Shown: in pieces, positions 1 through 64,000 of the stretch | Layout: every line of letters starts with the position of its first letter | How positions within the stretch are numbered: position 1 is the stretch's first letter | DNA from: Bdellovibrionales bacterium | GTDB taxonomy: Bacteria > Bdellovibrionota > Bdellovibrionia > Bdellovibrionales > JAGQZY01 | Length of the DNA stretch: 64,000 nucleotides | Assembly: GCA_964230645.1 (NCBI GenBank) | Contig: CAXRHT010000002.1 | Coordinates: forward strand, 864,395 to 928,394 | Reading direction: 5' to 3' | Made by a program: the position numbers and the translations under genes | Notes under the pieces: model-generated | What the model saw: the letters and a program-made list of their open reading frames with translations, nothing else | Told to the model about the DNA's origin: nothing | Databases searched by the model: none

Positions 1-1007
1 GGAGTTCCCGGACCACCACTGCCGCCTCCACCGCCATCATCAAACCAACCTTGACCGGGACCATAATCATTCCCCGTTCCACCGCCATTGCCGCCACCTT
101 CGCCGTCGCAGGCCTCCTGTAAGCAACTACTAAATTGATAGTTTAGCGCCTGGGAAGGAGAGGCACTCGCCATATTTCTGGTCATGCAAGACACTTTACC
201 GGAGAAGTCCGAGCACTTTTGACCGCAGGCAACCTTATCTTTGCTGTATAAAGTTAACTCACGACCAAAAACAACCTTTAAACCCGAACTAAGTTCACAA
301 TCGCAATCGGGAACCTGACAAGAGGAGAAGTTTGCAATACTTAGATCACCACTTAACTCTCCACTACTGCTACAAGTGACTCGGGTTCTATTTTCATTAG
401 TGTAGCAACTCTCACTACAACCCACTTCTTCTGTTTTATAAAAATAACGACTTGTGCCTCTTGGGATTCTTAAACCGCCTGGGAGATTACAATAGCAGGT
501 GGGAGTTTGACAGCTTCGATACTGATACTCGCTGGCTGGAGGTCCCTTAATCGCACCGTTAGCGAGACACTCCACCTCTGCGATATTGGACGAGTGGTCA
601 CAGGCCATGGCCGCATCATCACAACTCCCTGTATTTCTCTTATAAAACTTTATTTTTTGACCGACGTTGATAAAAATATCGCCATACTTACAGCGGCAAG
701 GCTGACTCACACAAGCCGGCTCCGTGAAACCTATGTCTCCTGTCAGCTCACCTTCTTGACACTTTACTTTTCCTGCCACCTGACTACAGGTATTCCCACA
801 GCTCACACTTTTTTGAGAATAGACTGTAACCTCGGCCCCTTCCTGAATGATCATATCATTGGGACCAAAACAATAGTTACCTGAGCCTTTTTCATTTTGA
901 GGTGTTTCGGAGGAATTTTCGCTCTGCTCGATTTTGGATTCTTCTACCTGACTGGTGCAGGCACCCAAACCCAACATAAATAGAATGGTGACAAAAAAAC
1001 GAACCAC
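1..1007 (-). CDS. Cys-rich secreted lipoprotein, C-terminus cut by window edge (four tandem Cys-rich modules, then a Gly-rich tail)
   Basis: Not in the ORF track because it runs off the window. The minus frame is open from GTG at 1007 to base 1, with GGGGGA about 8 nt upstream and an in-frame stop at 1025-1023. N-terminus VVRFFVTILFMLGLGAC contains a lipobox. Four ~62-66 aa modules repeat the pattern ...Y(S/K)...C(G/D)..C....G(K)V.C...GEL(T/S)GD...C..P.C. The tail reads GGGNGGGTGNDYGPGQGWFDDGGGGGSGGPG. Confidence 0.6.
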   Translation of the reverse strand, partial: MVRFFVTILFMLGLGACTSQVEESKIEQSENSSETPQNEKGSGNYCFGPNDMIIQEGAEVTVYSQKSVSCGNTCSQVAGKVKCQEGELTGDIGFTEPACVSQPCRCKYGDIFINVGQKIKFYKRNTGSCDDAAMACDHSSNIAEVECLANGAIKGPPASEYQYRSCQTPTCYCNLPGGLRIPRGTSRYFYKTEEVGCSESCYTNENRTRVTCSSSGELSGDLSIANFSSCQVPDCDCELSSGLKVVFGRELTLYSKDKVACGQKCSDFSGKVSCMTRNMASASPSQALNYQFSSCLQEACDGEGGGNGGGTGNDYGPGQGWFDDGGGGGSGGPGT

Positions 1008-1176
1008 GGCTATCCCCCAACTTTATCCCTTGCCTTCATGATAGTTCTATAATTTTAATTGCTCAACGTAGGGCTGAGATTCTCTGGTCAGAAGTCGTTA
1101 CGTTGAAGATGACTGGAATATTTGTTTCCACATGATACGTCTTATTTTAAGATAACATTAAGCGGGGGAGATCATC

Positions 1177-2436
1177 TTGAAAAAGCTTCTATTTAGCCTC
1201 TATTTGTGCTTACTTTTACCAACTTTTGCTTGGGCACAACAAACTAAAGTGTATTACGCCGTTCGCGGTAAGAAACCTCAGCTCCTTAGAACAAAGTCGG
1301 TCAACCGATGGTCTTGGAAAGAGCCAACTGAGGGAAAACCAAGGATGGTTAACGAAACTCTGTTTGCCCTACCAGGAAATACAATTCGAAACACTGTGAA
1401 ATCTAAGTATGGAGAGGCTCAACTCAAAGGTGGTGGGAAAAAGCTTTTTCTCTCAAGCCACTACCTTACCAACATGGTTTTAGTCTCAGATGGTCAAAGG
1501 AAAGAGAAGTTTTTCATAAAAACAAAATTAGAAAAAAAGCGGATCAGCAATGGCTGCGAGGAGTCTTATCTAATCCTACAGGCCAAAGATGGCAACGAGT
1601 TCCCTGGACCTTTAGGAACTTTCTGTAAAAAGCAAAATGACTCCACTCTCTTTTCTGTGGCGTTTCCTGGAGAGGTCAATTGGTCTGGATCCACTCTTTT
1701 TGAAACAGAAGGTAAAGGAGAAAGCTGGAAGGTTTATGAAATAAGCGAGGCTCAAAGCCAGTCCGGTGGCAAGATTGGCAACTTCTCGGTTCAATATAAA
1801 AATAAAACTTATGAGTACGAACTGCTCTCAAACTATTCTAAAAGTCAGGCTCAAAATGATTCCGAATCCAATCGTTATCAACTTCTGGTTGGAAATGTCA
1901 GTCTCACGGCAAAGGACGCCACCTCCGAGGCCTCTGAAAGTCCTTTCTTTGTAGGTGGACGCTTTCTATCCCGCCCTATTTTTAGCTCTTTACGCTTAGG
2001 AGTGGATTTCAATATCTCTCAATCTTTCAACTCTGACCCTCAAAATCAGCCTCTTAACTACAAAGAGTTCCGTGCTTTCGCCGGTTATGGCCTTTTAGGA
2101 GGAGACTTTGAAATAGCTCCACGAATTTACACCATATTTGCAGACGCAAGTAATCCGAATTCGGGCCTCAAAATGGTGCATCAGCACTTAGGCCTGGGCT
2201 TGGCCTTCATTTTAAAGCTCGGCCCTGACTTTAGAACTCACTTCGTCTATCTACAGAGTGGATTCCTTGGCTCGGTACCGACGACTCACTCCAGTCTGCA
2301 GTTCGAGGCCGCCTATAATTTCGGTGGATTTGAAGCGGGGTTTGGGATCGAAATGAACGACTATGGCTACGAGACACAAACCCGTGGCAATCCCGAGTTC
2401 ACTCAGGCCATTTACTACCTAAGTTTAGGATTCTAG
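1177..2436 (+). CDS. Secreted protein with probable C-terminal outer-membrane beta-barrel (family unknown)
   Basis: Track ORF with TTG start. Signal peptide MKKLLFSLYLCLLLPTFAWA/QQ. The last ~170 aa show alternating hydrophobic strands and end in YYLSLGF, an aromatic C-terminus typical of OM barrels. Confidence 0.6.
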   Translation: MKKLLFSLYLCLLLPTFAWAQQTKVYYAVRGKKPQLLRTKSVNRWSWKEPTEGKPRMVNETLFALPGNTIRNTVKSKYGEAQLKGGGKKLFLSSHYLTNMVLVSDGQRKEKFFIKTKLEKKRISNGCEESYLILQAKDGNEFPGPLGTFCKKQNDSTLFSVAFPGEVNWSGSTLFETEGKGESWKVYEISEAQSQSGGKIGNFSVQYKNKTYEYELLSNYSKSQAQNDSESNRYQLLVGNVSLTAKDATSEASESPFFVGGRFLSRPIFSSLRLGVDFNISQSFNSDPQNQPLNYKEFRAFAGYGLLGGDFEIAPRIYTIFADASNPNSGLKMVHQHLGLGLAFILKLGPDFRTHFVYLQSGFLGSVPTTHSSLQFEAAYNFGGFEAGFGIEMNDYGYETQTRGNPEFTQAIYYLSLGF

Positions 2437-2579
2437 ACTTACCTCACCTCATTTTCTCTCAATGAAAACCCTTTAAAAAATAGACCAAAGAAGGGGGCTT
2501 TTTAGCCTCTTCTTTCCCATTTAAACTTGAAAAAAAAACGCAGTGTTCCGATGGGTTATCTATACACAAAGGAAAAAAG

Positions 2580-3011
2580 ATGGGTGCTAAAAATGTTTGG
2601 GTGATTGGTCGCGATTCCGATTGCGATATCGTAATTAACAGCAAAAACGTCAGCCGTCGACAGGCAGAGATTCACCAAAGTGAAAATATTTTCTTTCTCA
2701 TTAATCACTCTAAACATAAAACCTCCTTTTTAAAAAGAGGAGAGCAAAAAATCCAGGTGGAACGGACTCGTTTAAAAGAAGGAGACCTTCTCTTTTTTGC
2801 TAACGAGGGTCCTTTCGAGTTTGAGTCCTTAATTGACAGTGACCGAACAGTTATTGATTTCAACCCTTTAAGCGGTGAAGACAGTCTGCAAACCACAGAT
2901 CCTGGTAGTGTTGACTTCCAAAAGTATGTGGAAAAAAAGCGATGTTCAGCTTGCGCCACGATTGTCGCTAAAAACGAGAGTCAGTGTCCTGAGTGTGGGA
3001 GCATGATATGA
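2580..3011 (+). CDS. FHA domain protein with C-terminal zinc ribbon
   Basis: FHA-like core VWVIGRDSDCDIVINSKNVSRRQAEI...GDLLFF. C-terminal CSAC-x10-CPEC. The stop overlaps the next start (ATGA at 3008-3011). Confidence 0.8.
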   Translation: MGAKNVWVIGRDSDCDIVINSKNVSRRQAEIHQSENIFFLINHSKHKTSFLKRGEQKIQVERTRLKEGDLLFFANEGPFEFESLIDSDRTVIDFNPLSGEDSLQTTDPGSVDFQKYVEKKRCSACATIVAKNESQCPECGSMI

Positions 3012-3838
3012 GCGCCGCAAAAAAAATAATCGATAAATTTCGTCCAAAGAAGAAGTCTTACAACCTTCCACGCATGGAGGTAAACAATCATATCGAAGGG
3101 TATTCCTTTTTTGATTATGTCGAGCCTTATACCCTTGGGATCATATTTACTTTGTGTGCTGTCTTAGCGATCCATTTAACCGGTGAGAGCTATATCAAGT
3201 CTATGGCTACAGGCGGAAAGTCCTTCCCGTTCACCTTTCAAGGACTTATGTGGCTTGTTATGGGAATTGGTATCGGAACCCTCTGTTTCAAATACGCTCG
3301 TATCAAAGAAAAAAGAGAAAGTTTTCAAATCGACTGCTTCCCCAGGGACCCACACCTTATTTTAGATTCAAAAGAGATTGCCAAAATTCGCCTTAAATTA
3401 AAAATTTATGATCGCGATCACAGTGCTGTTTTTCCGCGAGTCACCACGAAGGTATTAACCAAGTATCAAACCAATAAGTCGGTTGAGGAAGCCCAATCCA
3501 TGCTAGCTTCTCAAGTTGATATCATGTCTCAACGCTCAGACACCGAATACAACAGTTTGAGATACTACTCATGGCTTCTACCTTCGCTAGGATTCATGGG
3601 CACGGTTTACGGAATCTCAGAAGCCGTAGCGGTGGTTGGTCAGTCAACCCCTGATGATCCAGATCTTTTAAAGAATGTGGCCGTCAGTCTCGCAGTGGCT
3701 TTTGACACGACTCTTTTGTCTTTAATTCAAAGTTCTGTAATTCTCTTTTTTATGAACAAGCTTGAATCTCGCGAGGAAAAGCTCAATGTCGCTATTGAAG
3801 AGCGCATCGTCGATGAAGTTATCAGTAGGTTGAAATAG
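3008..3838 (+). CDS. MotA/TolQ/ExbB-family proton-channel protein
   Basis: Four hydrophobic segments. The C-terminal half has the family-type motif LLPSLGFMGTVYGISEAV ... SLAVAFDTTLLSLIQS. The track gives a GTG start at 2993. I prefer ATG 3008 because of the ATGA overlap with the FHA stop. Confidence 0.75.
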   Translation: MSAAKKIIDKFRPKKKSYNLPRMEVNNHIEGYSFFDYVEPYTLGIIFTLCAVLAIHLTGESYIKSMATGGKSFPFTFQGLMWLVMGIGIGTLCFKYARIKEKRESFQIDCFPRDPHLILDSKEIAKIRLKLKIYDRDHSAVFPRVTTKVLTKYQTNKSVEEAQSMLASQVDIMSQRSDTEYNSLRYYSWLLPSLGFMGTVYGISEAVAVVGQSTPDDPDLLKNVAVSLAVAFDTTLLSLIQSSVILFFMNKLESREEKLNVAIEERIVDEVISRLK

Positions 3839-4948
3839 ATGGCTCGAAAGAAAAAGAACCGTGACATCAATGTTTTTAGTGCCTCGGCGATCGATCTTTT
3901 CGCCTCGTCCATGGGCGTATTTATCATTCTTGTTGTTGTTTTATTTCCTTATTTTGGCAACAAATCCAAAATCGAACTCTCCAAGTCAGACACAGAGAGC
4001 ATTAAAAGCCTTGAGACCTTCAAAACACGGGTTAAGAAACAAGAAAAAGTGATTAGCTCTAAAAATGCTAAAATTAAAGAGATTCAAAAAAAGTTGGAAC
4101 AATTGACCGAGAGTGTTCAATCAAGTTCACAAAACCAGAATCAACAAATTAGCTCGCAGCAGGAAAAGATCTCTGAACTGAAGAAGAAACTCGAAGACGC
4201 TCAATCACAGCTTTCCTCAAACTCCTCTCTTGAAGAAATTTTAGAAAAAAAGAATGATACTATTACAAAGCTTGAGACAGAAAGTAACAGCAAAAACAAG
4301 AAAATCTCCAAACTTGAACAAGAAATACAAAGCTTAAAAGAAGTAAGTCAGCGAGCGCTCGCTTCTGTAAAGGATTCCCAATCCATGTCGACACAAGTCT
4401 CTTCTCTTCAAAAAGCCTTGGAGGCTATGAAAGATGAAGTGAAAAAACAAAAAGCCAGCCAAGCCAACAGTAGTCAAACAATCACAGATCTAAAAGAAAA
4501 GCTTGAAAAAGAGAAATCTTTTAGCAGCTCGCTTGAACAAAAGCTTAAGAAAAACAAGGGCCAAGTGGATGGCAAATCCTTTTTAGCGGTTGTGATGAAA
4601 TGGTCCACAGAAAAGCATGATGTGGATCTTGTTCTCAAGGCTCCTGATGGGAAAGTTTTTGATTTTAAACATAAAAAATATGGCAATAGCTATGGGGAGT
4701 TCGTGCTTGATTCTCGCAGTGGACCGGGAGCTGAGGTATGGCAATCACAGCAACTCACACCAGGACGCTATACATTGACCTCAAAGCTCTACAACACTTA
4801 TGGTAACAACAAACCAGCAGAAGTTTCAGCCAGCCTTTTCACCAAAAAAGGGAAGATGGACATTCCCGCCTTCCAACTCTCCCCAAAAAAGAAAACCAAC
4901 TCCGTTTCTTTTGAAGTCGACAAAGAAGGAAAAATTCAGTTTTTCTAG
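3839..4948 (+). CDS. ExbD/TolR-like membrane anchor fused to a ~195-aa coiled coil and a C-terminal beta-rich domain
   Basis: N-terminus MARKKKNRDINVFSASAIDLFASSMGVFIILVVV resembles the ExbD/TolR N-terminal TM with its conserved Asp (E. coli ExbD DINVTPFIDVMLVLLIIF, from memory). Residues ~45-240 are E/K/Q/S/L-rich helix. Residues ~247-369 (HDVDLVLKAPDGKVF...SGPGAEVW...GRYTL) recall DUF2135/YfaP-type domains (from memory). ATG abuts the upstream stop. Confidence 0.6.
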   Translation: MARKKKNRDINVFSASAIDLFASSMGVFIILVVVLFPYFGNKSKIELSKSDTESIKSLETFKTRVKKQEKVISSKNAKIKEIQKKLEQLTESVQSSSQNQNQQISSQQEKISELKKKLEDAQSQLSSNSSLEEILEKKNDTITKLETESNSKNKKISKLEQEIQSLKEVSQRALASVKDSQSMSTQVSSLQKALEAMKDEVKKQKASQANSSQTITDLKEKLEKEKSFSSSLEQKLKKNKGQVDGKSFLAVVMKWSTEKHDVDLVLKAPDGKVFDFKHKKYGNSYGEFVLDSRSGPGAEVWQSQQLTPGRYTLTSKLYNTYGNNKPAEVSASLFTKKGKMDIPAFQLSPKKKTNSVSFEVDKEGKIQFF

Positions 4949-6418
4949 CTAGCGGTGAACAACACCCACTTCTCCTCCCCCCAAAGCTTTGAAGAGAAAA
5001 ATATTATTGCGAATATAGCTTTGCTTGATTTGAATATACTTTGTTTGGGCTTCATAAAGGGAACGGCGAGAATCAAGGCTCACAAGATAACTATCAACTC
5101 CTGAGCGATAACGAAGATCACTAAGCTCAGAGGTTTTTTGAGCGGCTTTAACCACTCTTTGCTGAGCATTGATCTGTTTTTTATAATTTTTCTTTGAAAT
5201 AAGGCCGCTGGCCACTTCGCGGAAAGCCTCTTGGATGGAGTATTCGTAATTAAGTATGCTTTTTTTCTTTCTAATTTTACTCACCTCAAGCCTCGACATA
5301 TTTTGTCCCCAGGTAAAAATTGGTAAATTCACTCGCGGGATAAAACTCCAAGACTGAGAGCGTTCTTCAAAAAGATTATCGAGTTGTGTTGATGACCAAC
5401 CTGCCCGGGTGGTCAATTGGATGGAGGGGAAAAAGGCCGCACGTGCTGCTCCAATGCGAGCATTTTCAGCCAACAACTGATGTTCCGCCTGCCTGATATC
5501 GGGCCTAGCTAGTAGGACCATGGAGGAAAGGTTTTCGGGCAAATTGCGGGTTAATTTTGTGGAATCCTCCAAACTTTGTGGCTTCGGAAGTTCTGTGAGC
5601 GGCTCTCCCACTAGAACGGAGAGGTTTTGTTTGTTAATGGCCGCCAGTCGTTTTCTTTCCAAGACATCAGTTTTAAGGTTTTCGAGCAGGGTTTCCGCTT
5701 GGCGCAGTTCAATTTCTGAAACGACTTTCTGCTTCCAACGCTTTTCAATAATGCCAACAACCTGGGACTGCAAACTCACCGTCTCCTCAGCCAATCTTTG
5801 CAACTCTAGATTGGTCATATAATTGAGATACTCGCTACTCACATCAGCAATTAAGGCGATTCGCTGGCTCGCTTGAACATCGTGACTGGCCAAATATTCG
5901 TGAAGAACAGCCCTCTTAAGACTTCGAATCTTTCCAAAAAAGTCGATCTCATAGGAAGTTAACCCAACTGATAAATTGTACTGATTTTGGATAAATCCCG
6001 TGGGTTGTCCCCCTCCAGCCGAGCCGAAAAGTCCACCTTGTCCAAGAGCATTGCCAGGGATTTTTTGCCTTCTCATTTCCCCTTGCAGATCGAGGTTTGG
6101 AAACAATTCGCTTTTTTGAATGTCATACTGCTCTTCCAGCTCCAAGGTATCAAGGACGCGGCTTAGATATTGTCGGTTATTCCTCAAACTTTTTGATATC
6201 AGTTTTTTCAAGAGTCGATCTTTATAAAAGTTCTTCCAATTAAAACCTTTCAGTTGTTTGCGAAGAGTCTTATTTTGCCCTTTGTTCTCAGAGATAAAAC
6301 TTTTCTCCACCGGCATTTCTGGCTCAGGCCTTTCCGGAGCCAATGTACAACTGGTAAATAAAACAAAAAGAAAAGATAAGAAAAGACGGTTATTCACTGC
6401 CATCCTCCACCGTCTCAA
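4949..6418 (-). CDS. RND efflux outer-membrane factor lipoprotein (NodT/TolC family)
   Basis: Lipobox LFTSC. Length and sequence are typical of OMF proteins. The start overlaps the stop of the RND pump gene. ATG 6403 is an alternative start. Confidence 0.9.
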   Translation of the reverse strand: MRRWRMAVNNRLFLSFLFVLFTSCTLAPERPEPEMPVEKSFISENKGQNKTLRKQLKGFNWKNFYKDRLLKKLISKSLRNNRQYLSRVLDTLELEEQYDIQKSELFPNLDLQGEMRRQKIPGNALGQGGLFGSAGGGQPTGFIQNQYNLSVGLTSYEIDFFGKIRSLKRAVLHEYLASHDVQASQRIALIADVSSEYLNYMTNLELQRLAEETVSLQSQVVGIIEKRWKQKVVSEIELRQAETLLENLKTDVLERKRLAAINKQNLSVLVGEPLTELPKPQSLEDSTKLTRNLPENLSSMVLLARPDIRQAEHQLLAENARIGAARAAFFPSIQLTTRAGWSSTQLDNLFEERSQSWSFIPRVNLPIFTWGQNMSRLEVSKIRKKKSILNYEYSIQEAFREVASGLISKKNYKKQINAQQRVVKAAQKTSELSDLRYRSGVDSYLVSLDSRRSLYEAQTKYIQIKQSYIRNNIFLFKALGGGEVGVVHR

Positions 6419-9400
6419 TATTTCTATTTATAAAAAGAAAGAATAGGGGCGCAAAAAATATAACCAGTAAGGTCGTTGATAGTATTCCGCCCACGAGACT
6501 GAATCCAATGGATTGCTGAGCCCCAGAGCCTGGTCCAGAAGCAAAAACAAGAGGTAAAACTCCAAGTAAAAATGTAAAGGAGGTCATAAGGATGGGGCGA
6601 AACCTCTGTTGACTGGCTTGCATGATGGCGTCCATCATGCACTTGCCTTCTTTGATGGCGGTGATAGCAAACTCTACAATCAGAATGGCATTTTTTGCAG
6701 CCAGCCCCATTGCTAAAAGAATTCCGACTTTAAAATAGACATCATTGGTTTGACCAGATACCAGTGAAAGCAGTGCTGCGCCCACAATCCCCATGGGAAT
6801 CGTTAAAATAATCGCAAAAGGAATAGCCCAGCTCTCATAAAGAGCGGCTAGACTTAGAAAAATAGCTAGTACGGTAATCATATAGAGATAATAAACTTGA
6901 TCGCCTGACTGCTGCTCTTCATAAGACAGACCCACCCACTCAACAGAAAGGCTCTCTTTAAAATTATCCGCCACTTTCATTATTCGCTCCATAGCATCTC
7001 CAGTAGAGAAGCCAGGGCTCGCCTGACCTTGGATAGGAAGAGCGGCGCTTCCATTAAACCTTTCCACTTGGGGAGGACCGTAGTCCCAATAGCCTTTTGA
7101 AAAATCAGAGAAAGAAACCATGGCACCCGACTGAGAGCGAACGTACCAGTCTCCAAGATCACCGGGCTTCATTCTAAAAGGAGCATCCCCTTGCACGAAA
7201 ACTCTTTTCACTCGGTCTTTTTCAATAAAGTCATTCACGTACTGGGTTCCCCAAGCCGCGCTCAGAGTCTCATTCACACTGGCCACACTCACCCCCAGTG
7301 CTTTGGCCTTTTCGTAATCAATATTGATTTTGTATTGAGGGGAATTACCGAGTGAATTAAAACGGCTATAGGATATCTCAGGAGATTGGTTGAGTTGTGC
7401 TAGAAACTCATCTTTGACCTCCACTAAATTTTCCCGACCTTGCCCGGTACGGTCCACCAATTGAAACTCAAAACCTGTAGCACGACCAAGGTCTCTTATA
7501 GGAGGAGGAACGATCACAGTGATCTTAGCGTCACGAATAGCAGAGAGCTCTTTTCTCGCCATATCAGCTATTTCAAAAATGGAAATAAAGGGACCCTCCC
7601 TCTCATCATAGGGAACGGTATGAACAAAGCCAATGGCAGCGTTTTGCCCCGAACCACTGAAGCTAAAACCTCTGACCGTAAAGATATCTTTGATCGAACC
7701 TGACAATCGATCCGCCAGGAAAAAGTCCTCAACTTTTGAAATTGGTTTTTTCATTTCTTCAAAGGTTGCCGTAGGTGGACCTTCTAAAAGGACATAAATA
7801 TTTCCTTGATCCTCGTTGGGAAGAAAAGCGCTGGGAAGATTGAAAAAGCAAAGGCCGATTAAAATGATAACGGCAAGAAAGCTTAAAAAAGCGAGTTTGG
7901 TATGATTGAGAAAATATTTTAACCATTTTTCATAGGTGTTTTTGCTTTTATCATAGGCTGAGTTAAACCAACCAAACCACTTAGACTCACCCATGGACTC
8001 TTTTTTCTTAAAAAGTGTGGCGCAAAGAGAAGGGGTAAAGGTTAAGGCCACAAAAAGAGACAAAGTCATCGCCGAAATCAGTGTCACAGCAAATTGTTTG
8101 TAAATCACTCCCGTCGATCCTGCAAAAAGCAGCATGGGAACGAAAACGGCCCATAGCACAACGGTTGTACCCACGAGGGCACCCGTAAGTTCTTTCATCG
8201 AGTTGTAAGCGGCTTGTTTGGAATCAAGCTCGGAGTCTTCCTCAAGGGACCTTTTAATGTTCTCTGTCACAACGATGGCATCATCCACAAGAAGACCAAT
8301 AGCTAAAACAAGTGCAAAAAGAGTTAATATGTTAATGGAATATTGAAAAAACCAGAGGCTTGCAAACGTCCCAAGGATCACCACGGGTATGGCAATACCT
8401 GGTACAAGTGTTGACCTTATGTTTTGTAAAAACACATACATTACGGCAATCACTAAAAACATCGCCAAAACTAAGGTGATGACCACCTCCCAAATTGAGG
8501 CTCTGATAAAGGGGGTCACGTCCACGGGATAAGCAATTTTTAAATCTTTTGGAAATGTGGGTTCAAGCTCTTTAAGCCTTTCCTTGATCAGGTCCACTGT
8601 CTCAAGGGCGTTGGCATCAGAGGCTAGACTCACTCCAAAACCAGAGGCAGGTTTTCTTTTATACCGTCTAATCGATGAGTAATTTTCAGCACCAATCTCC
8701 ACTCGTGCAATATCCCCCACCCGCACCGATTCTCCATTGGGCAAAGTTCGCAGAAGGATGTTTTCAAACTGCTCTCTAGTGGAAAAAAGACTTTGCGAGG
8801 TCACAGTGGCATTGATTTTCTGCCCTTCAACGGCTGGAGCCGCTCCGATTTGGCCCGAGGCCACCTGATTGTTTTGAGCTCTTACGGCATTGATAACATC
8901 TGTTGCTGTGAGCTTATAGTTAAAAAGCTCCCTTGGATTGAGCCAGATTCTTAAGGCGTGTTGGGGGGCAAAGGCGTTGATTCTTCCTACACCCTTGATA
9001 CGACCGATGGGTTCCACCAAGTTGGAAGCCACAAAATCTCCGATCTCGGTGTCATCCATTTTACTCCCTGGAGAGTAGGCCGCCACAACCACGGCGTAAA
9101 AGCCCGAGGACTTCTCAACGGGGATTCCAAGTTGTCTCACCTGTGCAGGAAGGTTGGAAAGAGCTTGCGAGAGTTTGTTTTGAGTTTGAACTTGCGCGAT
9201 ATCTGGGTTGGCATCGATATCAAAAGTAAGTCTAATTTCTGCACGCCCTGAGGAGGAGCTTGATGACTGGATGTAGCGTAAATTATCAATGGCTATGAGA
9301 TTTTGTTCAATACGCTGAGTGATTGTTTTATCGATCGTCTCTGCTGAGGCTCCAGGATAATTAGCGTTGATTGATACTTGGGGTGGTGCCACTGAAGGGT

Positions 9401-9506
9401 ACGGCTGAATGGGAAGATTGGGAACCGCTAGCAGGCCTAACCCCATTATCGTAATGGCAAGAACCCACGTGAAAATCGGATGGTCGATAAAAAACTTTGA
9501 GAACAT
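6390..9506 (-). CDS. RND multidrug efflux permease (AcrB/HAE1 type)
   Basis: 1038 aa. Begins MFSKFFIDHPIFTWVLAI. Has the 12-TM RND layout and an LLVDDAIVVTENI motif. Confidence 0.95.
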   Translation of the reverse strand: MFSKFFIDHPIFTWVLAITIMGLGLLAVPNLPIQPYPSVAPPQVSINANYPGASAETIDKTITQRIEQNLIAIDNLRYIQSSSSSSGRAEIRLTFDIDANPDIAQVQTQNKLSQALSNLPAQVRQLGIPVEKSSGFYAVVVAAYSPGSKMDDTEIGDFVASNLVEPIGRIKGVGRINAFAPQHALRIWLNPRELFNYKLTATDVINAVRAQNNQVASGQIGAAPAVEGQKINATVTSQSLFSTREQFENILLRTLPNGESVRVGDIARVEIGAENYSSIRRYKRKPASGFGVSLASDANALETVDLIKERLKELEPTFPKDLKIAYPVDVTPFIRASIWEVVITLVLAMFLVIAVMYVFLQNIRSTLVPGIAIPVVILGTFASLWFFQYSINILTLFALVLAIGLLVDDAIVVTENIKRSLEEDSELDSKQAAYNSMKELTGALVGTTVVLWAVFVPMLLFAGSTGVIYKQFAVTLISAMTLSLFVALTFTPSLCATLFKKKESMGESKWFGWFNSAYDKSKNTYEKWLKYFLNHTKLAFLSFLAVIILIGLCFFNLPSAFLPNEDQGNIYVLLEGPPTATFEEMKKPISKVEDFFLADRLSGSIKDIFTVRGFSFSGSGQNAAIGFVHTVPYDEREGPFISIFEIADMARKELSAIRDAKITVIVPPPIRDLGRATGFEFQLVDRTGQGRENLVEVKDEFLAQLNQSPEISYSRFNSLGNSPQYKINIDYEKAKALGVSVASVNETLSAAWGTQYVNDFIEKDRVKRVFVQGDAPFRMKPGDLGDWYVRSQSGAMVSFSDFSKGYWDYGPPQVERFNGSAALPIQGQASPGFSTGDAMERIMKVADNFKESLSVEWVGLSYEEQQSGDQVYYLYMITVLAIFLSLAALYESWAIPFAIILTIPMGIVGAALLSLVSGQTNDVYFKVGILLAMGLAAKNAILIVEFAITAIKEGKCMMDAIMQASQQRFRPILMTSFTFLLGVLPLVFASGPGSGAQQSIGFSLVGGILSTTLLVIFFAPLFFLFINRNIETVEDGSE

Positions 9507-9509
9507 AAA

Positions 9510-10757
9510 CTAGACAACCACCCTGTGGTTTGAAAAAGAGGCGCGCGACTCTTTTGGGTCTTTTTTAGGCTGAAGCTTCTTTTTGATTTCCCCTTGTTTT
9601 TTAGGAGTCGTTTTGCTCTCTGTGACCGGTTCTACCAGGGCCCCATCTTTGAGATTGAATAAATTGTCTAAAGCCACCCGCTCCCCCTGGGAGAGACCAC
9701 TTTCGATCACCCAAAAATCATTGCGTAAGCCACCGGTCTGAACCCTTTTTTCAGAAACCCGGTTTTTCTTATCGATCACCCAAACCCAAGCCTGTCCGTT
9801 GGCTTTTCGGGTGATAGCTCTTTGAGGAACAAGTAATTTTTTTGTCTTCCCAAGCTCCTCAATATAGGCATTAACAAACATACCCGGAAGTAAAACCAGT
9901 TCCGGGTTAGGAACCACAGCTCTTAAATCAATACTGCCACTTTCTTCATTCACTGCGAGTTCGGCCACCTCTAACTTTCCCTTTCGGTCATAAAAGCGAT
10001 CACTGCCCTCAATCTTAATGGAAACTGTCAATCCATCTGTTTTCTTTGATTTAAGATCAAAAGCACCATCGGACTGCTCCCTCCAAGAAAGGACTTCTTT
10101 TAAGGGCTGAGAGATATCAACATAAACAGGATCTAAAGACCGAATGGTGGCTAACTTTTGGCTTTGTTGTGAGGAAACGAGTGCACCCTTGGTGACCTCC
10201 GATTTTCCAATGTATCCGGAGATGGGAGCTAAAACTTTGGTGTACTTGAGATTAATTTCCGCTTGTTGCACCTCGGCCTGAGCAATTTGCATGCTGGCTT
10301 GAATCTCGCCAAACTTAGCCATCGTATCATCAAGTTCCTGCTGACTAATGGCGTTTTGTTTCACCAGGGTTTTATATCGACGAACTAAAGATTGAGTGGC
10401 TTTATAGCTGGCGCGAGCACGAGCCAACCGACCTTTTGCTGCCTTTAAAGCGGCATCATACCGAGCTGGGTCGATTTGATAGAGCTGCTCGCCTTCTTCC
10501 ACGTAGACTCCCTCTTTAAAGAGTCGATCTTGGATAATGCCATCGACTTGAGGACGAATCTCAGCAATTTTATGGGGGCGAACACGCCCCACAAGGGCTT
10601 CTGAAACAGAGATGCCTTTTCTATCCACTACTGCCCAGCTGACTTTTACAGCTTCTTGATTGGCCGCTTCGGGAGATTGACCTGACTCTGAGGAACAGTG
10701 ACAAAGCAGGAGAAAAAGTAAAGTCGAACAACTTATGGCAAATTTAGATGGCTTCAT
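9510..10757 (-). CDS. RND efflux periplasmic adaptor (membrane fusion protein)
   Basis: AcrA/HlyD-type sequence with a coiled-coil hairpin region (AQAEVQQAEINLKYTKVLAPISGYIG). Signal or lipoprotein-like N-terminus. ATG 10757 is preferred over the track TTG at 10778. Confidence 0.9.
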   Translation of the reverse strand: MKPSKFAISCSTLLFLLLCHCSSESGQSPEAANQEAVKVSWAVVDRKGISVSEALVGRVRPHKIAEIRPQVDGIIQDRLFKEGVYVEEGEQLYQIDPARYDAALKAAKGRLARARASYKATQSLVRRYKTLVKQNAISQQELDDTMAKFGEIQASMQIAQAEVQQAEINLKYTKVLAPISGYIGKSEVTKGALVSSQQSQKLATIRSLDPVYVDISQPLKEVLSWREQSDGAFDLKSKKTDGLTVSIKIEGSDRFYDRKGKLEVAELAVNEESGSIDLRAVVPNPELVLLPGMFVNAYIEELGKTKKLLVPQRAITRKANGQAWVWVIDKKNRVSEKRVQTGGLRNDFWVIESGLSQGERVALDNLFNLKDGALVEPVTESKTTPKKQGEIKKKLQPKKDPKESRASFSNHRVVV

Positions 10758-10908
10758 GATTAACCTTATTAGGGGCAAAACTTTAAGTTAACAAGGAGAG
10801 TCTTAAAACTCCTACCCCATATATGTATAGAACGTGCAGAAATGTTCAAGAATTCTTAATCAAATCCGGCTTACACCCACCCAATGGGTCTCGCAGGATA
10901 TCATGACC

Positions 10909-11910
10909 TTATAGCTTTTTTGCCTCGGCGATCAAATCCACCGACTTTAGACGGTCTTCAGGGTCAAATGTGTCCGAGGTAATGATCAACTCATCCGCTC
11001 CAGTGCGTGCAATAATTTCATCCAGCTTTTTTCTGAGAGTTTTCGGAGATCCGGTAACCAGGAGATCCAGCATGGACTGAACAAAGGCCTTTTCCCGCGC
11101 ATCCCAAATCTGATCCATATCTTCCACAGGAGGTGAGGATAGAGTTCGATTCCCTCTGATGATTCCTAAAAATGCCTGCTGCAGGCTTGTTGCTAAATAG
11201 TCGGCTCTCTCATCACTCTCCGCACCAATCACTGGCAGACCAAGCATAACGTAAGGCTCTTTGAGAATTTCAGAGGGTTCAAACTCGTTACGGTAAATCT
11301 CAAAGGCCTCCTCGTGATGTCTCGGGGCAAAGTGACCTGCAAAGGCATAAGGCAGGCCCATGCGCGCACTTAAATGAGCACTGTAGTGACTCGATCCTAG
11401 GATATAGAAAGGCACCTTCAAGCCAGCCCCCGGAATGGCTTTGATTTTCTGGTTCTCCTTTGCGGGAGCAAAAAAGAATTCCAGCTCTGAAATTAATTCG
11501 CCAAAATCTTTTTCGTGTTTATAGTTAGCCCCTCTTAAAGCTCTAGCTGTTAATTGATCCCCACCTGGTGCACGGCCCAAGCCGAGATCAATTCGTCCGG
11601 GGTAGAGAGACTCAAGAGTTCCAAATTGTTCGGCTATAACCATTGGAGAATGATTGGGAAGCATAATGCCTCCAGAGCCCACACGGATGTGAGTGGTGTT
11701 CTCAGCAATATACCCAATAAGTACAGAGGTCGCAGCACTCGCAATACTTGCGATGTTATGATGCTCAGCCAACCAAAAACGTTTAAAGCCCAAAGCCTCA
11801 ACTTTCTGCGCAAGCGCTTTGGAATGGGCATAGGTTTCTTTTATGGAGCCCGATTGGGAAATTTTTGCAAGATCGAGAATAGATAAAGCGGTATTGCTAA
11901 GATTCTTCAT
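10909..11910 (-). CDS. LLM-class flavin-dependent oxidoreductase (YhbW-like)
   Basis: Motifs FKRFWLAEHHN, IRVGSGGIMLPNHSPMVIAEQFGTLESLYPGRIDLGLGRAPGGD. Confidence 0.9.
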   Translation of the reverse strand: MKNLSNTALSILDLAKISQSGSIKETYAHSKALAQKVEALGFKRFWLAEHHNIASIASAATSVLIGYIAENTTHIRVGSGGIMLPNHSPMVIAEQFGTLESLYPGRIDLGLGRAPGGDQLTARALRGANYKHEKDFGELISELEFFFAPAKENQKIKAIPGAGLKVPFYILGSSHYSAHLSARMGLPYAFAGHFAPRHHEEAFEIYRNEFEPSEILKEPYVMLGLPVIGAESDERADYLATSLQQAFLGIIRGNRTLSSPPVEDMDQIWDAREKAFVQSMLDLLVTGSPKTLRKKLDEIIARTGADELIITSDTFDPEDRLKSVDLIAEAKKL

Positions 11911-11977
11911 GAAGGAGAGTTTAGTTTTCTCTCAGTCTTTTGTAAATCCACACAGCAAGATCCTCTCTCAACTCCCG

Positions 11978-12745
11978 TTAAACGGAGAAAGACGGGAGTG
12001 TTCCAAAAATAAAGGGCGAAAGAGAGTTTTTTTGCACTTTGGCTGGCGACCAAGAAAAAGGATTCTCGTAATAGGTAAAGTTCAAATCTTGTGCTTTTAT
12101 CGCTTTCAAAACGTTTTCTATTGTCCGCGGCCCATCCATAACCGTTTTCCAGGAGCTCATTTGTTTAGGATGATGAAGGTCGGAGTTGGCGAGCATGGGA
12201 AGTCCACTCTCGTAGACTTCTTGAAAAAGGTGGCCTCCACTAGCAACCTCCCAAGCGTCAAACTTTTTGGAAAGTCGGTCTCGGTTGTACCAAAGATGAT
12301 AGGTTTGAGGCTCTACTTTACGAGTGGAAACGGGATGAGCCGCAATGGCTATGGCCTTTTGAGCGTGAATTTGATCGATGATGGTTTCCACGTCCTGATC
12401 GGGATCGATAAACTGCCGGATTCCAAGTGCTACTATGTGAGCCGAATCTTTGTGAGAAAATGAGTTCTTAGTAAACTCCACCCCAGGAATGACCAGCATA
12501 TTGTATTGCCTCATCGCACGGGAAGCTTCTCTGGCTATTTCTTGGAGATAGCATTCAAATTCATTTTTAAGTAAGGTTTTCTGCAAATAAAGGGCGGACT
12601 GTCCCAGGAAGGTTTTTACTTCGCAAAGATGGTCTGTGATCGCGATAGCACCAAAACCTCTTTCCCCGTACATATCCACAAGCTCTCTAATACTCAACTT
12701 ACCATCACTGTTTTGAGAATGAATATGAAAGTCACAAAGAAACAT
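11978..12745 (-). CDS. PHP-domain metal-dependent phosphoesterase
   Basis: N-terminal CDFHIHSQNSDG ... AIAITDH, followed by later His-rich motifs. Confidence 0.75.
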   Translation of the reverse strand: MFLCDFHIHSQNSDGKLSIRELVDMYGERGFGAIAITDHLCEVKTFLGQSALYLQKTLLKNEFECYLQEIAREASRAMRQYNMLVIPGVEFTKNSFSHKDSAHIVALGIRQFIDPDQDVETIIDQIHAQKAIAIAAHPVSTRKVEPQTYHLWYNRDRLSKKFDAWEVASGGHLFQEVYESGLPMLANSDLHHPKQMSSWKTVMDGPRTIENVLKAIKAQDLNFTYYENPFSWSPAKVQKNSLSPFIFGTLPSFSV

Positions 12746-12756
12746 AGTCCTCCTTT

Positions 12757-13752
12757 TTATGTGGCCGGCAATAAGTTTTCAAAAAACTGACGCGTGCACC
12801 GCTCCCATGAAAAATTCAAAGCATACTTTCTGCACTTCTTACGAGATTTACTTAAGGCGATTTGAGTGGACTTTTTCAAATTGTGATCCAAGCATCCCAC
12901 TTCAGAGGATTGAATCACATCGACAGGACCCTCCACAGGATAAGCCGCTACTGGTGTCCCACAAGCTAGAGCTTCTAGCATCACCAATCCAAAGGTGTCC
13001 GTTCGGCTTGGAAAAACAAAGGCATCGGCCATTGAGTAGTAGTGCACTAAATCTTGACCGAACTTCGCACCGGTGAAAAGGACCTCAGGATATTTTGCTT
13101 TTAGAAAACCCAGTTGAGGTCCGTCGCCTACCACTATTTTCACGGCGTCTATATCCATACTTAAAAAAGCCTCTAAATTTTTTTCTACTGCCACACGCCC
13201 CACATAAAGAAGTTTAGGCTTACTGCCAACAATACTTCTTGATTGCGGAGTAAAAATCGTGGTGTCCACTCCCCTTGACCAACTCTTAAGATTTTTAAAT
13301 CCTTCTTTTGAAAGTTTGGCTTCCATGGAAAAAGTAGTCACCATCACATGGCGAGCTAGAGAGTGAAAACGCCTCAACACCCGGTAAGTCCACCCCTTAG
13401 GAATACGAGTTCTAGCATGAATGTATTCTGGGAACTGGGTATGAAAAGAGGTAGTGAAATTAAGATTGTGACTTTTGCAAAACTGTCTTGCACTCCACCC
13501 CAAGGGGCCCTCAGTTGCGATATGAATCACTTCCGGCTCAAACTTTTCAAAAGTATTTTTCACCAACCTTGAAGGAGAAAGAGCTAGCGAAATCTCATTG
13601 TATGTCGGACAAGGAACCGATTTACACCCAAGGGGTGTAACCATTCCCACCTCGTGTCCCATGAGTCTCAAATGTTTTGATGTGGATTCCAGAGTTCGAA
13701 CAACACCGTTAACTTGTGGCTTCCATGCATCCGTTACGATAAGGATTTTCAT
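12757..13752 (-). CDS. Glycosyltransferase family 4 (GT-B, group 1)
   Basis: MKILIVTDAWKPQVNGVV start. C-terminal FVFPSRTDTFGLVMLEALACGTPV motif. ATG 13752 has GGAG upstream and is preferred over the track start 13788. Confidence 0.85.
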   Translation of the reverse strand: MKILIVTDAWKPQVNGVVRTLESTSKHLRLMGHEVGMVTPLGCKSVPCPTYNEISLALSPSRLVKNTFEKFEPEVIHIATEGPLGWSARQFCKSHNLNFTTSFHTQFPEYIHARTRIPKGWTYRVLRRFHSLARHVMVTTFSMEAKLSKEGFKNLKSWSRGVDTTIFTPQSRSIVGSKPKLLYVGRVAVEKNLEAFLSMDIDAVKIVVGDGPQLGFLKAKYPEVLFTGAKFGQDLVHYYSMADAFVFPSRTDTFGLVMLEALACGTPVAAYPVEGPVDVIQSSEVGCLDHNLKKSTQIALSKSRKKCRKYALNFSWERCTRQFFENLLPAT

Positions 13753-13886
13753 AGGCCTCACTCCTTTTTTATATTTAAAGGCTAGCACAGTGATATTGGG
13801 ATTCGGTTGGGGAGAACTTTTGCTATCGTTATAGCTTGGTCAGGATTCGATGGAGAAAAGACCCAACGCTAGACCAAAATCCTGAG

Positions 13887-14057
13887 AAAGTACCAGGTTC
13901 TTTTTTCGGATGCAGTATGTTGAGCTTTATCATTGAGAAAAAAATCCAGATATTTATCTCACTTTATTTTCTCTTGAAATAGGAACTCGATAGGCTGTCT
14001 TATTGCTCGAATAAGATGTTTTGACTACTAGCATCCGAAAAAAGAACCTGGTACTTT
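13887..14057. mobile_element. MITE-like 171-bp element with perfect 27-bp terminal inverted repeats
   Basis: AAAGTACCAGGTTCTTTTTTCGGATGC (13887-13913) is the exact reverse complement of 14031-14057. There is no ORF inside. Confidence 0.5.
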
Positions 14058-14064
14058 TCATAGT

Positions 14065-14532
14065 ATGAAGTTCAATCAAGAAAAACTTCTCCATAGAAAT
14101 GCGATGGCCGTCTTCGGGTGGGGCTTTATGAGCCTTTGGATGTCGATTCTGCTAATATTCACCTCTGTCTATTTCAAAGGAGGAGACAAATATTTAGAGC
14201 TTAAATATCCCTTAATCGCATTTTGGATCGTAGGCCCCTTGGCCACATTATGGTTCTTGAAAAAACCGATTATTTCCATTTACCTCAATAGAGCAAGGTC
14301 ACAAGTCAATATAGTTGAAAGGTTTCTACTCAAAGCCCGAACGCATACTTTTAGCTTCGATGAGATCAAAGAACTTGAAATCATCGAAGGCAAGGACTCA
14401 GAGGGGGCTCCCTATTACAGCTGCCAAATAGAGATAAAAAAATCTACAGAACCTCAAACAATCACTCTGATTGAAGGCCACAGTCAAGAAGCCGTACTCG
14501 ACTCCCTTAATAAAATTAAAAAACAATTGTGA
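14065..14532 (+). CDS. Hypothetical membrane protein (2 TM)
   Basis: Track ORF with two hydrophobic segments near the N-terminus. The start lies 8 nt after the repeat end, and the stop overlaps another repeat copy. Confidence 0.5.
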   Translation: MKFNQEKLLHRNAMAVFGWGFMSLWMSILLIFTSVYFKGGDKYLELKYPLIAFWIVGPLATLWFLKKPIISIYLNRARSQVNIVERFLLKARTHTFSFDEIKELEIIEGKDSEGAPYYSCQIEIKKSTEPQTITLIEGHSQEAVLDSLNKIKKQL

Positions 14533-14547
14533 AAGTACCAGGTTCTT
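14531..14547 (+). repeat. Solo left-end copy of the 13887 repeat family
   Basis: GAAAGTACCAGGTTCTT is identical (17/17) to 13886-13902. Confidence 0.5.
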
Positions 14548-14551
14548 ATAT

Positions 14552-15094
14552 TTAGAAGGGTTCGGATTGCTCGATGATCTCTTTAAAGACTTTTTCAGCA
14601 GAACGTTTTACGGAACCTAACTCATGGAAATACCTACAGGCTCCAATACCATAGAGAACAGCACCATGGGACCAATTTGTTTCAAGAAGTACATCCCCTT
14701 GATTGTTTTTAGTTCCTGAATGAAAGCGCACACTGCTATTTTCTGAGGTTATTAATTTCGAAGGAACAATGATATCCTCTGACAACTGAAAGCCAATTCG
14801 AACAGCCTCTCTTCGCCCATACCACTGCATTCTTTCTTCAAGCTCTGCGATCATTTCAGACTGTTCATCGACCAGTTCCTTATATGACTCTTTCATTGGT
14901 GAGTCCTCAGGAAGACTTCCGTAGATTTCAATCAGATTTTGATGGACTGCCTTATCAATCTCAAGCCCCTCTTTTAATAAATTGATACTAGCACAGTCGG
15001 TATCGGTGAAGGTGGCGGCTATATTGAGATCGTGTACGTAACCCCATGCAAAATTCTGATAAGCCATGAATGAGAGTAAAAGAAAGTATTTCAT
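14552..15094 (-). CDS. Hypothetical secreted protein
   Basis: Track ORF with signal-like N-terminus MKYFLLLSFMAYQNFAWG. No family recognised. Confidence 0.5.
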   Translation of the reverse strand: MKYFLLLSFMAYQNFAWGYVHDLNIAATFTDTDCASINLLKEGLEIDKAVHQNLIEIYGSLPEDSPMKESYKELVDEQSEMIAELEERMQWYGRREAVRIGFQLSEDIIVPSKLITSENSSVRFHSGTKNNQGDVLLETNWSHGAVLYGIGACRYFHELGSVKRSAEKVFKEIIEQSEPF

Positions 15095-15416
15095 AATGGT
15101 TCTCCTTGTTTCCTCACCAGCAAGAGTGCAATAAGGTAGCCATCTAAAAAAGCATGATAACCTTACTATTTCTAGCTGAGGCCAAAGTCTCCGAAAAAAA
15201 TCCAGTTTCCGAGACTAAATGTCTACAAACCTGGACTAGGGTGCCCAATTAAAGTGCAAATAATTCTTTTACCTTACCCCTAAAAGTAGCGGCTTTCTTT
15301 CCCGCATCGGATTTGTAGAGTGCTACCATTGAGTATCTAAGTTTAAAAACTTCATTTGAATTAATTTTCTGTTGAATCATGAGATCAGGGGCTCTCTTAG
15401 GCATCAGACAACCCAT

Positions 15417-15455
15417 TTTTTGACTAGAAGCATCCGAAAAAGGAACCTGGTACTT
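15417..15455 (+). repeat. Right-end copy of the 13887 repeat family
   Basis: TTTTGACTAGAAGCATCCGAAAAAGGAACCTGGTACTT matches 14019-14057 with 3 mismatches in 39 nt. Confidence 0.55.
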
Positions 15456-15488
15456 ATTTTTTTAAGTTTTCTAGGCTAACCTAGATCA

Positions 15489-15740
15489 ATGATCGCTGAA
15501 CCTGATGACCTTATAAAACTAGCCAACTACAAAATGCCTTTTGGACGCTACGCAGGTACTGTTCTCGTGGATCTACCCGAGCCCTATGTGAACTGGTTCA
15601 ATAATAAAGGATATCCGAAAGGTGAGATTGGACGCCTTCTTGCTATAGTCTATGAAGTTAAAGTCAATGGTCTTGAGTACTTGTTCAAACCGTTAAGAGG
15701 CTCTGAAGAGAAGATCCAAGCCAATTTGAAAAAACTTTAA
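15489..15740 (+). CDS. DUF3820-family protein
   Basis: KMPFGRYAGTVLVDLPEPYVNWFNNKGYPKGEIGRLLAIVYEVKVNGL matches the DUF3820 pattern as I remember it. Confidence 0.7.
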   Translation: MIAEPDDLIKLANYKMPFGRYAGTVLVDLPEPYVNWFNNKGYPKGEIGRLLAIVYEVKVNGLEYLFKPLRGSEEKIQANLKKL

Positions 15741-15894
15741 ATACAGCTACACGTTTATCAATCGTAGAGCGTTCATGCGACTTGGAAAAATCAGTAGGCA
15801 TGGAAATCTAAAAACTTTTTATTCTAATTTCGTGCACAAAGATAAAATTCAAGAGGAACTCCAAACGAAGTTCTCTTGAATCTATTGGGATTGA

Positions 15895-16338
15895 CTATTT
15901 TAAAGTTAAAATTAGGACCACTTCACTTTCGAAATCGCCCCCGAGTAAAATTACATTTTCCTCAGAGCTAATGACCTGCGTGAGCTGGCTATCTTTAATT
16001 TCTGGATTGTACCAGCTTATGTAACATCGCCCTTCCCTATTGAGGTTACTGAGCGCGACAAATTCAAAGCCATTGAAACCATCTTCGGAATCAGCCGTCA
16101 GGCTGAACAGAGAGCTGACTGGAGCTTTGATGGCATCAGAAATATTGCCGATGAGTGTGTCGTTTGCAGCATCTTCAGTATCAACTTCTGAAAAGCTAAT
16201 ACCAACCGAATTCCCAGCTTGATCTGGAAACTGAGCAAGATAACTCTTTCCATCTAAATTTAAGTCGTCGCAACTGACCTTAGCTAAAACTTGATTAGAA
16301 AAAAGTAGCACTGTGCAAATGCATATAATAAATTTCAT
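15895..16338 (-). CDS. Hypothetical secreted protein
   Basis: Signal peptide MKFIICICTVLLFSNQVLA. No family recognised. Confidence 0.5.
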   Translation of the reverse strand: MKFIICICTVLLFSNQVLAKVSCDDLNLDGKSYLAQFPDQAGNSVGISFSEVDTEDAANDTLIGNISDAIKAPVSSLFSLTADSEDGFNGFEFVALSNLNREGRCYISWYNPEIKDSQLTQVISSEENVILLGGDFESEVVLILTLK

Positions 16339-16748
16339 CTGAATCTCCTTTGAGAAATTTAAAAATTTCTCCTCTCATCTACCTAAACTCATTGGATAAT
16401 GGGAGCCAGAAATGAAATTTAAAGGGGTTTTGAATAATTTTCCGTGTTTTATATAATTCTTCAGGGTTGGAACACCACAGACTCAATACTAAAAGTTCCA
16501 GCGTGAGAGGCCCATTTTTCATATTTAATGGCTCCGGCTTCAACGAAACCAGTGCTTTTTCGAGAAGAGAGGATCGAGCCTTACTGATTGAGGGATTAAA
16601 CCAATACAACTGTGCCAACACCCTAGTACCGTACTATCACTTTCTAACATAGCCCTATGTTTATTAAGAAATGTCTCGGCCAACTATTGAGTGGTAAATA
16701 GGCACTTGAGAACCTAACAGCCAATCATTGTTGGCAAAGGAGAAAAAA

Positions 16749-17441
16749 ATGAAAACCTTAATTACCACACTAATAAGCGGCTTACTACTTAGCAGTCAGG
16801 CCTTCGGTCAGAACACAGTGACATTGGATCCTATGGGAGATGCCGCAATAGGTGGAAGACCGATAACCCATGGAAGTGGCAACATCACTTATGAAGGCGA
16901 TAAAATCTATAGTGGAAAAACGGCCGAGCACAATTACGCCAGCATTAAACTTGATACTGTTCACCTCCCCGGCTTCTATGATTCTTTCGATCTCTATGTT
17001 TCCTCAGGAACAACAGGAACTGGTGAAGGACAAACACCGATTCCCCCTGGCAAGAGACTGGTATTAAAATCTTTTCCCAACTCAGATCAAACAGGCCATC
17101 TTTTTGTCAATGCTTATAGTGATTCTTATGGAACTCGTTTTGAAATTTCAGGTCCCTTTGAGAAGGTCGAAGGAGTTCAAGGAGTGATCCGAATAAATTT
17201 ACCTCAAGAATTTTCTGATATATATCAATTCAATAAGGCCATTGAAGCCTCTAACCTGTTTCACTTGTCGGCCTGCACATCTGAAAAGGATTGCTACCTT
17301 GAGGTCAATACCCATTACAACCCTTACCCACAAGTTCCAAACGGTCGATTCAATACTTTTTGCAGCGTTGAGCAACAGACGGCCGATGGTTCGAAATACG
17401 TGGTCAACAAGCTGGTAATTGCGGGAACATGCCCTAAATAA
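16749..17441 (+). CDS. Hypothetical secreted protein
   Basis: MKTLITTLISGLLLSSQAFG signal with AGGAG upstream. The track start at 16728 is less likely. Confidence 0.5.
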   Translation: MKTLITTLISGLLLSSQAFGQNTVTLDPMGDAAIGGRPITHGSGNITYEGDKIYSGKTAEHNYASIKLDTVHLPGFYDSFDLYVSSGTTGTGEGQTPIPPGKRLVLKSFPNSDQTGHLFVNAYSDSYGTRFEISGPFEKVEGVQGVIRINLPQEFSDIYQFNKAIEASNLFHLSACTSEKDCYLEVNTHYNPYPQVPNGRFNTFCSVEQQTADGSKYVVNKLVIAGTCPK

Positions 17442-17501
17442 ATCTATAGAATAGAGCGTTTTAAATAAGAAAGGCTCCCTTGAGAGTTCTTGGGGAGGAA
17501 T

Positions 17502-18035
17502 TTATTTTTTCTGGTTCTTGGGGTCGACAGGTATTCCCCTGCCACTCCAAACAAGTTTCTTGTAACTTTTCCCTTCGCCAACCTTGTGGGAGCTAAGCTC
17601 GACATCAACGATCGTATCAAACCCCCTACCAGCAGTGAGGAAGGCCAATTTTAATAAGGCTTCCTCTTTATCCTGGCAATCTTTCACAATGACTGGCGCC
17701 TCCCGCCTTATAATCTTGCGCGATTCCTTTGATTGGTTCTTGGAGAAGACATTCACATCTTTAGCACGCTCAACGATTTCAAAATATTGATTCACTCTGT
17801 CGGCAACTCCTTGCTGATAGCAGTTCCTGCAAAAAGTTTTATTTTTTAGATCATCAGGCAAGAGATCAATCAGTTCAAACTGATCCTCATCGATAAACTC
17901 GACACAGTTTTTACAACTGGGACTTCCACAAGAAGAGCATCTTAGCGCTGTCTTATTCTTTTCACAAAGTTCACAGGTTAGACGATCCAAAGTTTCTCCG
18001 AGTAAGGGCCCTGGCACATTTTGTGGATGTGCCAT
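17502..18035 (-). CDS. Hypothetical Cys-rich (zinc-ribbon-like) protein
   Basis: CELC...CSSCGSPSCKNC...CRNC cluster in the N-terminal half. The C-terminal half is unassigned. Confidence 0.45.
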   Translation of the reverse strand: MAHPQNVPGPLLGETLDRLTCELCEKNKTALRCSSCGSPSCKNCVEFIDEDQFELIDLLPDDLKNKTFCRNCYQQGVADRVNQYFEIVERAKDVNVFSKNQSKESRKIIRREAPVIVKDCQDKEEALLKLAFLTAGRGFDTIVDVELSSHKVGEGKSYKKLVWSGRGIPVDPKNQKK

Positions 18036-18063
18036 AGCAACTGATTCTAAATCGGTTAAATGG

Positions 18064-19413
18064 TTACTGAGCGGGAATCACAAGGATTTTGCCAATATTT
18101 AAAAGACTGCGACGACCGAGTTTATTGCGTTGTTTTATTTTTGAAAGACTCACGCCAAAGCGTTTGGCGATCGTATAAAGGTTATCGCCTTTTCTTACTT
18201 TATAAGAGCGCTCCCCTTTTTCTAAAGTCACCGCTTTTGATTTTGCGGTTTTGCGCCCTCCGACACTTTTACCTGGAACGATGATTTTTTGCCCCGGGTA
18301 TAGAACCGCCCGTCTGCGGAAATTGTTGGCCTCTCTAATGGCGCGAATACTTGTTCCAAAACGACTGGCAATATGACTTAGAGTGTCTCCCCTACGGATA
18401 CGGTAGTTACGACTCTCCCCACTAGCTACATATATAGTGACGTCCGTTGTGCTGGCAGCTAATGACTTATTGATCTTGTCATCGACAATATAAGAGGGCA
18501 CTCGCAATTTACTGACTTTTTTCATCTTAGGGATAATCCCTCGTTTAAAAGCCGGGTTGAGGTCGTAAAGAGTTTGCTTTTCGATCCCTAAATTCTTAGC
18601 CATAGTTTTAAGGTTCACACCTTTGTTTTTTAAAATAATTTCTTTGTAATCAAGAGGAGCGAGCCAATCCACATTTTCAAATCCATATTTTTGTGGGTGC
18701 TTTGCGATCATTCGTGCCGCAAGAAACTTAGGGACATAGTTGTTGGTTTCTTTAGGAAGATAATTGTTTTCGGCTAACACCCAGAAATCGCGGGTGTAGT
18801 GTTGCATGACAAGCCTTTTGATTCGATTCTCACCCACATTGTAAGAGGCAATGGCTAGGTACCAAGAACCAAATAGGTTATAAAGCCCTTTCAAATAAAG
18901 GGAGGCGGCCTCCGTTGCAGCTTCAAAATCTCTTCTCTCATCGATGTAGTAGTTTTGCTCAAGTCCGTAACGCTTGCCCGTTCCGCGAATAAACTGCCAG
19001 TAACCAGAGGCTCTAGCCCTTGAAAGGGCTCTGGAGCTAAATCCAGATTCAATCAAAGCTATGTAAACCAAATCTTCGGGAAGTCCGTGAGATCTTAAAA
19101 TTTCCTTCATTCTTGGAAGGTAGCGCGAAGAGCGAGAGAGATACTTCATCATATGGGGCTTCCCGCGCCCTTGAAAATACTCAATCCACATAGTGACTTT
19201 TTCATTGAGATCCTCGGGCAAGTATTTCATATCCGATTCACTGTCATTGAGGTCTTGCTGTTTGGGAGCAGGTGTGGCTTTTACATCTTTACTTTCAAGC
19301 TGGGCCATTTCAGGAGAGCCTGGGGCCATGGGCATTAGGATTTCTTCTTTTTTCGATGTGCTCGAGCAGCCTGTGATCAAGATCAACAATCCAACGGAAA
19401 CAAGTGTTCTCAT
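18064..19413 (-). CDS. Membrane-bound lytic murein transglycosylase (MltD-like) with two LysM domains
   Basis: Lipoprotein signal MRTLVSVGLLILITGCSS with GGAGG upstream of ATG 19413. SLT motif ALIESGFS...GYWQF. LysM repeats YRIRRGDTLSHIASRFG and YKVRKGDNLYTIAKRFG. Confidence 0.9.
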   Translation of the reverse strand: MRTLVSVGLLILITGCSSTSKKEEILMPMAPGSPEMAQLESKDVKATPAPKQQDLNDSESDMKYLPEDLNEKVTMWIEYFQGRGKPHMMKYLSRSSRYLPRMKEILRSHGLPEDLVYIALIESGFSSRALSRARASGYWQFIRGTGKRYGLEQNYYIDERRDFEAATEAASLYLKGLYNLFGSWYLAIASYNVGENRIKRLVMQHYTRDFWVLAENNYLPKETNNYVPKFLAARMIAKHPQKYGFENVDWLAPLDYKEIILKNKGVNLKTMAKNLGIEKQTLYDLNPAFKRGIIPKMKKVSKLRVPSYIVDDKINKSLAASTTDVTIYVASGESRNYRIRRGDTLSHIASRFGTSIRAIREANNFRRRAVLYPGQKIIVPGKSVGGRKTAKSKAVTLEKGERSYKVRKGDNLYTIAKRFGVSLSKIKQRNKLGRRSLLNIGKILVIPAQ

Positions 19414-19820
19414 GGCTTCCTCCCAAAATTCTACCTTACCTAAAAATCTTTGACCTATCAATGAATCTACAGAAAGGGCCCAACAGGCAAGCATTTAAAG
19501 CTCAAAAACCGATCTTTGTCCCTGAATGGTCCAAAGCAGCGGGAAAATTTTTGCCCTAATTTTTTCCAAAAAAACTAGCCTTTTATGCTGCTAAACTGAG
19601 CAAGTTATGTTTCTAGGTTCGCCCCTGCCTCTTTTACCCACCCTAAATGTTGCTTTTGCTACCTCCCCAAAGACATTGGACCTCGCCCCCAAGAGCAATG
19701 CTCTATGTCAGACATTATGAAGTTTACTAAACAACCCCTACACATGCCGGGGGGAGGAAGGACCTTCGATATCCTCTATTCTTTGTGAACACTAAAACAA
19801 ACCACCATAAGGGGGAATGA

Positions 19821-20303
19821 ATGAAAGTATTAGCCATCCTAACCACAGTTCTGTTTTCACTCAGTGCTTGGGCCCAAACACCGGTTCAAATTGAAGAGGC
19901 CAACCAAATCACGTGCAAAGGTCAAACCTATGAAGGTGATCGCTACACAGTGAATGTGTATTATACCTTGGACCCGACGTGGACCCAGCAAGACACCCCT
20001 TTCACAATTGTGTCCGGAAAAAGAGCTTTCGTTTCTGTAAACGTAGAGCGTGATAATCAGGTTGTTTATGCTGATGCTCTATACACAAACGACCTTATGA
20101 TGAAACAAACCGAAGACTCGCGTAGCTTTGAATTTAAAAACATCGAAGTTCAAAGAACCACAAATGACGATGGCGAACTGATTTTTGAAGATGTAACCAC
20201 TGACTTTATTAATATCTCAATGGTGGCCGAGCAGCCTTCAGAATTTGATTTTGAACTAAAGACAGCCTACGGAGACTTCGAAAACGGTCAATGTTCCATG
20301 TAA
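19821..20303 (+). CDS. Hypothetical secreted protein
   Basis: Signal peptide MKVLAILTTVLFSLSAWA/QT. No family recognised. Confidence 0.5.
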   Translation: MKVLAILTTVLFSLSAWAQTPVQIEEANQITCKGQTYEGDRYTVNVYYTLDPTWTQQDTPFTIVSGKRAFVSVNVERDNQVVYADALYTNDLMMKQTEDSRSFEFKNIEVQRTTNDDGELIFEDVTTDFINISMVAEQPSEFDFELKTAYGDFENGQCSM

Positions 20304-20333
20304 TTCACCTCAAGTGAATTTGTGATTTTTCTA

Positions 20334-20366
20334 AAAAGCGAAACCTCATTGGTTTCGCTTTTTTTA
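20334..20366. terminator. Bidirectional intrinsic terminator between convergent genes
   Basis: AAAAAGCGAAACC-tcat-TGGTTTCGCTTTTT: a GC-containing stem flanked by A- and T-runs. Confidence 0.7.
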
Positions 20367-21737
20367 TTGTTTTTTTAGCCAGCGACCAAAGCTCCACATA
20401 ACAAAAGCATGGATTTTCGCCTGAGTTAGACGATAGATTAGCCAAGGAAGACTCGGACGAAAATTATGAATGGCCGCGATCACAAAGTCATCTTTGGGTC
20501 CCCGCCTAAACTCCAAGCGAGCGGCTGGATAGTCATTTGATAAACTTCCACCTCGAATATAGAAAAGGTCACGCCCTTCAAAAGTTCTTTCGTTAGAAAA
20601 CTCGAGAATTAACAAAGGTCTTTTAAATCCCAGTATTTTGAATTCGAGACAGTCTCCGTCTTTCACAATGTTGAGGAAAGGAAAAAGGAACTTTGGTAAC
20701 CACCTCATATAACTCTTGGCCACATCTTTTGAGCTCCAGTCCCTGGGACAGGGCAGTCTTTGCACCGACTGTACTAGCGAGGCTGAGGTCTCCTCATCTT
20801 TTTTCTGCCGCTTACCGGGAAGCTCTGGAAAGGAATCGGTATTAACACTTCGATCCAATGCCTCATCAACAGAGGTAAATTCAACCGATAAGTCTTCGGG
20901 TAGTTTTTTCTGAGGATCAACCACCATCGAGTGGATAAGAGAATCGACCAGCGGATAAATGAGTCGTGCCGAGAGGCCAGTGATTAAGCAAACCCATAGC
21001 TTTGACAATGCCGGACTCACGAGAGGCACTTCCACAAACCAATTTTTAGTACCCTTTATTTGGGAAACTTTCTGTAGAATATATTTGTAATCTATCTTTT
21101 GAGGAGCGCCAGTATCAAAAGCGCCTTCCTTATCTTTACTTAAACACTTCTCGACAATTTTCACCAAGTCTTTGACGTAAACGATTTGCAAATTGTTTTT
21201 AGTCCATTGCGGAAGCCCCATCAGTCGAAGCCTCTCAACCAAACGCTCCACAATTTGAAAAGAAGACCCCTTTTTCCCTACCACCAAACCACAACGAAGA
21301 GTGATAACTTTGACAGAATTTTGATTGAGAGTTTCTTCCACTTCAAGGCGGCTCGCTAAATGAGCGGAAAGTTCGTCTTTATCAGGAATGATTCCGCTGA
21401 CGTAGACAATTTTTTTAACGCCTTTTTTCTCTGCCGCCTTTACAAAATTGTCAGCCAAAATGAAATCGAAATCTTGAAACTCCCCTTGCGCCAAACGCGA
21501 GGAGGGAAGCATCGAATGAACCAAATAAACAGCCATGTCACAATTCTCAAGTGCTTTTTCACAATCTAGAAGGGAGTAAAGATCAGCCTGCACAAATTCT
21601 ATATCTTGGTTTTCACTCTCAATGGGTGAGCGACTTAAAGCTCTTAAACGAAATTCAGAACTTCTCAAAAGTTGATCGATTAAAAAATGTCCAATAAACC
21701 CCGTTGCTCCGGCAATGGCCACTCGTTTTTTTTCCAT
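20364..21737 (-). CDS. NAD(P)-binding SDR/epimerase-like protein with C-terminal DUF2867-like domain
   Basis: Rossmann motif VAIAGATGFIGHFL. The C-terminal assignment is from memory of common SDR-DUF2867 fusions. Confidence 0.7.
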   Translation of the reverse strand: MEKKRVAIAGATGFIGHFLIDQLLRSSEFRLRALSRSPIESENQDIEFVQADLYSLLDCEKALENCDMAVYLVHSMLPSSRLAQGEFQDFDFILADNFVKAAEKKGVKKIVYVSGIIPDKDELSAHLASRLEVEETLNQNSVKVITLRCGLVVGKKGSSFQIVERLVERLRLMGLPQWTKNNLQIVYVKDLVKIVEKCLSKDKEGAFDTGAPQKIDYKYILQKVSQIKGTKNWFVEVPLVSPALSKLWVCLITGLSARLIYPLVDSLIHSMVVDPQKKLPEDLSVEFTSVDEALDRSVNTDSFPELPGKRQKKDEETSASLVQSVQRLPCPRDWSSKDVAKSYMRWLPKFLFPFLNIVKDGDCLEFKILGFKRPLLILEFSNERTFEGRDLFYIRGGSLSNDYPAARLEFRRGPKDDFVIAAIHNFRPSLPWLIYRLTQAKIHAFVMWSFGRWLKKQ

Positions 21738-21746
21738 ACAAATCCT

Positions 21747-22151
21747 TTAACTTCCGACTATATAGAGTATGACAGGTGCCACACCATCGCCAATAAACCC
21801 CAAACGACGGGCGGCCTCTTTTGATAAATCAATAATTCGCCCACCACTATAAGGTCCTCTGTCTGTAATCTTCACCACCACCGAGCGTCCATTTTTCTGG
21901 TTCACCACTTTCACTCGAGTTCCAAAGCTAAGATCAGGGTGAGCTGCTGTCATGGCATTCATATTGTACTTGGCACCATTGGCCATTTTTTTACCGTGAA
22001 AGTTTCTGCCGTACCATGAGGCCAAACCTTTTTCGTAAGCGCCTTTAGGAAGGGAGGCACAGGAGGTCAAAACGAAAATAAGGATCAAAAAGCGGCCAAT
22101 ACTTTTAAAAAGAGAGCTTTGATTTTGACACTTCAGAAAAATTTTCTCCAT
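21747..22151 (-). CDS. rlpA: Septal ring lytic transglycosylase RlpA family (DPBB domain) lipoprotein
   Basis: Lipobox LTSC. ASWYGRNFHGKKMANGAKYNMNAMTAAHPDLSFGTRVKVVN...VVVKITDRGPY. Confidence 0.9.
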   Translation of the reverse strand: MEKIFLKCQNQSSLFKSIGRFLILIFVLTSCASLPKGAYEKGLASWYGRNFHGKKMANGAKYNMNAMTAAHPDLSFGTRVKVVNQKNGRSVVVKITDRGPYSGGRIIDLSKEAARRLGFIGDGVAPVILYIVGS

Positions 22152-22232
22152 AGGTTCTGGTTATAGACAAGGGGGGCAAAATTGACAAAGTACCGGGCAT
22201 TAAATGCATAAATTTACACATTTTAAGACTCC

Positions 22233-23339
22233 TTAAAGAGTTATAAAGAGTCGTAATGTCGAGAGCGTTCCATCGTCGACGCCCAAAACGGGATTGAGAA
22301 TCACCTGATGACTAAGCTGAAATTTCAACCATGAGTTGTAAACATGGTCAGCGGTGACTTCATAGACCTCTTCAGGAGTCTCCACACCTCCAGCAAAAGC
22401 TGAGGAGTAACCCCATCCAAAATCCGTTCCCTCAAAAAGTTCGCTGTATTTAAATCCCAGCACTCGGTTTTCAAAGAGAATCAAAGGGCGCTCGGTGGCT
22501 TTACCGTAGCGGAGAAAAGGTTGTAAGTGGTTGCCCCACTGGGTATTGGCTTGAAAATAGAGGCCGGCTTGGGAAAAATGGCTTTGTAAGACACCTTGCT
22601 GTATCTCCATATTCCAAGTTCCAATAGCGACTGCGGAATTCGGGTGATTTGCTGGCTCCCACCCGGCTTCAAAAACGGCCATATGATTTTCACTATTGAG
22701 CCGAATATGACTCTTCATTTGCTTGGGATAAAAATGCTCTTGTGAGAGGGGATCAGTCACCGCACCTCTTAGATAAATACTATCCCAGAATTTATGACTG
22801 TCGAAATAAAGACCAAAAGAGGGAAAGGGATAAATAGATGGCCCACGGTAGCCCGTAGCGCCCCACTCCGCTGTGGTACCAAAAGAGGAATTAATAAACA
22901 TCAAGGCTGGCTCTGAGACATTGATCTTAAGGGACAAGTCCCTCCATCCAAGACTGACTTCCCACTCTCCAAAAAAACGACCATAAAGAAGTTCGTAGAT
23001 TCTGATCGCCTCAACACCTTCAGTATCAATATTTGAAACGATTTGCAGATCGCCAAGATCTCTTGTTGGGGAGTGCCCCCCATGATTTCCCATTATTGAA
23101 GCTCTAAAAAACTGCCTGGAGGTAACTTTTTGGACATTAAAAAGGGCACTACCTATAGTGAGAAGCTCTTCTTGTTCAGAACCCACAGTGAGGTAGTGTT
23201 GATCTAAGATATAACTAAAAGAAGCTTCCCATTGAAGACTGTTTTCCCCGTGTGCCGATACAGGTAAAAACCATCCGACTAAGATAATCAGAAAAAAAAC
23301 ACGTTGAAATTTACTTCTCTTTAAATAATCGACGAACAC
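22233..23339 (-). CDS. Outer-membrane porin, possibly OprB-type carbohydrate porin
   Basis: Signal sequence. GDLQIVSNIDTEGVEAIRIYELLYGRFF...LSLKI resembles the OprB-family pattern (from memory). Strand-like periodicity runs throughout. Confidence 0.5.
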   Translation of the reverse strand: MFVDYLKRSKFQRVFFLIILVGWFLPVSAHGENSLQWEASFSYILDQHYLTVGSEQEELLTIGSALFNVQKVTSRQFFRASIMGNHGGHSPTRDLGDLQIVSNIDTEGVEAIRIYELLYGRFFGEWEVSLGWRDLSLKINVSEPALMFINSSFGTTAEWGATGYRGPSIYPFPSFGLYFDSHKFWDSIYLRGAVTDPLSQEHFYPKQMKSHIRLNSENHMAVFEAGWEPANHPNSAVAIGTWNMEIQQGVLQSHFSQAGLYFQANTQWGNHLQPFLRYGKATERPLILFENRVLGFKYSELFEGTDFGWGYSSAFAGGVETPEEVYEVTADHVYNSWLKFQLSHQVILNPVLGVDDGTLSTLRLFITL

Positions 23340-23398
23340 CTGTTCAGGTTATCATTGAAAGCCAATTGATAAAGTCTGTGTGCAAAAAGAATATCTGC

Positions 23399-25693
23399 CT
23401 AAAGTGTGGCCTCTTTCCATGGCGGATCACTGAGATTATTCGTCTTTTCGTGAATGATCTTATAGAGCAAGTAGTTTCTCATAACCGCTTTCACATAAAA
23501 ACTCGTTTCAGCCCATGGTAGCTCGTCCATCCAAATATCATCTTCAGGACTGGCTCCAATCTTTTTCCACTCCTCGTCCAAGGCGTCACGGTGATCGAGC
23601 CATCGATCCAAATTGCCAGGCCCCACGTTGTAGGAGGCCACCGCAAGAGGAACGATTTTATTATATTTGCCAACCATTCTGGATATAAAATGGGTCCCAA
23701 AGCGAATATTCACCTCGGGCTTAAAAATATCAGGGACAGTACGAAATCTTTTAACCCGCAACCACTTGGCTGTTTCTTTTGCTGTGGGAGAAAGAAGCTG
23801 CATCAGACCGTAAGCTTTTGAAGGGCTAATGGCTCGCCTCATGAAAGCACTTTCTTGCCTCATAATTGCCCACACTAGATTTCGTGAAATATTAAATTCT
23901 TTTTCAGCCGCCTTAACCTCTTTTTCATAATGAGTGGGAAAGGATTCTTTTAAAAAATCCCGGCTGATAAAATCCAGATTAATATCGATGGCTGAGGCGT
24001 AGTCCCCTATGGCTCGGTTTTCTCTCAAGGCGGCTCTCCACAGCTTGGCCCTTACTAAAAAACCACCGGCAGTTTGAGGGTCAGGCAGGAAATCAATCTC
24101 GGTTTCGGCTTCGTCCACCCAACCATAGGAGAGGAGATTTTCAATACGCTTCCAGCGTTCTTTATTGTTCTCTGGCCACCAGTACTGAGTTTGAAATTCC
24201 TCTTTGGAATCAGAAAGAAGATTTTGCAAACCTTTTTTCTCTTCCATACGAACAATTAGCCCGTAGTAGGTTAACGGAAATGTTTTGAAAATAGATTCGG
24301 CAATGTTACTTGATCGATCAGAGCCAATCTTTTTTAAAGAGCGCCAAAGCCAGTAGCGCACTTGCAATTCATATTTGTCAGAACCTTCATGCAAAAGGAA
24401 GCGGTCATACACATTGACGACCGATTTGTATTCCTTCTCCCTAAAATAAAGGAGACCTAAGAAGTACTGAGCCTCGTAACTGGCCTCAGTCCCCGAATAC
24501 TTCTCTTTGAGCTTTTTAAAATAGGACTTTGCCTCAGAAATTTTTCCCAAATAGTAGGCCGAGCGTCCGGCCATCATCATGGCATCTGCCGCCAAAGGAG
24601 AATCCTCCCACTTTTCAGCGGCCGCATCAGCCAAATTGTAGCTTGATTCCTGGTAGCCACGCTCATAAGCATCCGTAGCCCAATGAAAAATAGCAGAGGC
24701 AGGAGCTTCTTTTAATTTGCTTTCAAAGTCTCTTTTTGCCGAACGATATTTAGCGCCTCGGCGGTAAAGAAGTCTCTTATAAAAGCGACTGACCTTGGCT
24801 AAAACTTTCTTAACCCTCTCTGACCCAGGGTATTCGTTTAAAAACTCAACTCCATAGCGAGCCACATTGTAGGATTGTCCTTTTTTCGCCGCACCGGAAA
24901 ACTGTCTCCAGAGTTTTTTCTCTCCGGCCGTCTGATTAAGATCAAGTGAGTATTTGTCGGTCTTTAGAACACCACTCGCCTTTAAGGATTTCAGCCTTGC
25001 AAGAACTGAGCTCTTCTCTTTAAACCGGTAACTTCGAATAAAATTAGCAATGGCTATCTCATTTTTTTTGTTGAGCCAGGCGTACTCCCCCATAATTTCA
25101 TAATAAAAAGCGCGCTGCTTTTCATCCATATAATCGAGAAGATCGTTGTGTTGATCAATAAATGAGCCTAACTCACTTCGCGCTTTATTCAGAGCCGTTT
25201 GCGCTAAGTCTAAAAATAAATCTAAAAACCTTTTTCGATGATCCGGATAAGGGGAATTGAGAAGGGAAACCTTATTTTTTGCTAAAACTTTAAAGGATTT
25301 TAAAAATCGGCTCGCCTTCCACGAAGAGCGCCTTTTATGCAAAGAGTTCAAACAACTCAAATGAGTCTCAGAAATCCAAACTCCAAGTCTTTTATTATCA
25401 GAATTCTTCTCTGCCAACTCCACACAGTTTTCAAACTGACTTTTTAACTGATACCACTTTAACTTTGAAAGCTCCCTTATTTTTTTTGCATTCTTATGTT
25501 CGTGCAAATCTATGGCTTTTTTGAAATCTTTTTTATAGGAAAACTCTTTGGTGTCTAAACCTAAGGCCTTAGGACTTGAGAGGCTAAAAAACAAAACTCC
25601 AAAAAGAATTGGTAACATCAAATACCAAATTCGGTTTCGGTTAAGTCTCCTGGTCTTTTTTCTTACGTCGTTTTTTACTATCAAAATCTTCAT
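23399..25693 (-). CDS. Soluble lytic murein transglycosylase (Slt70-like) with long helical-repeat N-domain
   Basis: C-terminal SLT motifs AIMRQESAF, AYGLMQL, ASYNVGPGN. TPR-like repeats lie upstream. ATG 25618 (MLPILFGVLFFSLSS) is an alternative start that would remove the overlap with batD. Confidence 0.85.
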   Translation of the reverse strand: MKILIVKNDVRKKTRRLNRNRIWYLMLPILFGVLFFSLSSPKALGLDTKEFSYKKDFKKAIDLHEHKNAKKIRELSKLKWYQLKSQFENCVELAEKNSDNKRLGVWISETHLSCLNSLHKRRSSWKASRFLKSFKVLAKNKVSLLNSPYPDHRKRFLDLFLDLAQTALNKARSELGSFIDQHNDLLDYMDEKQRAFYYEIMGEYAWLNKKNEIAIANFIRSYRFKEKSSVLARLKSLKASGVLKTDKYSLDLNQTAGEKKLWRQFSGAAKKGQSYNVARYGVEFLNEYPGSERVKKVLAKVSRFYKRLLYRRGAKYRSAKRDFESKLKEAPASAIFHWATDAYERGYQESSYNLADAAAEKWEDSPLAADAMMMAGRSAYYLGKISEAKSYFKKLKEKYSGTEASYEAQYFLGLLYFREKEYKSVVNVYDRFLLHEGSDKYELQVRYWLWRSLKKIGSDRSSNIAESIFKTFPLTYYGLIVRMEEKKGLQNLLSDSKEEFQTQYWWPENNKERWKRIENLLSYGWVDEAETEIDFLPDPQTAGGFLVRAKLWRAALRENRAIGDYASAIDINLDFISRDFLKESFPTHYEKEVKAAEKEFNISRNLVWAIMRQESAFMRRAISPSKAYGLMQLLSPTAKETAKWLRVKRFRTVPDIFKPEVNIRFGTHFISRMVGKYNKIVPLAVASYNVGPGNLDRWLDHRDALDEEWKKIGASPEDDIWMDELPWAETSFYVKAVMRNYLLYKIIHEKTNNLSDPPWKEATL

Positions 25694-27602
25694 TCCCTTT
25701 ACTTAATTGACAAGCCTTTAGAAGCAAGGATTTTAATTCTTTCACCCTAGCTTCAAGCCCCTTAGTATCTTTAAAGTCTTTCAGGTAGGAGGTGGGTCCA
25801 AATCCAAGCACGCCAAAGAATTCCATTAGTTTTTTAAGAGGCTCTTCAATTTCTCGGCGCACACTCGGATCCGTCTTAGTCAGAACTTTTTCGAGCTGTT
25901 CGTTTGAGCCCCCCTCACCAGTAAGATCACCAAGAACTCTGTAAACTGTGTTGGTCGCTTCAATACCCACGGCCCGAATCTTGTTTTTACTCAAATGCTT
26001 ATCGATTTTAGAAAAACGGGCGGCAATCACTTCTTCTGTGGTCGGATTTTTAATCAACCACCCAGCATCTTTAATAAGCTTTCCTAACGCCAAAAGAAGA
26101 GCGAGAGCATATAGAATAAACCAGTAGTGATACTTGCTTGAACGAGCTACAAAATCAGGGTTCCACTCATTAACAAGACCGGGCAAAATAATTTCTTTTT
26201 CATTAGCCTTGAGCCGCTCTTCCCCAATGGACTGCTGTTTTGAGCCAGGGAGAACTTGCAGCTCTATGGGATCTGACTCCATCAAAACATACTCCCTTTT
26301 TTTAGGATCAAAATAACTGGATTTTAAACCCTCAATTTTCAAAGGGCCTGGTTTATTGGGAATCAAAAGAACTTCAAACTCCTTAAAGCTCTGACCGTTC
26401 TTAAAAAATTGTGACTCATTCTTAATGTCGTATATTTCTAGATTATCACTTAAAGGGAGTTCTGGAAGCTCAATCAGCTTCGCGTTGCCTCGCCCTTCAA
26501 AACGCACTCTTAATGGAAAAGGCTGATGGGTAATGATCGACTGGCTTGGAGCATCGACCGTCATCTGAAACTCTCCCACCGCTCCGGCAAAATTTCCTGG
26601 TTTACCTTCTTCAGGAAGAGGTTTTACAAGGATGGGTATATTATCGCTGGACTTTGTCGCCTGGTGACCTCGCCCAAAACCAAAACCACCAACGATAGTG
26701 GCTTTAGCTTTATAGGGATCAATTTTCCTTTTCCCCTCTTCGATTGGAAAAAGAGCGTAGGAAGCTAAAAGGGCGCGGCTGTAGGGAACGCCATTGATAA
26801 CATCCTGCTCGAAGTTGAGATGAGTGGCGATTTGAATGTCTTCCTTCCAAAATCCTTTTAGCGTTGGATATTTTAAGGTGTCGATGTCACGCACTCGGCC
26901 TCTTGTGTAGAGATACCAGGAGGCTAAAATTTGCTCGCCTTTATAGGCCTCTGTTTTATCGACTTCCGCGATGATAAAAAAGGCGTCTTTTCCCGTAGGG
27001 GGTTCGGTTTGAAAACCTCCACCAGGAACTCCGCCGAACTGACGGCGTAAAAGTTGATTGAACATCTCTTCGGCTTCTGCGAAGGGATCATCTGGTTCTG
27101 TAGGAAAGGGATTAGCCCCTCCTTGCCCAGGAACCTGGCGTCTTCTCTGCGGCCGTTGTGCCTGAGGGCGCCCTTGGCCCGCTGCTAACACTGCAATTTG
27201 AATGGGTTTTGTCTGATAGGTTTTACCACCCACTTCTACACGAATGGGATCAATATTCACCGTCCCCTCTTCCATGGGGGTGTATTGATAGCTATAAATT
27301 TTTGAGTTCACTGTTTTAAAATCAATCCCCTGGCCTGTGCTAACAACGGTGGAGCGTGATTGACTGCTCGTCCAGGAATGAAGCAATTGAACATTTTCAA
27401 TGGTGGGAAGACTCGGTGGAGTGACAGGAGCACTTTTCTCGGAATCAACGCTCACTTTTAAGGTGAAATTACCACCCACCGGAACTTGATTTCGATCCAC
27501 AGTCGCCTGAACTGAAACTTGGGCCTGAGCATTTGAAACAAAACCCATCAGCAGAAAGGAAAGTATGAGAACGGAGGGGCACCAGTTACCAATCCTTTTC
27601 AC
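25641..27602 (-). CDS. batD: BatD-like oxygen-tolerance protein
   Basis: Signal peptide, two repeated beta-rich regions, one late TM and a basic tail. It sits downstream of batA-C. Confidence 0.75.
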   Translation of the reverse strand: MKRIGNWCPSVLILSFLLMGFVSNAQAQVSVQATVDRNQVPVGGNFTLKVSVDSEKSAPVTPPSLPTIENVQLLHSWTSSQSRSTVVSTGQGIDFKTVNSKIYSYQYTPMEEGTVNIDPIRVEVGGKTYQTKPIQIAVLAAGQGRPQAQRPQRRRQVPGQGGANPFPTEPDDPFAEAEEMFNQLLRRQFGGVPGGGFQTEPPTGKDAFFIIAEVDKTEAYKGEQILASWYLYTRGRVRDIDTLKYPTLKGFWKEDIQIATHLNFEQDVINGVPYSRALLASYALFPIEEGKRKIDPYKAKATIVGGFGFGRGHQATKSSDNIPILVKPLPEEGKPGNFAGAVGEFQMTVDAPSQSIITHQPFPLRVRFEGRGNAKLIELPELPLSDNLEIYDIKNESQFFKNGQSFKEFEVLLIPNKPGPLKIEGLKSSYFDPKKREYVLMESDPIELQVLPGSKQQSIGEERLKANEKEIILPGLVNEWNPDFVARSSKYHYWFILYALALLLALGKLIKDAGWLIKNPTTEEVIAARFSKIDKHLSKNKIRAVGIEATNTVYRVLGDLTGEGGSNEQLEKVLTKTDPSVRREIEEPLKKLMEFFGVLGFGPTSYLKDFKDTKGLEARVKELKSLLLKACQLSKGNEDFDSKKRRKKKDQET

Positions 27603-28281
27603 GATCAGCCTCCCTTTTTCCCTTTCTTTCGTGTTTTGCTCGGATTTTCTGTTCTTGTTTTTTCAACTCTTCAAGAATCTTTTTAACATCCCCTTTGGAC
27701 ATTTCTTTACTTTTAAACTGATTGGGTTGAGGTTTATTGGTGAACTTCTGAGGTTCTTTGGGCTGATCTTCGCCCTCACCCTCTTTTGACTGCTCTTTCT
27801 TATCCCCTTTACCTTTACCCTTACCGCTTTGAAAGAGAAGCTCGATATTTGTTTTCACCTCTTTTGAATCAGGGCGCACGTTAAGAGCCAGTTGATAATA
27901 CTCCAAAGCCTTATCAATACCGTCACTGAATTCCTTAAGGGAGTAAAGAACACCCAAGTTAAAATAGGTGGCAAACTCGATTTCAGGGGGCAGAGGTTTT
28001 TGCTTAAGAATCTCCTCATACATTTGCACGGCTTTTTTCTTCTCTTCAGTGGCAATAAATGAAAACCCCATATTGTATTGAAAAATGGGATTAAAAGGGT
28101 CTTCGGTTAAGAGCTGAGTGAGCTCCTCTTGAGCTTCCAATGATTTTTTATCCTCAAGGTAGTTGACCGCTTGGTTATTATTCCAGATATCAAAAACATC
28201 CATGGAGGCTAGCCCCTGAGAGCTTGCAAACAAGACAGGCATAATCAGTAAGCCAAATTTTCCATACGAAGTGTTAGCCAT
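27586..28281 (-). CDS. batC: BatC-like TPR protein with K/E-rich tail
   Basis: TPR-like helices (FNLGVLYSLKEFSDGIDKALEYYQLAL). Operon position is between batB and batD. Confidence 0.65.
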   Translation of the reverse strand: MANTSYGKFGLLIMPVLFASSQGLASMDVFDIWNNNQAVNYLEDKKSLEAQEELTQLLTEDPFNPIFQYNMGFSFIATEEKKKAVQMYEEILKQKPLPPEIEFATYFNLGVLYSLKEFSDGIDKALEYYQLALNVRPDSKEVKTNIELLFQSGKGKGKGDKKEQSKEGEGEDQPKEPQKFTNKPQPNQFKSKEMSKGDVKKILEELKKQEQKIRAKHERKGKREADREKDW

Positions 28282-29335
28282 GGGAGACGAACCTTCCTTT
28301 CCAATTCTTTAATTTCTTTTTACGAGTACCGATAAAGAGTTCCACCAGAGCCAACAAGAAGGCTAGAAATAGTGGAAGTTGGTACTTTTCATCAAAACTC
28401 TCCTGAGAAATAGAGTCAAACTCTGACTTTTCAAGTTTATCAAGGTCTTCTTTGAGTCGTTTCATCTGAGAGCCACCAAAAGTGACATGATAAAAACTTC
28501 CTTTACCGGCTCTAGCGATTTCTTTCATCGACTCCGCGTTCACTTTTGTGATCACTTCATTGTTATTGTTATCTTTCACGTAGCCTTTTAAGTAGCCTCT
28601 TGAATCTCTTTTAGGAATTTTCCCACCTCGCTCAGAGCCAAAAGCCATGGTAAAAACCCTCACTCCTGATTCCACCAAGGTTTTAGCGGCGGTCACAGCG
28701 CCTTCCTCATGATCTTCTCCATCGGAAATGAGAATCACCACACGAGTCATAGATTCCTTCGGCCCCACATTCTCACCGCCTCTTTTAAAAGCTTCTTTGG
28801 CTTCATTGAGGGCTTTAGCAAGCTCTGTCCCTTGTGTTTCTACACTTTGTGGCGAAAGAGTTTCTAAAAACATTTTAAGGGCGGATTTATCAGTGGTCAT
28901 GGGAGAGAGTAAAACGGCCGAACCAGCAAAAGCTAAAATCCCCACCTTATCACCCCCAAGAATATTGAGAAGATGATTGATTTCTTTTTTGGCGTGCTCA
29001 AGACGCGAGGGCTTTACATCCTCGGAGAGCATACTCTTTGAGACATCAATGGCCACCATAAGCTCCACACCACGGCTTGTGATTTGGCGCTTACCTTTAC
29101 CCATTTGCGGCCTGGCTAGAGCAATGATCATAAAAGCCAGTGCGAGGCTCACCAAAATGAACTTCAGGTTACGGCGCACATGGGAGAACTGATCCGTAAA
29201 AAAACCAAAAAGCTTCGGGCCAAAGGCTTTCTTAAGGCGTGACTCAATTCTTTTGTTATTGATCACAAAGTAAAGGGCCAAAAGACCAAGAAGGATGAAG
29301 GCAAAGAAAAAAGACTCATTAGCAAAACGAAACAT
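28274..29335 (-). CDS. batB: BatB-like vWA-domain membrane protein
   Basis: MFRFANESFFF start, two TMs, and the vWA MIDAS motif AIDVSKSM. Confidence 0.85.
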   Translation of the reverse strand: MFRFANESFFFAFILLGLLALYFVINNKRIESRLKKAFGPKLFGFFTDQFSHVRRNLKFILVSLALAFMIIALARPQMGKGKRQITSRGVELMVAIDVSKSMLSEDVKPSRLEHAKKEINHLLNILGGDKVGILAFAGSAVLLSPMTTDKSALKMFLETLSPQSVETQGTELAKALNEAKEAFKRGGENVGPKESMTRVVILISDGEDHEEGAVTAAKTLVESGVRVFTMAFGSERGGKIPKRDSRGYLKGYVKDNNNNEVITKVNAESMKEIARAGKGSFYHVTFGGSQMKRLKEDLDKLEKSEFDSISQESFDEKYQLPLFLAFLLALVELFIGTRKKKLKNWKGRFVSHG

Positions 29336-29336
29336 C

Positions 29337-30341
29337 TTAGAGCCCCCTTCTTAAAACTGTGAGTTGTAAAACAACACCAATGGCATAGAGGAGCACCCCT
29401 AGGAATAAATACTTTTGAAAAAGTTCCGTGTAGCGTGTGAAGCGATTCTCCTCGATTTTACTTTTCTCAAGATCGTTAATATCAGAGAAAACCTTTTCTA
29501 GATTATTGGTATTGTTGGCGCGGTAGTACCGCCCGCCGGTCTCATCAGCCAGTTGTTTTAGTAGCGGCTCATTCACTTTTGAATGAATGGGCTGGTAACG
29601 CTTTACTTTGCGTCCAAACATATCTGTTGAGTATATCGGGAGCTGTGCTTGTCCGTCTCGGCCCACACCGATGGTGTAAATACGAACACCGTATCCTTTA
29701 GCAATCTTCAAAGCCATTTGTGGGTCAATGAGGCCTGTGTTGTTTTCCCCGTCTGTCAATAAAATCACGATCCGTGACTCCGCCGTCGACTCTTTAAGTC
29801 TTGAGACGGCATTGCCCAGTGCCACCCCGATGGCTGTACCCATTTTAATATTGGTTGAAGTTTCAACCTCTTTTAAGTTTTGTTGGAGAAGCTGATAATC
29901 AAGAGTTAAGGGAACACGAGTGTAAGACTCTCCAGAAAAGACGACCATACCTATGCGGTCTGAGACACGTTTAGAAATAAAGTCACCAATGGTTTTTTTC
30001 GCTGACTCCAAGCGGTTTTCAGGTTTCATGTCTTCAATCAGCATAGAGTGTGAGATATCAAGGGCCACCATAATATCGATTCCCTCAACATTGCGGTTGA
30101 CCTTCTCGTCAGTCTCCTGAGGTCTTGCTAGAGCAATAACAACGAAAATGAGACCCAGATATTTTAAAAAATCAGGGAGGTACTTTAAGCGAGCTCTGAT
30201 ACCCGGACGAATTTTCTTTGCAATCGGTACAGTACTTAGTGGCAAAGCCCCGTAACGAGACTTTCTTCGATAAAATTGAATCAGGGCTGCGACCAGCAAC
30301 AGAAGTAAAAGAATAAATGCCCAACTCGAATGCCATACCAT
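29337..30341 (-). CDS. batA: BatA-like vWA-domain membrane protein
   Basis: vWA MIDAS motif ALDISHSM. C-terminal TM. ATG 30341 shares one nt with the upstream TAA (TAATG). The track start 30365 is the alternative. Confidence 0.85.
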   Translation of the reverse strand: MVWHSSWAFILLLLLLVAALIQFYRRKSRYGALPLSTVPIAKKIRPGIRARLKYLPDFLKYLGLIFVVIALARPQETDEKVNRNVEGIDIMVALDISHSMLIEDMKPENRLESAKKTIGDFISKRVSDRIGMVVFSGESYTRVPLTLDYQLLQQNLKEVETSTNIKMGTAIGVALGNAVSRLKESTAESRIVILLTDGENNTGLIDPQMALKIAKGYGVRIYTIGVGRDGQAQLPIYSTDMFGRKVKRYQPIHSKVNEPLLKQLADETGGRYYRANNTNNLEKVFSDINDLEKSKIEENRFTRYTELFQKYLFLGVLLYAIGVVLQLTVLRRGL

Positions 30342-31309
30342 TACGTGTTCTTCCTCACTTTCCAAATATCTTGAGAAACTTTCTTAGCCATTTGGGTCAG
30401 CTGCTTACAATCATGAACTTGGATTTTATCGGAATCTTTCCTGGCTCGATCGAGCTCACTTAAAAACTTTTTAAGACCTCCACCGTAAGCCGGGAATTTC
30501 TTTTTATCTTCCTTGCTCAACGAACGGACGACAAGAGAAGAGTTCCAATCAAGAGCCGGAATATAAAACTCTCTTAACAGGTACATTCTGAAAATTTCAT
30601 CCAATCTCTCAACATAGTTGAGTTTTTTATGCTCGGACCAAGATTCGTCACTAAAAATATACTGTCGACTGAGAGTTCTTAGGTCTTTATTGAACTGATT
30701 AAAAGGCCCAAGGGCCGTGTTGTGCTGTTTTAACTCATCAATCACTTTCTTCATTTGCGCACGACGGTTCAATCGCAAGAGAGTGAAAATCAGGGTTACG
30801 ATCACAAAGGCAGCCAACACTAACCAAATCCAAAAAGGATACTGCAACTTCATTGCGAAAAAGGGCCCATAGGGTTTTTGGCCCTTTTGTTTGATCACAC
30901 TCTTAACCGGAAGCTTAAAGGGCTCGACTCGAACCACTTCCACATTTTGATCAGTGAGGAAAAGTTTGTTGAATTCGTGAGGCTGAGGAACGTAGGTCGT
31001 GGCTTGCGCCTCAAACGAGGTGGCCGTTTGTTTTTTAACATCAAGAATTTTTAGATGATACTCCGTCTTGCCTTTTTCTTTTGTTCCAATCTCTTTGGAA
31101 TAAAATTCGGCCTTGGGTCCGTTACAGATAAGATAAAAAACTTCTCCAACTGTCCACTGCTCATCTTGCGGAGTTCCTTCCACACGACAGTTCCACTTCG
31201 GAAGATCATTAATGTCTTGAGGACGATAAACCTCAACACTCTCTTCATTTTGAGAGTTTGCCTCTTGGTTTTCAGGAGTCTGCTTTTGGGTTGATTCTTG
31301 AGCCATCAA
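30341..31309 (-). CDS. Bat-operon membrane protein (DUF4381-like position)
   Basis: One central TM (FWIWLVLAAFVIVTLIFTLL) followed by RLNRR. Sits between DUF58 and batA, as in other Bat operons (from memory). Confidence 0.55.
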   Translation of the reverse strand: MMAQESTQKQTPENQEANSQNEESVEVYRPQDINDLPKWNCRVEGTPQDEQWTVGEVFYLICNGPKAEFYSKEIGTKEKGKTEYHLKILDVKKQTATSFEAQATTYVPQPHEFNKLFLTDQNVEVVRVEPFKLPVKSVIKQKGQKPYGPFFAMKLQYPFWIWLVLAAFVIVTLIFTLLRLNRRAQMKKVIDELKQHNTALGPFNQFNKDLRTLSRQYIFSDESWSEHKKLNYVERLDEIFRMYLLREFYIPALDWNSSLVVRSLSKEDKKKFPAYGGGLKKFLSELDRARKDSDKIQVHDCKQLTQMAKKVSQDIWKVRKNT

Positions 31310-32184
31310 CCCTTCCTCTTTTTAAAGTAGTTGGCAAGAGGCTGAATAAAATCCTCACCATTGATGACTTCAATAAGATCCACCCGTGACTTTCGAAGCT
31401 CGGAACTCACATGCTCGTAATAATCTTGAAAACCTTTGGTGTAGTATTTTTTAAAAAGTGGAGAAGAAGTATCAAGTGTTATAAGGTCTCCCGTCTCGGG
31501 ATCGACAAAATCCACCATGCCGATGGCGGGAATGCGCTCTTCCACAGGATCAGAAATTTGCACAGCGATTGTTTCATGACGCCTGTTCAACCGTTTTAAA
31601 GCTGTGGCAAAAGGCTCTGGGTCCATAAAGTCGCTAAAAAGAAAAACGGTTCCTCGTTTTTTCAAAACACCGGAGAGGTACTCAACGACCGAGGAAATAT
31701 TGGTGCGCTTGCTTTTAGGCTCATGGTAGTAAAGGTCGCGAAGAATTCTTTGAATGTGTCCACGTCCCTTTTTGGGAGGCACAAAATGCTCCACTTGATC
31801 AGAAAAAAGTAAGAGACCTACATTGTCACTGTTTTTTGAAGCACTAAAACCAAGAAGAGCGGAAAGATGGGTTAACACTTCACCTTTAAAGTAATCTTCA
31901 GAACCAAAGTGAACCGAGCCACTCACATCCACTGCAAGAATAAGAGTAAGCTCACGCTCCTCCTCATACTTCTTGATATATGTGTTCCCCGTGCGCGCTG
32001 TTAAATTCCACGAAATGGATCGAACATCATCACCGGGCACATACTCTCTGAAATCAGAAAAAGTCATACCCTGACCTTTAAAAGCCGAGTGGTAAGCTCC
32101 AGCGAATGTGGAGTTCACCAGCTTTTTCGTACTGATCTCAAGCAGTTTAATTTTTTTTAGAACCTCAGCTGGTATGGACAACAA
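31306..32184 (-). CDS. DUF58-domain protein (vWA-like, MoxR partner)
   Basis: FREYVPGDDVRSISWNLTAR motif typical of DUF58. 4-nt overlap with the next gene. Confidence 0.85.
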   Translation of the reverse strand: MLSIPAEVLKKIKLLEISTKKLVNSTFAGAYHSAFKGQGMTFSDFREYVPGDDVRSISWNLTARTGNTYIKKYEEERELTLILAVDVSGSVHFGSEDYFKGEVLTHLSALLGFSASKNSDNVGLLLFSDQVEHFVPPKKGRGHIQRILRDLYYHEPKSKRTNISSVVEYLSGVLKKRGTVFLFSDFMDPEPFATALKRLNRRHETIAVQISDPVEERIPAIGMVDFVDPETGDLITLDTSSPLFKKYYTKGFQDYYEHVSSELRKSRVDLIEVINGEDFIQPLANYFKKRKG

Positions 32185-32199
32185 TCACTCCATTTGTTT

Positions 32200-33189
32200 T
32201 TAAGGCACTTCAATTTCATTGAGCATGTCTTTAATGACCATATCACTGACCACTTCTTCGGCTTCCGCTTCAAAAGTAAGAATAAGACGGTGGCGTAAAA
32301 CATTATAAGCCACAGCCTTTACATCTTCAGCAGTCACATAACCGCGCCCACGAATAAAGGCGTGAGCTTTTGACGCTCTCATCAGACTGATCGTTGCACG
32401 AGGAGAGCCTCCCACTTGGATCATATTGTCCAACTGCCCCAAGCCATATTCACTGGGGTTTCGGGTGGCCATTACTAAATCAACGATATAAGTTTTGATA
32501 TTTTCATCCACATAGATTTTATCTGTCATCTCACGAGCACGTAGAAGATTCTCTTTACTGATCACCGCTTTGACCTCAGGGGTGTTGTCTGTCGCCATAC
32601 GGTTCATGATCTCAAGCTCTTCTCCCTTAGAGGGGTACTCCACAAGAACCTTAAACATAAAACGATCCATCTGAGCTTCTGGCAATGGATAAGTCCCTTC
32701 TTGCTCAAGCGGGTTTTGAGTGGCGAGAACCAAAAATGGTTTTTCCAAACGATAAGAAGTGTCTCCAATGGTCACTTGTTTTTCTGCCATGGACTCAAGC
32801 AAGGCACTCTGCACTTTTGCGGGCGCTCGGTTGATCTCATCGGCCAAAAGAATATTTGTAAATATGGGTCCTTTTTTTGGGGAGAACTCACCCGACTTAG
32901 GATTAAAGATCATGGTTCCGATCAAATCCGATGGCAAAAGGTCTGGCGTGAACTGCACTCTTTGAAAATGCAAAGAGATCGCTTGCGACACCGACGAGAT
33001 GGTTAAAGTTTTTGCCAGTCCCGGAACTCCTTCAAGAAGAACATGGCCACCAGTGAGAAGGCCCATGACGATGGCTTCCACCATCTCCTTTTGTCCCACA
33101 ACCACTTGGCTCACTTCTTGGAGCATTTGCTCAACGAACGCGCTTTCTTTTTTTACTGCGGCATTGAGCGCCATTACATCAACATCCAC
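32200..33189 (-). CDS. moxR: MoxR-family AAA+ ATPase
   Basis: Walker A GVPGLAKT, Walker B LLADEINRA, and FLVLATQNPLEQEGTYPLPEAQMDRF. Confidence 0.95.
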   Translation of the reverse strand: MDVDVMALNAAVKKESAFVEQMLQEVSQVVVGQKEMVEAIVMGLLTGGHVLLEGVPGLAKTLTISSVSQAISLHFQRVQFTPDLLPSDLIGTMIFNPKSGEFSPKKGPIFTNILLADEINRAPAKVQSALLESMAEKQVTIGDTSYRLEKPFLVLATQNPLEQEGTYPLPEAQMDRFMFKVLVEYPSKGEELEIMNRMATDNTPEVKAVISKENLLRAREMTDKIYVDENIKTYIVDLVMATRNPSEYGLGQLDNMIQVGGSPRATISLMRASKAHAFIRGRGYVTAEDVKAVAYNVLRHRLILTFEAEAEEVVSDMVIKDMLNEIEVP

Positions 33190-33347
33190 GTGCTACCCCC
33201 TATATTATAGACAGACCCTATTATTGTTGTAACGGAAGGGCTCTTAATCAATCATTTTAAGCCTTTGTGCCCCGCAAAAGTCTCTGATTTGCAGGATTGA
33301 CAGCCCCATTCGCGCCCCCTACCTTCTTTAGTCTGTTAGAGTAAACT

Positions 33348-33614
33348 TTGACTAAGGAGACCCCCTTGGAACAACAGCTTGAAGCCTCACTATCCACACT
33401 ATTTCTTTCCGTTGCCTCATCAGCCGCCATGAGCCTAGGTATGGCGCCCGATCCTGCCACTGGAGAAACAAAAGTGGATAAAAAAATGGCAAAATTTAAT
33501 ATTGATTTATTAGAAGTCCTCAAAGAAAAAACTCAGAACAATCGCACTGAGGAAGAGGATAAGCTGATCAGCCAGTTGATTTCTGACTTAAAAATGAAAT
33601 ATGTGAGTGCATGA
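33348..33614 (+). CDS. DUF1844-domain protein
   Basis: FLSVASSAAMSLGMAPDPATGETKVDKKMAKFNIDLLEVLKEKTQNN matches the DUF1844 pattern (from memory). ATGA overlap with htrA. Confidence 0.7.
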   Translation: MTKETPLEQQLEASLSTLFLSVASSAAMSLGMAPDPATGETKVDKKMAKFNIDLLEVLKEKTQNNRTEEEDKLISQLISDLKMKYVSA

Positions 33615-35086
33615 AAAAACGAATACTTCTGCTTTGCTTACTTTTCATTCAATCAACCGCCCTTAGTAAAGGGCCTATGGATGAGGCTAAGCTCAGCGCT
33701 CCCCTCCCCGCAAATCTATGGATAGAAATGTCCAAAATGGCGCAACCCGCTGTGGTGGGCGTTTTTTTGGATATTGATATCAAGCGCACTCATATGAGGC
33801 GTGATCCGCTTTTTGAATTCTTAGAAGAGTTTTACGGCGGAAGCTTAGAGTTTGAAGACCCAAGAGAGCAACAGGAAGAAGAAGAGTCCTCTCCCATTGG
33901 CACTGGCTTTATTATTGATGATAAAGGACACGTAGTCTCAAACTATCATGTGGTGGAAGCCGTTGATGACAAACGTATCAACGCGACCCTACAAGTGCAG
34001 ATCCAAGGGTATAACAAACTCTTTGATGTCGAAGTCATTGGACGAGACCCCAGAGGAGACCTCGCCCTTTTAAAAGTTAAAAAACCACCCAAAAATTTAA
34101 AACATCTTAAATTTGGCAACAGTGACGAGTTGCAGGTGGGTGAGTATGTGGCAGCCTTTGGAAACCCTTTCGGGCATAGCAATTCAATGACTGTTGGAAT
34201 TGTCTCAGCAAAAGGTCGCAGCCTGAAAGAGCTCAACCGCTTTCCCTTTATTCAAACCGACGCTAGTATTAATCCCGGAAATTCCGGTGGCCCCCTCCTA
34301 AACACCGAAGGCTATGTCATAGGGGTGAACACCGCCATTGACGCCAGAGCTCAGGGTATTGGTTTTGCGATCCCCTCAAACTACGCCAAAAAAATTATTA
34401 GAACTCTTAAGAGTGGTGAAACGATTAAGCGCGGCTTCTTAGGAGTGGAACTCGGGCAACTTAACCCGAGAGCCGCTAGGCAGTTTGGCCTCAGCCGAGG
34501 AGGGATTGTTGTGGGAGGTGTCGAGCCTGGATATCCCGCCGCTCAAGCGGGGCTTCAAAAAAACGATATTATCTATGAGTTCAATGGCGCAAAAGTCGAC
34601 GAAGTGGGAAGCTTTATAAATTTAGTTAAAGACACTGAGCCTGGAACCACAGTTCCCATAAAGGTTTTGCGCCCCACCGCTTCAAGTTTTCGAGAGATGA
34701 CTTTTAAGGTGACCCTTGCAAGCTTCCCCGGACAGACTCGAATTCCTAAGCTTGAAAGACAAAGCAGTAAAGCTCCTAAACCTAAAAAATACATTGGCCA
34801 ACAAGTGCCTCATGATCTTGGTTTTGCTGTGACCAATAGTTCAAGTGGTGCCAGAAGGCATTTTGATATTCCCATCCGCTTTCCTTTTGGACCCATCGTC
34901 TCTGAGGTTATCCCAGGCAGCCCCGCCGATCGCGGCGGAATTCGCGTGGGCATGGTCGTACTGCGCGTGAATGGAAAGGGCATGAATAAGAATTCCGAGG
35001 TCGTAAAGGCCATAAAAAACGGAATCAACCGCATCTGGGTGCATACTGAGCGCGGAGAAAAGAAGATCTCTCTAAAGCCTGAGTGA
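33611..35086 (+). CDS. HtrA/DegP-family serine protease with two PDZ domains
   Basis: Catalytic triad contexts VVSNYHVV, DLALLKV, GNSGGPLLN. PDZ-like GFLGVEL and IPGSPADRGGIRVGMVVL. Confidence 0.9.
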   Translation: MKKRILLLCLLFIQSTALSKGPMDEAKLSAPLPANLWIEMSKMAQPAVVGVFLDIDIKRTHMRRDPLFEFLEEFYGGSLEFEDPREQQEEEESSPIGTGFIIDDKGHVVSNYHVVEAVDDKRINATLQVQIQGYNKLFDVEVIGRDPRGDLALLKVKKPPKNLKHLKFGNSDELQVGEYVAAFGNPFGHSNSMTVGIVSAKGRSLKELNRFPFIQTDASINPGNSGGPLLNTEGYVIGVNTAIDARAQGIGFAIPSNYAKKIIRTLKSGETIKRGFLGVELGQLNPRAARQFGLSRGGIVVGGVEPGYPAAQAGLQKNDIIYEFNGAKVDEVGSFINLVKDTEPGTTVPIKVLRPTASSFREMTFKVTLASFPGQTRIPKLERQSSKAPKPKKYIGQQVPHDLGFAVTNSSSGARRHFDIPIRFPFGPIVSEVIPGSPADRGGIRVGMVVLRVNGKGMNKNSEVVKAIKNGINRIWVHTERGEKKISLKPE

Positions 35087-35294
35087 TCAAGCCTGAAACA
35101 ATCTGTTCCTTTTTAGCCACAAGACGCCTCATAAACCGAACCCACTGATATCTGAGGTTTAGAGCTCTAACCCACTTTTTTTCGCTCAAAGTGTATTAAG
35201 TTGAGACTGACTATCACTTTAGTCTAGGTTTAGCGATATACTGGGAGGACGATTACTAGTCTTTCGAGATTTGAACGACACCAAGGAGCTCACC

Positions 35295-35600
35295 ATGAAT
35301 ATGGAATTAACGGAAATAAAAGTATTTCCCGTCAATGAGGAGAGGCTTAAAGCCTACGTAACAATCACCCTAAATGACTGTTTCGTTATCCGGGACCTAA
35401 AAATCATCCAAGGTCACAGTGGTCTATTTGTGGCCATGCCCAGCAAAAAAAGAAAGGACGGACAATTCCGTGACATCGCCCACCCTCTCAACCAGGACAC
35501 TAGAGAAGAGGTGGAAAAGTTGATTTTCAAAGCCTATGAGGATGAACTCAAAGGAATTGGGAACTCCTTGGGCGAAGTGTCTAAGAAACTTAATTCATAA
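35295..35600 (+). CDS. spoVG: Septation protein SpoVG
   Basis: MELTEIKVFPVNEERLKAYVTITLNDCFVIRDLKIIQG..GLFVAMPSKK. AAGGAG lies 6 nt upstream of ATG 35295. The track TTG at 35271 is unlikely. Confidence 0.9.
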   Translation: MNMELTEIKVFPVNEERLKAYVTITLNDCFVIRDLKIIQGHSGLFVAMPSKKRKDGQFRDIAHPLNQDTREEVEKLIFKAYEDELKGIGNSLGEVSKKLNS

Positions 35601-35662
35601 ATTTACAAAACCAAGATTTTTGATTAGAAATTATGCAATTCGGGGCCCCTGCTCCGGCTTTG

Positions 35663-35696
35663 GCGGACTCTGAACTTTCAGAGACCGCTTTTTTTT
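35663..35696 (+). terminator. Intrinsic terminator after spoVG
   Basis: GCGGACTCTGA-actt-TCAGAGACCGC followed by T8. Confidence 0.65.
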
Positions 35697-35745
35697 GCTT
35701 GAAAATCCCCGCACTTATCGTTAACTTGATTCCTCATTTTTCGAT

Positions 35746-35821
35746 TGGGGTATCGCCAAGTTGGTAAGGCACTAGATTTTGATTCTAGTATTCGCAGGTT
35801 CGAGTCCTGCTACCCCATCCA
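35746..35821 (+). tRNA. tRNA-Gln (anticodon UUG), CCA encoded
   Basis: TGGGGTATCGCCAAGTTGGTAAGGCA... is near-identical at its 5' end to E. coli tRNA-Gln. Cloverleaf: acceptor TGGGGTA/TACCCCA, anticodon stem CTAGA/TCTAG with loop TTTTGAT, T-arm GCAGG-TTCGAGT-CCTGC. Confidence 0.9.
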
Positions 35822-35839
35822 CTTCCCTCTTTTTTTATT

Positions 35840-35876
35840 GTCATCCTGAGCGAAGCGAAGGATCTATACCGGAACT
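35840..35876 (+). repeat. GTCATCCTGAGCGAAGCGAAGG-type repeat, copy 1
   Basis: GTCATCCTGAGCGAAGCGAAGGATCTATACCGGAACT is about 85-90 percent identical to 37650-37684 and related to the units at 61651-61811. Confidence 0.7.
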
Positions 35877-36006
35877 CGTCGCTTGTAATGTTGGCCGGAT
35901 GCTTCGGCGGGATACCAAACTTCTGAACTCCGATCTCAGATCTCCGATAGAAATCATTCCATTGGCTTGGCGTTGATTTCTCTTGGTTAAATGAATAAAA
36001 AGAGCC

Positions 36007-36405
36007 ATGCACTATTATTCAGAGTTCTCACAGAGTATCCAGGATTTTAGAAATTTAACCTTTTATTTATTCTTGATCCTACCTGTGATCTTACTGGCCT
36101 TATTTCACGCGGGTAAGCTAAAAAAATATCAAGTTGTGCTTGGACAAGCCATCGTTGGCTACCTTCTGGTGCTTGCACGGTGGGCTCTTCGACTTTACGC
36201 CGATCAACACGATCTTAATTATGTGAAAATAAACCAAATACAAATTTCCGCAGAATACAGGAGAATTATCACCACCGACGGGGCTTACAATGTTTTCTCC
36301 GTATTTTTAGGTTGGGCTCAAGCTATTATTTATTTTTTACCATTTGCGTTTGTTTATTGGCTTTTCGGTCAGATGGGTCGGAAGATCAAACAAGTCCTTT
36401 TGTGA
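36007..36405 (+). CDS. Hypothetical membrane protein
   Basis: Track ORF with three or four hydrophobic segments. No family recognised. Confidence 0.45.
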   Translation: MHYYSEFSQSIQDFRNLTFYLFLILPVILLALFHAGKLKKYQVVLGQAIVGYLLVLARWALRLYADQHDLNYVKINQIQISAEYRRIITTDGAYNVFSVFLGWAQAIIYFLPFAFVYWLFGQMGRKIKQVLL

Positions 36406-36458
36406 GGTATTCGTAAATATAAGCGACGTTTATTTTAGATTTAGTGGAGGCAACATTA

Positions 36459-37031
36459 TTACACGACCTCAACCGTCGTCGCATTAGGAGGGAGCTTTGG
36501 ATCTGGAGCGATATTATCGGTCTTAAAAATTTTTAGAAAAGTCCACTCCCCGCCATCACCGTCTGGGTTAAACTCTAAACAAGTCTCTATTTCAACAAAT
36601 CCTTTATTTAGTATTTCGATCTTACTCAAAGTTGGAACATCTAAGTTTTCAGTATCAGAATAAAAACCGATCTTTTTCTCTCTCCCTGCACTCATTAAAA
36701 TTTCTTTTTCGCTTTTAGCTACAATGTATAGCCTGACAGATCCATAAGCACCTACGGCTTCCATGGCCGACAGTAATAGAATATCCTTAGTGATTTTGTA
36801 AAATTGATTGCGGTTTCCTAAAACAAAGAAAGAGCGTCTACCCTGAGATATCAGTGTAATTCCGTCCGGAAGGTTTTTCTGTGGAAATGCACCATGTGAA
36901 TGAATGAAACAGACATAATCGGGCAAAACTGTTTTCAAATACTGATCGAATTCCGTTATCCACTTGTCGAGGGCTTCGGACTCAATATTCTCAATTGATA
37001 TTTTCTGCACTTTTATTTTTGTCGTTTCCAT
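36459..37031 (-). CDS. Hypothetical protein
   Basis: Track ORF of 190 aa with no recognisable motif. Confidence 0.45.
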   Translation of the reverse strand: METTKIKVQKISIENIESEALDKWITEFDQYLKTVLPDYVCFIHSHGAFPQKNLPDGITLISQGRRSFFVLGNRNQFYKITKDILLLSAMEAVGAYGSVRLYIVAKSEKEILMSAGREKKIGFYSDTENLDVPTLSKIEILNKGFVEIETCLEFNPDGDGGEWTFLKIFKTDNIAPDPKLPPNATTVEVV

Positions 37032-37053
37032 ATTTCGCTCTGTTTACTGTGAG

Positions 37054-37326
37054 CTACTTTAAATGCCTCAGGTTATCCTTCTTGCCCTTTCTATAAGTGC
37101 CGTAAGCCATTACCAGACAAAGAACTGAGGCCAGAGAGGCTCTAATTAAATAAAGATCAAAAGTCGATTCAAAGTAGTTTGAAAATTCCCCGAATTCCTC
37201 TTGATGATTCGAGAATAGATAATAGGAAGCAGAGTGGGTGGCTAGCAATATAAGGTTGAGAAAAAATGCTAAAAACAAGCCCCCTCTTAGACATTTTTTT
37301 AATTCATCTCGGTCTGAATAGTACAC
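37054..37326 (-). CDS. Hypothetical small membrane protein
   Basis: Track ORF (GTG start) with two hydrophobic segments. Confidence 0.4.
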   Translation of the reverse strand: MYYSDRDELKKCLRGGLFLAFFLNLILLATHSASYYLFSNHQEEFGEFSNYFESTFDLYLIRASLASVLCLVMAYGTYRKGKKDNLRHLK

Positions 37327-37649
37327 GTTTAATCCTTGCCTAAATCTTCATCGGCCTCAGGGTAGATTTTTTCAACCTCATCAAAGCCTTTTGGTTAAAA
37401 ATTTTGTTTTCAGCGATCCTTCCCAAGCCTCGCTTAATCTATAACATTCCTTTACCGGAAAATGTTTGAAAAGTTCTCGTTCCAAGGTAACAGAGAGTGT
37501 CATCGTCGATAAGTAGCACGAGGACTGCAAGTCCAGTCCCTTAACGATACCTGAACCCAGGTATAACTGTTTCCTCTCTATCCCGGAGCATCGTAAATGA
37601 AAAATTCAGAACTCGGAACTCAGATCCCAGACCCCCTATCTTTTAAAAA

Positions 37650-37684
37650 GTCATCCTAAGCGAAGCGAAGGTCCTATTGGAACT
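37650..37684 (+). repeat. GTCATCCTGAGCGAAGCGAAGG-type repeat, copy 2
   Basis: GTCATCCTAAGCGAAGCGAAGGTCCTATTGGAACT, in the same orientation as copy 1. Confidence 0.7.
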
Positions 37685-37799
37685 ACCAAATGACTCCGAC
37701 AAATTTTTGTTTCAAGAAACAATCACATTCTTTAAATATACCCTTTAGGCTATTTCCCTCAAAACCCAATACACTCTCCTTTTAACAAGGAGAATAACT

Positions 37800-37943
37800 A
37801 TGGCTAACCAAAAACCAAAAAAGAATCATCCGCAAGTGGACCGCGACAGTGGTAAACAGACGCGTAAAGAAGTACAGAACCAAGACTCGAAACAAGACCA
37901 CATCGACAAACGTGGAGCGGGTCGGCAAAGACAAGATATGTAA
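37800..37943 (+). CDS. Small (47 aa) highly hydrophilic basic protein
   Basis: Not in the track (<60 aa). AAGGAG lies 8 nt upstream of ATG. Sequence MANQKPKKNHPQVDRDSGKQTRKEVQNQDSKQDHIDKRGAGRQRQDM. An intrinsic terminator follows. Confidence 0.55.
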   Translation: MANQKPKKNHPQVDRDSGKQTRKEVQNQDSKQDHIDKRGAGRQRQDM

Positions 37944-37960
37944 AAATACTTTTTCACCTG

Positions 37961-37995
37961 AGGGAGGCCAAACGAGCCTCCCTTTGTTTTTTTTA
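37961..37995 (+). terminator. Intrinsic terminator after the 47-aa ORF
   Basis: AGGGAGGC-caaacga-GCCTCCCT followed by TTGTTTTTTTT. Confidence 0.75.
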
Positions 37996-38010
37996 AGAGG
38001 AGAATTGAAT

Positions 38011-38247
38011 ATGCAAAGAAAAGGTCGGCAACGGATTTATAAAAGTGAAATTCCTAAAAGTCCGGAAACTAAGAAAGAAGAAAAATCCAATGAAAAAAAA
38101 GATTCAAAAGTGAGCGAAGATGAAACCATTAGCTCATACGCTCTTGAAGATCATGACAAACCTCAATACGGTTTTAGACCAGAGAGTGAGCCAAAGAAGC
38201 GAGAGGACCTGCAAGCGGGCACCGGCACGCAAGGACAAGTTGATTAA
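38011..38247 (+). CDS. Small (78 aa) hydrophilic K/E-rich protein
   Basis: ATG 38011 has AGAGGAG upstream. The track ORF start at 37849 would read through the terminator and the previous CDS, so I truncated it. Confidence 0.5.
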   Translation: MQRKGRQRIYKSEIPKSPETKKEEKSNEKKDSKVSEDETISSYALEDHDKPQYGFRPESEPKKREDLQAGTGTQGQVD

Positions 38248-38248
38248 C

Positions 38249-38971
38249 TTACTTAATTAACATCCAAAGCCCCATGGCCATCATCATAAGATTTTCTGTG
38301 AGAGAGATAAAGCCTAAAGGCACATTACTTCCCCCACCCACACAAGCACATTTTAATTCCCGCTTATCGATATAAACGGCCTTAAAAACTGAAATCGCGC
38401 CCACGGTCCCGATAAAAAGGGAAACCGGTGCGTAAATCCAGGGAGCAATCATTGCGATCATGCCGATCCCAGCAAAGGCTTCCGCAAAAGGATAAACATA
38501 GGAGTAGTTTATCCACCTTCTTGCTAAAAGATCGTAGGTAATAAATTGATTAGAGAATGAAAACAGGTCCTGCAGCTTTTGGATGGCAAGAATACACATG
38601 CTAATAGCAATAAAAAGTTCAATGAGTCTTACACTTGGAAACGAGGTCCAAGTCCATCCTAGGGCCATTAAAAATGCCACCGAAAAAATAGCGATCACAG
38701 GTTGGTAAGTGGTCTCATCCGTTTGTTTTGGAGACTTATTAAAGTACTCTCTTAAATCGTCATAACCACCAATTCGCTTTTCTTCGATAAAAGTTTGAGG
38801 AGTGGTCTTAACCCCATACTGTTCTTTGAAACGGTCGGTTTCCTCGCGGCTTTCTAAAGGATGATCCTCCACCTTGTATCCCTCTTTTTCCAAAAGGTCT
38901 TTAGACTTTAGGCCAAAGGGACAAATGTGGTCATCGGTTTTCATTCTGTAAAGTTTAGCGACTTTTTCCAT
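38249..38971 (-). CDS. Glutaredoxin-like domain fused to MauE/DoxX-type membrane domain
   Basis: N-terminal thioredoxin-fold pattern (CPFG ... TTPQTFIEEKRIGGYDDL), then four hydrophobic helices with a late CAC motif. Confidence 0.7.
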   Translation of the reverse strand: MEKVAKLYRMKTDDHICPFGLKSKDLLEKEGYKVEDHPLESREETDRFKEQYGVKTTPQTFIEEKRIGGYDDLREYFNKSPKQTDETTYQPVIAIFSVAFLMALGWTWTSFPSVRLIELFIAISMCILAIQKLQDLFSFSNQFITYDLLARRWINYSYVYPFAEAFAGIGMIAMIAPWIYAPVSLFIGTVGAISVFKAVYIDKRELKCACVGGGSNVPLGFISLTENLMMMAMGLWMLIK

Positions 38972-39160
38972 AGCTTCGTTTTATATCAGAACCACTACCT
39001 AAAAGCTTCTAGAAAACTTAACAAATCGGCTCTCTTTTTAAGAGAATTCCACATTGTTTACACTCCCCTGGAAGGTGTTCTCGCCCTCTTTCGGGCATCC
39101 TCAGGATTATAGTGAGGGAGGCCTTAATGATTCAATACAGCTTTAACAAAAAAAAACCTG

Positions 39161-39511
39161 ATGGAGTTTCAGGTTGGCGGCAAAATTACAGCAAAAGAAT
39201 ATGACGAAGTGATCAGCCAGTTCCGAGAAGACTTAGCCACCTCTTCAAAAGTCAATATTTTGGAGCGAGTCTCGGATTGGAAAGGTATTGAGCCTTTAGC
39301 CCTCTGGAAAGATATCAAGTTTGCTGTTCAAGAGTTTGGCCACGTGAACGAGAAAGTGGAAAAAGCGGCCGTTGTCGCTGATCAGAAGTGGATTGAGTCA
39401 GTTACAAACCTTCTTAATCCTTTTATCGATACAGAAGTCAAATTTTTCAAGCCCAACGAAGAGGAAAAAGCCCGTCAGTGGCTTGAGACCGTGGTGCCCG
39501 AAAATTTGTAA
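39161..39511 (+). CDS. STAS/SpoIIAA-like (DUF3478) protein; N-terminus probably displaced by an A9 frameshift
   Basis: GGKITAKEYDEV ... KAAVVADQKWIE ... FFKPNEEEKARQWL fits DUF3478 (from memory). There is no SD before ATG 39161. A strong GGAGG precedes ATG 39127, which is in another frame. Confidence 0.7.
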   Translation: MEFQVGGKITAKEYDEVISQFREDLATSSKVNILERVSDWKGIEPLALWKDIKFAVQEFGHVNEKVEKAAVVADQKWIESVTNLLNPFIDTEVKFFKPNEEEKARQWLETVVPENL

Positions 39512-39589
39512 ATAAGTACAGATTCTTTGGAACATTCCTTATCTTCTCTTCGCTACAATTGAGGGGAATTAAGCTAAAGGAGTAAACAA

Positions 39590-40273
39590 ATGGCAAATAA
39601 TAAGCGCTACCCCTCGTATGATGAACGTCATCCCAGAGAAGATTGGGTCTACAATCAAACCTACCCCCAGGGACAAGACCCCGCTTTTGTTGATCAGGAC
39701 CACGCGGTAAAAGAGCCTCGCTTTAGCGAAAGACCTTCACACATGACTCCAGACTCCCACCCCACCCATTTTGGACAAACCCCAAGACGGACTTCAACTC
39801 ATCCGCAAAATCGCGCGCATGGACGACGAGAAGAAATGGATGCTAGAGATTTACCAAGTCCTTGGCGCTACCAAACCAACCACCAGGCCTCAGAGTCTTT
39901 TCACCAGCCTCAAGAACGATTTTTCGACCAGCAAACCCATAGAGGCAAAGGCCCTAAAAATTTTCAACGCTCAGATGAGAGAATTCTTGAGGACGTCTGT
40001 GAATATCTTGAGGATGACGGACGCATCGACGCCTCAGAGATTGAAGTCAATATTAAAAAAGGTGTGATCACTCTCAGTGGTCCTATAGAGTCTCGCCGCA
40101 TGAAGAAGTTTATCGAAAACCAAGTGGATCAGTGCCGAGGGGTTCGAGATGTCCAAAATAATTTGGAAATTTTAGGACTACAAAACAAAACAGCCAAAGC
40201 CAACCGAGAGCTTTTACCAGGCTCAGGGAAGCCGAAAACCAGTTCTAAGAAGAAAAAACAAACGAAACACTAA
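39590..40273 (+). CDS. BON-domain protein with disordered His/Pro/Gln-rich N-terminus
   Basis: C-terminal SDERILEDVCEYLEDDGRIDASEIEVNIKKGVITLSGPIESRRMKKFIENQVDQCRGVRDVQNNL is a BON pattern. Confidence 0.8.
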   Translation: MANNKRYPSYDERHPREDWVYNQTYPQGQDPAFVDQDHAVKEPRFSERPSHMTPDSHPTHFGQTPRRTSTHPQNRAHGRREEMDARDLPSPWRYQTNHQASESFHQPQERFFDQQTHRGKGPKNFQRSDERILEDVCEYLEDDGRIDASEIEVNIKKGVITLSGPIESRRMKKFIENQVDQCRGVRDVQNNLEILGLQNKTAKANRELLPGSGKPKTSSKKKKQTKH

Positions 40274-40310
40274 TTTCGAAAAATGTGAAATCCAACATGA
40301 GGAGGATTCA

Positions 40311-41087
40311 ATGTTAAAAAATTTACTCGACATTAAAGGCTTTAACCTTCAAGGACCGGAGGGAAATATCGGTACCTGTCAGGACGCTCTTTTCGATGAT
40401 CAAGCGTGGACCGTTCGATACGTCGACGTTGACACCGGGAGCTGGCTTTCAGAAAGAAGAGTTCTCCTCTCCCCGATTAGTCTTGGGGCGCCCAGTTGGG
40501 AGAAAGGCGAAATTTATACCGAACTTAGTAGCGAGCAAATTGAAAGCTCCCCCAAACTTGACGCCAAATCTCCCATTTCAAAGGAGTGGGAGGATTCGTT
40601 TTTTAACTTTCATGGCTGGCCTTACTACGGTGTGGGTATGCATATGTGGGGCCTGACTCACTACCCGGACGAGAACGAGCTTAAGAAAATTCACGATGCC
40701 AGTCCCGCCACCGACATCCATCGTAACACCCACCAGACCATTCGTTCCGCCTCGGAGCTTAGAGACTACGAAGTCTCCGCCCGCGATGGTGAAGTGGGAC
40801 GCATTAAGGATTTTGTCTTCGATACAGACACTTGGGCGATAAGGTATTTGGTGATCGAGAATCACAGCTTCTTGCAACGTAAAAAAACGATCGTCTCCCC
40901 TTTCTGGGTCTCACACCTCGACTGGATGGAGCGTACTTGTGTGATCGATCTTAATCGTGCCGAAATTGAATGCTCGCCACAACCAGAGGGAGAATCTAAT
41001 GATTACCTCGATCGAGAGTTTGAAATGAAATTGCACGACCACTATCAAAGACCCACCTACTGGGATCAGGAAATTAGACCCCAGTGA
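40311..41087 (+). CDS. PRC-barrel domain protein (two copies)
   Basis: LLDIKGFNLQGPEGNIGTCQDALFDDQAWTVRYVDVD and ELRDYEVSARDGEVGRIKDFVFDTDTWAIRYLVIE. Confidence 0.8.
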   Translation: MLKNLLDIKGFNLQGPEGNIGTCQDALFDDQAWTVRYVDVDTGSWLSERRVLLSPISLGAPSWEKGEIYTELSSEQIESSPKLDAKSPISKEWEDSFFNFHGWPYYGVGMHMWGLTHYPDENELKKIHDASPATDIHRNTHQTIRSASELRDYEVSARDGEVGRIKDFVFDTDTWAIRYLVIENHSFLQRKKTIVSPFWVSHLDWMERTCVIDLNRAEIECSPQPEGESNDYLDREFEMKLHDHYQRPTYWDQEIRPQ

Positions 41088-41088
41088 T

Positions 41089-42072
41089 TCAATGGTTTAA
41101 ATAGCTGGGCTGTTTTTCTAAAAGCTTTGGGGTGGAGGGAGATATCTTACTATCATCCACCTCGGGCTCTATCTCCTCCTCGGTAAGACTCGCCTGCCAA
41201 TATTTTTTTAAACGCTTTAGTTTTAATTCTAAAGCTTCCGACACCAAATAATTACCAAGCAAAAAGGACTTTCGACGAAATTCTCGGTGTTTAAGCTCAA
41301 TCAATGACATTAACAGTTGTTTTTCTTTTTTCTTTAGACCTTTCATTTTCTGAATGTTGCCCGCAAGTACGTGGAGATCGTGATCGTCCCCTAAATCATC
41401 CGTGAGTTGATGCCAAGCCTTGCGCTCAAAGTTCATGGCCTCTGGCCAAAGGTTACGCAAAAGCTTAAGCTGGTAGCGGAAATATTTTGCTCTTTTCCTC
41501 CACTGATGAAAATCTTCGGGCTTGGAATCAGCATCGAGCTTTTTGTGGTTCTTACGGGCCCGAGAGTATGTTTTCATTAACCCTTCCTCAATGCTATCAA
41601 AACCACTTTTCTCAAGCTTCCAACCTTTTATACGGTCAAGGCTTGAGTTTAACGAATCCTCAATGGTTTCAAAATCTCCTTCCTTCCTACTAAAGGCAAG
41701 AATGTGATTAAGCTTTCCGTCTAACAATTCGTCCTCGGCTTTTCTAAAGACTCGCAGTTTGATTTCCTTTTCATAGTCGTTTTGCAGACTTTCTAGGGTT
41801 TGAATCCTAGTTTCTGCATCACGTAGCTCAGAGAGTTTTCGGCCTAAGTCTCTAAAGTATTTATTTTCTTTCTTATAATCCGGAAAACTTCCCCGAAACA
41901 CTCTCAAGAGGGCACGGATTTTCTTAAATCGCTTACGCAATTGGTGGACTTTCTTGTCGTCACTCAACTCACTCGATTGGATTTCATCAAGAGCTTTTTT
42001 AATCTGCTCTTTAGCAACTTCTTGTAAACTTTCATCAATCTTCCCACTACTGACTTGTAACTTATAACTCAC
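41089..42072 (-). CDS. CHAD-domain protein
   Basis: Repeated VHQLRKRFKKIRALLRVF and FHQWRKRAKYFRYQLKLL helices are characteristic of CHAD. Confidence 0.85.
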   Translation of the reverse strand: MSYKLQVSSGKIDESLQEVAKEQIKKALDEIQSSELSDDKKVHQLRKRFKKIRALLRVFRGSFPDYKKENKYFRDLGRKLSELRDAETRIQTLESLQNDYEKEIKLRVFRKAEDELLDGKLNHILAFSRKEGDFETIEDSLNSSLDRIKGWKLEKSGFDSIEEGLMKTYSRARKNHKKLDADSKPEDFHQWRKRAKYFRYQLKLLRNLWPEAMNFERKAWHQLTDDLGDDHDLHVLAGNIQKMKGLKKKEKQLLMSLIELKHREFRRKSFLLGNYLVSEALELKLKRLKKYWQASLTEEEIEPEVDDSKISPSTPKLLEKQPSYLNH

Positions 42073-42275
42073 AGTTTTCTACCTCCAAAAGAGAGCCCTA
42101 TTTTTGCCACAAGCCCCAGCTTTCTTCCAATGAAGTTTTTTGCACAGAAATATGAAAAATAGTGCAGATGTTCACATCCCATTGACTCAAACTGAGACAA
42201 ACTCCGCGCAATATTCGCACTCCAGACAAGTTTCAGAGATAATAAAACTTAGGGATTTTTAAAAAGTCTGGGGTC

Positions 42276-42770
42276 ATGTTTTCAAAATTTCGCTCATTTC
42301 ATTGGATTCTTATTTTTCCTGTTCTCATTTTATATGTGAACTGTGATGGCTATAAATCGGCCACATCTAGAGAAATCAGCTCTCAAACCTGCGTGAATTC
42401 GGCCAAACATTCTCTAAAATTGCAAAATTTTGAAGCCTCAGCGGATTGCTTTGACTTAGAAAACATAGTTTGTGAAAAACGAAGTTTCCGACCCAATATC
42501 CCCACGGCCACTTCGAAAGGGGAGGAATGTTTGCAATCGGAAACTTGGGGAGATATTTGTGTTGAGCTCACCTACCTTGACTTTAATACCTCAGAGGCGT
42601 CCTCTGACCCCGAGCTTTATAAGTCAGGAGCTTCATATAATTATCAAGAGTACAATTGCTATATCAAAAATTTTAAACACCACGGTAAGGTGATTTTCCA
42701 TGCAAGCCATCAACACTTGAGCGAAAGCCTGGAAGATCTCTATCGATCTTGCTTACAAGGAGGGGAATAG
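42276..42770 (+). CDS. Hypothetical secreted Cys-containing protein
   Basis: Signal or lipoprotein-like N-terminus (LILYVNCDG) and about 8 Cys. The stop shares 1 nt with the next start. Confidence 0.5.
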   Translation: MFSKFRSFHWILIFPVLILYVNCDGYKSATSREISSQTCVNSAKHSLKLQNFEASADCFDLENIVCEKRSFRPNIPTATSKGEECLQSETWGDICVELTYLDFNTSEASSDPELYKSGASYNYQEYNCYIKNFKHHGKVIFHASHQHLSESLEDLYRSCLQGGE

Positions 42771-43297
42771 TGATTCGCACTCTTCTAACCCTCATTCTCA
42801 CCATAAGTACACAACAGCTGTGGGCCCATGCCCGCCTGTTACCAGGTGGGAACACTCCTCCACGCTCAAACGACACGGGATTAAAATCGGGCCCCTGTGG
42901 AAACATAGTAAAAGGCACTCCGGTCGCAAGCTTTAACTCAGGCCAAACCATCACTTTACAGTGGGAAGAAACAATCAATCATCCGGGCTACTTTGAGTTC
43001 TCTTTATCCACTGACGATGACCAAACATTTGATCTTCTACTCACAGTGCCTGATGAGAAAAACTCTCGCAATGATCTTCCCCATCGCTATCAAGCGGAAT
43101 TGAAACTTCCAGATGGTATCACTTGCAGCAACTGCACTCTTCGAATGGTTCAGCAAATGACTGAAAATCCCACCAACCCTCGCCCCTACTTTTCTTGTAG
43201 TGATATTGAGATCACCAATTCCGGCCAAGACACTCCGATGGATCCGATCGATGAGGACAAGAACACCGTGCCTCCAGTGACAGAGGACTGCCACTAG
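42770..43297 (+). CDS. LPMO-like (histidine-brace candidate) secreted protein
   Basis: GTG 42770 with AAGGAGGGG upstream. Predicted cleavage at LWA/HARL leaves His as residue 1. Also INHPGYFEFSL, LPDGITCSNCTLRMVQQM, YFSCSDIEI. Resembles polysaccharide-monooxygenase-like proteins (from memory). Confidence 0.55.
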   Translation: MIRTLLTLILTISTQQLWAHARLLPGGNTPPRSNDTGLKSGPCGNIVKGTPVASFNSGQTITLQWEETINHPGYFEFSLSTDDDQTFDLLLTVPDEKNSRNDLPHRYQAELKLPDGITCSNCTLRMVQQMTENPTNPRPYFSCSDIEITNSGQDTPMDPIDEDKNTVPPVTEDCH

Positions 43298-43419
43298 CCT
43301 TTATTTTTTACAATTCCGCCTAATTTCGTCCTGTAATTCAGTGAAAGGTCTATTTTTAAGACCTAAAGGCGTTGGCATCCTCCCCATTGGTTGGCTAAGA
43401 TTCCCTCAAAGGAGACCCC

Positions 43420-43758
43420 ATGAGACTTATAGCCACTTTCTTAATAGGATTCTTATTTTCTCACTCTATCTTGGCCGATACTATAATTATAAAACCGGGC
43501 AACAGTGAGAACTTCACCAGACAACAAATTCTTTCAAGATTTAGTAACCGTGAGCTTATTATACGCTGTGATCACGAGCCCGAATGCCGAGTCCACTATG
43601 AGTATGTGGGAAAAAACTTTAAATTGAAAATGCCAAACGGGAAAGTCTACGGAACTTACGATTCAGCCAAAAAAGCGATGAGTGAAGCCTCTACCTTGAT
43701 CGCCTCAAAGGTTTGTGATCGTTTAATATTGAACATAGAGGAAGATAAGATTCACTGA
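43420..43758 (+). CDS. Hypothetical secreted protein
   Basis: Signal peptide MRLIATFLIGFLFSHSILA. No family recognised. Confidence 0.5.
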   Translation: MRLIATFLIGFLFSHSILADTIIIKPGNSENFTRQQILSRFSNRELIIRCDHEPECRVHYEYVGKNFKLKMPNGKVYGTYDSAKKAMSEASTLIASKVCDRLILNIEEDKIH

Positions 43759-43785
43759 GAATGCTAGAGCCTGTCTCATAAAAAA

Positions 43786-43815
43786 AAGCCCTCTCTTTGC
43801 GAGAAGGCTTTTTGT
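43786..43815. terminator. Bidirectional terminator between convergent genes
   Basis: AAGCCCTCTC-tttgc-GAGAAGGCTT (one mismatch), flanked by A8 and T4. Confidence 0.6.
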
Positions 43816-43844
43816 AAAGTCACAATGACTTATAAAATGAAATA

Positions 43845-44036
43845 TTATTTGAAGAAACTATCCACTTCTTTCTCGGCTTGGTCACGAGTCTGACCGTAGC
43901 GCTCCTGGATTTTTCCGATAAGTTGGTCACGTTCTCCATCGATTCTTTTAATGTCGTCGTCGGTAAGTTTACCCCAACGCTCTTGAACTTGACCTTTCAT
44001 CTGTGTCCATTTTCCTTTGATAATATCTTTATTCAT
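43845..44036 (-). CDS. csbD: CsbD-family general stress protein
   Basis: [52 protein letters not shown]. Confidence 0.9.
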
Positions 44037-44140
44037 TTTTTTCCTCCTTTAGAATGACTCCATAATAGGGCAGATCCACGAAGCAATAATGTTGCTAACA
44101 TCAAAAAAATGTTAATTGATATTCACATCTAGTGCTCTAA

Positions 44141-44171
44141 TAAAAAAGCTCCACTATGAGTGGAGCTTTTC
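44141..44171 (-). terminator. Intrinsic terminator after the OM barrel gene
   Basis: AGCTCCAC (44147-44154) pairs with GTGGAGCT (44160-44167). There is a T-run on the minus-strand side. Confidence 0.65.
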
Positions 44172-44201
44172 AAAAAACAAAAATTTTTAGCTATTCTTTT
44201 T

Positions 44202-44768
44202 TTAGTACCAGTATTTAACCATACCCCTCACTGCGAACACATCAGGGGTATCAGAGGAGGAATAGAGATGACTCACGTTGGCTCCTAGGGATAAAGGCGA
44301 CCGGTCAATAACATTGTTCAATGGGTAGTCGAAACCTGCATGTGGCATCAAACCAAACGCTAGTTCGTTGTCTATATTAGTATCTTCCCACATAGGTCCT
44401 GCTCCGAGGCCTACATAGGTGTAACGAATAAAAGGAATGTTTCCGCCAAAATTATAGTTGGCTTTTACAAAGAATCGGTTACGAACTAATTTGCCAACCC
44501 CATCGTCGTTGTAGTTCTCAACGGTAAAGTCACCGATAATGGAAAGAGGAATCACTGGTTGAAACCCAGCTTCAAGCGTGTAGTTTCCACCAGCATCTAA
44601 GGTGCCGTTGGGATCACCAAAACCCACTCCTAATCCCACATGGGGCTTAAACTGTGAGTCTTCTTGCACGGCTCGAATTTCTGGGGTCACATCACTTTCG
44701 ATAGCACCTGCAAAATTGTAAAACAAAATACTACTTAGGATAATCGCTAGGTATTTAAAGTATTGCAT
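44202..44768 (-). CDS. Small outer-membrane beta-barrel protein (OmpW/OmpA-like porin family)
   Basis: Signal peptide, alternating strands, and C-terminal VKYWY. Confidence 0.65.
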   Translation of the reverse strand: MQYFKYLAIILSSILFYNFAGAIESDVTPEIRAVQEDSQFKPHVGLGVGFGDPNGTLDAGGNYTLEAGFQPVIPLSIIGDFTVENYNDDGVGKLVRNRFFVKANYNFGGNIPFIRYTYVGLGAGPMWEDTNIDNELAFGLMPHAGFDYPLNNVIDRSPLSLGANVSHLYSSSDTPDVFAVRGMVKYWY

Positions 44769-44910
44769 AGATAGGTTCTCCTTTTTTCTTTAAAAGAATA
44801 CTCTGAGATTCATACCCACCCACCTCTGATTTTGATTAGAGATTGTTTAAATCTTTTCAAATGTAATCGGTTTCGCCCGGGGTATCCTTTCGTCCAGGCA
44901 AAAAAACAAA

Positions 44911-45477
44911 CTAGTCCAATGAAAAAGAAATATCCTCAAGGCTTTTACGACTATTGGGTTTCTCATCCTCTTTCTGATCAGAGTTTAATTGAGAAGGATC
45001 CGCCTTTTTACCAACAGCAACGGCACAAATCACTTCGTGATCGTCATCCAGCCCCAAGCCTTCATTGATTTTATCGGTTTCAATTCCCGCCATCCCATGG
45101 GTGTAAAGCCCCATCATTCTTGCTTGCATAGTAAAAGCCATCCAAGCGGCACCACTATCAAACCAAGAGTGTTTGTTTGGTTTGGAGTTTTTCGAGAAAG
45201 TTTTTTTTGCGACTATAAAAAGAAGAGCGGAGGCTCTTTTCGCCCAAGCTGAGTTGGCATCCACTAACCAATCGAGGTGTTTATCAAAGTTGTCTGAGCC
45301 ATTGAGAGTGTAATAAAAGCGCCAGGGCTGCTCATTAAAACAGGAGGGACTCCAGCGAGCCGCTTCTAAAAGTGTTTCTAAATCTTTTTTTTCCATCTTG
45401 TGATTTGAATCAAAAGATCTGGGTGACCAGCGTTCAATAAATAAATTGTTAATATCAAAATCAGTTTGTCGTTGCAT
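44911..45477 (-). CDS. Nitroreductase-family protein
   Basis: ERWSPRSFD ... LLEAARWSPSCFNEQPWRF. ATG 45477 is preferred over the track start 45522. Confidence 0.85.
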   Translation of the reverse strand: MQRQTDFDINNLFIERWSPRSFDSNHKMEKKDLETLLEAARWSPSCFNEQPWRFYYTLNGSDNFDKHLDWLVDANSAWAKRASALLFIVAKKTFSKNSKPNKHSWFDSGAAWMAFTMQARMMGLYTHGMAGIETDKINEGLGLDDDHEVICAVAVGKKADPSQLNSDQKEDEKPNSRKSLEDISFSLD

Positions 45478-46519
45478 CACTACTACCCTCTTGAGTTTGG
45501 TCGTTAGTTCTTTTCTTCTCATTTTTATAAAGCGCCACGCAGATCGCTAAAAGGGGGGGCGCAACAAAAATTCCAAGGATGCCAAACCATGTTCCCATCA
45601 AGATCATAACAAAAATAAGGAGAGCAGCGGGTGTATGAACATTGTCTTTCATTACTTTCGGTAATACGAAGTTCCCCTCAAGCTGTTGAGTTACAATAAA
45701 GACGACCCCTAACCAGATCAGCTTTTCTGGCTGCAACACAGCTACAATCGCTCCCGAGAGCACGACTGTTACTAAAATTCCCGCATAAGGAACAATTGAA
45801 AGCACGCCCGCAAGGATTCCATAAAGAGCCCAGTACTGCACACCGGCGATCCAAAGGCCAAGAGTGGTTAAAAGGGCCACAACACACATATCAATGAGTT
45901 GCGCAAAAAACCATTTTCTTAGAACGCCCCCTGAAAGCAACATTCGCTTCTTAAGAGACTCTCGACTTTCTTTAGGAAAAAATCCGACAAAGCCTTCGTA
46001 GTACTTTTTTGAATTAACGGCGGTAAAGAGTGCAATCACAGCCGCTAGGGATAAACCTGTAAAAGCCGCTGCGGCTCCCGAAAAAAGGCTTCCGATCGAT
46101 CCCACGGTGGATTGAGCTAACCCTAATGGTTCCGCTTTTGAGAGTGCTTTAGCGACTTTGGGATAATCAGAACTAAAGTTGTCCCAGCGCCCCTCCCAGC
46201 GAGAGATAATGTCTGGGACAGAGGTTTTCAGTGAATAAAACTGATCCACCAAAATGGAACCCACGAAAAAGAATAGAACCATGAAAAGAACAAATATGCC
46301 GAATAAAATGGAAAGAGTGGCCGCAAATCGCGGAATCGAAAGTTTCCTCTCAAGTCGATTGATGATCGGATTGATCAAAGAGGCAACACCAACGCCAATC
46401 AAAGAGGATAGAAAGATCATCGAGCTTTGGTAAAAGACGTAGATTCCAACAAGGGTTCCAACAAAAACCAAAGTCTTGTAAAAGAGCATTTTTAATTCAT
46501 GGCGTTCGCTTCTGGTCAT
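45461..46519 (-). CDS. AI-2E family transporter (PerM/UPF0118)
   Basis: About 8 TM with a family-like layout (…IVTQQLEGNFVLPKVM…). Confidence 0.8.
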   Translation of the reverse strand: MTRSERHELKMLFYKTLVFVGTLVGIYVFYQSSMIFLSSLIGVGVASLINPIINRLERKLSIPRFAATLSILFGIFVLFMVLFFFVGSILVDQFYSLKTSVPDIISRWEGRWDNFSSDYPKVAKALSKAEPLGLAQSTVGSIGSLFSGAAAAFTGLSLAAVIALFTAVNSKKYYEGFVGFFPKESRESLKKRMLLSGGVLRKWFFAQLIDMCVVALLTTLGLWIAGVQYWALYGILAGVLSIVPYAGILVTVVLSGAIVAVLQPEKLIWLGVVFIVTQQLEGNFVLPKVMKDNVHTPAALLIFVMILMGTWFGILGIFVAPPLLAICVALYKNEKKRTNDQTQEGSSDATTN

Positions 46520-46761
46520 ATATCCTTAAACCCTTGGACTATTTTCAGTGCCCAGTTCGTCTGTTTCAACTTAGCTTTATTCGCCTCCCACAGGAGGGTC
46601 AAGCCGGTTTCTTTTCAAAACCATACCCTAAGATATTAAAATTAAACAGCTTTTTTTTAACTGATTGTGTAGCCATCTAAACATTTACTAATATTTTTGA
46701 TCACGACAGAAATCCCAAAATCCCCTATCCTCTAGTCATCAACTTAAAGGAGGAAGCCTCA

Positions 46762-47046
46762 ATGGCCAAAACAACCGAAACCACACCGAACGAAAAAATT
46801 TCCAAAGCTGTTAATCTCGTTAACGAAGCACGCGCTCAAAAAGTAGATGCTGTCCGTGAAAATCTCAGAGAAAACATCGATACAGGACGCAAGCGCGTTG
46901 AGGATTTCGCAGATCAAACTCGTTCACAATATTATGAGACCAGAGAAATGACTGAGAAAACTCTAAAGGATAATCCTTTCCTAGCAGTATTCACAGCTTC
47001 TATTCTTGGATTACTCCTTGGCTTTCTTTTTGGTCGGAAAAAATAA
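46762..47046 (+). CDS. DUF883 (ElaB/YqjD-like) tail-anchored stress protein
   Basis: Helical N-part with C-terminal NPFLAVFTASILGLLLGFLFGRKK anchor. AAGGAGG RBS. Confidence 0.8.
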   Translation: MAKTTETTPNEKISKAVNLVNEARAQKVDAVRENLRENIDTGRKRVEDFADQTRSQYYETREMTEKTLKDNPFLAVFTASILGLLLGFLFGRKK

Positions 47047-47598
47047 GTGAATTTCAAAGAATTTACAGCACTCGCAACGCGTGTTGTGACCGAGCAAACA
47101 CTCGGTCACTTAGCGAGTCTCGCAGACTACACTGTTAATCAAATCAGAGATTTCGCGCGCTCAACCATGATTGCTCACTTGCTTGTACAAGTTGTGGCAG
47201 GCGTCTTAGCCGTCTCTGGTGTGCTTGCTCTTTCCCTCGGATGGTCGATCTACGGAAGTGAAACTTTAATCGGTTGGGAAACCGTGTTCTATATCAACTG
47301 TGGATTGTTCACAGCTTCTATATTTTTGATTCTTTTCACACTGAACAGATATTCCAGGAAGAGGCACGATTTCGCCCGGCAGACGGACCGGCTTACACGA
47401 AACTTAACCGAGTCCATTCTTCATAGTTTCTCAACCTTCCAAACGGAACAAAGTGCTTCCAGGCAGGAAGAGCGACTAGAAAAGCTTGAGAAGTCGATTG
47501 AGCTTTTGGCGCAAGCTATCGCCGAAGAGCAAAACAACTACAATGTTGTTTCGATGAAAGACGAATCTAAAAAAGAAAGGTCCCAATCCAATGCCTAA
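47047..47598 (+). CDS. Membrane protein, possibly YqjE/DUF1469-like
   Basis: GTG start directly after the previous stop. Two adjacent TMs. Synteny resembles E. coli yqjD-yqjE (from memory). Confidence 0.45.
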   Translation: MNFKEFTALATRVVTEQTLGHLASLADYTVNQIRDFARSTMIAHLLVQVVAGVLAVSGVLALSLGWSIYGSETLIGWETVFYINCGLFTASIFLILFTLNRYSRKRHDFARQTDRLTRNLTESILHSFSTFQTEQSASRQEERLEKLEKSIELLAQAIAEEQNNYNVVSMKDESKKERSQSNA

Positions 47599-47764
47599 TA
47601 ATGAAAAAGAAAATAAAGACAAAGTAAATCCCGAAGGTCAGCAAGACCGTAAAGGTAATTACGACATCGATGGTGTTTCTTATAAAAACGAAGAAACCCA
47701 TGTGGGTGGAGATGCCACGACCACCGACAGTGCCGAAGATAAGAAATCCAAGGGTGACAAATAA
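47591..47764 (+). CDS. Possible small (57 aa) hydrophilic protein
   Basis: Not in the track. ATG overlaps the previous stop. Sequence MPNNEKENKDKVNPEGQQDRKGNYDIDGVSYKNEETHVGGDATTTDSAEDKKSKGDK. The SD is weak. Confidence 0.35.
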   Translation: MPNNEKENKDKVNPEGQQDRKGNYDIDGVSYKNEETHVGGDATTTDSAEDKKSKGDK

Positions 47765-47767
47765 TAA

Positions 47768-48715
47768 TTACTGAGGGTGCTCGCTAAAACCCTCTTTCTC
47801 TTTGTAAGCGACCATCAAACTCTCGTGAAGTTTTTCTCCACCTTTGATTCCGAAATCTAAAGTTCGAATCGGGAACGGAATGGTGATGCCATTGTTATCA
47901 AAGGCCTCTTTGATTCGGATCACGATTTCATGGCGGGTTTCTAAAAATGCAAAATGGTTGGGATAGTTAACCCAAACTCGTGCTTCACAATTAATGGAAC
48001 TTCCACCAAATTCCTCAAAAAAAACTTCCACTTCCCTTTCTTTTATTCGGTGTTCAATTCCCAATAGGGCTTCCCGAATCACCTCAGTAACTTTCCTTAA
48101 ATTCTCAGCATAGGAAACCCCCACTTTTAAATCGACTCGCCTTCTGGGAGTGCCCGAGATATTCTGTAAGGGTTTAGTGATCATCATCTGATTGGGAATA
48201 AATATTTCAATTCCCTGAAAGGTTTCAATTTGAGTGGTCCTAAGATCAATGGCCTTCACCTCACCAATATAGCCTTCGACTTCCACCAAATCCCCGATCC
48301 GGTAGGGCTCTCTAAAAGCTATTAAAATTCCCGAGACAAAGTTGGCCGCAATATCTTGAAAAGCAAAACCTAGAGCCAAACCAATGACTCCGGCTCCCGC
48401 AAGGAGTGATGTCACGGTCTTATCGAGATGCAATATCCCCAGAGAGATAAAAATTCCCAATAATACTGTGGCAAGTTTTATGATTGTTCCCCCAAGGGAA
48501 ACTAGAGACCTGTTTTTTACATTTTTAGAAAGAAGGGTTTGTGTACCGCGCCCGATCCATCCTGCCAAATAACCAAAAACACATACGACACCAATGGCGA
48601 CGATAAAGTTGGGCAAATTTTGAATGGCCACTTCGTACCAGTCCACCAATTTATTTGAGATTAGATTCCAAGCGTGAGAAATGCTCTTTTCCACAATCAC
48701 CCCTTTTACAAACAA
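47768..48715 (-). CDS. Mechanosensitive ion channel (MscS family)
   Basis: GFAFQDIAANFVSGILIAFREPYRIGDLVEVEGYIGEVKAIDLRTTQI. Confidence 0.9.
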   Translation of the reverse strand: MFVKGVIVEKSISHAWNLISNKLVDWYEVAIQNLPNFIVAIGVVCVFGYLAGWIGRGTQTLLSKNVKNRSLVSLGGTIIKLATVLLGIFISLGILHLDKTVTSLLAGAGVIGLALGFAFQDIAANFVSGILIAFREPYRIGDLVEVEGYIGEVKAIDLRTTQIETFQGIEIFIPNQMMITKPLQNISGTPRRRVDLKVGVSYAENLRKVTEVIREALLGIEHRIKEREVEVFFEEFGGSSINCEARVWVNYPNHFAFLETRHEIVIRIKEAFDNNGITIPFPIRTLDFGIKGGEKLHESLMVAYKEKEGFSEHPQ

Positions 48716-48796
48716 CTATTCTCGTCAATTTTCCCATAAAGGTCATTGACACAGATAGTCCGCTCCTATCTTGAGAGTTCAATCAACAAAGACCGT

Positions 48797-49426
48797 TTAA
48801 AATTTGGGAAGTTCTCTTTCAAATAAAAAAATTATTTTATTCCACTCTCTGGATTCACGCGACCGAGGGGTCAATGAGTAAATACGTCGGTAGCTTAAAA
48901 TCAAGTTCATATCATAGACTCCCACGGGATAACTCACGGAAATATCCCCCAGTACACCATGCTCTCCTGTATCGTGAGCTGAGGTTCTATCCTCATTGGC
49001 CACGGCCATATTCACACCATTGACGGTTCCCACTCTGTAGGAGGCATAAGGCCCCGCTGCGAACGAGAACCAAGAGGCCAGCCAAAATCTGAAAATAATT
49101 GGCACTTGAATTCGATCCACTTTTTCGGTCAGAATTCCACCACCAGGAGTTCTTCGTAAATATTGAAATTGACCGTATTGAATCTGAGCCTCTACTGACA
49201 TCCACGAAAAAGCTCCGGCTTGCAAGCCCACTAAGCCTCCGGAAAGGACTGACAATCCGGCGTCAGAGCCTTCAAGGGGACTTTGATTTTCATCCACTTC
49301 CTGTAAGAACCCACCGATCTGAATAATGAGTTCCCCTTTTTCAGTCTCTTCTCCCCTTGCCTTTTCGATCAGGACCGTGGCACAAATAAATGAAATGACG
49401 AATATTTTTAGGGTTTTATTTATCAC
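48797..49426 (-). CDS. Outer-membrane beta-barrel protein (porin family)
   Basis: Signal peptide MINKTLKIFVISFICATVLIEKARG with alternating strands. Confidence 0.55.
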   Translation of the reverse strand: MINKTLKIFVISFICATVLIEKARGEETEKGELIIQIGGFLQEVDENQSPLEGSDAGLSVLSGGLVGLQAGAFSWMSVEAQIQYGQFQYLRRTPGGGILTEKVDRIQVPIIFRFWLASWFSFAAGPYASYRVGTVNGVNMAVANEDRTSAHDTGEHGVLGDISVSYPVGVYDMNLILSYRRIYSLTPRSRESREWNKIIFLFERELPKF

Positions 49427-50348
49427 GCTCCTTTTTTACCCCAATCTAGAGGCCCGGGGCAACGATGAATCATTCAAAGAAACCATCGTCGAAAACAATA
49501 AATACCTCTCTAAACAGTTCGACAGTCTCGCACAGGAGATTGACACCCTTCTTTCCAACCGCAGGGGGAAAGTCCCCTCCAATAGTCGCCTTAGACTCTT
49601 AGGATACTTTGAAAGTCGAGAAGGAGGGATACAAAATCAGAGCTTTTTTATCTCAGCGGACTTGAGACTTCCCAAGTTAGAAAAAAAGTGGAAGGTCCGC
49701 TTTTCGAGTTATGACCGAGAAGACGAGTTTGAGGGCTTACAGAGAAATCGTAATGGTGTGGCACCAAGAGAGCAGAAATCAGGGGCCAGTGTGGGCCTGA
49801 TTCGAAAAGTCTCAGGCGTTAACTTTTTACTACGCCCTCGTATTGAACTTAAAGACCCTTTAGTTTCAAGTATGCTTTTAAAACTGAATGGAGACCTCCA
49901 AATTACCTCTTGGGCTCTGCAGTGGCAACTCAAGTTTTTTGCTCATTCGGTCGATGGAGTGGGACAGTCGGCCGCCTTTGATTTTGAAAAAGATTTAACA
50001 AACCGATTGGTTTTGCGATTATTTAACGAGCAACAGTATCTTGATCGAGACAATGTTTTTCGAGTGGCTCAGGGACCTTCTTTTCTCTACAAGCTCAATG
50101 ATTTAATGGGCCTTTCCACAACACTTGCCTTTAACTCTGCCAATAGAAACATTAGTACCCGTTTTACCGAAGAAGCCTATGGAGCCGAAAATTATCACCT
50201 GACCTCTTATCGTTGGGACATCACTTTTAGCCACAAACTACTAAGAAATGTGTTTCACTACCAATTGACACCTCTGCTGGAGTTCCCTAAACAACGAGGC
50301 TTCAAAGGTTGGGCCGGGATTATCCTCCGAACAGAAATCATCTTTTAA
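49395..50348 (+). CDS. Hypothetical secreted or OM protein
   Basis: MTNIFRVLFITLLFYPNLEA signal at ATG 49395. The track start at 49326 has no signal. Ends ...LRTEIIF. Confidence 0.5.
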   Translation: MTNIFRVLFITLLFYPNLEARGNDESFKETIVENNKYLSKQFDSLAQEIDTLLSNRRGKVPSNSRLRLLGYFESREGGIQNQSFFISADLRLPKLEKKWKVRFSSYDREDEFEGLQRNRNGVAPREQKSGASVGLIRKVSGVNFLLRPRIELKDPLVSSMLLKLNGDLQITSWALQWQLKFFAHSVDGVGQSAAFDFEKDLTNRLVLRLFNEQQYLDRDNVFRVAQGPSFLYKLNDLMGLSTTLAFNSANRNISTRFTEEAYGAENYHLTSYRWDITFSHKLLRNVFHYQLTPLLEFPKQRGFKGWAGIILRTEIIF

Positions 50349-50353
50349 ACTAT

Positions 50354-52249
50354 TTAGGATCTCAGCGCTCTTTCCATCGTCTGAAGCAAACTTTGCTGAC
50401 TCACCGGCTTTGAGATATAGTCATCAAAGCCTGCTTCAAGACATCGCTCTTTTTCACCTTTCATGGTGTGAGCTGTGAGAGCGATTATCTTTTTACTGTA
50501 TTGGGATCCTCGCAATATATTGACGGCCTCGTAACCATCAAGGCCCGGCATTTGAATATCCATAAGGACAAGATCATAGGGCTCGGCCATGGCTTTTTTC
50601 ACCGCATCGGAACCATTGTCCACGGTAGTGAGATTAGCCTTGGCTCCTTCAATAAAAATTTTAAATAAAACTTGGTTTTCCTTAGAGTCTTCCGCCAATA
50701 AAACTCTTTTGTCAGAGAAGTCATAATCTTTTTTAAGGGGCCTCTTCTTTTCACTTTCCTCAACCTGAGCTTGATCAAGGCTCTTAGGAGACTCAATCCA
50801 ATCTTCTCCCATAACTTCGCAAGGCAAAGACACTCTAAAGTGACTTCCTATATTTTTACGGCTGGAAACTAAGATAAGTTCCCCTTCTAGAGCTTTGGCC
50901 AACTGTTTTGATATCGACAGCCCAAGCCCTGCTCCACCGAAATGGCGAGCATGCTCAGCGTCTGCCTGGGTAAAGGTATTAAAGATACTTTTCTGATTTT
51001 TCTCTTCAATTCCAATCCCTTGGTCAATCACATCAACTAAAAGGCGCCCGTTAGAAAAGCCTACTACCATTTTCACCATCGAATCATTGGGACTAAACTT
51101 AATAGCATTACCTACAAGGTTAGTGACAATTTGCTTTAAGCGGGTCGGATCTGTTTTAATGGCTTTAGGGATTTTGTTGCCAAACTCCACTTTGAAATCT
51201 AACTTTTTGTCCGAAATTTTTTGAAGAAAGTAGTTCTCGATGTCTTTAATAAACTGGGCTAACTTAACTTCCTCAAAATGTAACTCTAATTTATCAGCGG
51301 ACAAGCGCGAAATATCAAAGAGATCATCAATAAGATCCAAAAGATGCTCGCTGTTTCTCTTAATAAAAGAAACATGATGTTTCATCTCCCCTTTAACCTG
51401 GGGATCATCGGCTATTAGCTCTGAAAACCCTAGGATGGCTCCAAGAGGCGTGCGAATTTCGTGACTCATGTTCGCTAGGAATAAATCTTTTGTTTTAGAA
51501 GAGGCCCTCATCTCTTCGACGTTTTTGATGTTTTCAGAAAGCAAACTACGATAACTGGCCGTCAATTTTTTCAATTGGCGAATCATTATAAAAACCACGA
51601 AAAAGGCTAAAATGAGTGTAAAGACAATTTCGATAATCCCGGTAATTTCCAGGGTTGAGCGTAACTTTTTACTGACCTCTCGGTGCCTCGCCTCGACTTG
51701 GTCTCTGAAGTTTTCCACTCTCTTTTTAATGGCTGAATAATTTTGATGATCGTGAACCAATTGCTTTTCAGCTTTCTGCTGGGCATTACGAATTTTTGAT
51801 TCCCGTAAAGACAAGGTGGTTAAAACGTAGCGTTTGAAATCGCCATGCCCCACCAGTAGGGAGCGGAATTTGGTCGCAAAATTGGCGTCCATACTAAGAT
51901 CAAGAAAAATTCGGTCCATGAGAGGATCGATCTTTTTTAGGCTTTCTTCTGCGAGGGAGCGAAAGTCATCATCACCTGTCATGATGTAACCGCGCATCCC
52001 ATTTTCCACATCAGAGTAATATTTTTCGATTTGGACTAAGCCCAGGCGCAGTCGTTCAAAGCGGTTCTTCTTGCTTCCTAAAGCACCGATATAGTCATTT
52101 TGAAAGTGAAAAAAGACAAGGAGAACGAGTATGAAAAAAACCGGAATACTAACAATTCGAATGAGGTGGTTCTGGAAGGTGCGATTATCGAACTGGAAGG
52201 CTCTTTCTTTGTCAGCCGGCAAAGGCGACTGACGGCTTTCTTCACTCAT
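50354..52249 (-). CDS. Hybrid sensor histidine kinase/response regulator with CHASE3-like sensor
   Basis: CHASE3-like VENGMRGYIMTGDDDF. HisKA LANMSHEIRTPL. HATPase N/G boxes. C-terminal REC (VLLAEDS...LVLMDIQMPGLDG). Confidence 0.9.
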   Translation of the reverse strand: MSEESRQSPLPADKERAFQFDNRTFQNHLIRIVSIPVFFILVLLVFFHFQNDYIGALGSKKNRFERLRLGLVQIEKYYSDVENGMRGYIMTGDDDFRSLAEESLKKIDPLMDRIFLDLSMDANFATKFRSLLVGHGDFKRYVLTTLSLRESKIRNAQQKAEKQLVHDHQNYSAIKKRVENFRDQVEARHREVSKKLRSTLEITGIIEIVFTLILAFFVVFIMIRQLKKLTASYRSLLSENIKNVEEMRASSKTKDLFLANMSHEIRTPLGAILGFSELIADDPQVKGEMKHHVSFIKRNSEHLLDLIDDLFDISRLSADKLELHFEEVKLAQFIKDIENYFLQKISDKKLDFKVEFGNKIPKAIKTDPTRLKQIVTNLVGNAIKFSPNDSMVKMVVGFSNGRLLVDVIDQGIGIEEKNQKSIFNTFTQADAEHARHFGGAGLGLSISKQLAKALEGELILVSSRKNIGSHFRVSLPCEVMGEDWIESPKSLDQAQVEESEKKRPLKKDYDFSDKRVLLAEDSKENQVLFKIFIEGAKANLTTVDNGSDAVKKAMAEPYDLVLMDIQMPGLDGYEAVNILRGSQYSKKIIALTAHTMKGEKERCLEAGFDDYISKPVSQQSLLQTMERALRS

Positions 52250-52560
52250 ATTTTTTGTTCTTTAAACCTCAGGTACTCTTCAATCCCCTGGACAAATCCT
52301 GCGGAATCGATGTCTTTGCCCTCTTTTAGGTCAGCCTCGATGGCTTGGGCCATGTCCGCTAAAAAGGGAAATCCATAAGGAGCTGAGAATCCCTTCCAGT
52401 TGTGTGTAATCTTTTCAACCTCCTGAAACTCCTTATTTTCCATGTGAAAACGGATTTTTTCTAGGTCCGCGTAGCGGTCCTTGAGAAAGTCTGCCTGCAG
52501 CGGCTTGAGTTCAGGAAGAACCTCTGGTTCATTTAGCACTTTTGTTCTGTCAAACTTCAT
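52246..52560 (-). CDS. Hpt-domain phosphotransfer protein
   Basis: ITHNWKGFSAPYGF matches the Hpt HxxKG motif. 4-nt overlap with the kinase start. Confidence 0.75.
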   Translation of the reverse strand: MKFDRTKVLNEPEVLPELKPLQADFLKDRYADLEKIRFHMENKEFQEVEKITHNWKGFSAPYGFPFLADMAQAIEADLKEGKDIDSAGFVQGIEEYLRFKEQKI

Positions 52561-52624
52561 GCTATTTACATATAATATTTTATCGAATTTTAGTACCCTT
52601 AATTAGTTTAAGTGAGGATTTTTC

Positions 52625-53317
52625 ATGAAAAAGATTCTGTTAGTAGAGGACAGTAAAGAAATCTTTAATATGGTCCAGTTGAGCCTGAAATCAATTGCAG
52701 AGATCGAATGGGCGGGATCTTTCGAAAAAGGTCTTGAGGCCATTAGAAATCAAAAATATGAGCTCTACTTACTCGATATGGAGCTTCCAGACGGAAATGG
52801 TGTAGAGCTTTGCACTGAAATTAATACTAAAAACCCTTCGGCACCTATTTTCTTTCTGACTTCTCACAAAGAACTCTCTGACAAGGTCCTTTCATTTGCT
52901 GCTGGAGCTGACGATTACATTACAAAACCCTTTGAACCACTAGAGCTTAAAGCTCGCATTGAAGCCCGTTTTCGTAAAATGGATCTGAACCAAGAAGAAC
53001 AGACTCATATGAGATGGAAAGAGCTAGAAATCGACACTCTCACTCAGGAAGTGAAGGTCAATGGCGGAGAGGGTTGGCAAAAAGTCGACCTTACGGCACT
53101 TGAGTTCAAACTTCTTATGTATTTCGCCACGCGCTTTAACCACGTCATCAATCGGGACAAAATCCTCGATGATATTTGGGGAAAAGACGTGCATGTTTAC
53201 CCAAGGTCTGTTGATACTCATGTCAGTAAGCTTCGCAAAAAGCTAGGCCCCGTGTCCGAAATTATCGGTTCTGTCCACGGAGCCGGTTACAAGTTTGTAC
53301 CTACGCCTGTCGCCTAA
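52625..53317 (+). CDS. OmpR/PhoB-family response regulator
   Basis: REC (LLVEDS...YLLDMELPDGNG) plus a winged helix (LTALEFKLLMYF...VDTHVSKLRKKL). Confidence 0.9.
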   Translation: MKKILLVEDSKEIFNMVQLSLKSIAEIEWAGSFEKGLEAIRNQKYELYLLDMELPDGNGVELCTEINTKNPSAPIFFLTSHKELSDKVLSFAAGADDYITKPFEPLELKARIEARFRKMDLNQEEQTHMRWKELEIDTLTQEVKVNGGEGWQKVDLTALEFKLLMYFATRFNHVINRDKILDDIWGKDVHVYPRSVDTHVSKLRKKLGPVSEIIGSVHGAGYKFVPTPVA

Positions 53318-53326
53318 GGTTGCAAA

Positions 53327-53824
53327 CTAGTGAAGCTTCATCATTGCATCGATACTGTTGAGGTGTCTCTCAAGCTCTGGGAGGACCTCGTTTCTGATGA
53401 AGCGCTTATCTTTTTCTTCCACCAAGGGATGCTTAAGAAAGCTTTTATATTCTTTCACTCCATGTTCTTCGCCCGTTTTGAGGGCTCTAAGAGTGGAATT
53501 TTCTCCAAAAAGCTTTGCTGTACTCATAAAAGCTTGAACCACGTAGCCCCAAGGTCCCGAACTCGTATCTGGCTCAACAGTCACACTTTCAACCTGTTCA
53601 CGCCAGTACTCGGCGTTCGTTCTGTGCGAGACTAAAAACTCCTTAAGTCTCTTCACTTCCGCGGGATCGTCAATGGTCTTAAGGGCTTCTTCATAAGCCT
53701 CTACTGCCGATAACTCTCCCCTGAGAAGTTGATTCAAGGCTTCTCCTAGTTTCATACCTGGGGTTATCAAAATGTCTCCATAACCTTGTTCTGTGGCTTG
53801 GATCATTGTGGCCTCCTTTGTCAC
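53327..53824 (-). CDS. PA2169/DUF2383-like four-helix-bundle (ferritin-like) protein
   Basis: LNQLLRGELSAVEAYEEAL and TGEEHGVKEYKSFL are paired motifs (from memory). Confidence 0.6.
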   Translation of the reverse strand: MTKEATMIQATEQGYGDILITPGMKLGEALNQLLRGELSAVEAYEEALKTIDDPAEVKRLKEFLVSHRTNAEYWREQVESVTVEPDTSSGPWGYVVQAFMSTAKLFGENSTLRALKTGEEHGVKEYKSFLKHPLVEEKDKRFIRNEVLPELERHLNSIDAMMKLH

Positions 53825-53856
53825 AATTGGCTCCTTTGTTAGGGCTTAGAGTTGAT

Positions 53857-54390
53857 TTATTGGGTTTCAATCAAAGATTTCAGTTTCCAACTGGTCATTT
53901 CGTGGTTTTTTAAAACTCCCACAAGGAAATCTTCAGTGCCGTGGTCGCGCTTAAGTAAGCTATCATCGTCCAAGGCGTCTTTGATTTGATGCTGAATGAT
54001 CATGTGGTCACGAAGCAGCTCAGAGATCATTTCATCGGCTGAAAGATTGGCCTCTTTGCCCGACTCTATGCTGTTAGATTGGCTAAATTCTTTCACTGTG
54101 CTCATTGGACGCCCACCAAGCACTCGGACTCTCTCTGCGATGTCGTCCATCTCATCAAGTAGAGCTCGATACTGAGTTTCCAAGAATTCATGAAGACTGT
54201 TAAAACGAGGGCCTACGATGTTCCAATGAAAATTGAGAGTTTTGGTGAAAAGGGTGTACTCGTTCGCTAAAAGTAGATTGAGAAAAGCAATGCTCTCTTT
54301 GTTAGACTCCTCAGGGAGTTTTCCCACAGGATTCATCTTCTTAACTTCTTTTTCTGAAAGCTGAGATTTAGTGTTTGTTGATGTTGCCAA
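53857..54390 (-). CDS. dps: Dps-family DNA protection/ferritin-like protein
   Basis: LNLLLANEYTLFTKTLNFHWNIVGPRFNSLHEFLETQY...DDIAERVRVLGG. Confidence 0.9.
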   Translation of the reverse strand: MATSTNTKSQLSEKEVKKMNPVGKLPEESNKESIAFLNLLLANEYTLFTKTLNFHWNIVGPRFNSLHEFLETQYRALLDEMDDIAERVRVLGGRPMSTVKEFSQSNSIESGKEANLSADEMISELLRDHMIIQHQIKDALDDDSLLKRDHGTEDFLVGVLKNHEMTSWKLKSLIETQ

Positions 54391-54393
54391 AAT

Positions 54394-54597
54394 TTACTCC
54401 TTTTTATTATTTTTAGAATTTTCATGAAGAGGATCTGGATCCCTAATAACTCCGTAGAGAACCGAGAGAATGGTCAGTCCTAAAAAGATAAATAAAAGGA
54501 ACTTTGATGTTCCAAAATTTAAAGGAAGTCCGGTTCCTAGTTCTAAAAAAACCAATCCGAAGGCTATAGACAGGCCCAGGAACACTCGAATGATCAC
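54394..54597 (-). CDS. Small (67 aa) membrane protein upstream of dps
   Basis: GTG start with GGAGG upstream. Two hydrophobic helices. Ends 3 nt before the dps start. Confidence 0.5.
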   Translation of the reverse strand: MIIRVFLGLSIAFGLVFLELGTGLPLNFGTSKFLLFIFLGLTILSVLYGVIRDPDPLHENSKNNKKE

Positions 54598-54664
54598 AGA
54601 GTCACCTCCATCTGATAGTCCTTATTCTGTAGGAATCGGACCTATTTATCTTTTTCTGGTTTTC

Positions 54665-54722
54665 ACGAGTTTGTGTTATTTTTTCCACAGACAAGGGACG
54701 AGTTTGTGTAGAAAATTACACA
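54665..54722. promoter_or_regulatory. Candidate operator: two exact 12-nt direct repeats plus a palindrome in a divergent promoter region
   Basis: ACGAGTTTGTGT occurs at 54665-54676 and 54698-54709 (33-bp spacing). TGTGTA-gaaaat-TACACA lies at 54705-54722. Confidence 0.3.
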
Positions 54723-54797
54723 CAGGTATAACTCCTTAAATTTAGACCTTTTCGATCGGCCTCGCTAATATAAGACCTCTTTAAAAGGAGAATACTA

Positions 54798-55181
54798 ATG
54801 AAACGATTATTGATCCTATTTTTAATAAGCCCCCTACTTTTCGCCTGCACCGAGGAGCGTGAGGAAGCCCAAAGTGAAGTGGCAGAAATGAAAGAAAGTC
54901 TAGAAGTGGAACTTTCAGAATTCAGAACGGCCATGAATCAAAAACTCAGCCGACTTGATCGTAAAATTGGTGATTTAGAAGATAAACTTGAGGACAAGGC
55001 TGATAAAACCGAAAATGAAATCGAAGAGCAAGTCGAAGATCTCAAAAAAATGCGCAAGGATGTCAGCGAACAACTTGAAGATATGGACGAAGCGGTTGAG
55101 GATCAGTACGTAAACATGAAAAAGAGCGTAAAAGACAGCTACAAAAAGTTAGAGGACAAAGTCGAAGACCTTATCAATTAG
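54798..55181 (+). CDS. Coiled-coil lipoprotein
   Basis: Lipobox LLFAC with AAGGAG RBS. The remainder is E/K/D-rich helix. Confidence 0.6.
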   Translation: MKRLLILFLISPLLFACTEEREEAQSEVAEMKESLEVELSEFRTAMNQKLSRLDRKIGDLEDKLEDKADKTENEIEEQVEDLKKMRKDVSEQLEDMDEAVEDQYVNMKKSVKDSYKKLEDKVEDLIN

Positions 55182-55197
55182 TAAGACAAATTTCATT

Positions 55198-55941
55198 TTA
55201 GTAAGTGTAATTGAAACCGACAGAATAAGTGATATCAATTTTCTCAATGCCCTGCGGAGGAGCGGAGTCCTCCGCGTAGGTGGCCTGATTCACCCAACTT
55301 AACTGGTTTGAAACCCTAAACTCCATCCCGAGCGTTCCTTGAATTCTGTAGTCATCAATTCTTTTAAATGAGGGCTGATAGTAAGTGATCAGAACAATCT
55401 CGGAGTTTTCCCCCATAAGAGTCCTAAAGGAGAGATACAAATTTCCACGAAAGTTCGCCTGGTCCACACCATTCTCGATAGTCTCATCCTCATAAAAAAG
55501 CCCCCACCCTGTGAAAAACGAAGTTCCCTCTTCATTTTTAAAGACTTTGGCTCTGAGGCCCCCACCCAAAAGTGTGCGTAAACTCAGTTGCTGAAATTCA
55601 TTGAATTCCATTTGACCAAAAGTCTCCCAGGCCCAGGACTCTGCAAACCCTTGTGCGTAGCGCAGATGTCCGTTGCCCCGATGGGAGTTTTTAAAGCCGG
55701 AGGCTTCTCCGTAAGTGTAATTGGTAATAAAAATATATTCGCGCTGTTTCTTTTTATAAATGTTTTGAGAGTTCGCACCAATTTCGAAAACATCAGTGTT
55801 TCCCGAAGCCCCAGACATTTGCAAACCAGAAGACCCACTAAATCCCTGTTTGAAACCCTGCCTAAGACTTTCAATATTAATAAAAGCATTAGCGGTGGTT
55901 GAAAAATAGAAAATGACAATCAGAAGAAGAACACGAGACAA
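55198..55941 (-). CDS. DUF481 (YdiY-like) outer-membrane protein
   Basis: Signal peptide, a GASGNTD motif typical of DUF481, and the C-terminal end FNYTY. Confidence 0.65.
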   Translation of the reverse strand: MSRVLLLIVIFYFSTTANAFINIESLRQGFKQGFSGSSGLQMSGASGNTDVFEIGANSQNIYKKKQREYIFITNYTYGEASGFKNSHRGNGHLRYAQGFAESWAWETFGQMEFNEFQQLSLRTLLGGGLRAKVFKNEEGTSFFTGWGLFYEDETIENGVDQANFRGNLYLSFRTLMGENSEIVLITYYQPSFKRIDDYRIQGTLGMEFRVSNQLSWVNQATYAEDSAPPQGIEKIDITYSVGFNYTY

Positions 55942-55955
55942 AGTAACTACCTATT

Positions 55956-56864
55956 TTATATTTTATTATATTTTTCACCAGCAAGAACTTTTAACTTCAC
56001 CGTGTCCTGCGGAAGAGGACAATGAAAGCCGGTAGAGACAGCACAAGGAGGGTTGTAGCTGTAATTAAAATCAAGCTTCACAAGAGATCCGTCTTTAAGT
56101 TCAGCTATTTTCTTGTCAAAATACACATTTAAAAAGCGACCCGCACCGTAAGTCTGTTTACCGTTACTATAATCTCGATAAAGAAGCATAGTGGCCTTGT
56201 TTTCTTTATAGGAGTCACTCTCAGAGAAGTTGTACACGGAAAGCTTGCCTTTCTCCTTACCGCCTTTCATTTCGTAATGGATCTCACCGATCACTTGGAT
56301 CTTTTTCTGGCTTCCGTCGGAGCGTTGAATGGTTATATCTTTTGATTTCTGTAACCACTTCCATTTCCCCATCATAACGTAGCCGGCGTTGTACTTAAAA
56401 AACTCTCTTTCTCTTTTTTTGTTTAATTTTTCTTGTCTGAGATCATGAATAAAAACGCGAATTCTGGGATCACCCTCATAGGCCATAGGAGCAATAAAAA
56501 TTTTACTACTTCCAGGAAGAGACGTTTCTTTTTTCATGGGCAGATCTTCAGTCTTTTTTGTATCCGTCAGACTCACTAATCGCAATTTTTTGTCTTTGAG
56601 AAGTTCAATTTTCCATTGGCAGCTCTTGCATTGTGAGAGCACCCAGCGAGGATAGGAGCCTCCTGTCTTTAAAAAAGCTTGGTCACCCACTTTTTCGAGA
56701 TAAACATGATGCGTGATCGTGGGTGCTGCAAATTTTTCCTGGAAACGCTCTTTCGATTCTTTGACCCATTCTTCCCACTGAGCGGGGGGCTTGAAATCCG
56801 CCTGGGCGCTATTAAAAGAAAAAAATAGGGATATCGATGCAAAAATAATCATTAGAGCTTTCAT
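55956..56864 (-). CDS. DUF1684-domain protein
   Basis: C-terminal DFNYSYNPPCAVSTGFHCPLPQDTVKLKVLAGEK is the DUF1684 signature (from memory). ATG 56864 gives the signal peptide MKALMIIFASISLFF. Confidence 0.75.
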   Translation of the reverse strand: MKALMIIFASISLFFSFNSAQADFKPPAQWEEWVKESKERFQEKFAAPTITHHVYLEKVGDQAFLKTGGSYPRWVLSQCKSCQWKIELLKDKKLRLVSLTDTKKTEDLPMKKETSLPGSSKIFIAPMAYEGDPRIRVFIHDLRQEKLNKKREREFFKYNAGYVMMGKWKWLQKSKDITIQRSDGSQKKIQVIGEIHYEMKGGKEKGKLSVYNFSESDSYKENKATMLLYRDYSNGKQTYGAGRFLNVYFDKKIAELKDGSLVKLDFNYSYNPPCAVSTGFHCPLPQDTVKLKVLAGEKYNKI

Positions 56865-56968
56865 GGGCTCAAATTTAGCACCGCTTGAGCGGCAGAGCAA
56901 CACGTTAACACTCAACATAGGGCCCGACTCTGCTAGGATAAGAGTCTTCCTACAACCTAGAGGTCGCC

Positions 56969-58579
56969 ATGAAGATTATACCTTTTATCTTAGTGCTCTT
57001 AATACCGAGACTCCTTTGGGCCAGTGAACTGGCTTATGTCAAAACCGATTCTCCACGGGACACGATGGAAACCTTCATGGAAGCCATGAACGCTTACAAA
57101 ACAGGTGTGTTGCAAGATGATCCTAAAAAACAGCTTCGCATCAACGATGCCATTCGCTGCTTTGCAGAAGAGGAGAACAGTGTCATCACCTCGCAACGGG
57201 AAAAAGAGTTGGCCGCTATATTCCTTAAAGAAGTCATCGATCGAGTGATCAAGGTGGATTATTCTTTAATTCCAGTAAGTACCGATAATGGACGCTGGCG
57301 ACTAAAAAACACGGAAGTCGTACTAAAGCTGCAAAACGAAGGAGATCGTAAAGGTGAGTGGCTCATCACAGAAAGCACATGGAAGCGAGCCAATCAATTT
57401 TATCAAAGAGTCAAAGATCTCCCCTACAAAAAAGGAACCGGGAAAGGAGCGGCCTATATCCAACCTTGGATGGAAAAATATCTACCCAATTGGTCAAAAG
57501 AAGAAACGCTTCGACTGAAGAATTGGCAGTGGCTGGGGCTCTTGGCTGGATTATTTCTAGGACTACTAGTTCGCCTGATCACCACCTTCCTCATTGGACT
57601 TTATAAAAAGCTCAGCATCACTCGAAGGTTCGAATGGAAAAAAGAACTTGTGGAAAAAATGGAAAAACCTTTTGCCTTGTTGATGGCGGCCCTTGTCTGG
57701 TGGATATGGGTCTACTACTTAAAACTTGAAGGGCTTTCGTTTAGTATTGTGAACGGTTTAATTCAAATTGTTTTTGGTTTCGCTTTAACCTGGGCGGCTT
57801 TTCTTTGCGTGGGTGTTCTTGCTACTTTTTTTAAAGAAAAGGCGGTCGAAACGGAATCCACATTAGATGACCAATTGATTCCTTTCCTTGATAAAGCGCT
57901 AAAACTCACCATTGTTTTACTGGGCTTTCTCATTGTGTTGCAGAATATGGGAGTTAACGTTTTTTCTCTCTTGGCAGGACTTGGGCTTGGTGGTTTAGCC
58001 TTCGCTCTAGCGGCAAAAGATACCGCTGCCAACCTTTTCGGATCCATTATGATTTTAGTAGATCGTCCCTTCAAAATTGGTGACTGGGTTTCTGTAGACA
58101 CAGTAGAGGGAACGGTTGAGGAGATTGGGTTTCGCTCTACCCGGATAAGGACTTTTTACAATTCCCTAGTGACAGTTCCTAACGCAAATATGGCGAACGC
58201 CCAAATTGACAACCTCGGAGTGCGCCAATACCGTCGAACATCCTTTGAACTCGATGTCACCTATGGAACAAAATCAACAGATCTCGATGCTTTTATTGAA
58301 GGAATCCGAAAAATTATTCTAGATAACTCAATTTCTAGAAAAGACATGTACCACGTTTATTTCGCAGGTTACGGAGCTTCTAGCCTTAAAATCATGGTGT
58401 ATTTTTTCTTGATAACCGATGACTGGGGAGAGGAACTCAAAGAAAAGCAAAATATTTATTTTAAAATCTACTCACTCGCTGAACAGCTCGGAGTGGAATT
58501 TGCCTTCCCAACTCAAACTATATTTCTTAACTCAGACGAAAAAGAAAAAAGAAAAGACGGCCCAATTGAGCCGTCTTGA
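56969..58579 (+). CDS. Mechanosensitive ion channel family protein with large N-terminal periplasmic domain
   Basis: LAAKDTAANLFGSIMILVDRPFKIGDWVSVDTVEGTVEEIGFRSTRIRT. Confidence 0.9.
   Translation: MKIIPFILVLLIPRLLWASELAYVKTDSPRDTMETFMEAMNAYKTGVLQDDPKKQLRINDAIRCFAEEENSVITSQREKELAAIFLKEVIDRVIKVDYSLIPVSTDNGRWRLKNTEVVLKLQNEGDRKGEWLITESTWKRANQFYQRVKDLPYKKGTGKGAAYIQPWMEKYLPNWSKEETLRLKNWQWLGLLAGLFLGLLVRLITTFLIGLYKKLSITRRFEWKKELVEKMEKPFALLMAALVWWIWVYYLKLEGLSFSIVNGLIQIVFGFALTWAAFLCVGVLATFFKEKAVETESTLDDQLIPFLDKALKLTIVLLGFLIVLQNMGVNVFSLLAGLGLGGLAFALAAKDTAANLFGSIMILVDRPFKIGDWVSVDTVEGTVEEIGFRSTRIRTFYNSLVTVPNANMANAQIDNLGVRQYRRTSFELDVTYGTKSTDLDAFIEGIRKIILDNSISRKDMYHVYFAGYGASSLKIMVYFFLITDDWGEELKEKQNIYFKIYSLAEQLGVEFAFPTQTIFLNSDEKEKRKDGPIEPS
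58538..58577 (-). terminator. Possible terminator for the minus-strand coiled-coil gene, embedded in the 3' end of the MscS gene
   Basis: AAGACGGC (58554-58561) pairs with GCCGTCTT (58570-58577). A U-rich run follows on the minus transcript. Confidence 0.4.
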
Positions 58580-58610
58580 CGATCAAAAAGAGATTATTCA
58601 AAATCACTTT

Positions 58611-59561
58611 TTATTGGAAGCAACCCGCTCCCATAAAAGCTTTTTGGCCGTCGTGAATAACTGAATACCAACCGCGATTGTACTTCTTCACTTTAAGTTC
58701 AGAACCACGAGCGGATTTACCCAATACTTTGGATGACAAGCTTGGATAGTTTCGAATGTTACAACCAGAGGTCATGACCTTGGCAATTTTTCCATTGGTA
58801 TGAGCAACGGTTGATCCGAGACTACGAGTCAAACGCTTTCTTCTTTGCTTGTCGTAGAAGGACTTATCAGTTTCCACTTCAATTTCAAGCTCATCAAGCT
58901 TTTTAGAAATCTTTCTTAATGTATCTCTATGAGAGTTAACAGCACTTATGAAAAGTGAAGTATCTTTATCCGCTGTTTTATAAGAAATTTGAGCTTTGTC
59001 TTGAAGATCTTTAAGACGGAGTTCCGCTCTTTTAAGAGCCTTGACTGCCATCAACTCTTCTTTTTTAGCCTCTGACAAACGGTTGTTCATTTGTTCTGTC
59101 TCTTTTTCAACTTCAGCTAACATTTGCTCAACTTCTTTTTTCTCTTCTTCTGCTTTTTGCCTTTCAAGCTTTGAATCTTCGAGCTTAATATTTAGATCAT
59201 TAAGCTGGTCTTTTGCCATTAATGCCGCTTGCTTGGCTTGCTCGGTTTCCATACGTGCTTTTTCAGTTTCTTCAATAGCACGAGTTCTGTCTCTTTCAGC
59301 ACGAGCAATGGCTCTTTTAGCTCTGGCCTCTTCTTTTTTAGCTCTCTCAAGCTCTCTTTTGGCCTTAGCAATTGTAATACTACTACGACGAGACTCTTCT
59401 GCGGCCACTTTTTCCGCCTCTTTGGCCTCTTGCATGGCGGCCTCTGAGTCAGCAATGGCTGTCTCTGCCTCAATCATAAGTTCATCTTCGATGGTTTGAG
59501 CGCCGGCCGGACCTGCGATTCCTAACACCAATAGAAATATCCAAATACTATTAACTTTCAT
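58611..59561 (-). CDS. Secreted coiled-coil protein with C-terminal SH3b domain
   Basis: Signal peptide, about 200 aa of A/E/K/R helix, and C-terminal GKIAKVMTSGCNIRNYPSLSSKVLGK...GWYSV, which is SH3_3-like. Confidence 0.6.
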   Translation of the reverse strand: MKVNSIWIFLLVLGIAGPAGAQTIEDELMIEAETAIADSEAAMQEAKEAEKVAAEESRRSSITIAKAKRELERAKKEEARAKRAIARAERDRTRAIEETEKARMETEQAKQAALMAKDQLNDLNIKLEDSKLERQKAEEEKKEVEQMLAEVEKETEQMNNRLSEAKKEELMAVKALKRAELRLKDLQDKAQISYKTADKDTSLFISAVNSHRDTLRKISKKLDELEIEVETDKSFYDKQRRKRLTRSLGSTVAHTNGKIAKVMTSGCNIRNYPSLSSKVLGKSARGSELKVKKYNRGWYSVIHDGQKAFMGAGCFQ

Positions 59562-60009
59562 ACTTAACCCCTTTGTTAATCACTGTCATATTCGGAGCCT
59601 TATTTCAGAGGGTTAAGACGAACGCCCTAATAGGGCGTAAAAACCCGCTTTTTTTCTCAACGAGAGACACTTTTTGCCAAATTGACAAATAAATGCACGA
59701 AAGTCCGGGAATTCCATGCCGAAACGTCTTCTCATAAACTGTTGAAATTACGAGAAAATTTTCAATAAGCACAAACCGGCCGTTCTGGACCTGAGATTGC
59801 TCTTAATAACTGACATACAAAAATAAGGATCAAAATGAAGACAATGACTCTACAGAAAATAAAAAAAATAGAAATTCAAATTCTCCTAGGGACTTTTGCC
59901 ATAATCCTAATAACCACGATTCTGCTCTGATTCCTTAAGAGAGTTTCTGGATTAAATCGAAACAATACTTAGACTTGCCATCTAAACACCCAGATATTAT
60001 TCCTTATAT

Positions 60010-61599
60010 ATGGATAAATTAGCTCGTCGTGATTTCTTAAAGTTCGTCTCCTCCCATTCCGTCGCCCTAGGCTTAAGCCCCTTCGTGCTGGCCCATTGTG
60101 CCTCCACGGCTGAAAATAATTGGAGCCCACTTCCTCCAACGACCACGGATGCTCTCGTATTGGCGGAAGGACTTTCCTACAAAATAATCTCCAAATATGG
60201 AGACTCAATAAATAAAGACCAAAATTTCGGCTACAACAATGACTTCATTTGTTTTCATTCTCTCAATGCCTCTGGCACAGAGGGAATCTTATGGGTCAAT
60301 CACGAGTATCCTCTTCCACAACTTATTCACGGGCTTGAGTCGTCCCAATTAACAAGAAGCCAATCCGAATTAGCCAAAGAGATGAAAACAGTGGGAGGCT
60401 CCCTTCTGCACATCTATAAAACAACTTCGGGAAAGTGGGAGAGAAAAAAGGACTCACAGTACAACCGCCGTCTTGATGGACACACTCCTATTGCCTTTAG
60501 TCAGAATGTTAAAATCCAGGGAAAGAGTAAAGCCATGGGAACTTTGGCAAACTGTGCCGGTGGGTACACGCCTTGGAAAACTGTCCTAACAAGTGAAGAA
60601 AATTACGACGATTACTACGGCGAAGCTTTTTGGCACAAAGGCAAGCGTAGTGTGAAGTACAACAATAAGTTTGATTGGTACAAAAAGTTTCCCAACCCAC
60701 CGGAACATTATGGTTGGATCGTTGAGGTTGACCCCCTCACAGGTAAAGCCGAAAAGCAGGTCAATTTAGGAAGAGCCCCTCACGAAGGTGCTACCGTTGT
60801 AAAAACAAAAAATGGTAAAAGAGTGGCTGTTTATATGGGCGAAGACCGCGAAGGTGGATTCATCTTTAAGTTTGTCTCCGATGGATTGCATCTTAATTCA
60901 GGAACACTTTACGCCGCCGACACCATCAATGGAAAATGGCTCCCCCTGGATATCCGCAAGAACAATAAATTGAAAAACAATTTTGACTCACAATTGCGGG
61001 TGTTGACCTATGCCCACCAGGCAGCCGAACTTGCTGGTGCAACACCTCAAGACCGCCCAGAAGATATTGAAGTTCATCCCCAAAATGGTGATGTGTTTAT
61101 AGCCCTTACTAAAAATTCCCAAAAAGATAATCCCTACGGAAGTCTTTTTAAAATCAGTGAGAAAGACGATCATGATTCCACTGAGTTCTCAAGTGAGCAC
61201 TGGATCAGTGCTGGCCCGAAAGTTGGAGTGGCTTGCCCCGATAATCTTTGTTTTGATAGAAATGGCAATCTTTGGTTTACCAATGACATTTCGGAAAAAT
61301 CGATTGAGAAAGGACCTTATAAAGGTATGGGAAATAATGGTCTTTTTGTGGTGGCAACCCGTGGTCCGGAAGCGGGACTTATTAAACAAGTGGCCTCAGC
61401 TCCTATCGATGCCGAACTCACAGGTCCTTGTTTTTCACCGGATCAAAGAACACTTTTCCTATCGGTTCAACATCCGGGAGCCCAAACAAAAAATGACTTA
61501 TCAAACCCCACAAGCCACTGGCCAGAAGGTGGCAATAACCTTCCAAAGCCTGCCGTTGTCGCTATTCAAGGTAAAACTTTAATAAGCCTGACTTCCTAG
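60010..61599 (+). CDS. phoX: PhoX-family alkaline phosphatase (DUF839) with Tat signal
   Basis: Twin-arginine signal ARRDFLKF. NCAGGYTPWKTVLTSEEN and WFTNDIS beta-propeller motifs. Confidence 0.85.
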   Translation: MDKLARRDFLKFVSSHSVALGLSPFVLAHCASTAENNWSPLPPTTTDALVLAEGLSYKIISKYGDSINKDQNFGYNNDFICFHSLNASGTEGILWVNHEYPLPQLIHGLESSQLTRSQSELAKEMKTVGGSLLHIYKTTSGKWERKKDSQYNRRLDGHTPIAFSQNVKIQGKSKAMGTLANCAGGYTPWKTVLTSEENYDDYYGEAFWHKGKRSVKYNNKFDWYKKFPNPPEHYGWIVEVDPLTGKAEKQVNLGRAPHEGATVVKTKNGKRVAVYMGEDREGGFIFKFVSDGLHLNSGTLYAADTINGKWLPLDIRKNNKLKNNFDSQLRVLTYAHQAAELAGATPQDRPEDIEVHPQNGDVFIALTKNSQKDNPYGSLFKISEKDDHDSTEFSSEHWISAGPKVGVACPDNLCFDRNGNLWFTNDISEKSIEKGPYKGMGNNGLFVVATRGPEAGLIKQVASAPIDAELTGPCFSPDQRTLFLSVQHPGAQTKNDLSNPTSHWPEGGNNLPKPAVVAIQGKTLISLTS

Positions 61600-61624
61600 C
61601 ACTTCGAGTGCAACTTTGTCGTCT

Positions 61625-61814
61625 AGTTGTCATTTTGAATGGCTAACAGAGTTGTCATGTTGAGCGATAGTGAAAAGTCTTTTAATTGTGATATTGAGCG
61701 ATAGTGAAAGATCTTTTAATTGTCATCTTGAGCGGTAGCGAAAGATCTTTCGCTGACGCTCAAGATGACAATGTGAAACTCAAGATGACAATTGTGAAAC
61801 TCAAGATGACAATT
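61625..61814. repeat. REP/BIME-like array: three forward and three reverse copies of a TGTCATCTTGAG core around a perfect palindrome
   Basis: Forward units at 61651-61686, 61687-61720 and 61721-. The central hairpin TGTCATCTTGAGCG ... CGCTCAAGATGACA (61721-61770) encloses the 18-nt palindrome AGCGAAAGATCTTTCGCT. Reverse cores lie at 61779-61790 and 61800-61811. Confidence 0.75.
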
Positions 61815-61825
61815 AGATGAAGCCT

Positions 61826-62374
61826 CTACTGGAGAGGGCAGACAAGCTGTAGATCAAGAACCAATTGCTGAAGGTCTTCAGACTCTTGCAAGCTCTCTGG
61901 GTCATGAGTGGTGAAGTCCACATCCACTGCCCAATTGAAAAACTTTAGAAACACCACCGATTTCAAATCATTGTTTCTTTCAGCCGCTCTATGGGTTCGA
62001 TAAGTTCTCGTTCCTTCTAGCTCTCCCCAGTTTGTGGGTTGAGAAATAAAAGGATAAAAACTAAAGGGATACTCATCGGTGTGAAATGTTTGAATGGGAT
62101 AGATCTCTTTAAGATCATCCATCTCTCTAAAGTCTGACTCCCCTTTACAGCGCACCAAGATTTTTTCAATGACCTTCATGTGAGGAGGATGAGCTGGAAC
62201 ATAGGTTTCAAAGCGCCATTCACCAATAGGAGTTGATTTTGTTATCGTCTCAGTGGATAAATTAGAGGCCTCTCCAGAAACTCCTCTTTCCCCATTTGTC
62301 TGTTTGTGCACACAGTAGGAAGTAAAAAGAACAGTCAGCAAAGCTGATAAAATTAAAATTCCTCTAGAAATCAT
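61826..62374 (-). CDS. Hypothetical signal-anchored protein
   Basis: Track ORF with N-terminal hydrophobic segment ILILSALLTVLFTSYC. Starts 12 nt after the upstream stop. Confidence 0.5.
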   Translation of the reverse strand: MISRGILILSALLTVLFTSYCVHKQTNGERGVSGEASNLSTETITKSTPIGEWRFETYVPAHPPHMKVIEKILVRCKGESDFREMDDLKEIYPIQTFHTDEYPFSFYPFISQPTNWGELEGTRTYRTHRAAERNNDLKSVVFLKFFNWAVDVDFTTHDPESLQESEDLQQLVLDLQLVCPLQ

Positions 62375-62386
62375 AAATTCCTCTCC

Positions 62387-63217
62387 TTAATAACTTCTTC
62401 CGCCACGGCAGTACATGCTGATGTGGACATGGTCCCAGTGACAAACAGTTCGTTTGGGATGAGTTCTTGCGTTGGCAGGAGTAATCCCTGCACACTCTGA
62501 ATCATCAGAGGCTGTCTCTTGATACATATTTCTCCACGTTCTATTAGGAACGTCTCCGGCTCCAATTCTTTGCTGTCCGATACAACGAACAAACCGAGCA
62601 AAAATGGGAGTGAAGGTGTCATGTCTTTGGCCACCACAAATAATATGACTGACATCAATCGCTCGTCCTGAATTATGACAAGAGCCCGAGTTGTTGCGAC
62701 AACTTGAACCGCGACAAATATACATACTGGCCCCTGTGCAACCGAGTTGCGCTCCACAAGTACGAAACGCGCGACTAAAAGGCTCAAAAGCGGGAGCATT
62801 ACGGTCTCGATCTCGCATGGGACCCGTGCCTGCATAGGCTCTAAAATCGGGCTCGCCATCAAAGCGAATTTCTGGATCGGCTGGCTCAACTTGAAACGGA
62901 TTAGTCTGAGCATCCGGCCTTTCTGGTCTTGCTACAGGTCTTGGCACTCTCGAAGGCGCTAAGGGTGAGCCACCCGTAACTTCCGAGCTTCCCTCGGGCG
63001 CTTCTTCCTCAACCACAATCGGCGTATTATTTACGGGCGGTCTTTCTTGTCGTGTCTGAGTTCTTGTGGGCTCGGGGTCTCTTTGCTCTACTGGAGGATT
63101 TTTACGTCTTCTTTGAAAGCCACTATTGTAGTAGTCATCCACTTGAGAAGCCTCGCGCGCGAGCAAAACGGTCGGCACAAATAGAAGTGCCAAAAATATC
63201 ATCCTTGATAATTGCAA
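62387..63217 (-). CDS. Secreted LAS-superfamily (M15/extensin-like) zinc peptidase candidate with Pro/Arg-rich linker
   Basis: Signal peptide MQLSRMIFLALLFVPTVLLA. C-terminal SCHNSGRAIDV and HWDHVHIS match the SxHxxGxAxD ... HxH metal-site layout of LAS enzymes. Confidence 0.55.
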   Translation of the reverse strand: MQLSRMIFLALLFVPTVLLAREASQVDDYYNSGFQRRRKNPPVEQRDPEPTRTQTRQERPPVNNTPIVVEEEAPEGSSEVTGGSPLAPSRVPRPVARPERPDAQTNPFQVEPADPEIRFDGEPDFRAYAGTGPMRDRDRNAPAFEPFSRAFRTCGAQLGCTGASMYICRGSSCRNNSGSCHNSGRAIDVSHIICGGQRHDTFTPIFARFVRCIGQQRIGAGDVPNRTWRNMYQETASDDSECAGITPANARTHPKRTVCHWDHVHISMYCRGGRSY

Positions 63218-63468
63218 CTGATTCCCCTCCTATGGGCATCGACTCCTTCAATTATAGACGCTAACAGAATAGGCTGTCCAGTCGAGCGGAGGAACCAGTC
63301 TGAGCCTAGACTTTTGTCTTCTTTCAACTCAGAAGTTTGATCAAACCAGTCAGTCAGCCTCCACCTTGTGTGAATCAATAGTCTCATCATACTAAGAAAA
63401 AGGGCGGCTCTTCCCCGCCGATGCCCCTCCTCACGGGGAATCGAGCCCAGCCCTGAAAGGAGTTTTTA

Positions 63469-64000
63469 ATGCTAAAAAATTTATTAATCCCGATCCTTGG
63501 ATTTGGTCTTTTGATCCCTACTCAAGCCTTGGCATTAGACCAATATGAAACGCAAATTGAGAAATCCTACTTAATCTCTGATGAAAAAAACACGATTGAT
63601 GTTTTCAAAGAGTCCTCTCCCCTTGTGGTCTCCGTAGATAGCATCGCACAAACAGCGGACTTATTTTCTTTCACAACAGAAGAAGTCCCTGCAGGCTCTG
63701 GTACAGGTTTCATTTGGGACAGCAAAGGTCATGTGATTACAAATTTCCACGTGATCCAAGCTGCTCGCTATTCGAACACACAAATCTTTGTCACCACAAA
63801 AGAAGGCGAAAGATTGAAAGCCGATATAGTTGGGATAGAACCTAAAAAAGACATCGCTGTTTTAAAAGTGAAAAATTTGAAAGTAAAAGGAAAAGGTTTC
63901 TCAGAAAAAATCGCCAACTCCACAAAACTTCAAGTTGGGCAAAAGGTTTTAGCCATTGGAAGCCCTTTCGGTTTTGAACAAACTCTAACAAAAGGAATTA
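63469..64000 (+). CDS. HtrA/DegP-like serine protease, 3'-truncated by window edge
   Basis: Not in the track (runs off the window). AAAGGAG RBS. Signal MLKNLLIPILGFGLLIPTQALA. GSGTGFIWDSKGHVITNFHV, DIAVLKV. Confidence 0.85.
   Translation, partial: MLKNLLIPILGFGLLIPTQALALDQYETQIEKSYLISDEKNTIDVFKESSPLVVSVDSIAQTADLFSFTTEEVPAGSGTGFIWDSKGHVITNFHVIQAARYSNTQIFVTTKEGERLKADIVGIEPKKDIAVLKVKNLKVKGKGFSEKIANSTKLQVGQKVLAIGSPFGFEQTLTKGI

Follow-up and report, generated by a model that had tools for sequence, protein, structure and literature searches.

Near its left edge, the 64-kb stretch of DNA that was analysed (the window), which comes from a predatory-type bacterium of the Bdellovibrionota, contains four open reading frames on the plus strand, at 1177-2436 (gene 1), 2580-3011 (gene 2), 3008-3838 (gene 3) and 3839-4948 (gene 4). 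Genes 2, 3 and 4 are translationally coupled: the stop codon of gene 2 and the start codon of gene 3 overlap in the ATGA at 3008-3011, and the TAG stop codon of gene 3 (3836-3838) abuts the ATG of gene 4 at 3839 with zero gap. The reading frames and both junctions were found exactly as an earlier note on this DNA had described them. The same note had treated the four genes as one co-directional cluster, and their order and strand are indeed as given, but gene 1 is set apart by a spacer of 143 bases (2437-2579, plus strand) with a hairpin, GAAGGGGGCTTTTTAGCCTCTTC, at about 2490-2515. The hairpin was read directly from the sequence and was not called in a consensus scan; it is likely that it acts as the terminator of gene 1 and that the spacer includes the promoter region of a gene 2-4 operon. 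Gene 1 is probably transcribed separately from gene 2, and in relatives gene 1 is found on either side of the module and on either strand.

The limits of the cluster have to be widened as well, since the conserved neighbourhood extends to the left of 1177 and past the edge of the window. A gene for a Cys-rich repeat lipoprotein, divergent from gene 1, starts near 1007 (an approximate position) on the minus strand and is truncated by the left window edge, so that only its 5' part (1-1007) is present. Its translation combines a signal peptide that bears a lipobox-like LGAC with repeats, each about 55 residues long, and with a Gly-rich region; it matched no family in a Pfam search, is related to repeat proteins of three other loci (L001, L002 and L005), and shares 41.5% identity over 301 residues with a 431-residue protein of L005. 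In about 10 related loci, the module is flanked by Cys-rich repeat genes of this type and by a gene for a giant S8 subtilase lipoprotein.

The barrel, FHA and channel proteins

The N-terminus of the gene 1 product (1177-2436) is a signal sequence, MKKLLFSLYLCLLLPTFAWA/QQ, and its last residues are ...LSLGF, with Phe at the very end. An AlphaFold2 model (81-sequence alignment; mean pLDDT 94.4, pTM 0.75) assigns residues 23-218 to beta domains and residues 233-418 to ten long strands, and in Foldseek these strands match the 10-strand proteins OpcA and Pla and the 8-strand NspA with E of about 1e-5. The secreted protein ending in a barrel-like domain that had been proposed from the sequence is thus predicted with high confidence to be a 10-strand outer-membrane barrel preceded by a domain of about 200 residues; because the barrel is even-stranded, this N-terminal domain must be periplasmic. 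A pair of cysteines in the beta domains, Cys127 and Cys150, is invariant, and a G-K-G-E motif is found there as well. No match was found in Pfam or NCBIfam, and the family comprises 145 representatives among 1.84 billion proteins.

Gene 2 (2580-3011) encodes a cytoplasmic protein with an FHA domain at residues 7-71 (PF00498, E 1.9e-14, exceeding the cut-off) and, at the C-terminus, a CxxC...CxxC zinc ribbon at residues 120-140, to which zinc-ribbon families match weakly; the original description as FHA domain plus zinc ribbon stands. In the FHA domain, Gln is present in place of the usual His of S-x-x-H. In 10 Bdellovibrionota loci and in most gammaproteobacterial ones, the gene immediately upstream of the channel gene encodes an FHA protein; such a gene is absent from one subclade (L017, L018 and L022), while genes for PP2C and kinases adjoin the module in L006 and L037. 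Control of the module by phospho-Thr, raised as a possibility in the earlier note, is therefore supported indirectly, by the linkage of FHA and channel genes in two phyla and by the PP2C and Ser/Thr kinases of relatives, although no kinase or phosphatase was found within the 64-kb window.

Gene 3 (3008-3838), the presumed pentameric A subunit, is assigned by its profile match to the MotA/ExbB/TolQ family, as had been suggested (MotA_ExbB, PF01618, E 7.6e-12, 45.5 bits versus a cut-off of 22.9). Four hydrophobic segments are present, three of them at or above the hydropathy threshold and the fourth recognized in the alignment as the conserved P-x-LGF-GTV-GI helix; the AF-TTL motif is also conserved, and P192, G195, G198, T199 and T234/T235 are invariant. 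The relationship to solved MotA, TolQ, ExbB and PomA structures is distant (E 0.04 or worse), TolQ/PomA-like cores are matched at E of about 1e-4, and ZorA is weakly matched in PADLOC (E 5e-4).

Anchor, stalk and head of gene 4

Gene 4 (3839-4948) encodes a short basic N-tail, a membrane anchor, a helical stalk and a beta-sandwich head. The only strongly hydrophobic helix (residues 18-36, hydropathy 2.54) contains Asp19. The anchor (residues 14-39, positions 3878-3955, with the Asp19 codon at 3893-3895) carries the motif NVFS(T/A)SAIDLFASSxGVF, in which S16, D19, G26 and F28 are invariant with the MotB-type member included, and in which gene 4 has Ala where most relatives show the Thr of F-S-T-S; in conservation the anchor helix is second only to the head.

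The stalk (residues 49-239, positions 3983-4555) is modelled by AlphaFold2 as helices 49-123 and 129-239 with pLDDT values of 70-87. It comprises about 190-208 helical residues and, as the presumed coiled coil with its rise of 0.15 nm per residue, would span roughly 28-31 nm. The break at residues 124-128 in the model means that the stalk could fold back as a hairpin, and its length across the family, from about 75 to 417 residues (a more than five-fold range), speaks against a periplasmic ruler of simple, fixed length.

The head (residues 245-369, 125 residues, positions 4571-4945) is modelled with pLDDT above 90 and is marked by the motif W-x-T-x-K-H-D-x-D-L ... L-D-S-R-x-G-P-G-x-E ... Y-N-x-Y-G-N. 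Comparison with the PDB yielded neither a sequence match nor a fold match of significance (fold E values of 1e-3 or higher), DUF2135 was weakly matched by two of 13 family members (best E 0.002), and the predicted fold is that of a novel beta sandwich. The family is confined to Bdellovibrionota, with 17 database hits from about 16 species.

The N-terminus had been likened to the ExbD/TolR anchor, and this view is borne out in part. The membrane helix with Asp19 is present, and in MAFFT and hhalign alignments it coincides with the Asp of MotB and ExbD; however, no ExbD/TolR/MotB profile was matched in Pfam and PDB searches, and the hhalign comparison with ExbD/TolR, in which the Asp is aligned, yielded P of about 0.01 and a probability of about 3%. 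The (D/E)-I-N-V of the N-tail before the Asp helix resembles the corresponding sequences of E. coli ExbD and TolR, D-I-N-V-T-P...D and E-I-N-I-V-P...D, respectively.

Conserved neighbourhood and exchange of the front end

The four-gene set is found in about 11 Bdellovibrionota loci. The trio of FHA, channel and anchor genes, the conservation of which the earlier note had left to be examined, is adjacent in every main-clade Bdellovibrionota locus, and its core is also present in about 50 Gammaproteobacteria, where the heads are paired von Willebrand A (vWA) domains and Ser/Thr kinases are encoded nearby. The anchor motif and coiled coil of the window recur in the vWA-headed proteins P0015-P0017 and in the approximately 50 gammaproteobacterial loci, in which the vWA-headed proteins are tandem heterologous pairs. 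The anchor motif always adjoins a gene 3 homologue (13 Bdellovibrionota and about 40 gammaproteobacterial loci).

In P0014 and in the loci L013, L015, L016, L019, L021 and L023, the same stalk and head follow an N-terminus of the MotB_plug type (W-L-V-S-Y-A-D-M-M-T). Wherever the contig reaches far enough, a MotA gene is seen upstream: a canonical MotA lies just upstream of the MotB_plug-type gene in L015, L016, L019 and L021, and a partial one in L013. Anchor and channel types switch jointly, SAIDLFAS occurring with the gene-3-type channel and YADMMT with MotA. By sequence, the MotB-type front end on the same stalk and head represents a natural domain swap, which supports a role of gene 4 as a B subunit. 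This role is presumed on contextual evidence, for four reasons: an invariant Asp lies in a highly conserved membrane helix, this helix strictly pairs with gene 3 homologues, other genes of the ExbD/TolR/MotB type are missing from the cluster and undetectable elsewhere in the 64 kb, and sister loci join the canonical MotB N-terminus and MotA to the same stalk and head.

The barrel, the co-occurrence of which had likewise been singled out for checking, adjoins head-domain proteins with both types of front end in 13 loci, and among the loci compared it was never found beside vWA-headed relatives; five head-domain loci (L010, L014, L015, L019 and L020) are devoid of an adjoining barrel. The exclusive association with head-domain proteins, irrespective of front end, points to a linkage of head and barrel. 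The length of a helical-insert segment of gene 1 is inversely related to stalk length (Spearman -0.74, P 0.006, n 12, a statistic that ignores phylogeny), suggestive of a compensation in length between the two proteins.

A putative trans-envelope motor and its alternatives

It appears reasonably probable that genes 3 and 4 form an ion-driven stator of the MotAB/ExbBD/TolQR superfamily, the head of which would act on the barrel under control of the FHA protein. Profile searches found no TonB, Pal, TolB, OmpA-like or gliding domains, in agreement with the earlier statement that such genes are not adjacent, and together with the neighbourhoods they support the view that the pair lies outside the Ton, Tol, Mot, Gld and Zorya layouts. 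As in ExbBD-TonB and TolQR-TolA-Pal, ion energy of the inner membrane would reach an outer-membrane protein; however, the ExbD periplasmic domain, TonB/TolA, TolB and Pal are absent here, and the B subunit itself would be the transducer, which in those systems is a third protein at the periphery of the ring. In outline, a periplasm-spanning B subunit that reaches an outer-membrane partner is reminiscent of GldLM/PorLM, the 5:2-type inner-membrane motor that drives gliding and type IX secretion in Bacteroidota, the dimeric subunit of which crosses the periplasm to an outer-membrane-associated complex. Nevertheless, genes 3 and 4 did not match the GldL/GldM families in profile searches, GldM consists of globular domains and not of a coiled coil, and the T9SS gene context is missing.

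It should be noted that a module of this kind is not wholly new. The predicted "TPH-vWA" motors (PMC12204202, Mol Biol Evol 2025), which the window module resembles, also comprise a MotA/ExbB/TolQ-family gene (TolQ-like in that study) without a tolR/exbD neighbour and a partner in which a membrane helix bearing a conserved Asp is fused to a periplasmic domain; the published AlphaFold3 models show TolQ-like pentamers with pairs of Asp-bearing helix-vWA proteins, the Asp of which sits in a Thr ring. The Idiomarina example of PMC12204202 is likened here by its description. The window module differs in that the head is a predicted novel beta sandwich instead of a vWA domain, that one anchor gene, implying a homodimer, takes the place of a heterologous pair, that a dedicated barrel gene and S8/Cys-rich lipoprotein genes are neighbours, and that it is confined to Bdellovibrionota. 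The FHA gene is unmentioned in PMC12204202 and is conserved here in both the vWA and the head-domain forms.

The module might instead be a Zorya-like envelope surveillance or conflict system, in which the periplasmic head (vWA in relatives) would detect envelope damage or invasion and the motor would send a cytoplasmic signal via the FHA protein and Ser/Thr phosphorylation, without work at the outer membrane. Like the pair in the window, ZorAB is MotAB-like but divergent and carries a very long extension of coiled coil; in Zorya, however, the long tail is cytoplasmic and belongs to the A subunit, peptidoglycan is bound by ZorB, and the pair is accompanied by effectors (ZorC/D or others). The distinction from Zorya drawn previously holds, since gene 3 lacks a long cytoplasmic tail, the long extension is on gene 4, and a peptidoglycan-binding B subunit and effectors of the ZorC/D or nuclease/helicase type are absent. 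A surveillance function would fit the patchy and narrow distribution of the family, the ZorA match and the presence of typical conflict or signalling genes in two related loci, L037 with a CHAT protease, a kinase to which an FGE-sulfatase domain is fused and a further FHA protein, and L006 with PP2C, a trypsin-FHA protein and two kinases. However, kinase/CHAT genes are absent from the window and the Bdellovibrionota loci, the PADLOC matches are weak and reflect just the shared MotA_ExbB core, the other proteins match no defence family, and the Bdellovibrionota form is tied to an outer-membrane barrel and lipoproteins, making this explanation unlikely.

A variant motility stator, powering the flagellum or a gliding/adhesion complex with the stalk in place of a peptidoglycan-binding domain, seems more doubtful. 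With MotAB/PomAB the module shares the MotA_ExbB core with four helices, the A-then-B gene order and, in the single B helix, an Asp close to the cytoplasmic end, and in the sister loci the same stalk and head even go with a canonical MotA and a plug-type MotB N-terminus; moreover, Cys-rich lipoproteins and barrels resemble the Agl-Glt adhesion complex of Myxococcus with its CglB adhesin and GltA/B/K barrels. Yet gene 4 has neither the plug motif nor an OmpA-like peptidoglycan-binding domain, flagellar and Glt/Agl genes are not adjacent in the window or any inspected locus, gene 3 is closer to TolQ/PomA-like cores only at the above E value, and FHA coupling is not a known feature of flagellar stators. 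That there is no motor at all, gene 4 being a passive coiled-coil tether or scaffold in the inner membrane, gene 3 a TolQ paralogue serving a distant TolR/ExbD and their adjacency mere co-regulation, would accord with the anchor similarity to ExbD/TolR/MotB below statistical significance and the poorly constrained stalk length, but is very improbable in view of the invariant Asp, which is costly within a membrane helix unless functional, the joint change of anchor and channel types, the translational coupling of genes 3 and 4, and the AlphaFold3 models published for vWA relatives (PMC12204202).

The stator reading builds on the family of gene 3, the conserved neighbourhood, the strict pairing of anchor and channel and the MotA/MotB-type swap, as well as on the folds modelled for gene 1 and for the head of gene 4. 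Counting against it are the missing profile match of the gene 4 N-terminus, the distance of gene 3 from solved A subunits, the variable and possibly hairpin-like stalk, the lack of a kinase in the window, the deviating FHA and anchor residues, the loci devoid of a barrel or FHA gene, and the size of a 10-strand barrel, which alone is too small for a protein-conducting pore. By analogy, five gene 3 subunits would surround two gene 4 subunits, with ion coupling through Asp19. The B subunit would be neither an ExbD nor a MotB, combining a short Asp-bearing transpore helix with a long dimeric coiled-coil stalk that would hold the beta-sandwich head out across the periplasm, where it would most likely dock on the periplasmic beta domains of gene 1. 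The gene 2 protein would probably bind the cytoplasmic face of the gene 3 ring or a phosphorylated partner, and might gate or localize the motor under Ser/Thr-kinase control. Ion flow in the inner-membrane channel would thereby drive rotation or pulling at the outer membrane, and in the related loci the large subtilase lipoproteins and the Cys-rich repeat lipoproteins are likely to be the clients.

Layout of the cluster, its channel and its FHA protein

The four open reading frames of the candidate motor cluster that the earlier note had claimed are all present on the forward strand at exactly the coordinates proposed, namely 1177-2436 (gene 1), 2580-3011 (gene 2), 3008-3838 (gene 3, with its ATG at 3008) and 3839-4948 (gene 4). 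The tight junctions described there were likewise found: an ATGA is common to the stop codon of gene 2 and the start codon of gene 3, and the TAG of gene 3 is followed directly by the ATG of gene 4. Gene 1 is set apart from gene 2 by a gap of 143 bases with a GC-rich hairpin inside it, and it is thus probably transcribed separately. The G+C content is uniform over the cluster region. An RND efflux operon on the reverse strand (4949-10778), encoding an outer-membrane factor (OEP), an AcrB-type pump and an HlyD-type membrane-fusion protein, converges on gene 4 with zero gap, the gene 4 stop ending at 4948 and the efflux gene at 4949; this downstream set is unconnected to the motor cluster. The window also contains a Bat-like operon on the reverse strand (25641-33189), comprising genes for a MoxR AAA ATPase, a DUF58 protein, two membrane vWA proteins, a TPR protein and BatD, and after it an SLT transglycosylase gene (23399-25693).

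Gene 3 had been read as a four-TM protein of the MotA/TolQ/ExbB type, and both parts of this reading were borne out by four hydrophobic helices and by a match to PF01618 with 45.5 bits against a cut-off of 22.9 (E 7.6e-12). Ten homologues show no variation at P192, G195, G198, T199 and T234/T235, the residues of the P-x-x-G-x-x-G-T and T-T helix motifs, and the protein ends about 25 residues past the last helix. The relationship to solved A subunits, the channel-forming components of such motors, is remote (best E 0.04 with the single sequence and 0.4 with a profile), and the named NCBIfam equivalogs TolQ, PomA and MotA were matched with at most ~21 bits against cut-offs of 221-403. For gene 2, the proposed FHA domain plus zinc ribbon was recovered as a PF00498 match with 54.3 bits against a cut-off of 20.7 (E 1.9e-14) and as a C-terminal CxxC...CxxC arrangement. 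The FHA domain carries a G-R and an S-R-R-Q motif, including the phosphate-binding Arg and Ser; the usual FHA His is retained in most homologues but is Gln in the window gene 2.

Gene 4 as a putative B subunit

An AlphaFold2 model of gene 4 from a 14-sequence alignment comprises a membrane helix (residues 14-39), two further helices (49-123 and 129-239) and a beta sandwich (249-368) with a pLDDT above 90, and it includes a possible stalk hairpin at residues 124-128. The stalk, 208 residues long in the window, varies from 75 to 417 residues across the family. Searches of Pfam, NCBIfam and PADLOC with gene 4 yielded coiled-coil noise only, and the matches of its coiled coil to SMC, Rad50 and JetC were rejected as composition noise. 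Foldseek comparison of the head with the PDB produced no match better than E 1e-3 (the highest-ranking, all weak, were the EnvC coiled coil, DUF4425 and MmpS5), and a profile search of the PDB with the head gave no match. Weak matches to DUF2135 were obtained with 2 of 13 members, and kinship with this family is a lead only.

The best-conserved stretch outside the head is the anchor motif N-V-F-S-(T/A)-S-A-I-D-L-F-A-S-S-x-G-V-F. In most of the family the Asp helix is immediately preceded by F-S-T-S, whereas the window protein and its closest relatives have F-S-A-S (residues 13-16; window 3875-3886). If the Thr of F-S-T-S were the FHA ligand, the window copy of gene 4 would have lost this ligand.

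As to the proposed resemblance of the gene 4 N-terminus to the ExbD/TolR anchor, the membrane Asp is invariant and correctly positioned, but no profile match accompanies it. PF02472 (ExbD/TolR) was matched neither by the full protein at E up to 1 nor by 11 N-terminal fragments at E up to 10, and searches of Pfam, NCBIfam and the PDB with full-length sequence, fragments and profiles gave no match of the anchor to ExbD/TolR/MotB. In hhalign comparisons with MotB-type and ExbD/TolR N-termini, E. coli sequences among them, Asp was aligned on Asp with P ~0.01 and a probability of ~3%. Gene 4 was rejected as an ExbD/TolR protein, its periplasmic part being a coiled coil plus beta sandwich, and also as MotB, since it has neither the PF13677 plug nor the PF00691 OmpA-like peptidoglycan-binding domain.

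A comparative argument bears on the same question. Gene 4, the single anchor gene in the window by ORF reading, lies directly after gene 3, which would encode the A subunit, and encodes a single Asp-bearing membrane helix. A sister architecture in Bdellovibrionota (protein P0014 and loci L013, L015, L016, L019, L021 and L023 of our comparison) combines a MotB plug-type N-terminus (...W-L-V-S-Y-A-D-M-M-T-L-L-F-G-L-F...; PF13677 match, seen only in P0014) with a stalk of the same kind and the same head. Where the contig allows, canonical MotA is encoded just upstream of the sister-form gene (L015, L016, L019 and L021; partial in L013). Among the loci, the SAIDLFAS anchor was never found with MotA, nor the YADMMT anchor with a gene-3-type channel. 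Anchor and channel, the two components of the front end, thus switch together while stalk and head stay constant, which is the pattern expected if the anchor sits in the channel. This natural swap with a MotB plug supports the equivalence of the gene 4 anchor to a B-subunit helix, and it is a stronger argument for the B-subunit role than the direct profile evidence.

Distribution, probable barrel partner and lipoprotein neighbours

Relatives of gene 4 are rare, with 17 among 5.8 billion clustered proteins, and in a one-genome-per-species scan full-length relatives occurred in ~16 metagenome-assembled genomes, all from Bdellovibrionota, which places the window in this phylum too. The nearest are found in one Bdellovibrionales and one Pseudobdellovibrionaceae genome (70-72% identity for gene 3, 42-44% for gene 4). 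Conservation of the neighbourhood, which the earlier note had put forward as a check, was evident in all main-clade loci with enough DNA, which have the order FHA gene, gene-3 type, gene-4 type, and in main-clade loci a gene 1 homologue adjoins on either side and on either strand. The barrel is absent from L010, L014, L015, L019 and L020, and the FHA gene from L017, L018 and L022. The latter three represent a divergent Bdellovibrionaceae subclade with the gene order barrel, channel, anchor-stalk-head, no FHA gene upstream, and a head motif changed to S-D-A-R-x-G-P-G. The genome of isolate DT_12 contains two copies: L010, where a gene 4 homologue stands alone with no channel gene beside it, and L020, a full FHA–channel–anchor set whose 579-residue protein has a stalk of ~417 residues, with no barrel nearby.

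Gene 1 had been described as a secreted protein ending in a barrel-like domain with a terminal Phe, and a signal peptide, ten modelled barrel strands and a C-terminal aromatic residue agree with this description. The AlphaFold2 model (pLDDT 94.4) contains beta domains at residues 23-218 and ten long strands at 233-418 with pLDDT above 90; the strands match the OpcA, Pla and NspA barrels (Foldseek, E ~1e-5), and no family match was obtained in Pfam or NCBIfam. All 12 aligned homologues have F or Y at or beside the C-terminus and share two invariant cysteines and a G-K-G-E motif. An exhaustive representative search placed 145 representatives of the family among 1.84 billion proteins and was far richer than a word-indexed search, which returned 2-3 matches only. 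Because both termini of an even-stranded outer-membrane barrel face the periplasm, the N-terminal domains of gene 1 should be periplasmic.

Whether the barrel co-occurs was another check named at the outset: members of the gene 1 family lie beside head-domain proteins in 13 loci, with both front-end types, and beside vWA-headed relatives in none of ~50 loci. This distribution of genes points to a partnership of head and barrel. The shortest stalks (L004, L007 and L012) are paired with a helical insert of ~50 residues that separates the periplasmic domain of gene 1 from its barrel, and across 12 loci a longer stalk tends to go with a shorter gene 1 segment at this place (Spearman -0.74, P 0.006, one clade dominating and phylogeny being uncorrected), so that a compensation of lengths is suggestive only.

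Both front-end types are also accompanied by a giant S8 subtilase of 900-1200 residues with the catalytic G-T-S-x-A-x-P, and by one to three Cys-rich repeat proteins with 32-49 Cys, the latter without a Pfam family match. Since the signal peptide ends in Cys in all of them, these proteins are lipoprotein-like. In ~10 Bdellovibrionota loci the motor module has Cys-rich lipoprotein relatives and giant S8 subtilase lipoproteins at its flanks, and the sister-form gene of L016 and L023 is followed by genes for a gene 1 homologue and an S8 lipoprotein. In the window, the 5' part of a Cys-rich repeat lipoprotein gene occupies positions 1-~1007 of the reverse strand and runs off the left edge; its product is 41.5% identical to the L005 protein, and the conserved neighbourhood thus exceeds the coordinates of the cluster.

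Known motor systems and a tentative function

The earlier note held that the cluster fits no Ton, Tol, Mot or Agl/Gld layout and differs from Zorya, and the defining features of Ton, Tol-Pal, Mot/Pom, Gld/Por and Zorya were indeed not found. The evolutionarily closest system, judging by the anchor, channel clade and FHA gene in common, is that of the predicted TPH-vWA motors. In PMC12204202 a TolQ-like gene that lacks tolR/exbD is partnered by heterologous vWA pairs with an Asp-bearing "transpore helix", which AlphaFold3 placed inside the pentamer; the FHA gene goes unmentioned there. Genes 3 and 4 resemble them in combining a TolQ-like gene without tolR/exbD with a partner that has an Asp-bearing helix. 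However, TPH-vWA motors have periplasmic vWA heads, usually in heterologous tandem pairs, whereas gene 4 is a single anchor gene with a beta sandwich and no vWA match.

The anchor motif of gene 4 recurs in vWA-headed proteins, namely P0015-P0017 and those of ~50 gammaproteobacterial loci (L024-L074, mostly Lysobacterales). In the gammaproteobacterial loci a tandem pair of anchor–coil–vWA genes is accompanied by an FHA gene and by a gene-3 homologue with ~30% identity, and these features fit the family predicted in PMC12204202. One such cluster, L037 (4695-15174), continues with a second FHA protein (510 residues) and a Ser/Thr kinase fused to an FGE-sulfatase domain, with a CHAT protease opposite, and the gammaproteobacterial cluster has the look of a system for signalling or conflict. 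In L006 (4839-14713), genes for an FHA protein, a channel, a 214-residue zinc-ribbon protein, a PP2C, an anchor-vWA protein, a 162-residue protein, a trypsin-FHA protein and two protein kinases are arranged in this order, and this locus is the most explicit link of the motor clade to Ser/Thr phosphorylation.

GldLM would be the closest in working outline, by analogy of a periplasm-spanning dimer in both, but GldLM/PorLM was rejected because neither GldL nor GldM was matched in Pfam or NCBIfam at E up to 1. A Mot/Pom flagellar stator was rejected for want of the plug and peptidoglycan-binding domains in gene 4. For Zorya, matches to the ZorA core were weak (16.9 bits), gene 3 is without a long tail, no effector genes were found, and PADLOC assigned no defence system. 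Tol-Pal was rejected because TolR, TolA, TolB and Pal were not found by searches of the type used for Ton and the TolQ equivalog reached 21 bits against a cut-off of 221. The Ton system can be dismissed, as the four products have no TonB (PF03544) or ExbD family match and the flanks consist of Cys-rich lipoprotein and RND efflux genes; BLAST of the 64-kb window with ExbD/TolR/MotB sequences also gave no match.

The best-supported reading of the cluster is a motor of four parts. An ion-driven stator-type unit would contain the gene 4 dimer as B subunit and force transducer at once, the gene 4 head, borne on a coiled-coil shaft, would meet the gene 1 barrel at its periplasmic domains, the FHA/zinc-ribbon protein would act at the cytoplasmic side of the gene-3 ring, and the subtilase and Cys-rich lipoproteins would be candidate clients. 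For this four-part motor the stoichiometry and the coupling to ions are inferred, as are the contact of head and barrel, the ligand of the FHA domain and the biological output. Several observations count against it, namely the unconstrained stalk length, the hairpin that the model may place in the stalk, the small size of the barrel, the loci without barrel or FHA gene, and the finding of no kinase or phosphatase in the window. A further-reaching proposal, tentative and rather doubtful, is that predatory Bdellovibrionota possess a hitherto unrecognised trans-envelope machine in which an ion-driven rotary unit of gene 3 ring and gene 4 dimer turns or pulls a coiled-coil shaft with its new head domain plugged into the dedicated barrel, exposing, releasing, moving or activating giant subtilase and Cys-rich repeat lipoproteins at the cell surface under a Ser/Thr phospho-switch through a stator-bound FHA protein, with a shaft-and-head output captured independently by TolQ-like stators with FHA and by stators of the MotA/MotB type.

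New features of this module are the beta-sandwich head, the single anchor gene, the dedicated barrel and the lipoprotein/subtilase context, and also the FHA linkage across phyla and the front-end swap with MotA/MotB. The Bdellovibrionota form was not found described in the literature, and a literature search for an FHA plus MotA/ExbB system in Bdellovibrio gave no specific match. To our knowledge, the role has been established for few ion-driven motors of the 5:2 type (flagellar rotation, Ton uptake, Tol-Pal, gliding/T9SS and Zorya defence), and every newly understood one has opened a field. A B subunit that is itself the transducer and has a defined outer-membrane partner would be a clean test system for rotation versus tension. 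The conservation of a stator-linked FHA protein in two phyla points to control of the stator by phosphorylation, which is not known to be established for any 5:2 motor with a known role. That one shaft and head occurs with TolQ-like as well as MotA/MotB front ends is direct evidence that these machines have evolved in a modular way, and the link to large surface proteases in predatory bacteria could bear on prey attack.

Follow-up and report, generated by a model that had tools for sequence, protein, structure and literature searches.

A candidate ion-driven motor subunit with a coiled-coil stalk and a YfaP-like head in a Bdellovibrionales bacterium

In diderm bacteria, 5:2 motors of the MotAB/ExbBD/TolQR type are a general route by which inner-membrane energy reaches other sites. 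The 64,000-nucleotide stretch of Bdellovibrionales DNA analyzed here (the window) encodes a 369-aa protein, with an ATG start, at 3839-4948 on the forward strand. Every peptide quoted in a first-pass annotation of this DNA is found in the translation, which runs from a basic stub through one transmembrane (TM) helix and a ~190-residue heptad-periodic helix to a 122-residue all-beta domain.

3839..4948, + strand: whole gene, 369 aa, a probable B-type motor subunit with anchor, coiled-coil stalk, and YfaP-like head (open reading frame, homologues, synteny)
3839..3880, + strand: cytoplasmic basic stub, residues 1-14 (MARKKKNRDINVFS; K/R at 5 of the first 8 residues)
3881..3952, + strand: single TM ("transpore") helix, residues 15-38 (hydropathy and conservation)
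3893..3895, + strand: GAT codon of Asp19 within the TM helix, candidate ion-binding residue (read directly, and alignment)
3983..4558, + strand: coiled-coil stalk (residues 49-240), probably hinged near 127-130 and 176-182 (periodicity and AF2 helices)
4580..4945, + strand: C-terminal beta-sandwich (residues 248-369), YfaP/DUF2135-like but divergent (AF2 and hhalign)

An exact look-up finds no identical sequence on record, and searches of the whole protein against Pfam, NCBIfam, PADLOC, and PDB sequences return only coiled-coil noise. Matches to SMC, Rad50, JetC, and filament families were dismissed as compositional. Homologues with matching architecture and gene order at 24 other loci indicate a real gene rather than a chance open reading frame. 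The C-terminal domain has no second copy elsewhere in the window.

Immediately upstream, the TAG stop codon of a channel gene directly abuts the ATG of the 369-aa protein.

2993..3838, + strand: partner A subunit, a MotA/TolQ/ExbB-family channel protein of 281 aa (PF01618, E 7.9e-12)

In hhalign comparisons, the A subunit matches E. coli TolQ with a probability of 80% (E 1.4e-5), ExbB with 56%, and MotA with 2.5%, and its T204 and T240 align with the two TolQ channel threonines. By profile comparison, then, the A gene is nearer to TolQ/ExbB than to MotA. It adjoins the B gene in 21 of the 25 loci compared (those genomes that carry names are Bdellovibrionales and one Polaribacter); the remaining four lie on contigs that are short or end close to the gene. 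No further ExbD/TolR/MotB-like gene is present among the window neighbors scanned, and neither the window neighbors nor the loci with Pfam-annotated neighbors include a separate TonB/TolA gene. The middle region of the B protein draws only generic database matches (SMC, Rad50, filament families), which would suit a membrane-anchored structural coiled coil, a scaffold or spacer functionally unconnected to the channel gene. This reading is already disfavored and extremely unlikely, because the genes abut and keep their adjacency in 21 loci, an invariant membrane-embedded Asp is costly unless functional, and the paralogous majority bears MotB_plug anchors (see below).

A motor subunit is instead suggested by the N-terminal anchor. 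Asp19 is invariant in all 19 aligned type A anchors, and it aligns in hhalign with the Asp of MotB-type anchors (SxxD...GxF). There is only one hydrophobic segment, at residues ~15-38 (KD19 peak of 2.54 at residue 18), and this TM helix is the best-conserved part of the protein, with a mean pairwise identity of 72% across 16 type A proteins versus 21.5% for the linker. The motif (R/K)KNR(E/D)INVFS is kept in type A relatives and diverges in the Polaribacter member. Five K/R among the first eight residues predict an N-in/C-out topology by the positive-inside rule. This rule, together with the homologous YfaP domain lying behind a signal peptide, implies from sequence that the coiled coil and head are periplasmic.

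The first-pass annotation called the anchor ExbD-like, and context favors the name: the abutting PF01618 gene is TolQ/ExbB-like and keeps two channel threonines, the TM Asp is invariant, and most relatives bear this C-terminal module on genuine MotB_plug anchors. ExbD and TolR, the B subunits of the Ton and Tol 5:2 motors, likewise combine a short basic cytoplasmic N terminus with a single TM helix that contains an Asp of the essential type, and DINVFSASAIDL here resembles ExbD DINVTPFIDV. Sequence comparison, however, does not carry the name. In hhalign the 19-sequence anchor alignment is not significant against E. coli ExbD (E 0.083) or TolR (E 0.049), nor is the anchor against MotB (E 0.13); compared with the MotB-type anchors of its own family it gives P 0.004. 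The window protein has no PF02472 or TIGR match at E<=1, and it shares with three type A relatives (P0003, P0007, P0043) the absence of a MotB_plug (PF13677) match. The assignment is thus a contextual one; B subunits are often recognizable solely by their nearness to an A gene (PMC12505986). Beyond the anchor the resemblance ends, as a stalk and head stand in place of the ~90-residue ExbD periplasmic domain. The architecture is indeed as unusual for an ExbD/TolR protein as first supposed, with both ExbD and OmpA-like periplasmic domains absent.

Residues 49-240 consist largely of K (19%), S (18%), E (12%), Q (11%), and L (9%). Their hydrophobic residues recur with a sharp 3.5-residue periodicity (power 2.72 versus a shuffle mean of 0.19; 0 of 2000 shuffles equal it) and show no signal at 3.6 or 3.67, which is the signature of a coiled coil rather than of a generic helix. 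Single-sequence AF2 predicts helices at 49-126, 131-175, and 183-240. Heptad periodicity and predicted helices therefore agree with the earlier proposal of a coiled coil on the scale of the periplasm. The accompanying estimate of ~29 nm is less secure, as it needs one unbroken helix, whereas the AF2 model and the heptad register are both interrupted or shifted near residues 97, 125-130, and 160-182. A folded, shorter stalk may result from these predicted breaks. Across the family, the linker varies from 68 to 402 aa, and this variation, together with its low identity, suggests that it behaves as a spacer and makes an exact periplasm-spanning ruler unlikely.

AF2 run with a 61-sequence alignment folds the last ~122 residues into a nine-strand beta domain with a mean pLDDT of 95 and a pTM of 0.87. 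The first-pass annotation was reminded of DUF2135/YfaP by this region, and profile comparison bears it out: the head, as the 61-sequence alignment A2, matches residues 143-253 of E. coli YfaP in hhalign over 111 columns (probability 97.5%, E 8.6e-12). The two domains are homologous beta-sandwiches with a common W-T-x-x-x-D-x-D-L ... P-x-G ... D ... G-x-G-P-E ... G-x-Y pattern. Invariant head positions are W, D, GPG, G, Y, and N, one face of the head is conserved as H-D-x-D / D-x-R-x-GPG-x-E-W, and the domain always occupies the extreme C terminus of family members. E. coli YfaP, encoded in the yfaS alpha-2-macroglobulin operon, differs in being soluble and secreted, with another N-terminal half and other gene neighbors. 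No alpha-2-macroglobulin or vWA gene lies beside the motor at the window locus.

No NCBIfam or Pfam model captures the head. PF09906 does not match the window protein, and among 61 family members it gives just 3 weak matches (best E 0.0012). Its 48 residues correspond to the end of YfaP (199-244), under half of the real YfaP/DUF2135 domain. A Foldseek search of PDB with the head model finds no close fold and no match at E<=0.001. Top TM-scores, ~0.45-0.48 for DUF4425 proteins, a related Parabacteroides protein, and MmpS5, were not taken as homology. A PDB profile search with the head gives the beta-jelly-roll of Tk-SP subtilisin at a sub-significant E of 0.2-0.3, which serves as a lead only. 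A literature search returned no text containing "DUF2135," and the "YfaP" papers are silent on function.

The first-pass annotation had suggested looking for the same combination of anchor, coiled coil, and C-terminal domain in other genomes, and it proves to be recurrent rather than a one-off. Word-index searches with the C-terminal domain or the 61-sequence alignment recovered two proteins each; the word index is blind to this family, so an exhaustive HMM search was required. That search finds at least 502 cluster representatives (clusters at 50% identity), and none of the family clusters carries a name. Among the best 150 of these representatives, 115 have a genuine PF13677 MotB_plug anchor (E about 1e-18) and 15 the anchor of the window protein (type A). 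The MotB_plug-bearing (type B) relatives have the same stalk and head and adjoin MotA-like genes, whose products are similar to MotA/PomA at E about 1e-29 but fall short of the NCBIfam cut-offs. Occurrence of the stalk and head on both anchors suggests a module that replaces the periplasmic domain of MotB/ExbD-type subunits. Across loci the synteny is stable at 30-70% identity and lies near housekeeping genes (yajC-secDF, ffh, rpsP), as for a core trait of the lineage rather than a mobile island.

The likeness to MotB/PomB, B subunits of the flagellar stator, in which the helix Asp and a Gly-x-Phe also align, invites another reading of the periplasmic parts. A YfaP/DUF2135-type head could simply anchor to wall or membrane. 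The stalk and head would then do no more than hold the B dimer to peptidoglycan or the outer membrane, the role of the OmpA-like domain in MotB, while the rotating A pentamer would do the useful work on a client in the cytoplasm or inner membrane. An FHA protein, for instance, might recruit such a client; a flagellar-type rotor is conceivable in the MotB-type relatives. Retention of the plug by most relatives, the MotA/PomA-like A partners, and the weak similarity of the head class to the binding modules known as protease-associated jelly rolls all agree with such a static stator anchor. Still, a stalk of roughly 170-210 residues far exceeds the reach needed for peptidoglycan, and no flagellar genes adjoin any locus sampled. 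The window protein also departs from MotB/PomB in having no plug match, and OmpA-like PF00691 is absent from it and from the 10 relatives scanned.

The genes around the motor bear on this choice.

2580..3011, + strand: small cytoplasmic FHA and zinc-ribbon protein of 143 aa, which opens the FHA-A-B unit (PF00498, E 1.9e-14)
1177..2436, + strand: FAM1, a secreted protein of ~420 aa that ends in Phe and contains the invariant motif GKGE(R/H)W (homologues beside motor genes)
1..1007, - strand: FAM2, a Cys-rich repeat lipoprotein, N-terminal 335 aa, truncated at the edge of the window (LGAC lipobox, Cys-rich modules in tandem)

The FHA protein, with weak zinc-ribbon matches at residues 117-141, occurs in nine loci, each time with a TolQ-like A subunit. 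Strict linkage of a cytoplasmic protein to the TolQ-like version is what a static anchor with a cytoplasmic client would lead one to expect, but the co-conserved partners are otherwise secreted proteins and lipoproteins. FAM1 is found in 16 of 25 loci, with either anchor type and in three arrangements of the genes, and is missing beside some motors (L008, L021). Its homologues show signal peptides and a C-terminal F or Y (9 of 14); it has no match in Pfam or PDB. It is a possible outer-membrane partner. FAM2 homologues flank the motor in 12 of 25 loci, usually alongside an S8-peptidase lipoprotein, itself present in 10 of 25; a PDB search with FAM2 found nothing. Overall, the static stator anchor seems unlikely, and a motor subunit that works at the outer envelope is preferred.

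Recurrent proteases also recall conflict systems. In a Zorya-type system, a MotAB-like sensor of envelope perturbation (contact with phage, or between prey and predator) would signal to effectors such as proteases, or by phospho-signaling through FHA and kinase. The A subunit has a weak PADLOC match to ZorA1 (E 5e-4), S8 proteases recur nearby in Bdellovibrionales, and the Polaribacter locus has a Zn-ribbon trypsin-like peptidase together with a Ser/Thr-kinase-like gene at the position of FHA in others. However, the B protein, FHA protein, and FAM1 have no significant PADLOC match to ZorB or any other defense model, the long coiled coil of Zorya belongs to ZorA and is cytoplasmic, and both S8 and FAM2 are lipoproteins at these loci, hence of the envelope. 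Stable synteny beside housekeeping genes likewise looks like a core trait. A defense role is accordingly very unlikely.

Taken together, the evidence makes it probable that a non-flagellar 5:2 motor of the MotAB/ExbBD/TolQR class, driven by ions and extending across the periplasm, has this protein as its dimeric B subunit. Beyond the observed architecture, homologies, and gene linkage, we infer the 5:2 stoichiometry, a dimer in parallel orientation, the partner on which the heads dock, and the motor output. The proposed mechanism has several parts: 1) the N-terminal helix would place Asp19 in the pore of the upstream TolQ/ExbB-like pentamer, where ion flow past Asp19 would drive relative rotation; 2) in place of the periplasmic ExbD fold or an OmpA-like peptidoglycan binder, two chains would form a parallel coiled-coil stalk of ~190 residues, up to ~28 nm when extended and probably hinged, with a pair of YfaP-like beta-sandwich heads at its tip; and 3) the heads would dock on an envelope partner, FAM1 being the best candidate and the subtilase and Cys-rich lipoproteins further ones. 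Proton-motive force would thereby be delivered as force or torque at the outer envelope, as by TonB/TolA, GldM, or the proposed TPH-vWA transducers, and the FHA/zinc-ribbon protein may act as a cytoplasmic regulator or docking factor.

Several known systems offer parallels to this motor subunit. In GldLM and PorLM, the motor of gliding and type 9 secretion, a dimeric single-pass GldM or PorM forms part of a 5:2 motor, and its long periplasm-spanning rod is thought to pass motion to outer membrane-associated components. The window protein would work alike in outline, although globular domains rather than a coiled coil make up the GldM rod, and no sequence relationship is seen, with GldM families absent among the window Pfam matches. 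TonB and TolA are functional analogues only, as elongated carriers of motor energy from an inner-membrane anchor to the outer membrane. They bind the exterior of the pentamer via an SHLS-type helix with a His, and they combine a TonB_C fold with linkers that are either Pro-rich or one long helix. The TM segment here, SASAIDLFASSMGVFIILVVVLF, has no His, the linker has a Pro content of 0.5%, and the protein matches neither TonB_C nor TolA. Proteins with a motor-inserted "transpore helix" and a non-canonical periplasmic domain have been proposed previously as TPH-vWA force transducers (Mol Biol Evol 2025; PMC12204202). The concept is the same, but their linker is disordered or Pro-rich and their head has a vWA fold, in contrast to the heptad coiled coil and YfaP-like beta-sandwich here, and their taxa and gene neighbors are also different.

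These results define a large, unnamed family of B subunits with a coiled-coil stalk and a YfaP-like head, on MotB-type and ExbD/TolR-type anchors, and place the orphan DUF2135/YfaP domain in a mechanistic context for the first time. Gene linkage points to a set of envelope proteases and lipoproteins in predatory-type bacteria. More tentatively, the B protein, its channel partner, FAM1, the ~1100-aa subtilase lipoprotein, and the Cys-rich lipoproteins could constitute an undescribed proton-driven trans-envelope machine of Bdellovibrionota. Its coiled coil would serve as a "drive shaft" or tether to power or gate a protease or adhesin complex of the outer envelope, possibly for prey attack or surface movement.

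The open reading frame at 3839-4948 (+) encodes, as the first-pass annotation described, a 369-residue protein with the N-terminus MARKKKNRD. It contains one hydrophobic segment, at residues ~15-38 (maximum 19-residue Kyte-Doolittle mean of 2.54). Lys, Ser, Glu, Gln, and Leu account for 69% of residues 49-240, where hydrophobic positions recur with a 3.5-residue period (power 2.72 versus 0.19 when shuffled; 0 of 2000 shuffles as high). A period of exactly 3.5, with no signal at 3.6 or 3.67, is the mark of a coiled coil and not merely of helix, as had been proposed; AlphaFold run on the single sequence places helices at 49-126, 131-175, and 183-240. Given these breaks and shifts of heptad register near residues 97, 118-125, and 160-167, hinges or stutters are likely along the stalk, for which the originally assigned length of 29 nm is an upper bound. 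Across the family, stalks are low in Pro and vary in length between 68 and 402 residues (median, 171; 212 in the window protein). Pairwise identity across 16 window-type proteins averages 72% for the anchor, 42% for the C-terminal head, and 21.5% for the stalk: the stalk is spacer-like in its behavior, the anchor like a closely packed interface.

The genes preceding this protein are:

1-1007, -: FAM2 (Cys-rich lipoprotein family) member, N-terminal 335 aa; lipobox LGAC; cut at the window edge
1177-2436, +: FAM1 (secreted protein family) member, 419 aa; signal peptide, conserved Cys pair, C-terminal Phe
2580-3011, +: FHA protein with C-terminal zinc ribbon, 143 aa, next upstream of A (PF00498, E 1.9e-14)
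2993-3838, +: partner A, MotA/TolQ/ExbB family (PF01618, E 7.9e-12)

The FAM1 member has no database match. The FAM2 gene encodes about four tandem Cys-rich modules of ~55 aa each and then a Gly-rich tract, with neither a Pfam nor a PDB match. On the 3' side, a convergent RND efflux operon (OEP, AcrB-like, MFP), probably unrelated, ends one base after the target stop. The two stops abut at 4946-4951 (target, 4946-4948; outer-membrane efflux gene, 4949-6418, -), leaving no intergenic space for terminators. Elsewhere in the window are a 764-aa SLT transglycosylase (23399-25693) and a Bat-like aerotolerance-type operon (25641-33189, -) that includes BatD (PF13584, 25641-27602) and a vWA/DUF58 protein (28274-29335).

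Several observations on context point to the protein being the B subunit of a TolQ/ExbB-like channel. Its ATG directly follows the stop of the A gene (…AAA TAG ATG…), with AGTAGG nine bases upstream. A profile of eight A orthologues matches Escherichia coli TolQ with 80% probability (E 1.4e-5), ExbB with 56%, and MotA with only 2.5%, and residues T204 (in GFMGTVYGI) and T240 (in AFDTTLL) align with both TolQ channel threonines, T145 and T178. Scanning of the window neighbors revealed no second B-type gene. The earlier label of "ExbD-like anchor" fails by sequence statistics, as hhalign of a 19-sequence anchor alignment gave no significant match (E 0.083 versus ExbD, 0.049 versus TolR, 0.13 versus MotB), but, taken to mean the B subunit of such a channel, it holds by every contextual criterion: Asp19 is invariant in that alignment, the N-terminus is basic and N-in, and the A gene abuts. 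According to a recent survey, B subunits usually escape detection by sequence and must be assigned by their proximity to an A gene (PMC12505986).

The last 129 residues, modeled by AlphaFold with a 61-sequence alignment, form a nine-strand all-beta domain (mean pLDDT 95, pTM 0.87). This head has no significant sequence match in Pfam, NCBIfam, or PDB, and the structure search suggested in the first-pass annotation, run with Foldseek against PDB, returned nothing at E<=0.001 (best TM ~0.45-0.48). The best predicted-structure matches are domains in uncharacterized phage proteins of ~700 aa (TM 0.70, E 1e-5); the BFVD entries S0A5K4 (Cellulophaga phage phi4:1) and A0A172Q093 (Acinetobacter phage ME3) are nearer than any PDB entry. 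The suspected kinship with DUF2135/YfaP was borne out by profile comparison with E. coli YfaP 143-253 (probability 97.5%, E 8.6e-12, 111 columns), and a common pattern can be made out by eye: W-T-x-x-x-D-x-D-L…P-x-G…D…G-x-G-P-E…G-x-Y. The Pfam DUF2135 model, PF09906, spans only YfaP 199-244, which is why just 3 of 61 family members touch it, and those weakly. Judged from these alignments, the true DUF2135-type domain is a beta-sandwich of ~110 residues whose Pfam boundary looks too narrow. YfaP bears a signal peptide; domains of this type thus function extracytoplasmically. The papers searched make no mention of DUF2135, and those on YfaP assign it no function.

A word-index search found two relatives. 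An exhaustive HMM search over 1.84 billion cluster representatives yielded 502 matches at E<=0.001, of which 129 reach E<=1e-30, with the head at the extreme C-terminus in all full matches (median one residue beyond the domain). Among the best-scoring 150 of the 502, 115 begin with a MotB signature, …DERWLVSYADMMTLLFGLFV, and five scanned examples match MotB_plug (PF13677) at E ~1e-18. Another 15 have a window-like start, (R/K)KNREINVFSTSAIDLFASSLGVFI, which no model matched, and the remaining 20 are mostly fragments. Thus one stalk and head module occurs on two kinds of motor anchor, taking the place of the OmpA-like domain of MotB and the small periplasmic domain of ExbD. In hhalign, the 19-sequence alignment scores P 0.004 against the MotB-type anchors of the family, and the Asp and Gly-x-Phe positions line up. 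The invariant Asp within the membrane, like the relatives with MotB_plug, contradicts a scaffold protein independent of any motor, which is very improbable. In MotB-type relatives (e.g. P0019, P0033, and P0040), the cytoplasmic stub before the plug is strikingly rich in His, Asp, and Glu (…HEDHDEHDEHVDERW…), whereas E. coli MotB and the window protein have a basic one, and is possibly metal- or pH-related.

Gene neighborhoods were compared by clustering all open reading frames of the window with those of 24 additional loci, drawn from genomic and metagenomic collections. Where the genome has a name, it is a MAG of Bdellovibrionales or Pseudobdellovibrionaceae, apart from one distant member in Polaribacter vadi (Bacteroidota). 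Identity between the window and one Bdellovibrionales MAG is 72% for A, 57% for the FHA protein, and 44% for B, which makes an origin of the window in Bdellovibrionota almost certain. An A subunit adjoins B in 21 of 25 loci, the other four contigs being short or cut near the gene; 11 of these A subunits are TolQ-like (nine with the small FHA gene) and 10 are MotA-like. FAM1, whose GKGE(R/H)W motif is invariant, is present in 16 of 25 loci with both anchor types, either immediately following B, immediately preceding A, or ahead of FHA. A lipoprotein of ~1100 aa with a subtilase (S8) domain occurs in 10 of 25, and one or two FAM2 lipoproteins, usually beside it, in 12 of 25; the S8 gene of the source genome probably lies just beyond the window start. 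These neighboring proteases and a weak ZorA match recall a Zorya-like defense system. That assignment is improbable: PADLOC gives no significant match for B, the FHA protein, or FAM1; Zorya carries its long coiled coil on ZorA, in the cytoplasm; and gene order beside housekeeping genes is stable.

Individual loci vary. In P. vadi (3763-8029), which lacks FHA, FAM1, and S8, the pair is reversed, with B (5376-6188, 270 aa, anchor MARKPIEIFSISFLDL) before A (6190-6954); the flanking 537-aa Ser/Thr-kinase-like protein and zinc-ribbon trypsin-like peptidase echo a "phospho-signaling plus protease" theme. Locus L011, with a window-type anchor, has a T2SSF-family gene and four larger FHA-domain proteins after the motor (10230-16927), and L012 has a PilZ-domain protein between FAM1 and the FHA gene (5951-6583), which hint at c-di-GMP or phospho-Thr regulation. 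L001, an ENA contig closely related to the whole module, has frameshifted A and B genes, probably sequencing errors rather than pseudogenes given its 1.96x coverage.

A non-flagellar 5:2 motor with a periplasm-spanning B dimer is the interpretation that the data support best; the original finding is real and its interpretation essentially right. By analogy with the established MotAB, ExbBD, TolQR, and GldLM structures, two B helices would sit inside an A pentamer and exit the pore side by side, from which a parallel dimeric coiled coil would follow naturally. From the present analysis, the head would be periplasmic and would bind an outer-envelope component, for which FAM1 is the leading candidate: of the neighbors of the motor genes it recurs most consistently, and it stays linked to them through changes in gene order. 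The stalk may transmit torque (as in GldM), exert a pulling force (as in TonB/TolA), or merely anchor a stator (as in MotB). A static anchor, rather unlikely, differs from the motor reading solely in the part that performs the work. Among published proposals, the closest is that of TPH-vWA ("transpore-helix vWA") transducers, which draws on comparable genomic and AF3 evidence (PMC12204202).

The window protein is best classed as a variant B subunit of an already known class, 5:2 motors. It is no lone oddity: it represents the smaller, ExbD/TolR-type branch of a large family of MotB-class subunits that has no name, combines a coiled-coil stalk with a YfaP-like head, and is seen here mainly in Bdellovibrionota. 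More tentatively, such proteins may belong to a new type of trans-envelope machine, driven by protons, that serves a complex of proteases and lipoproteins in the outer envelope.
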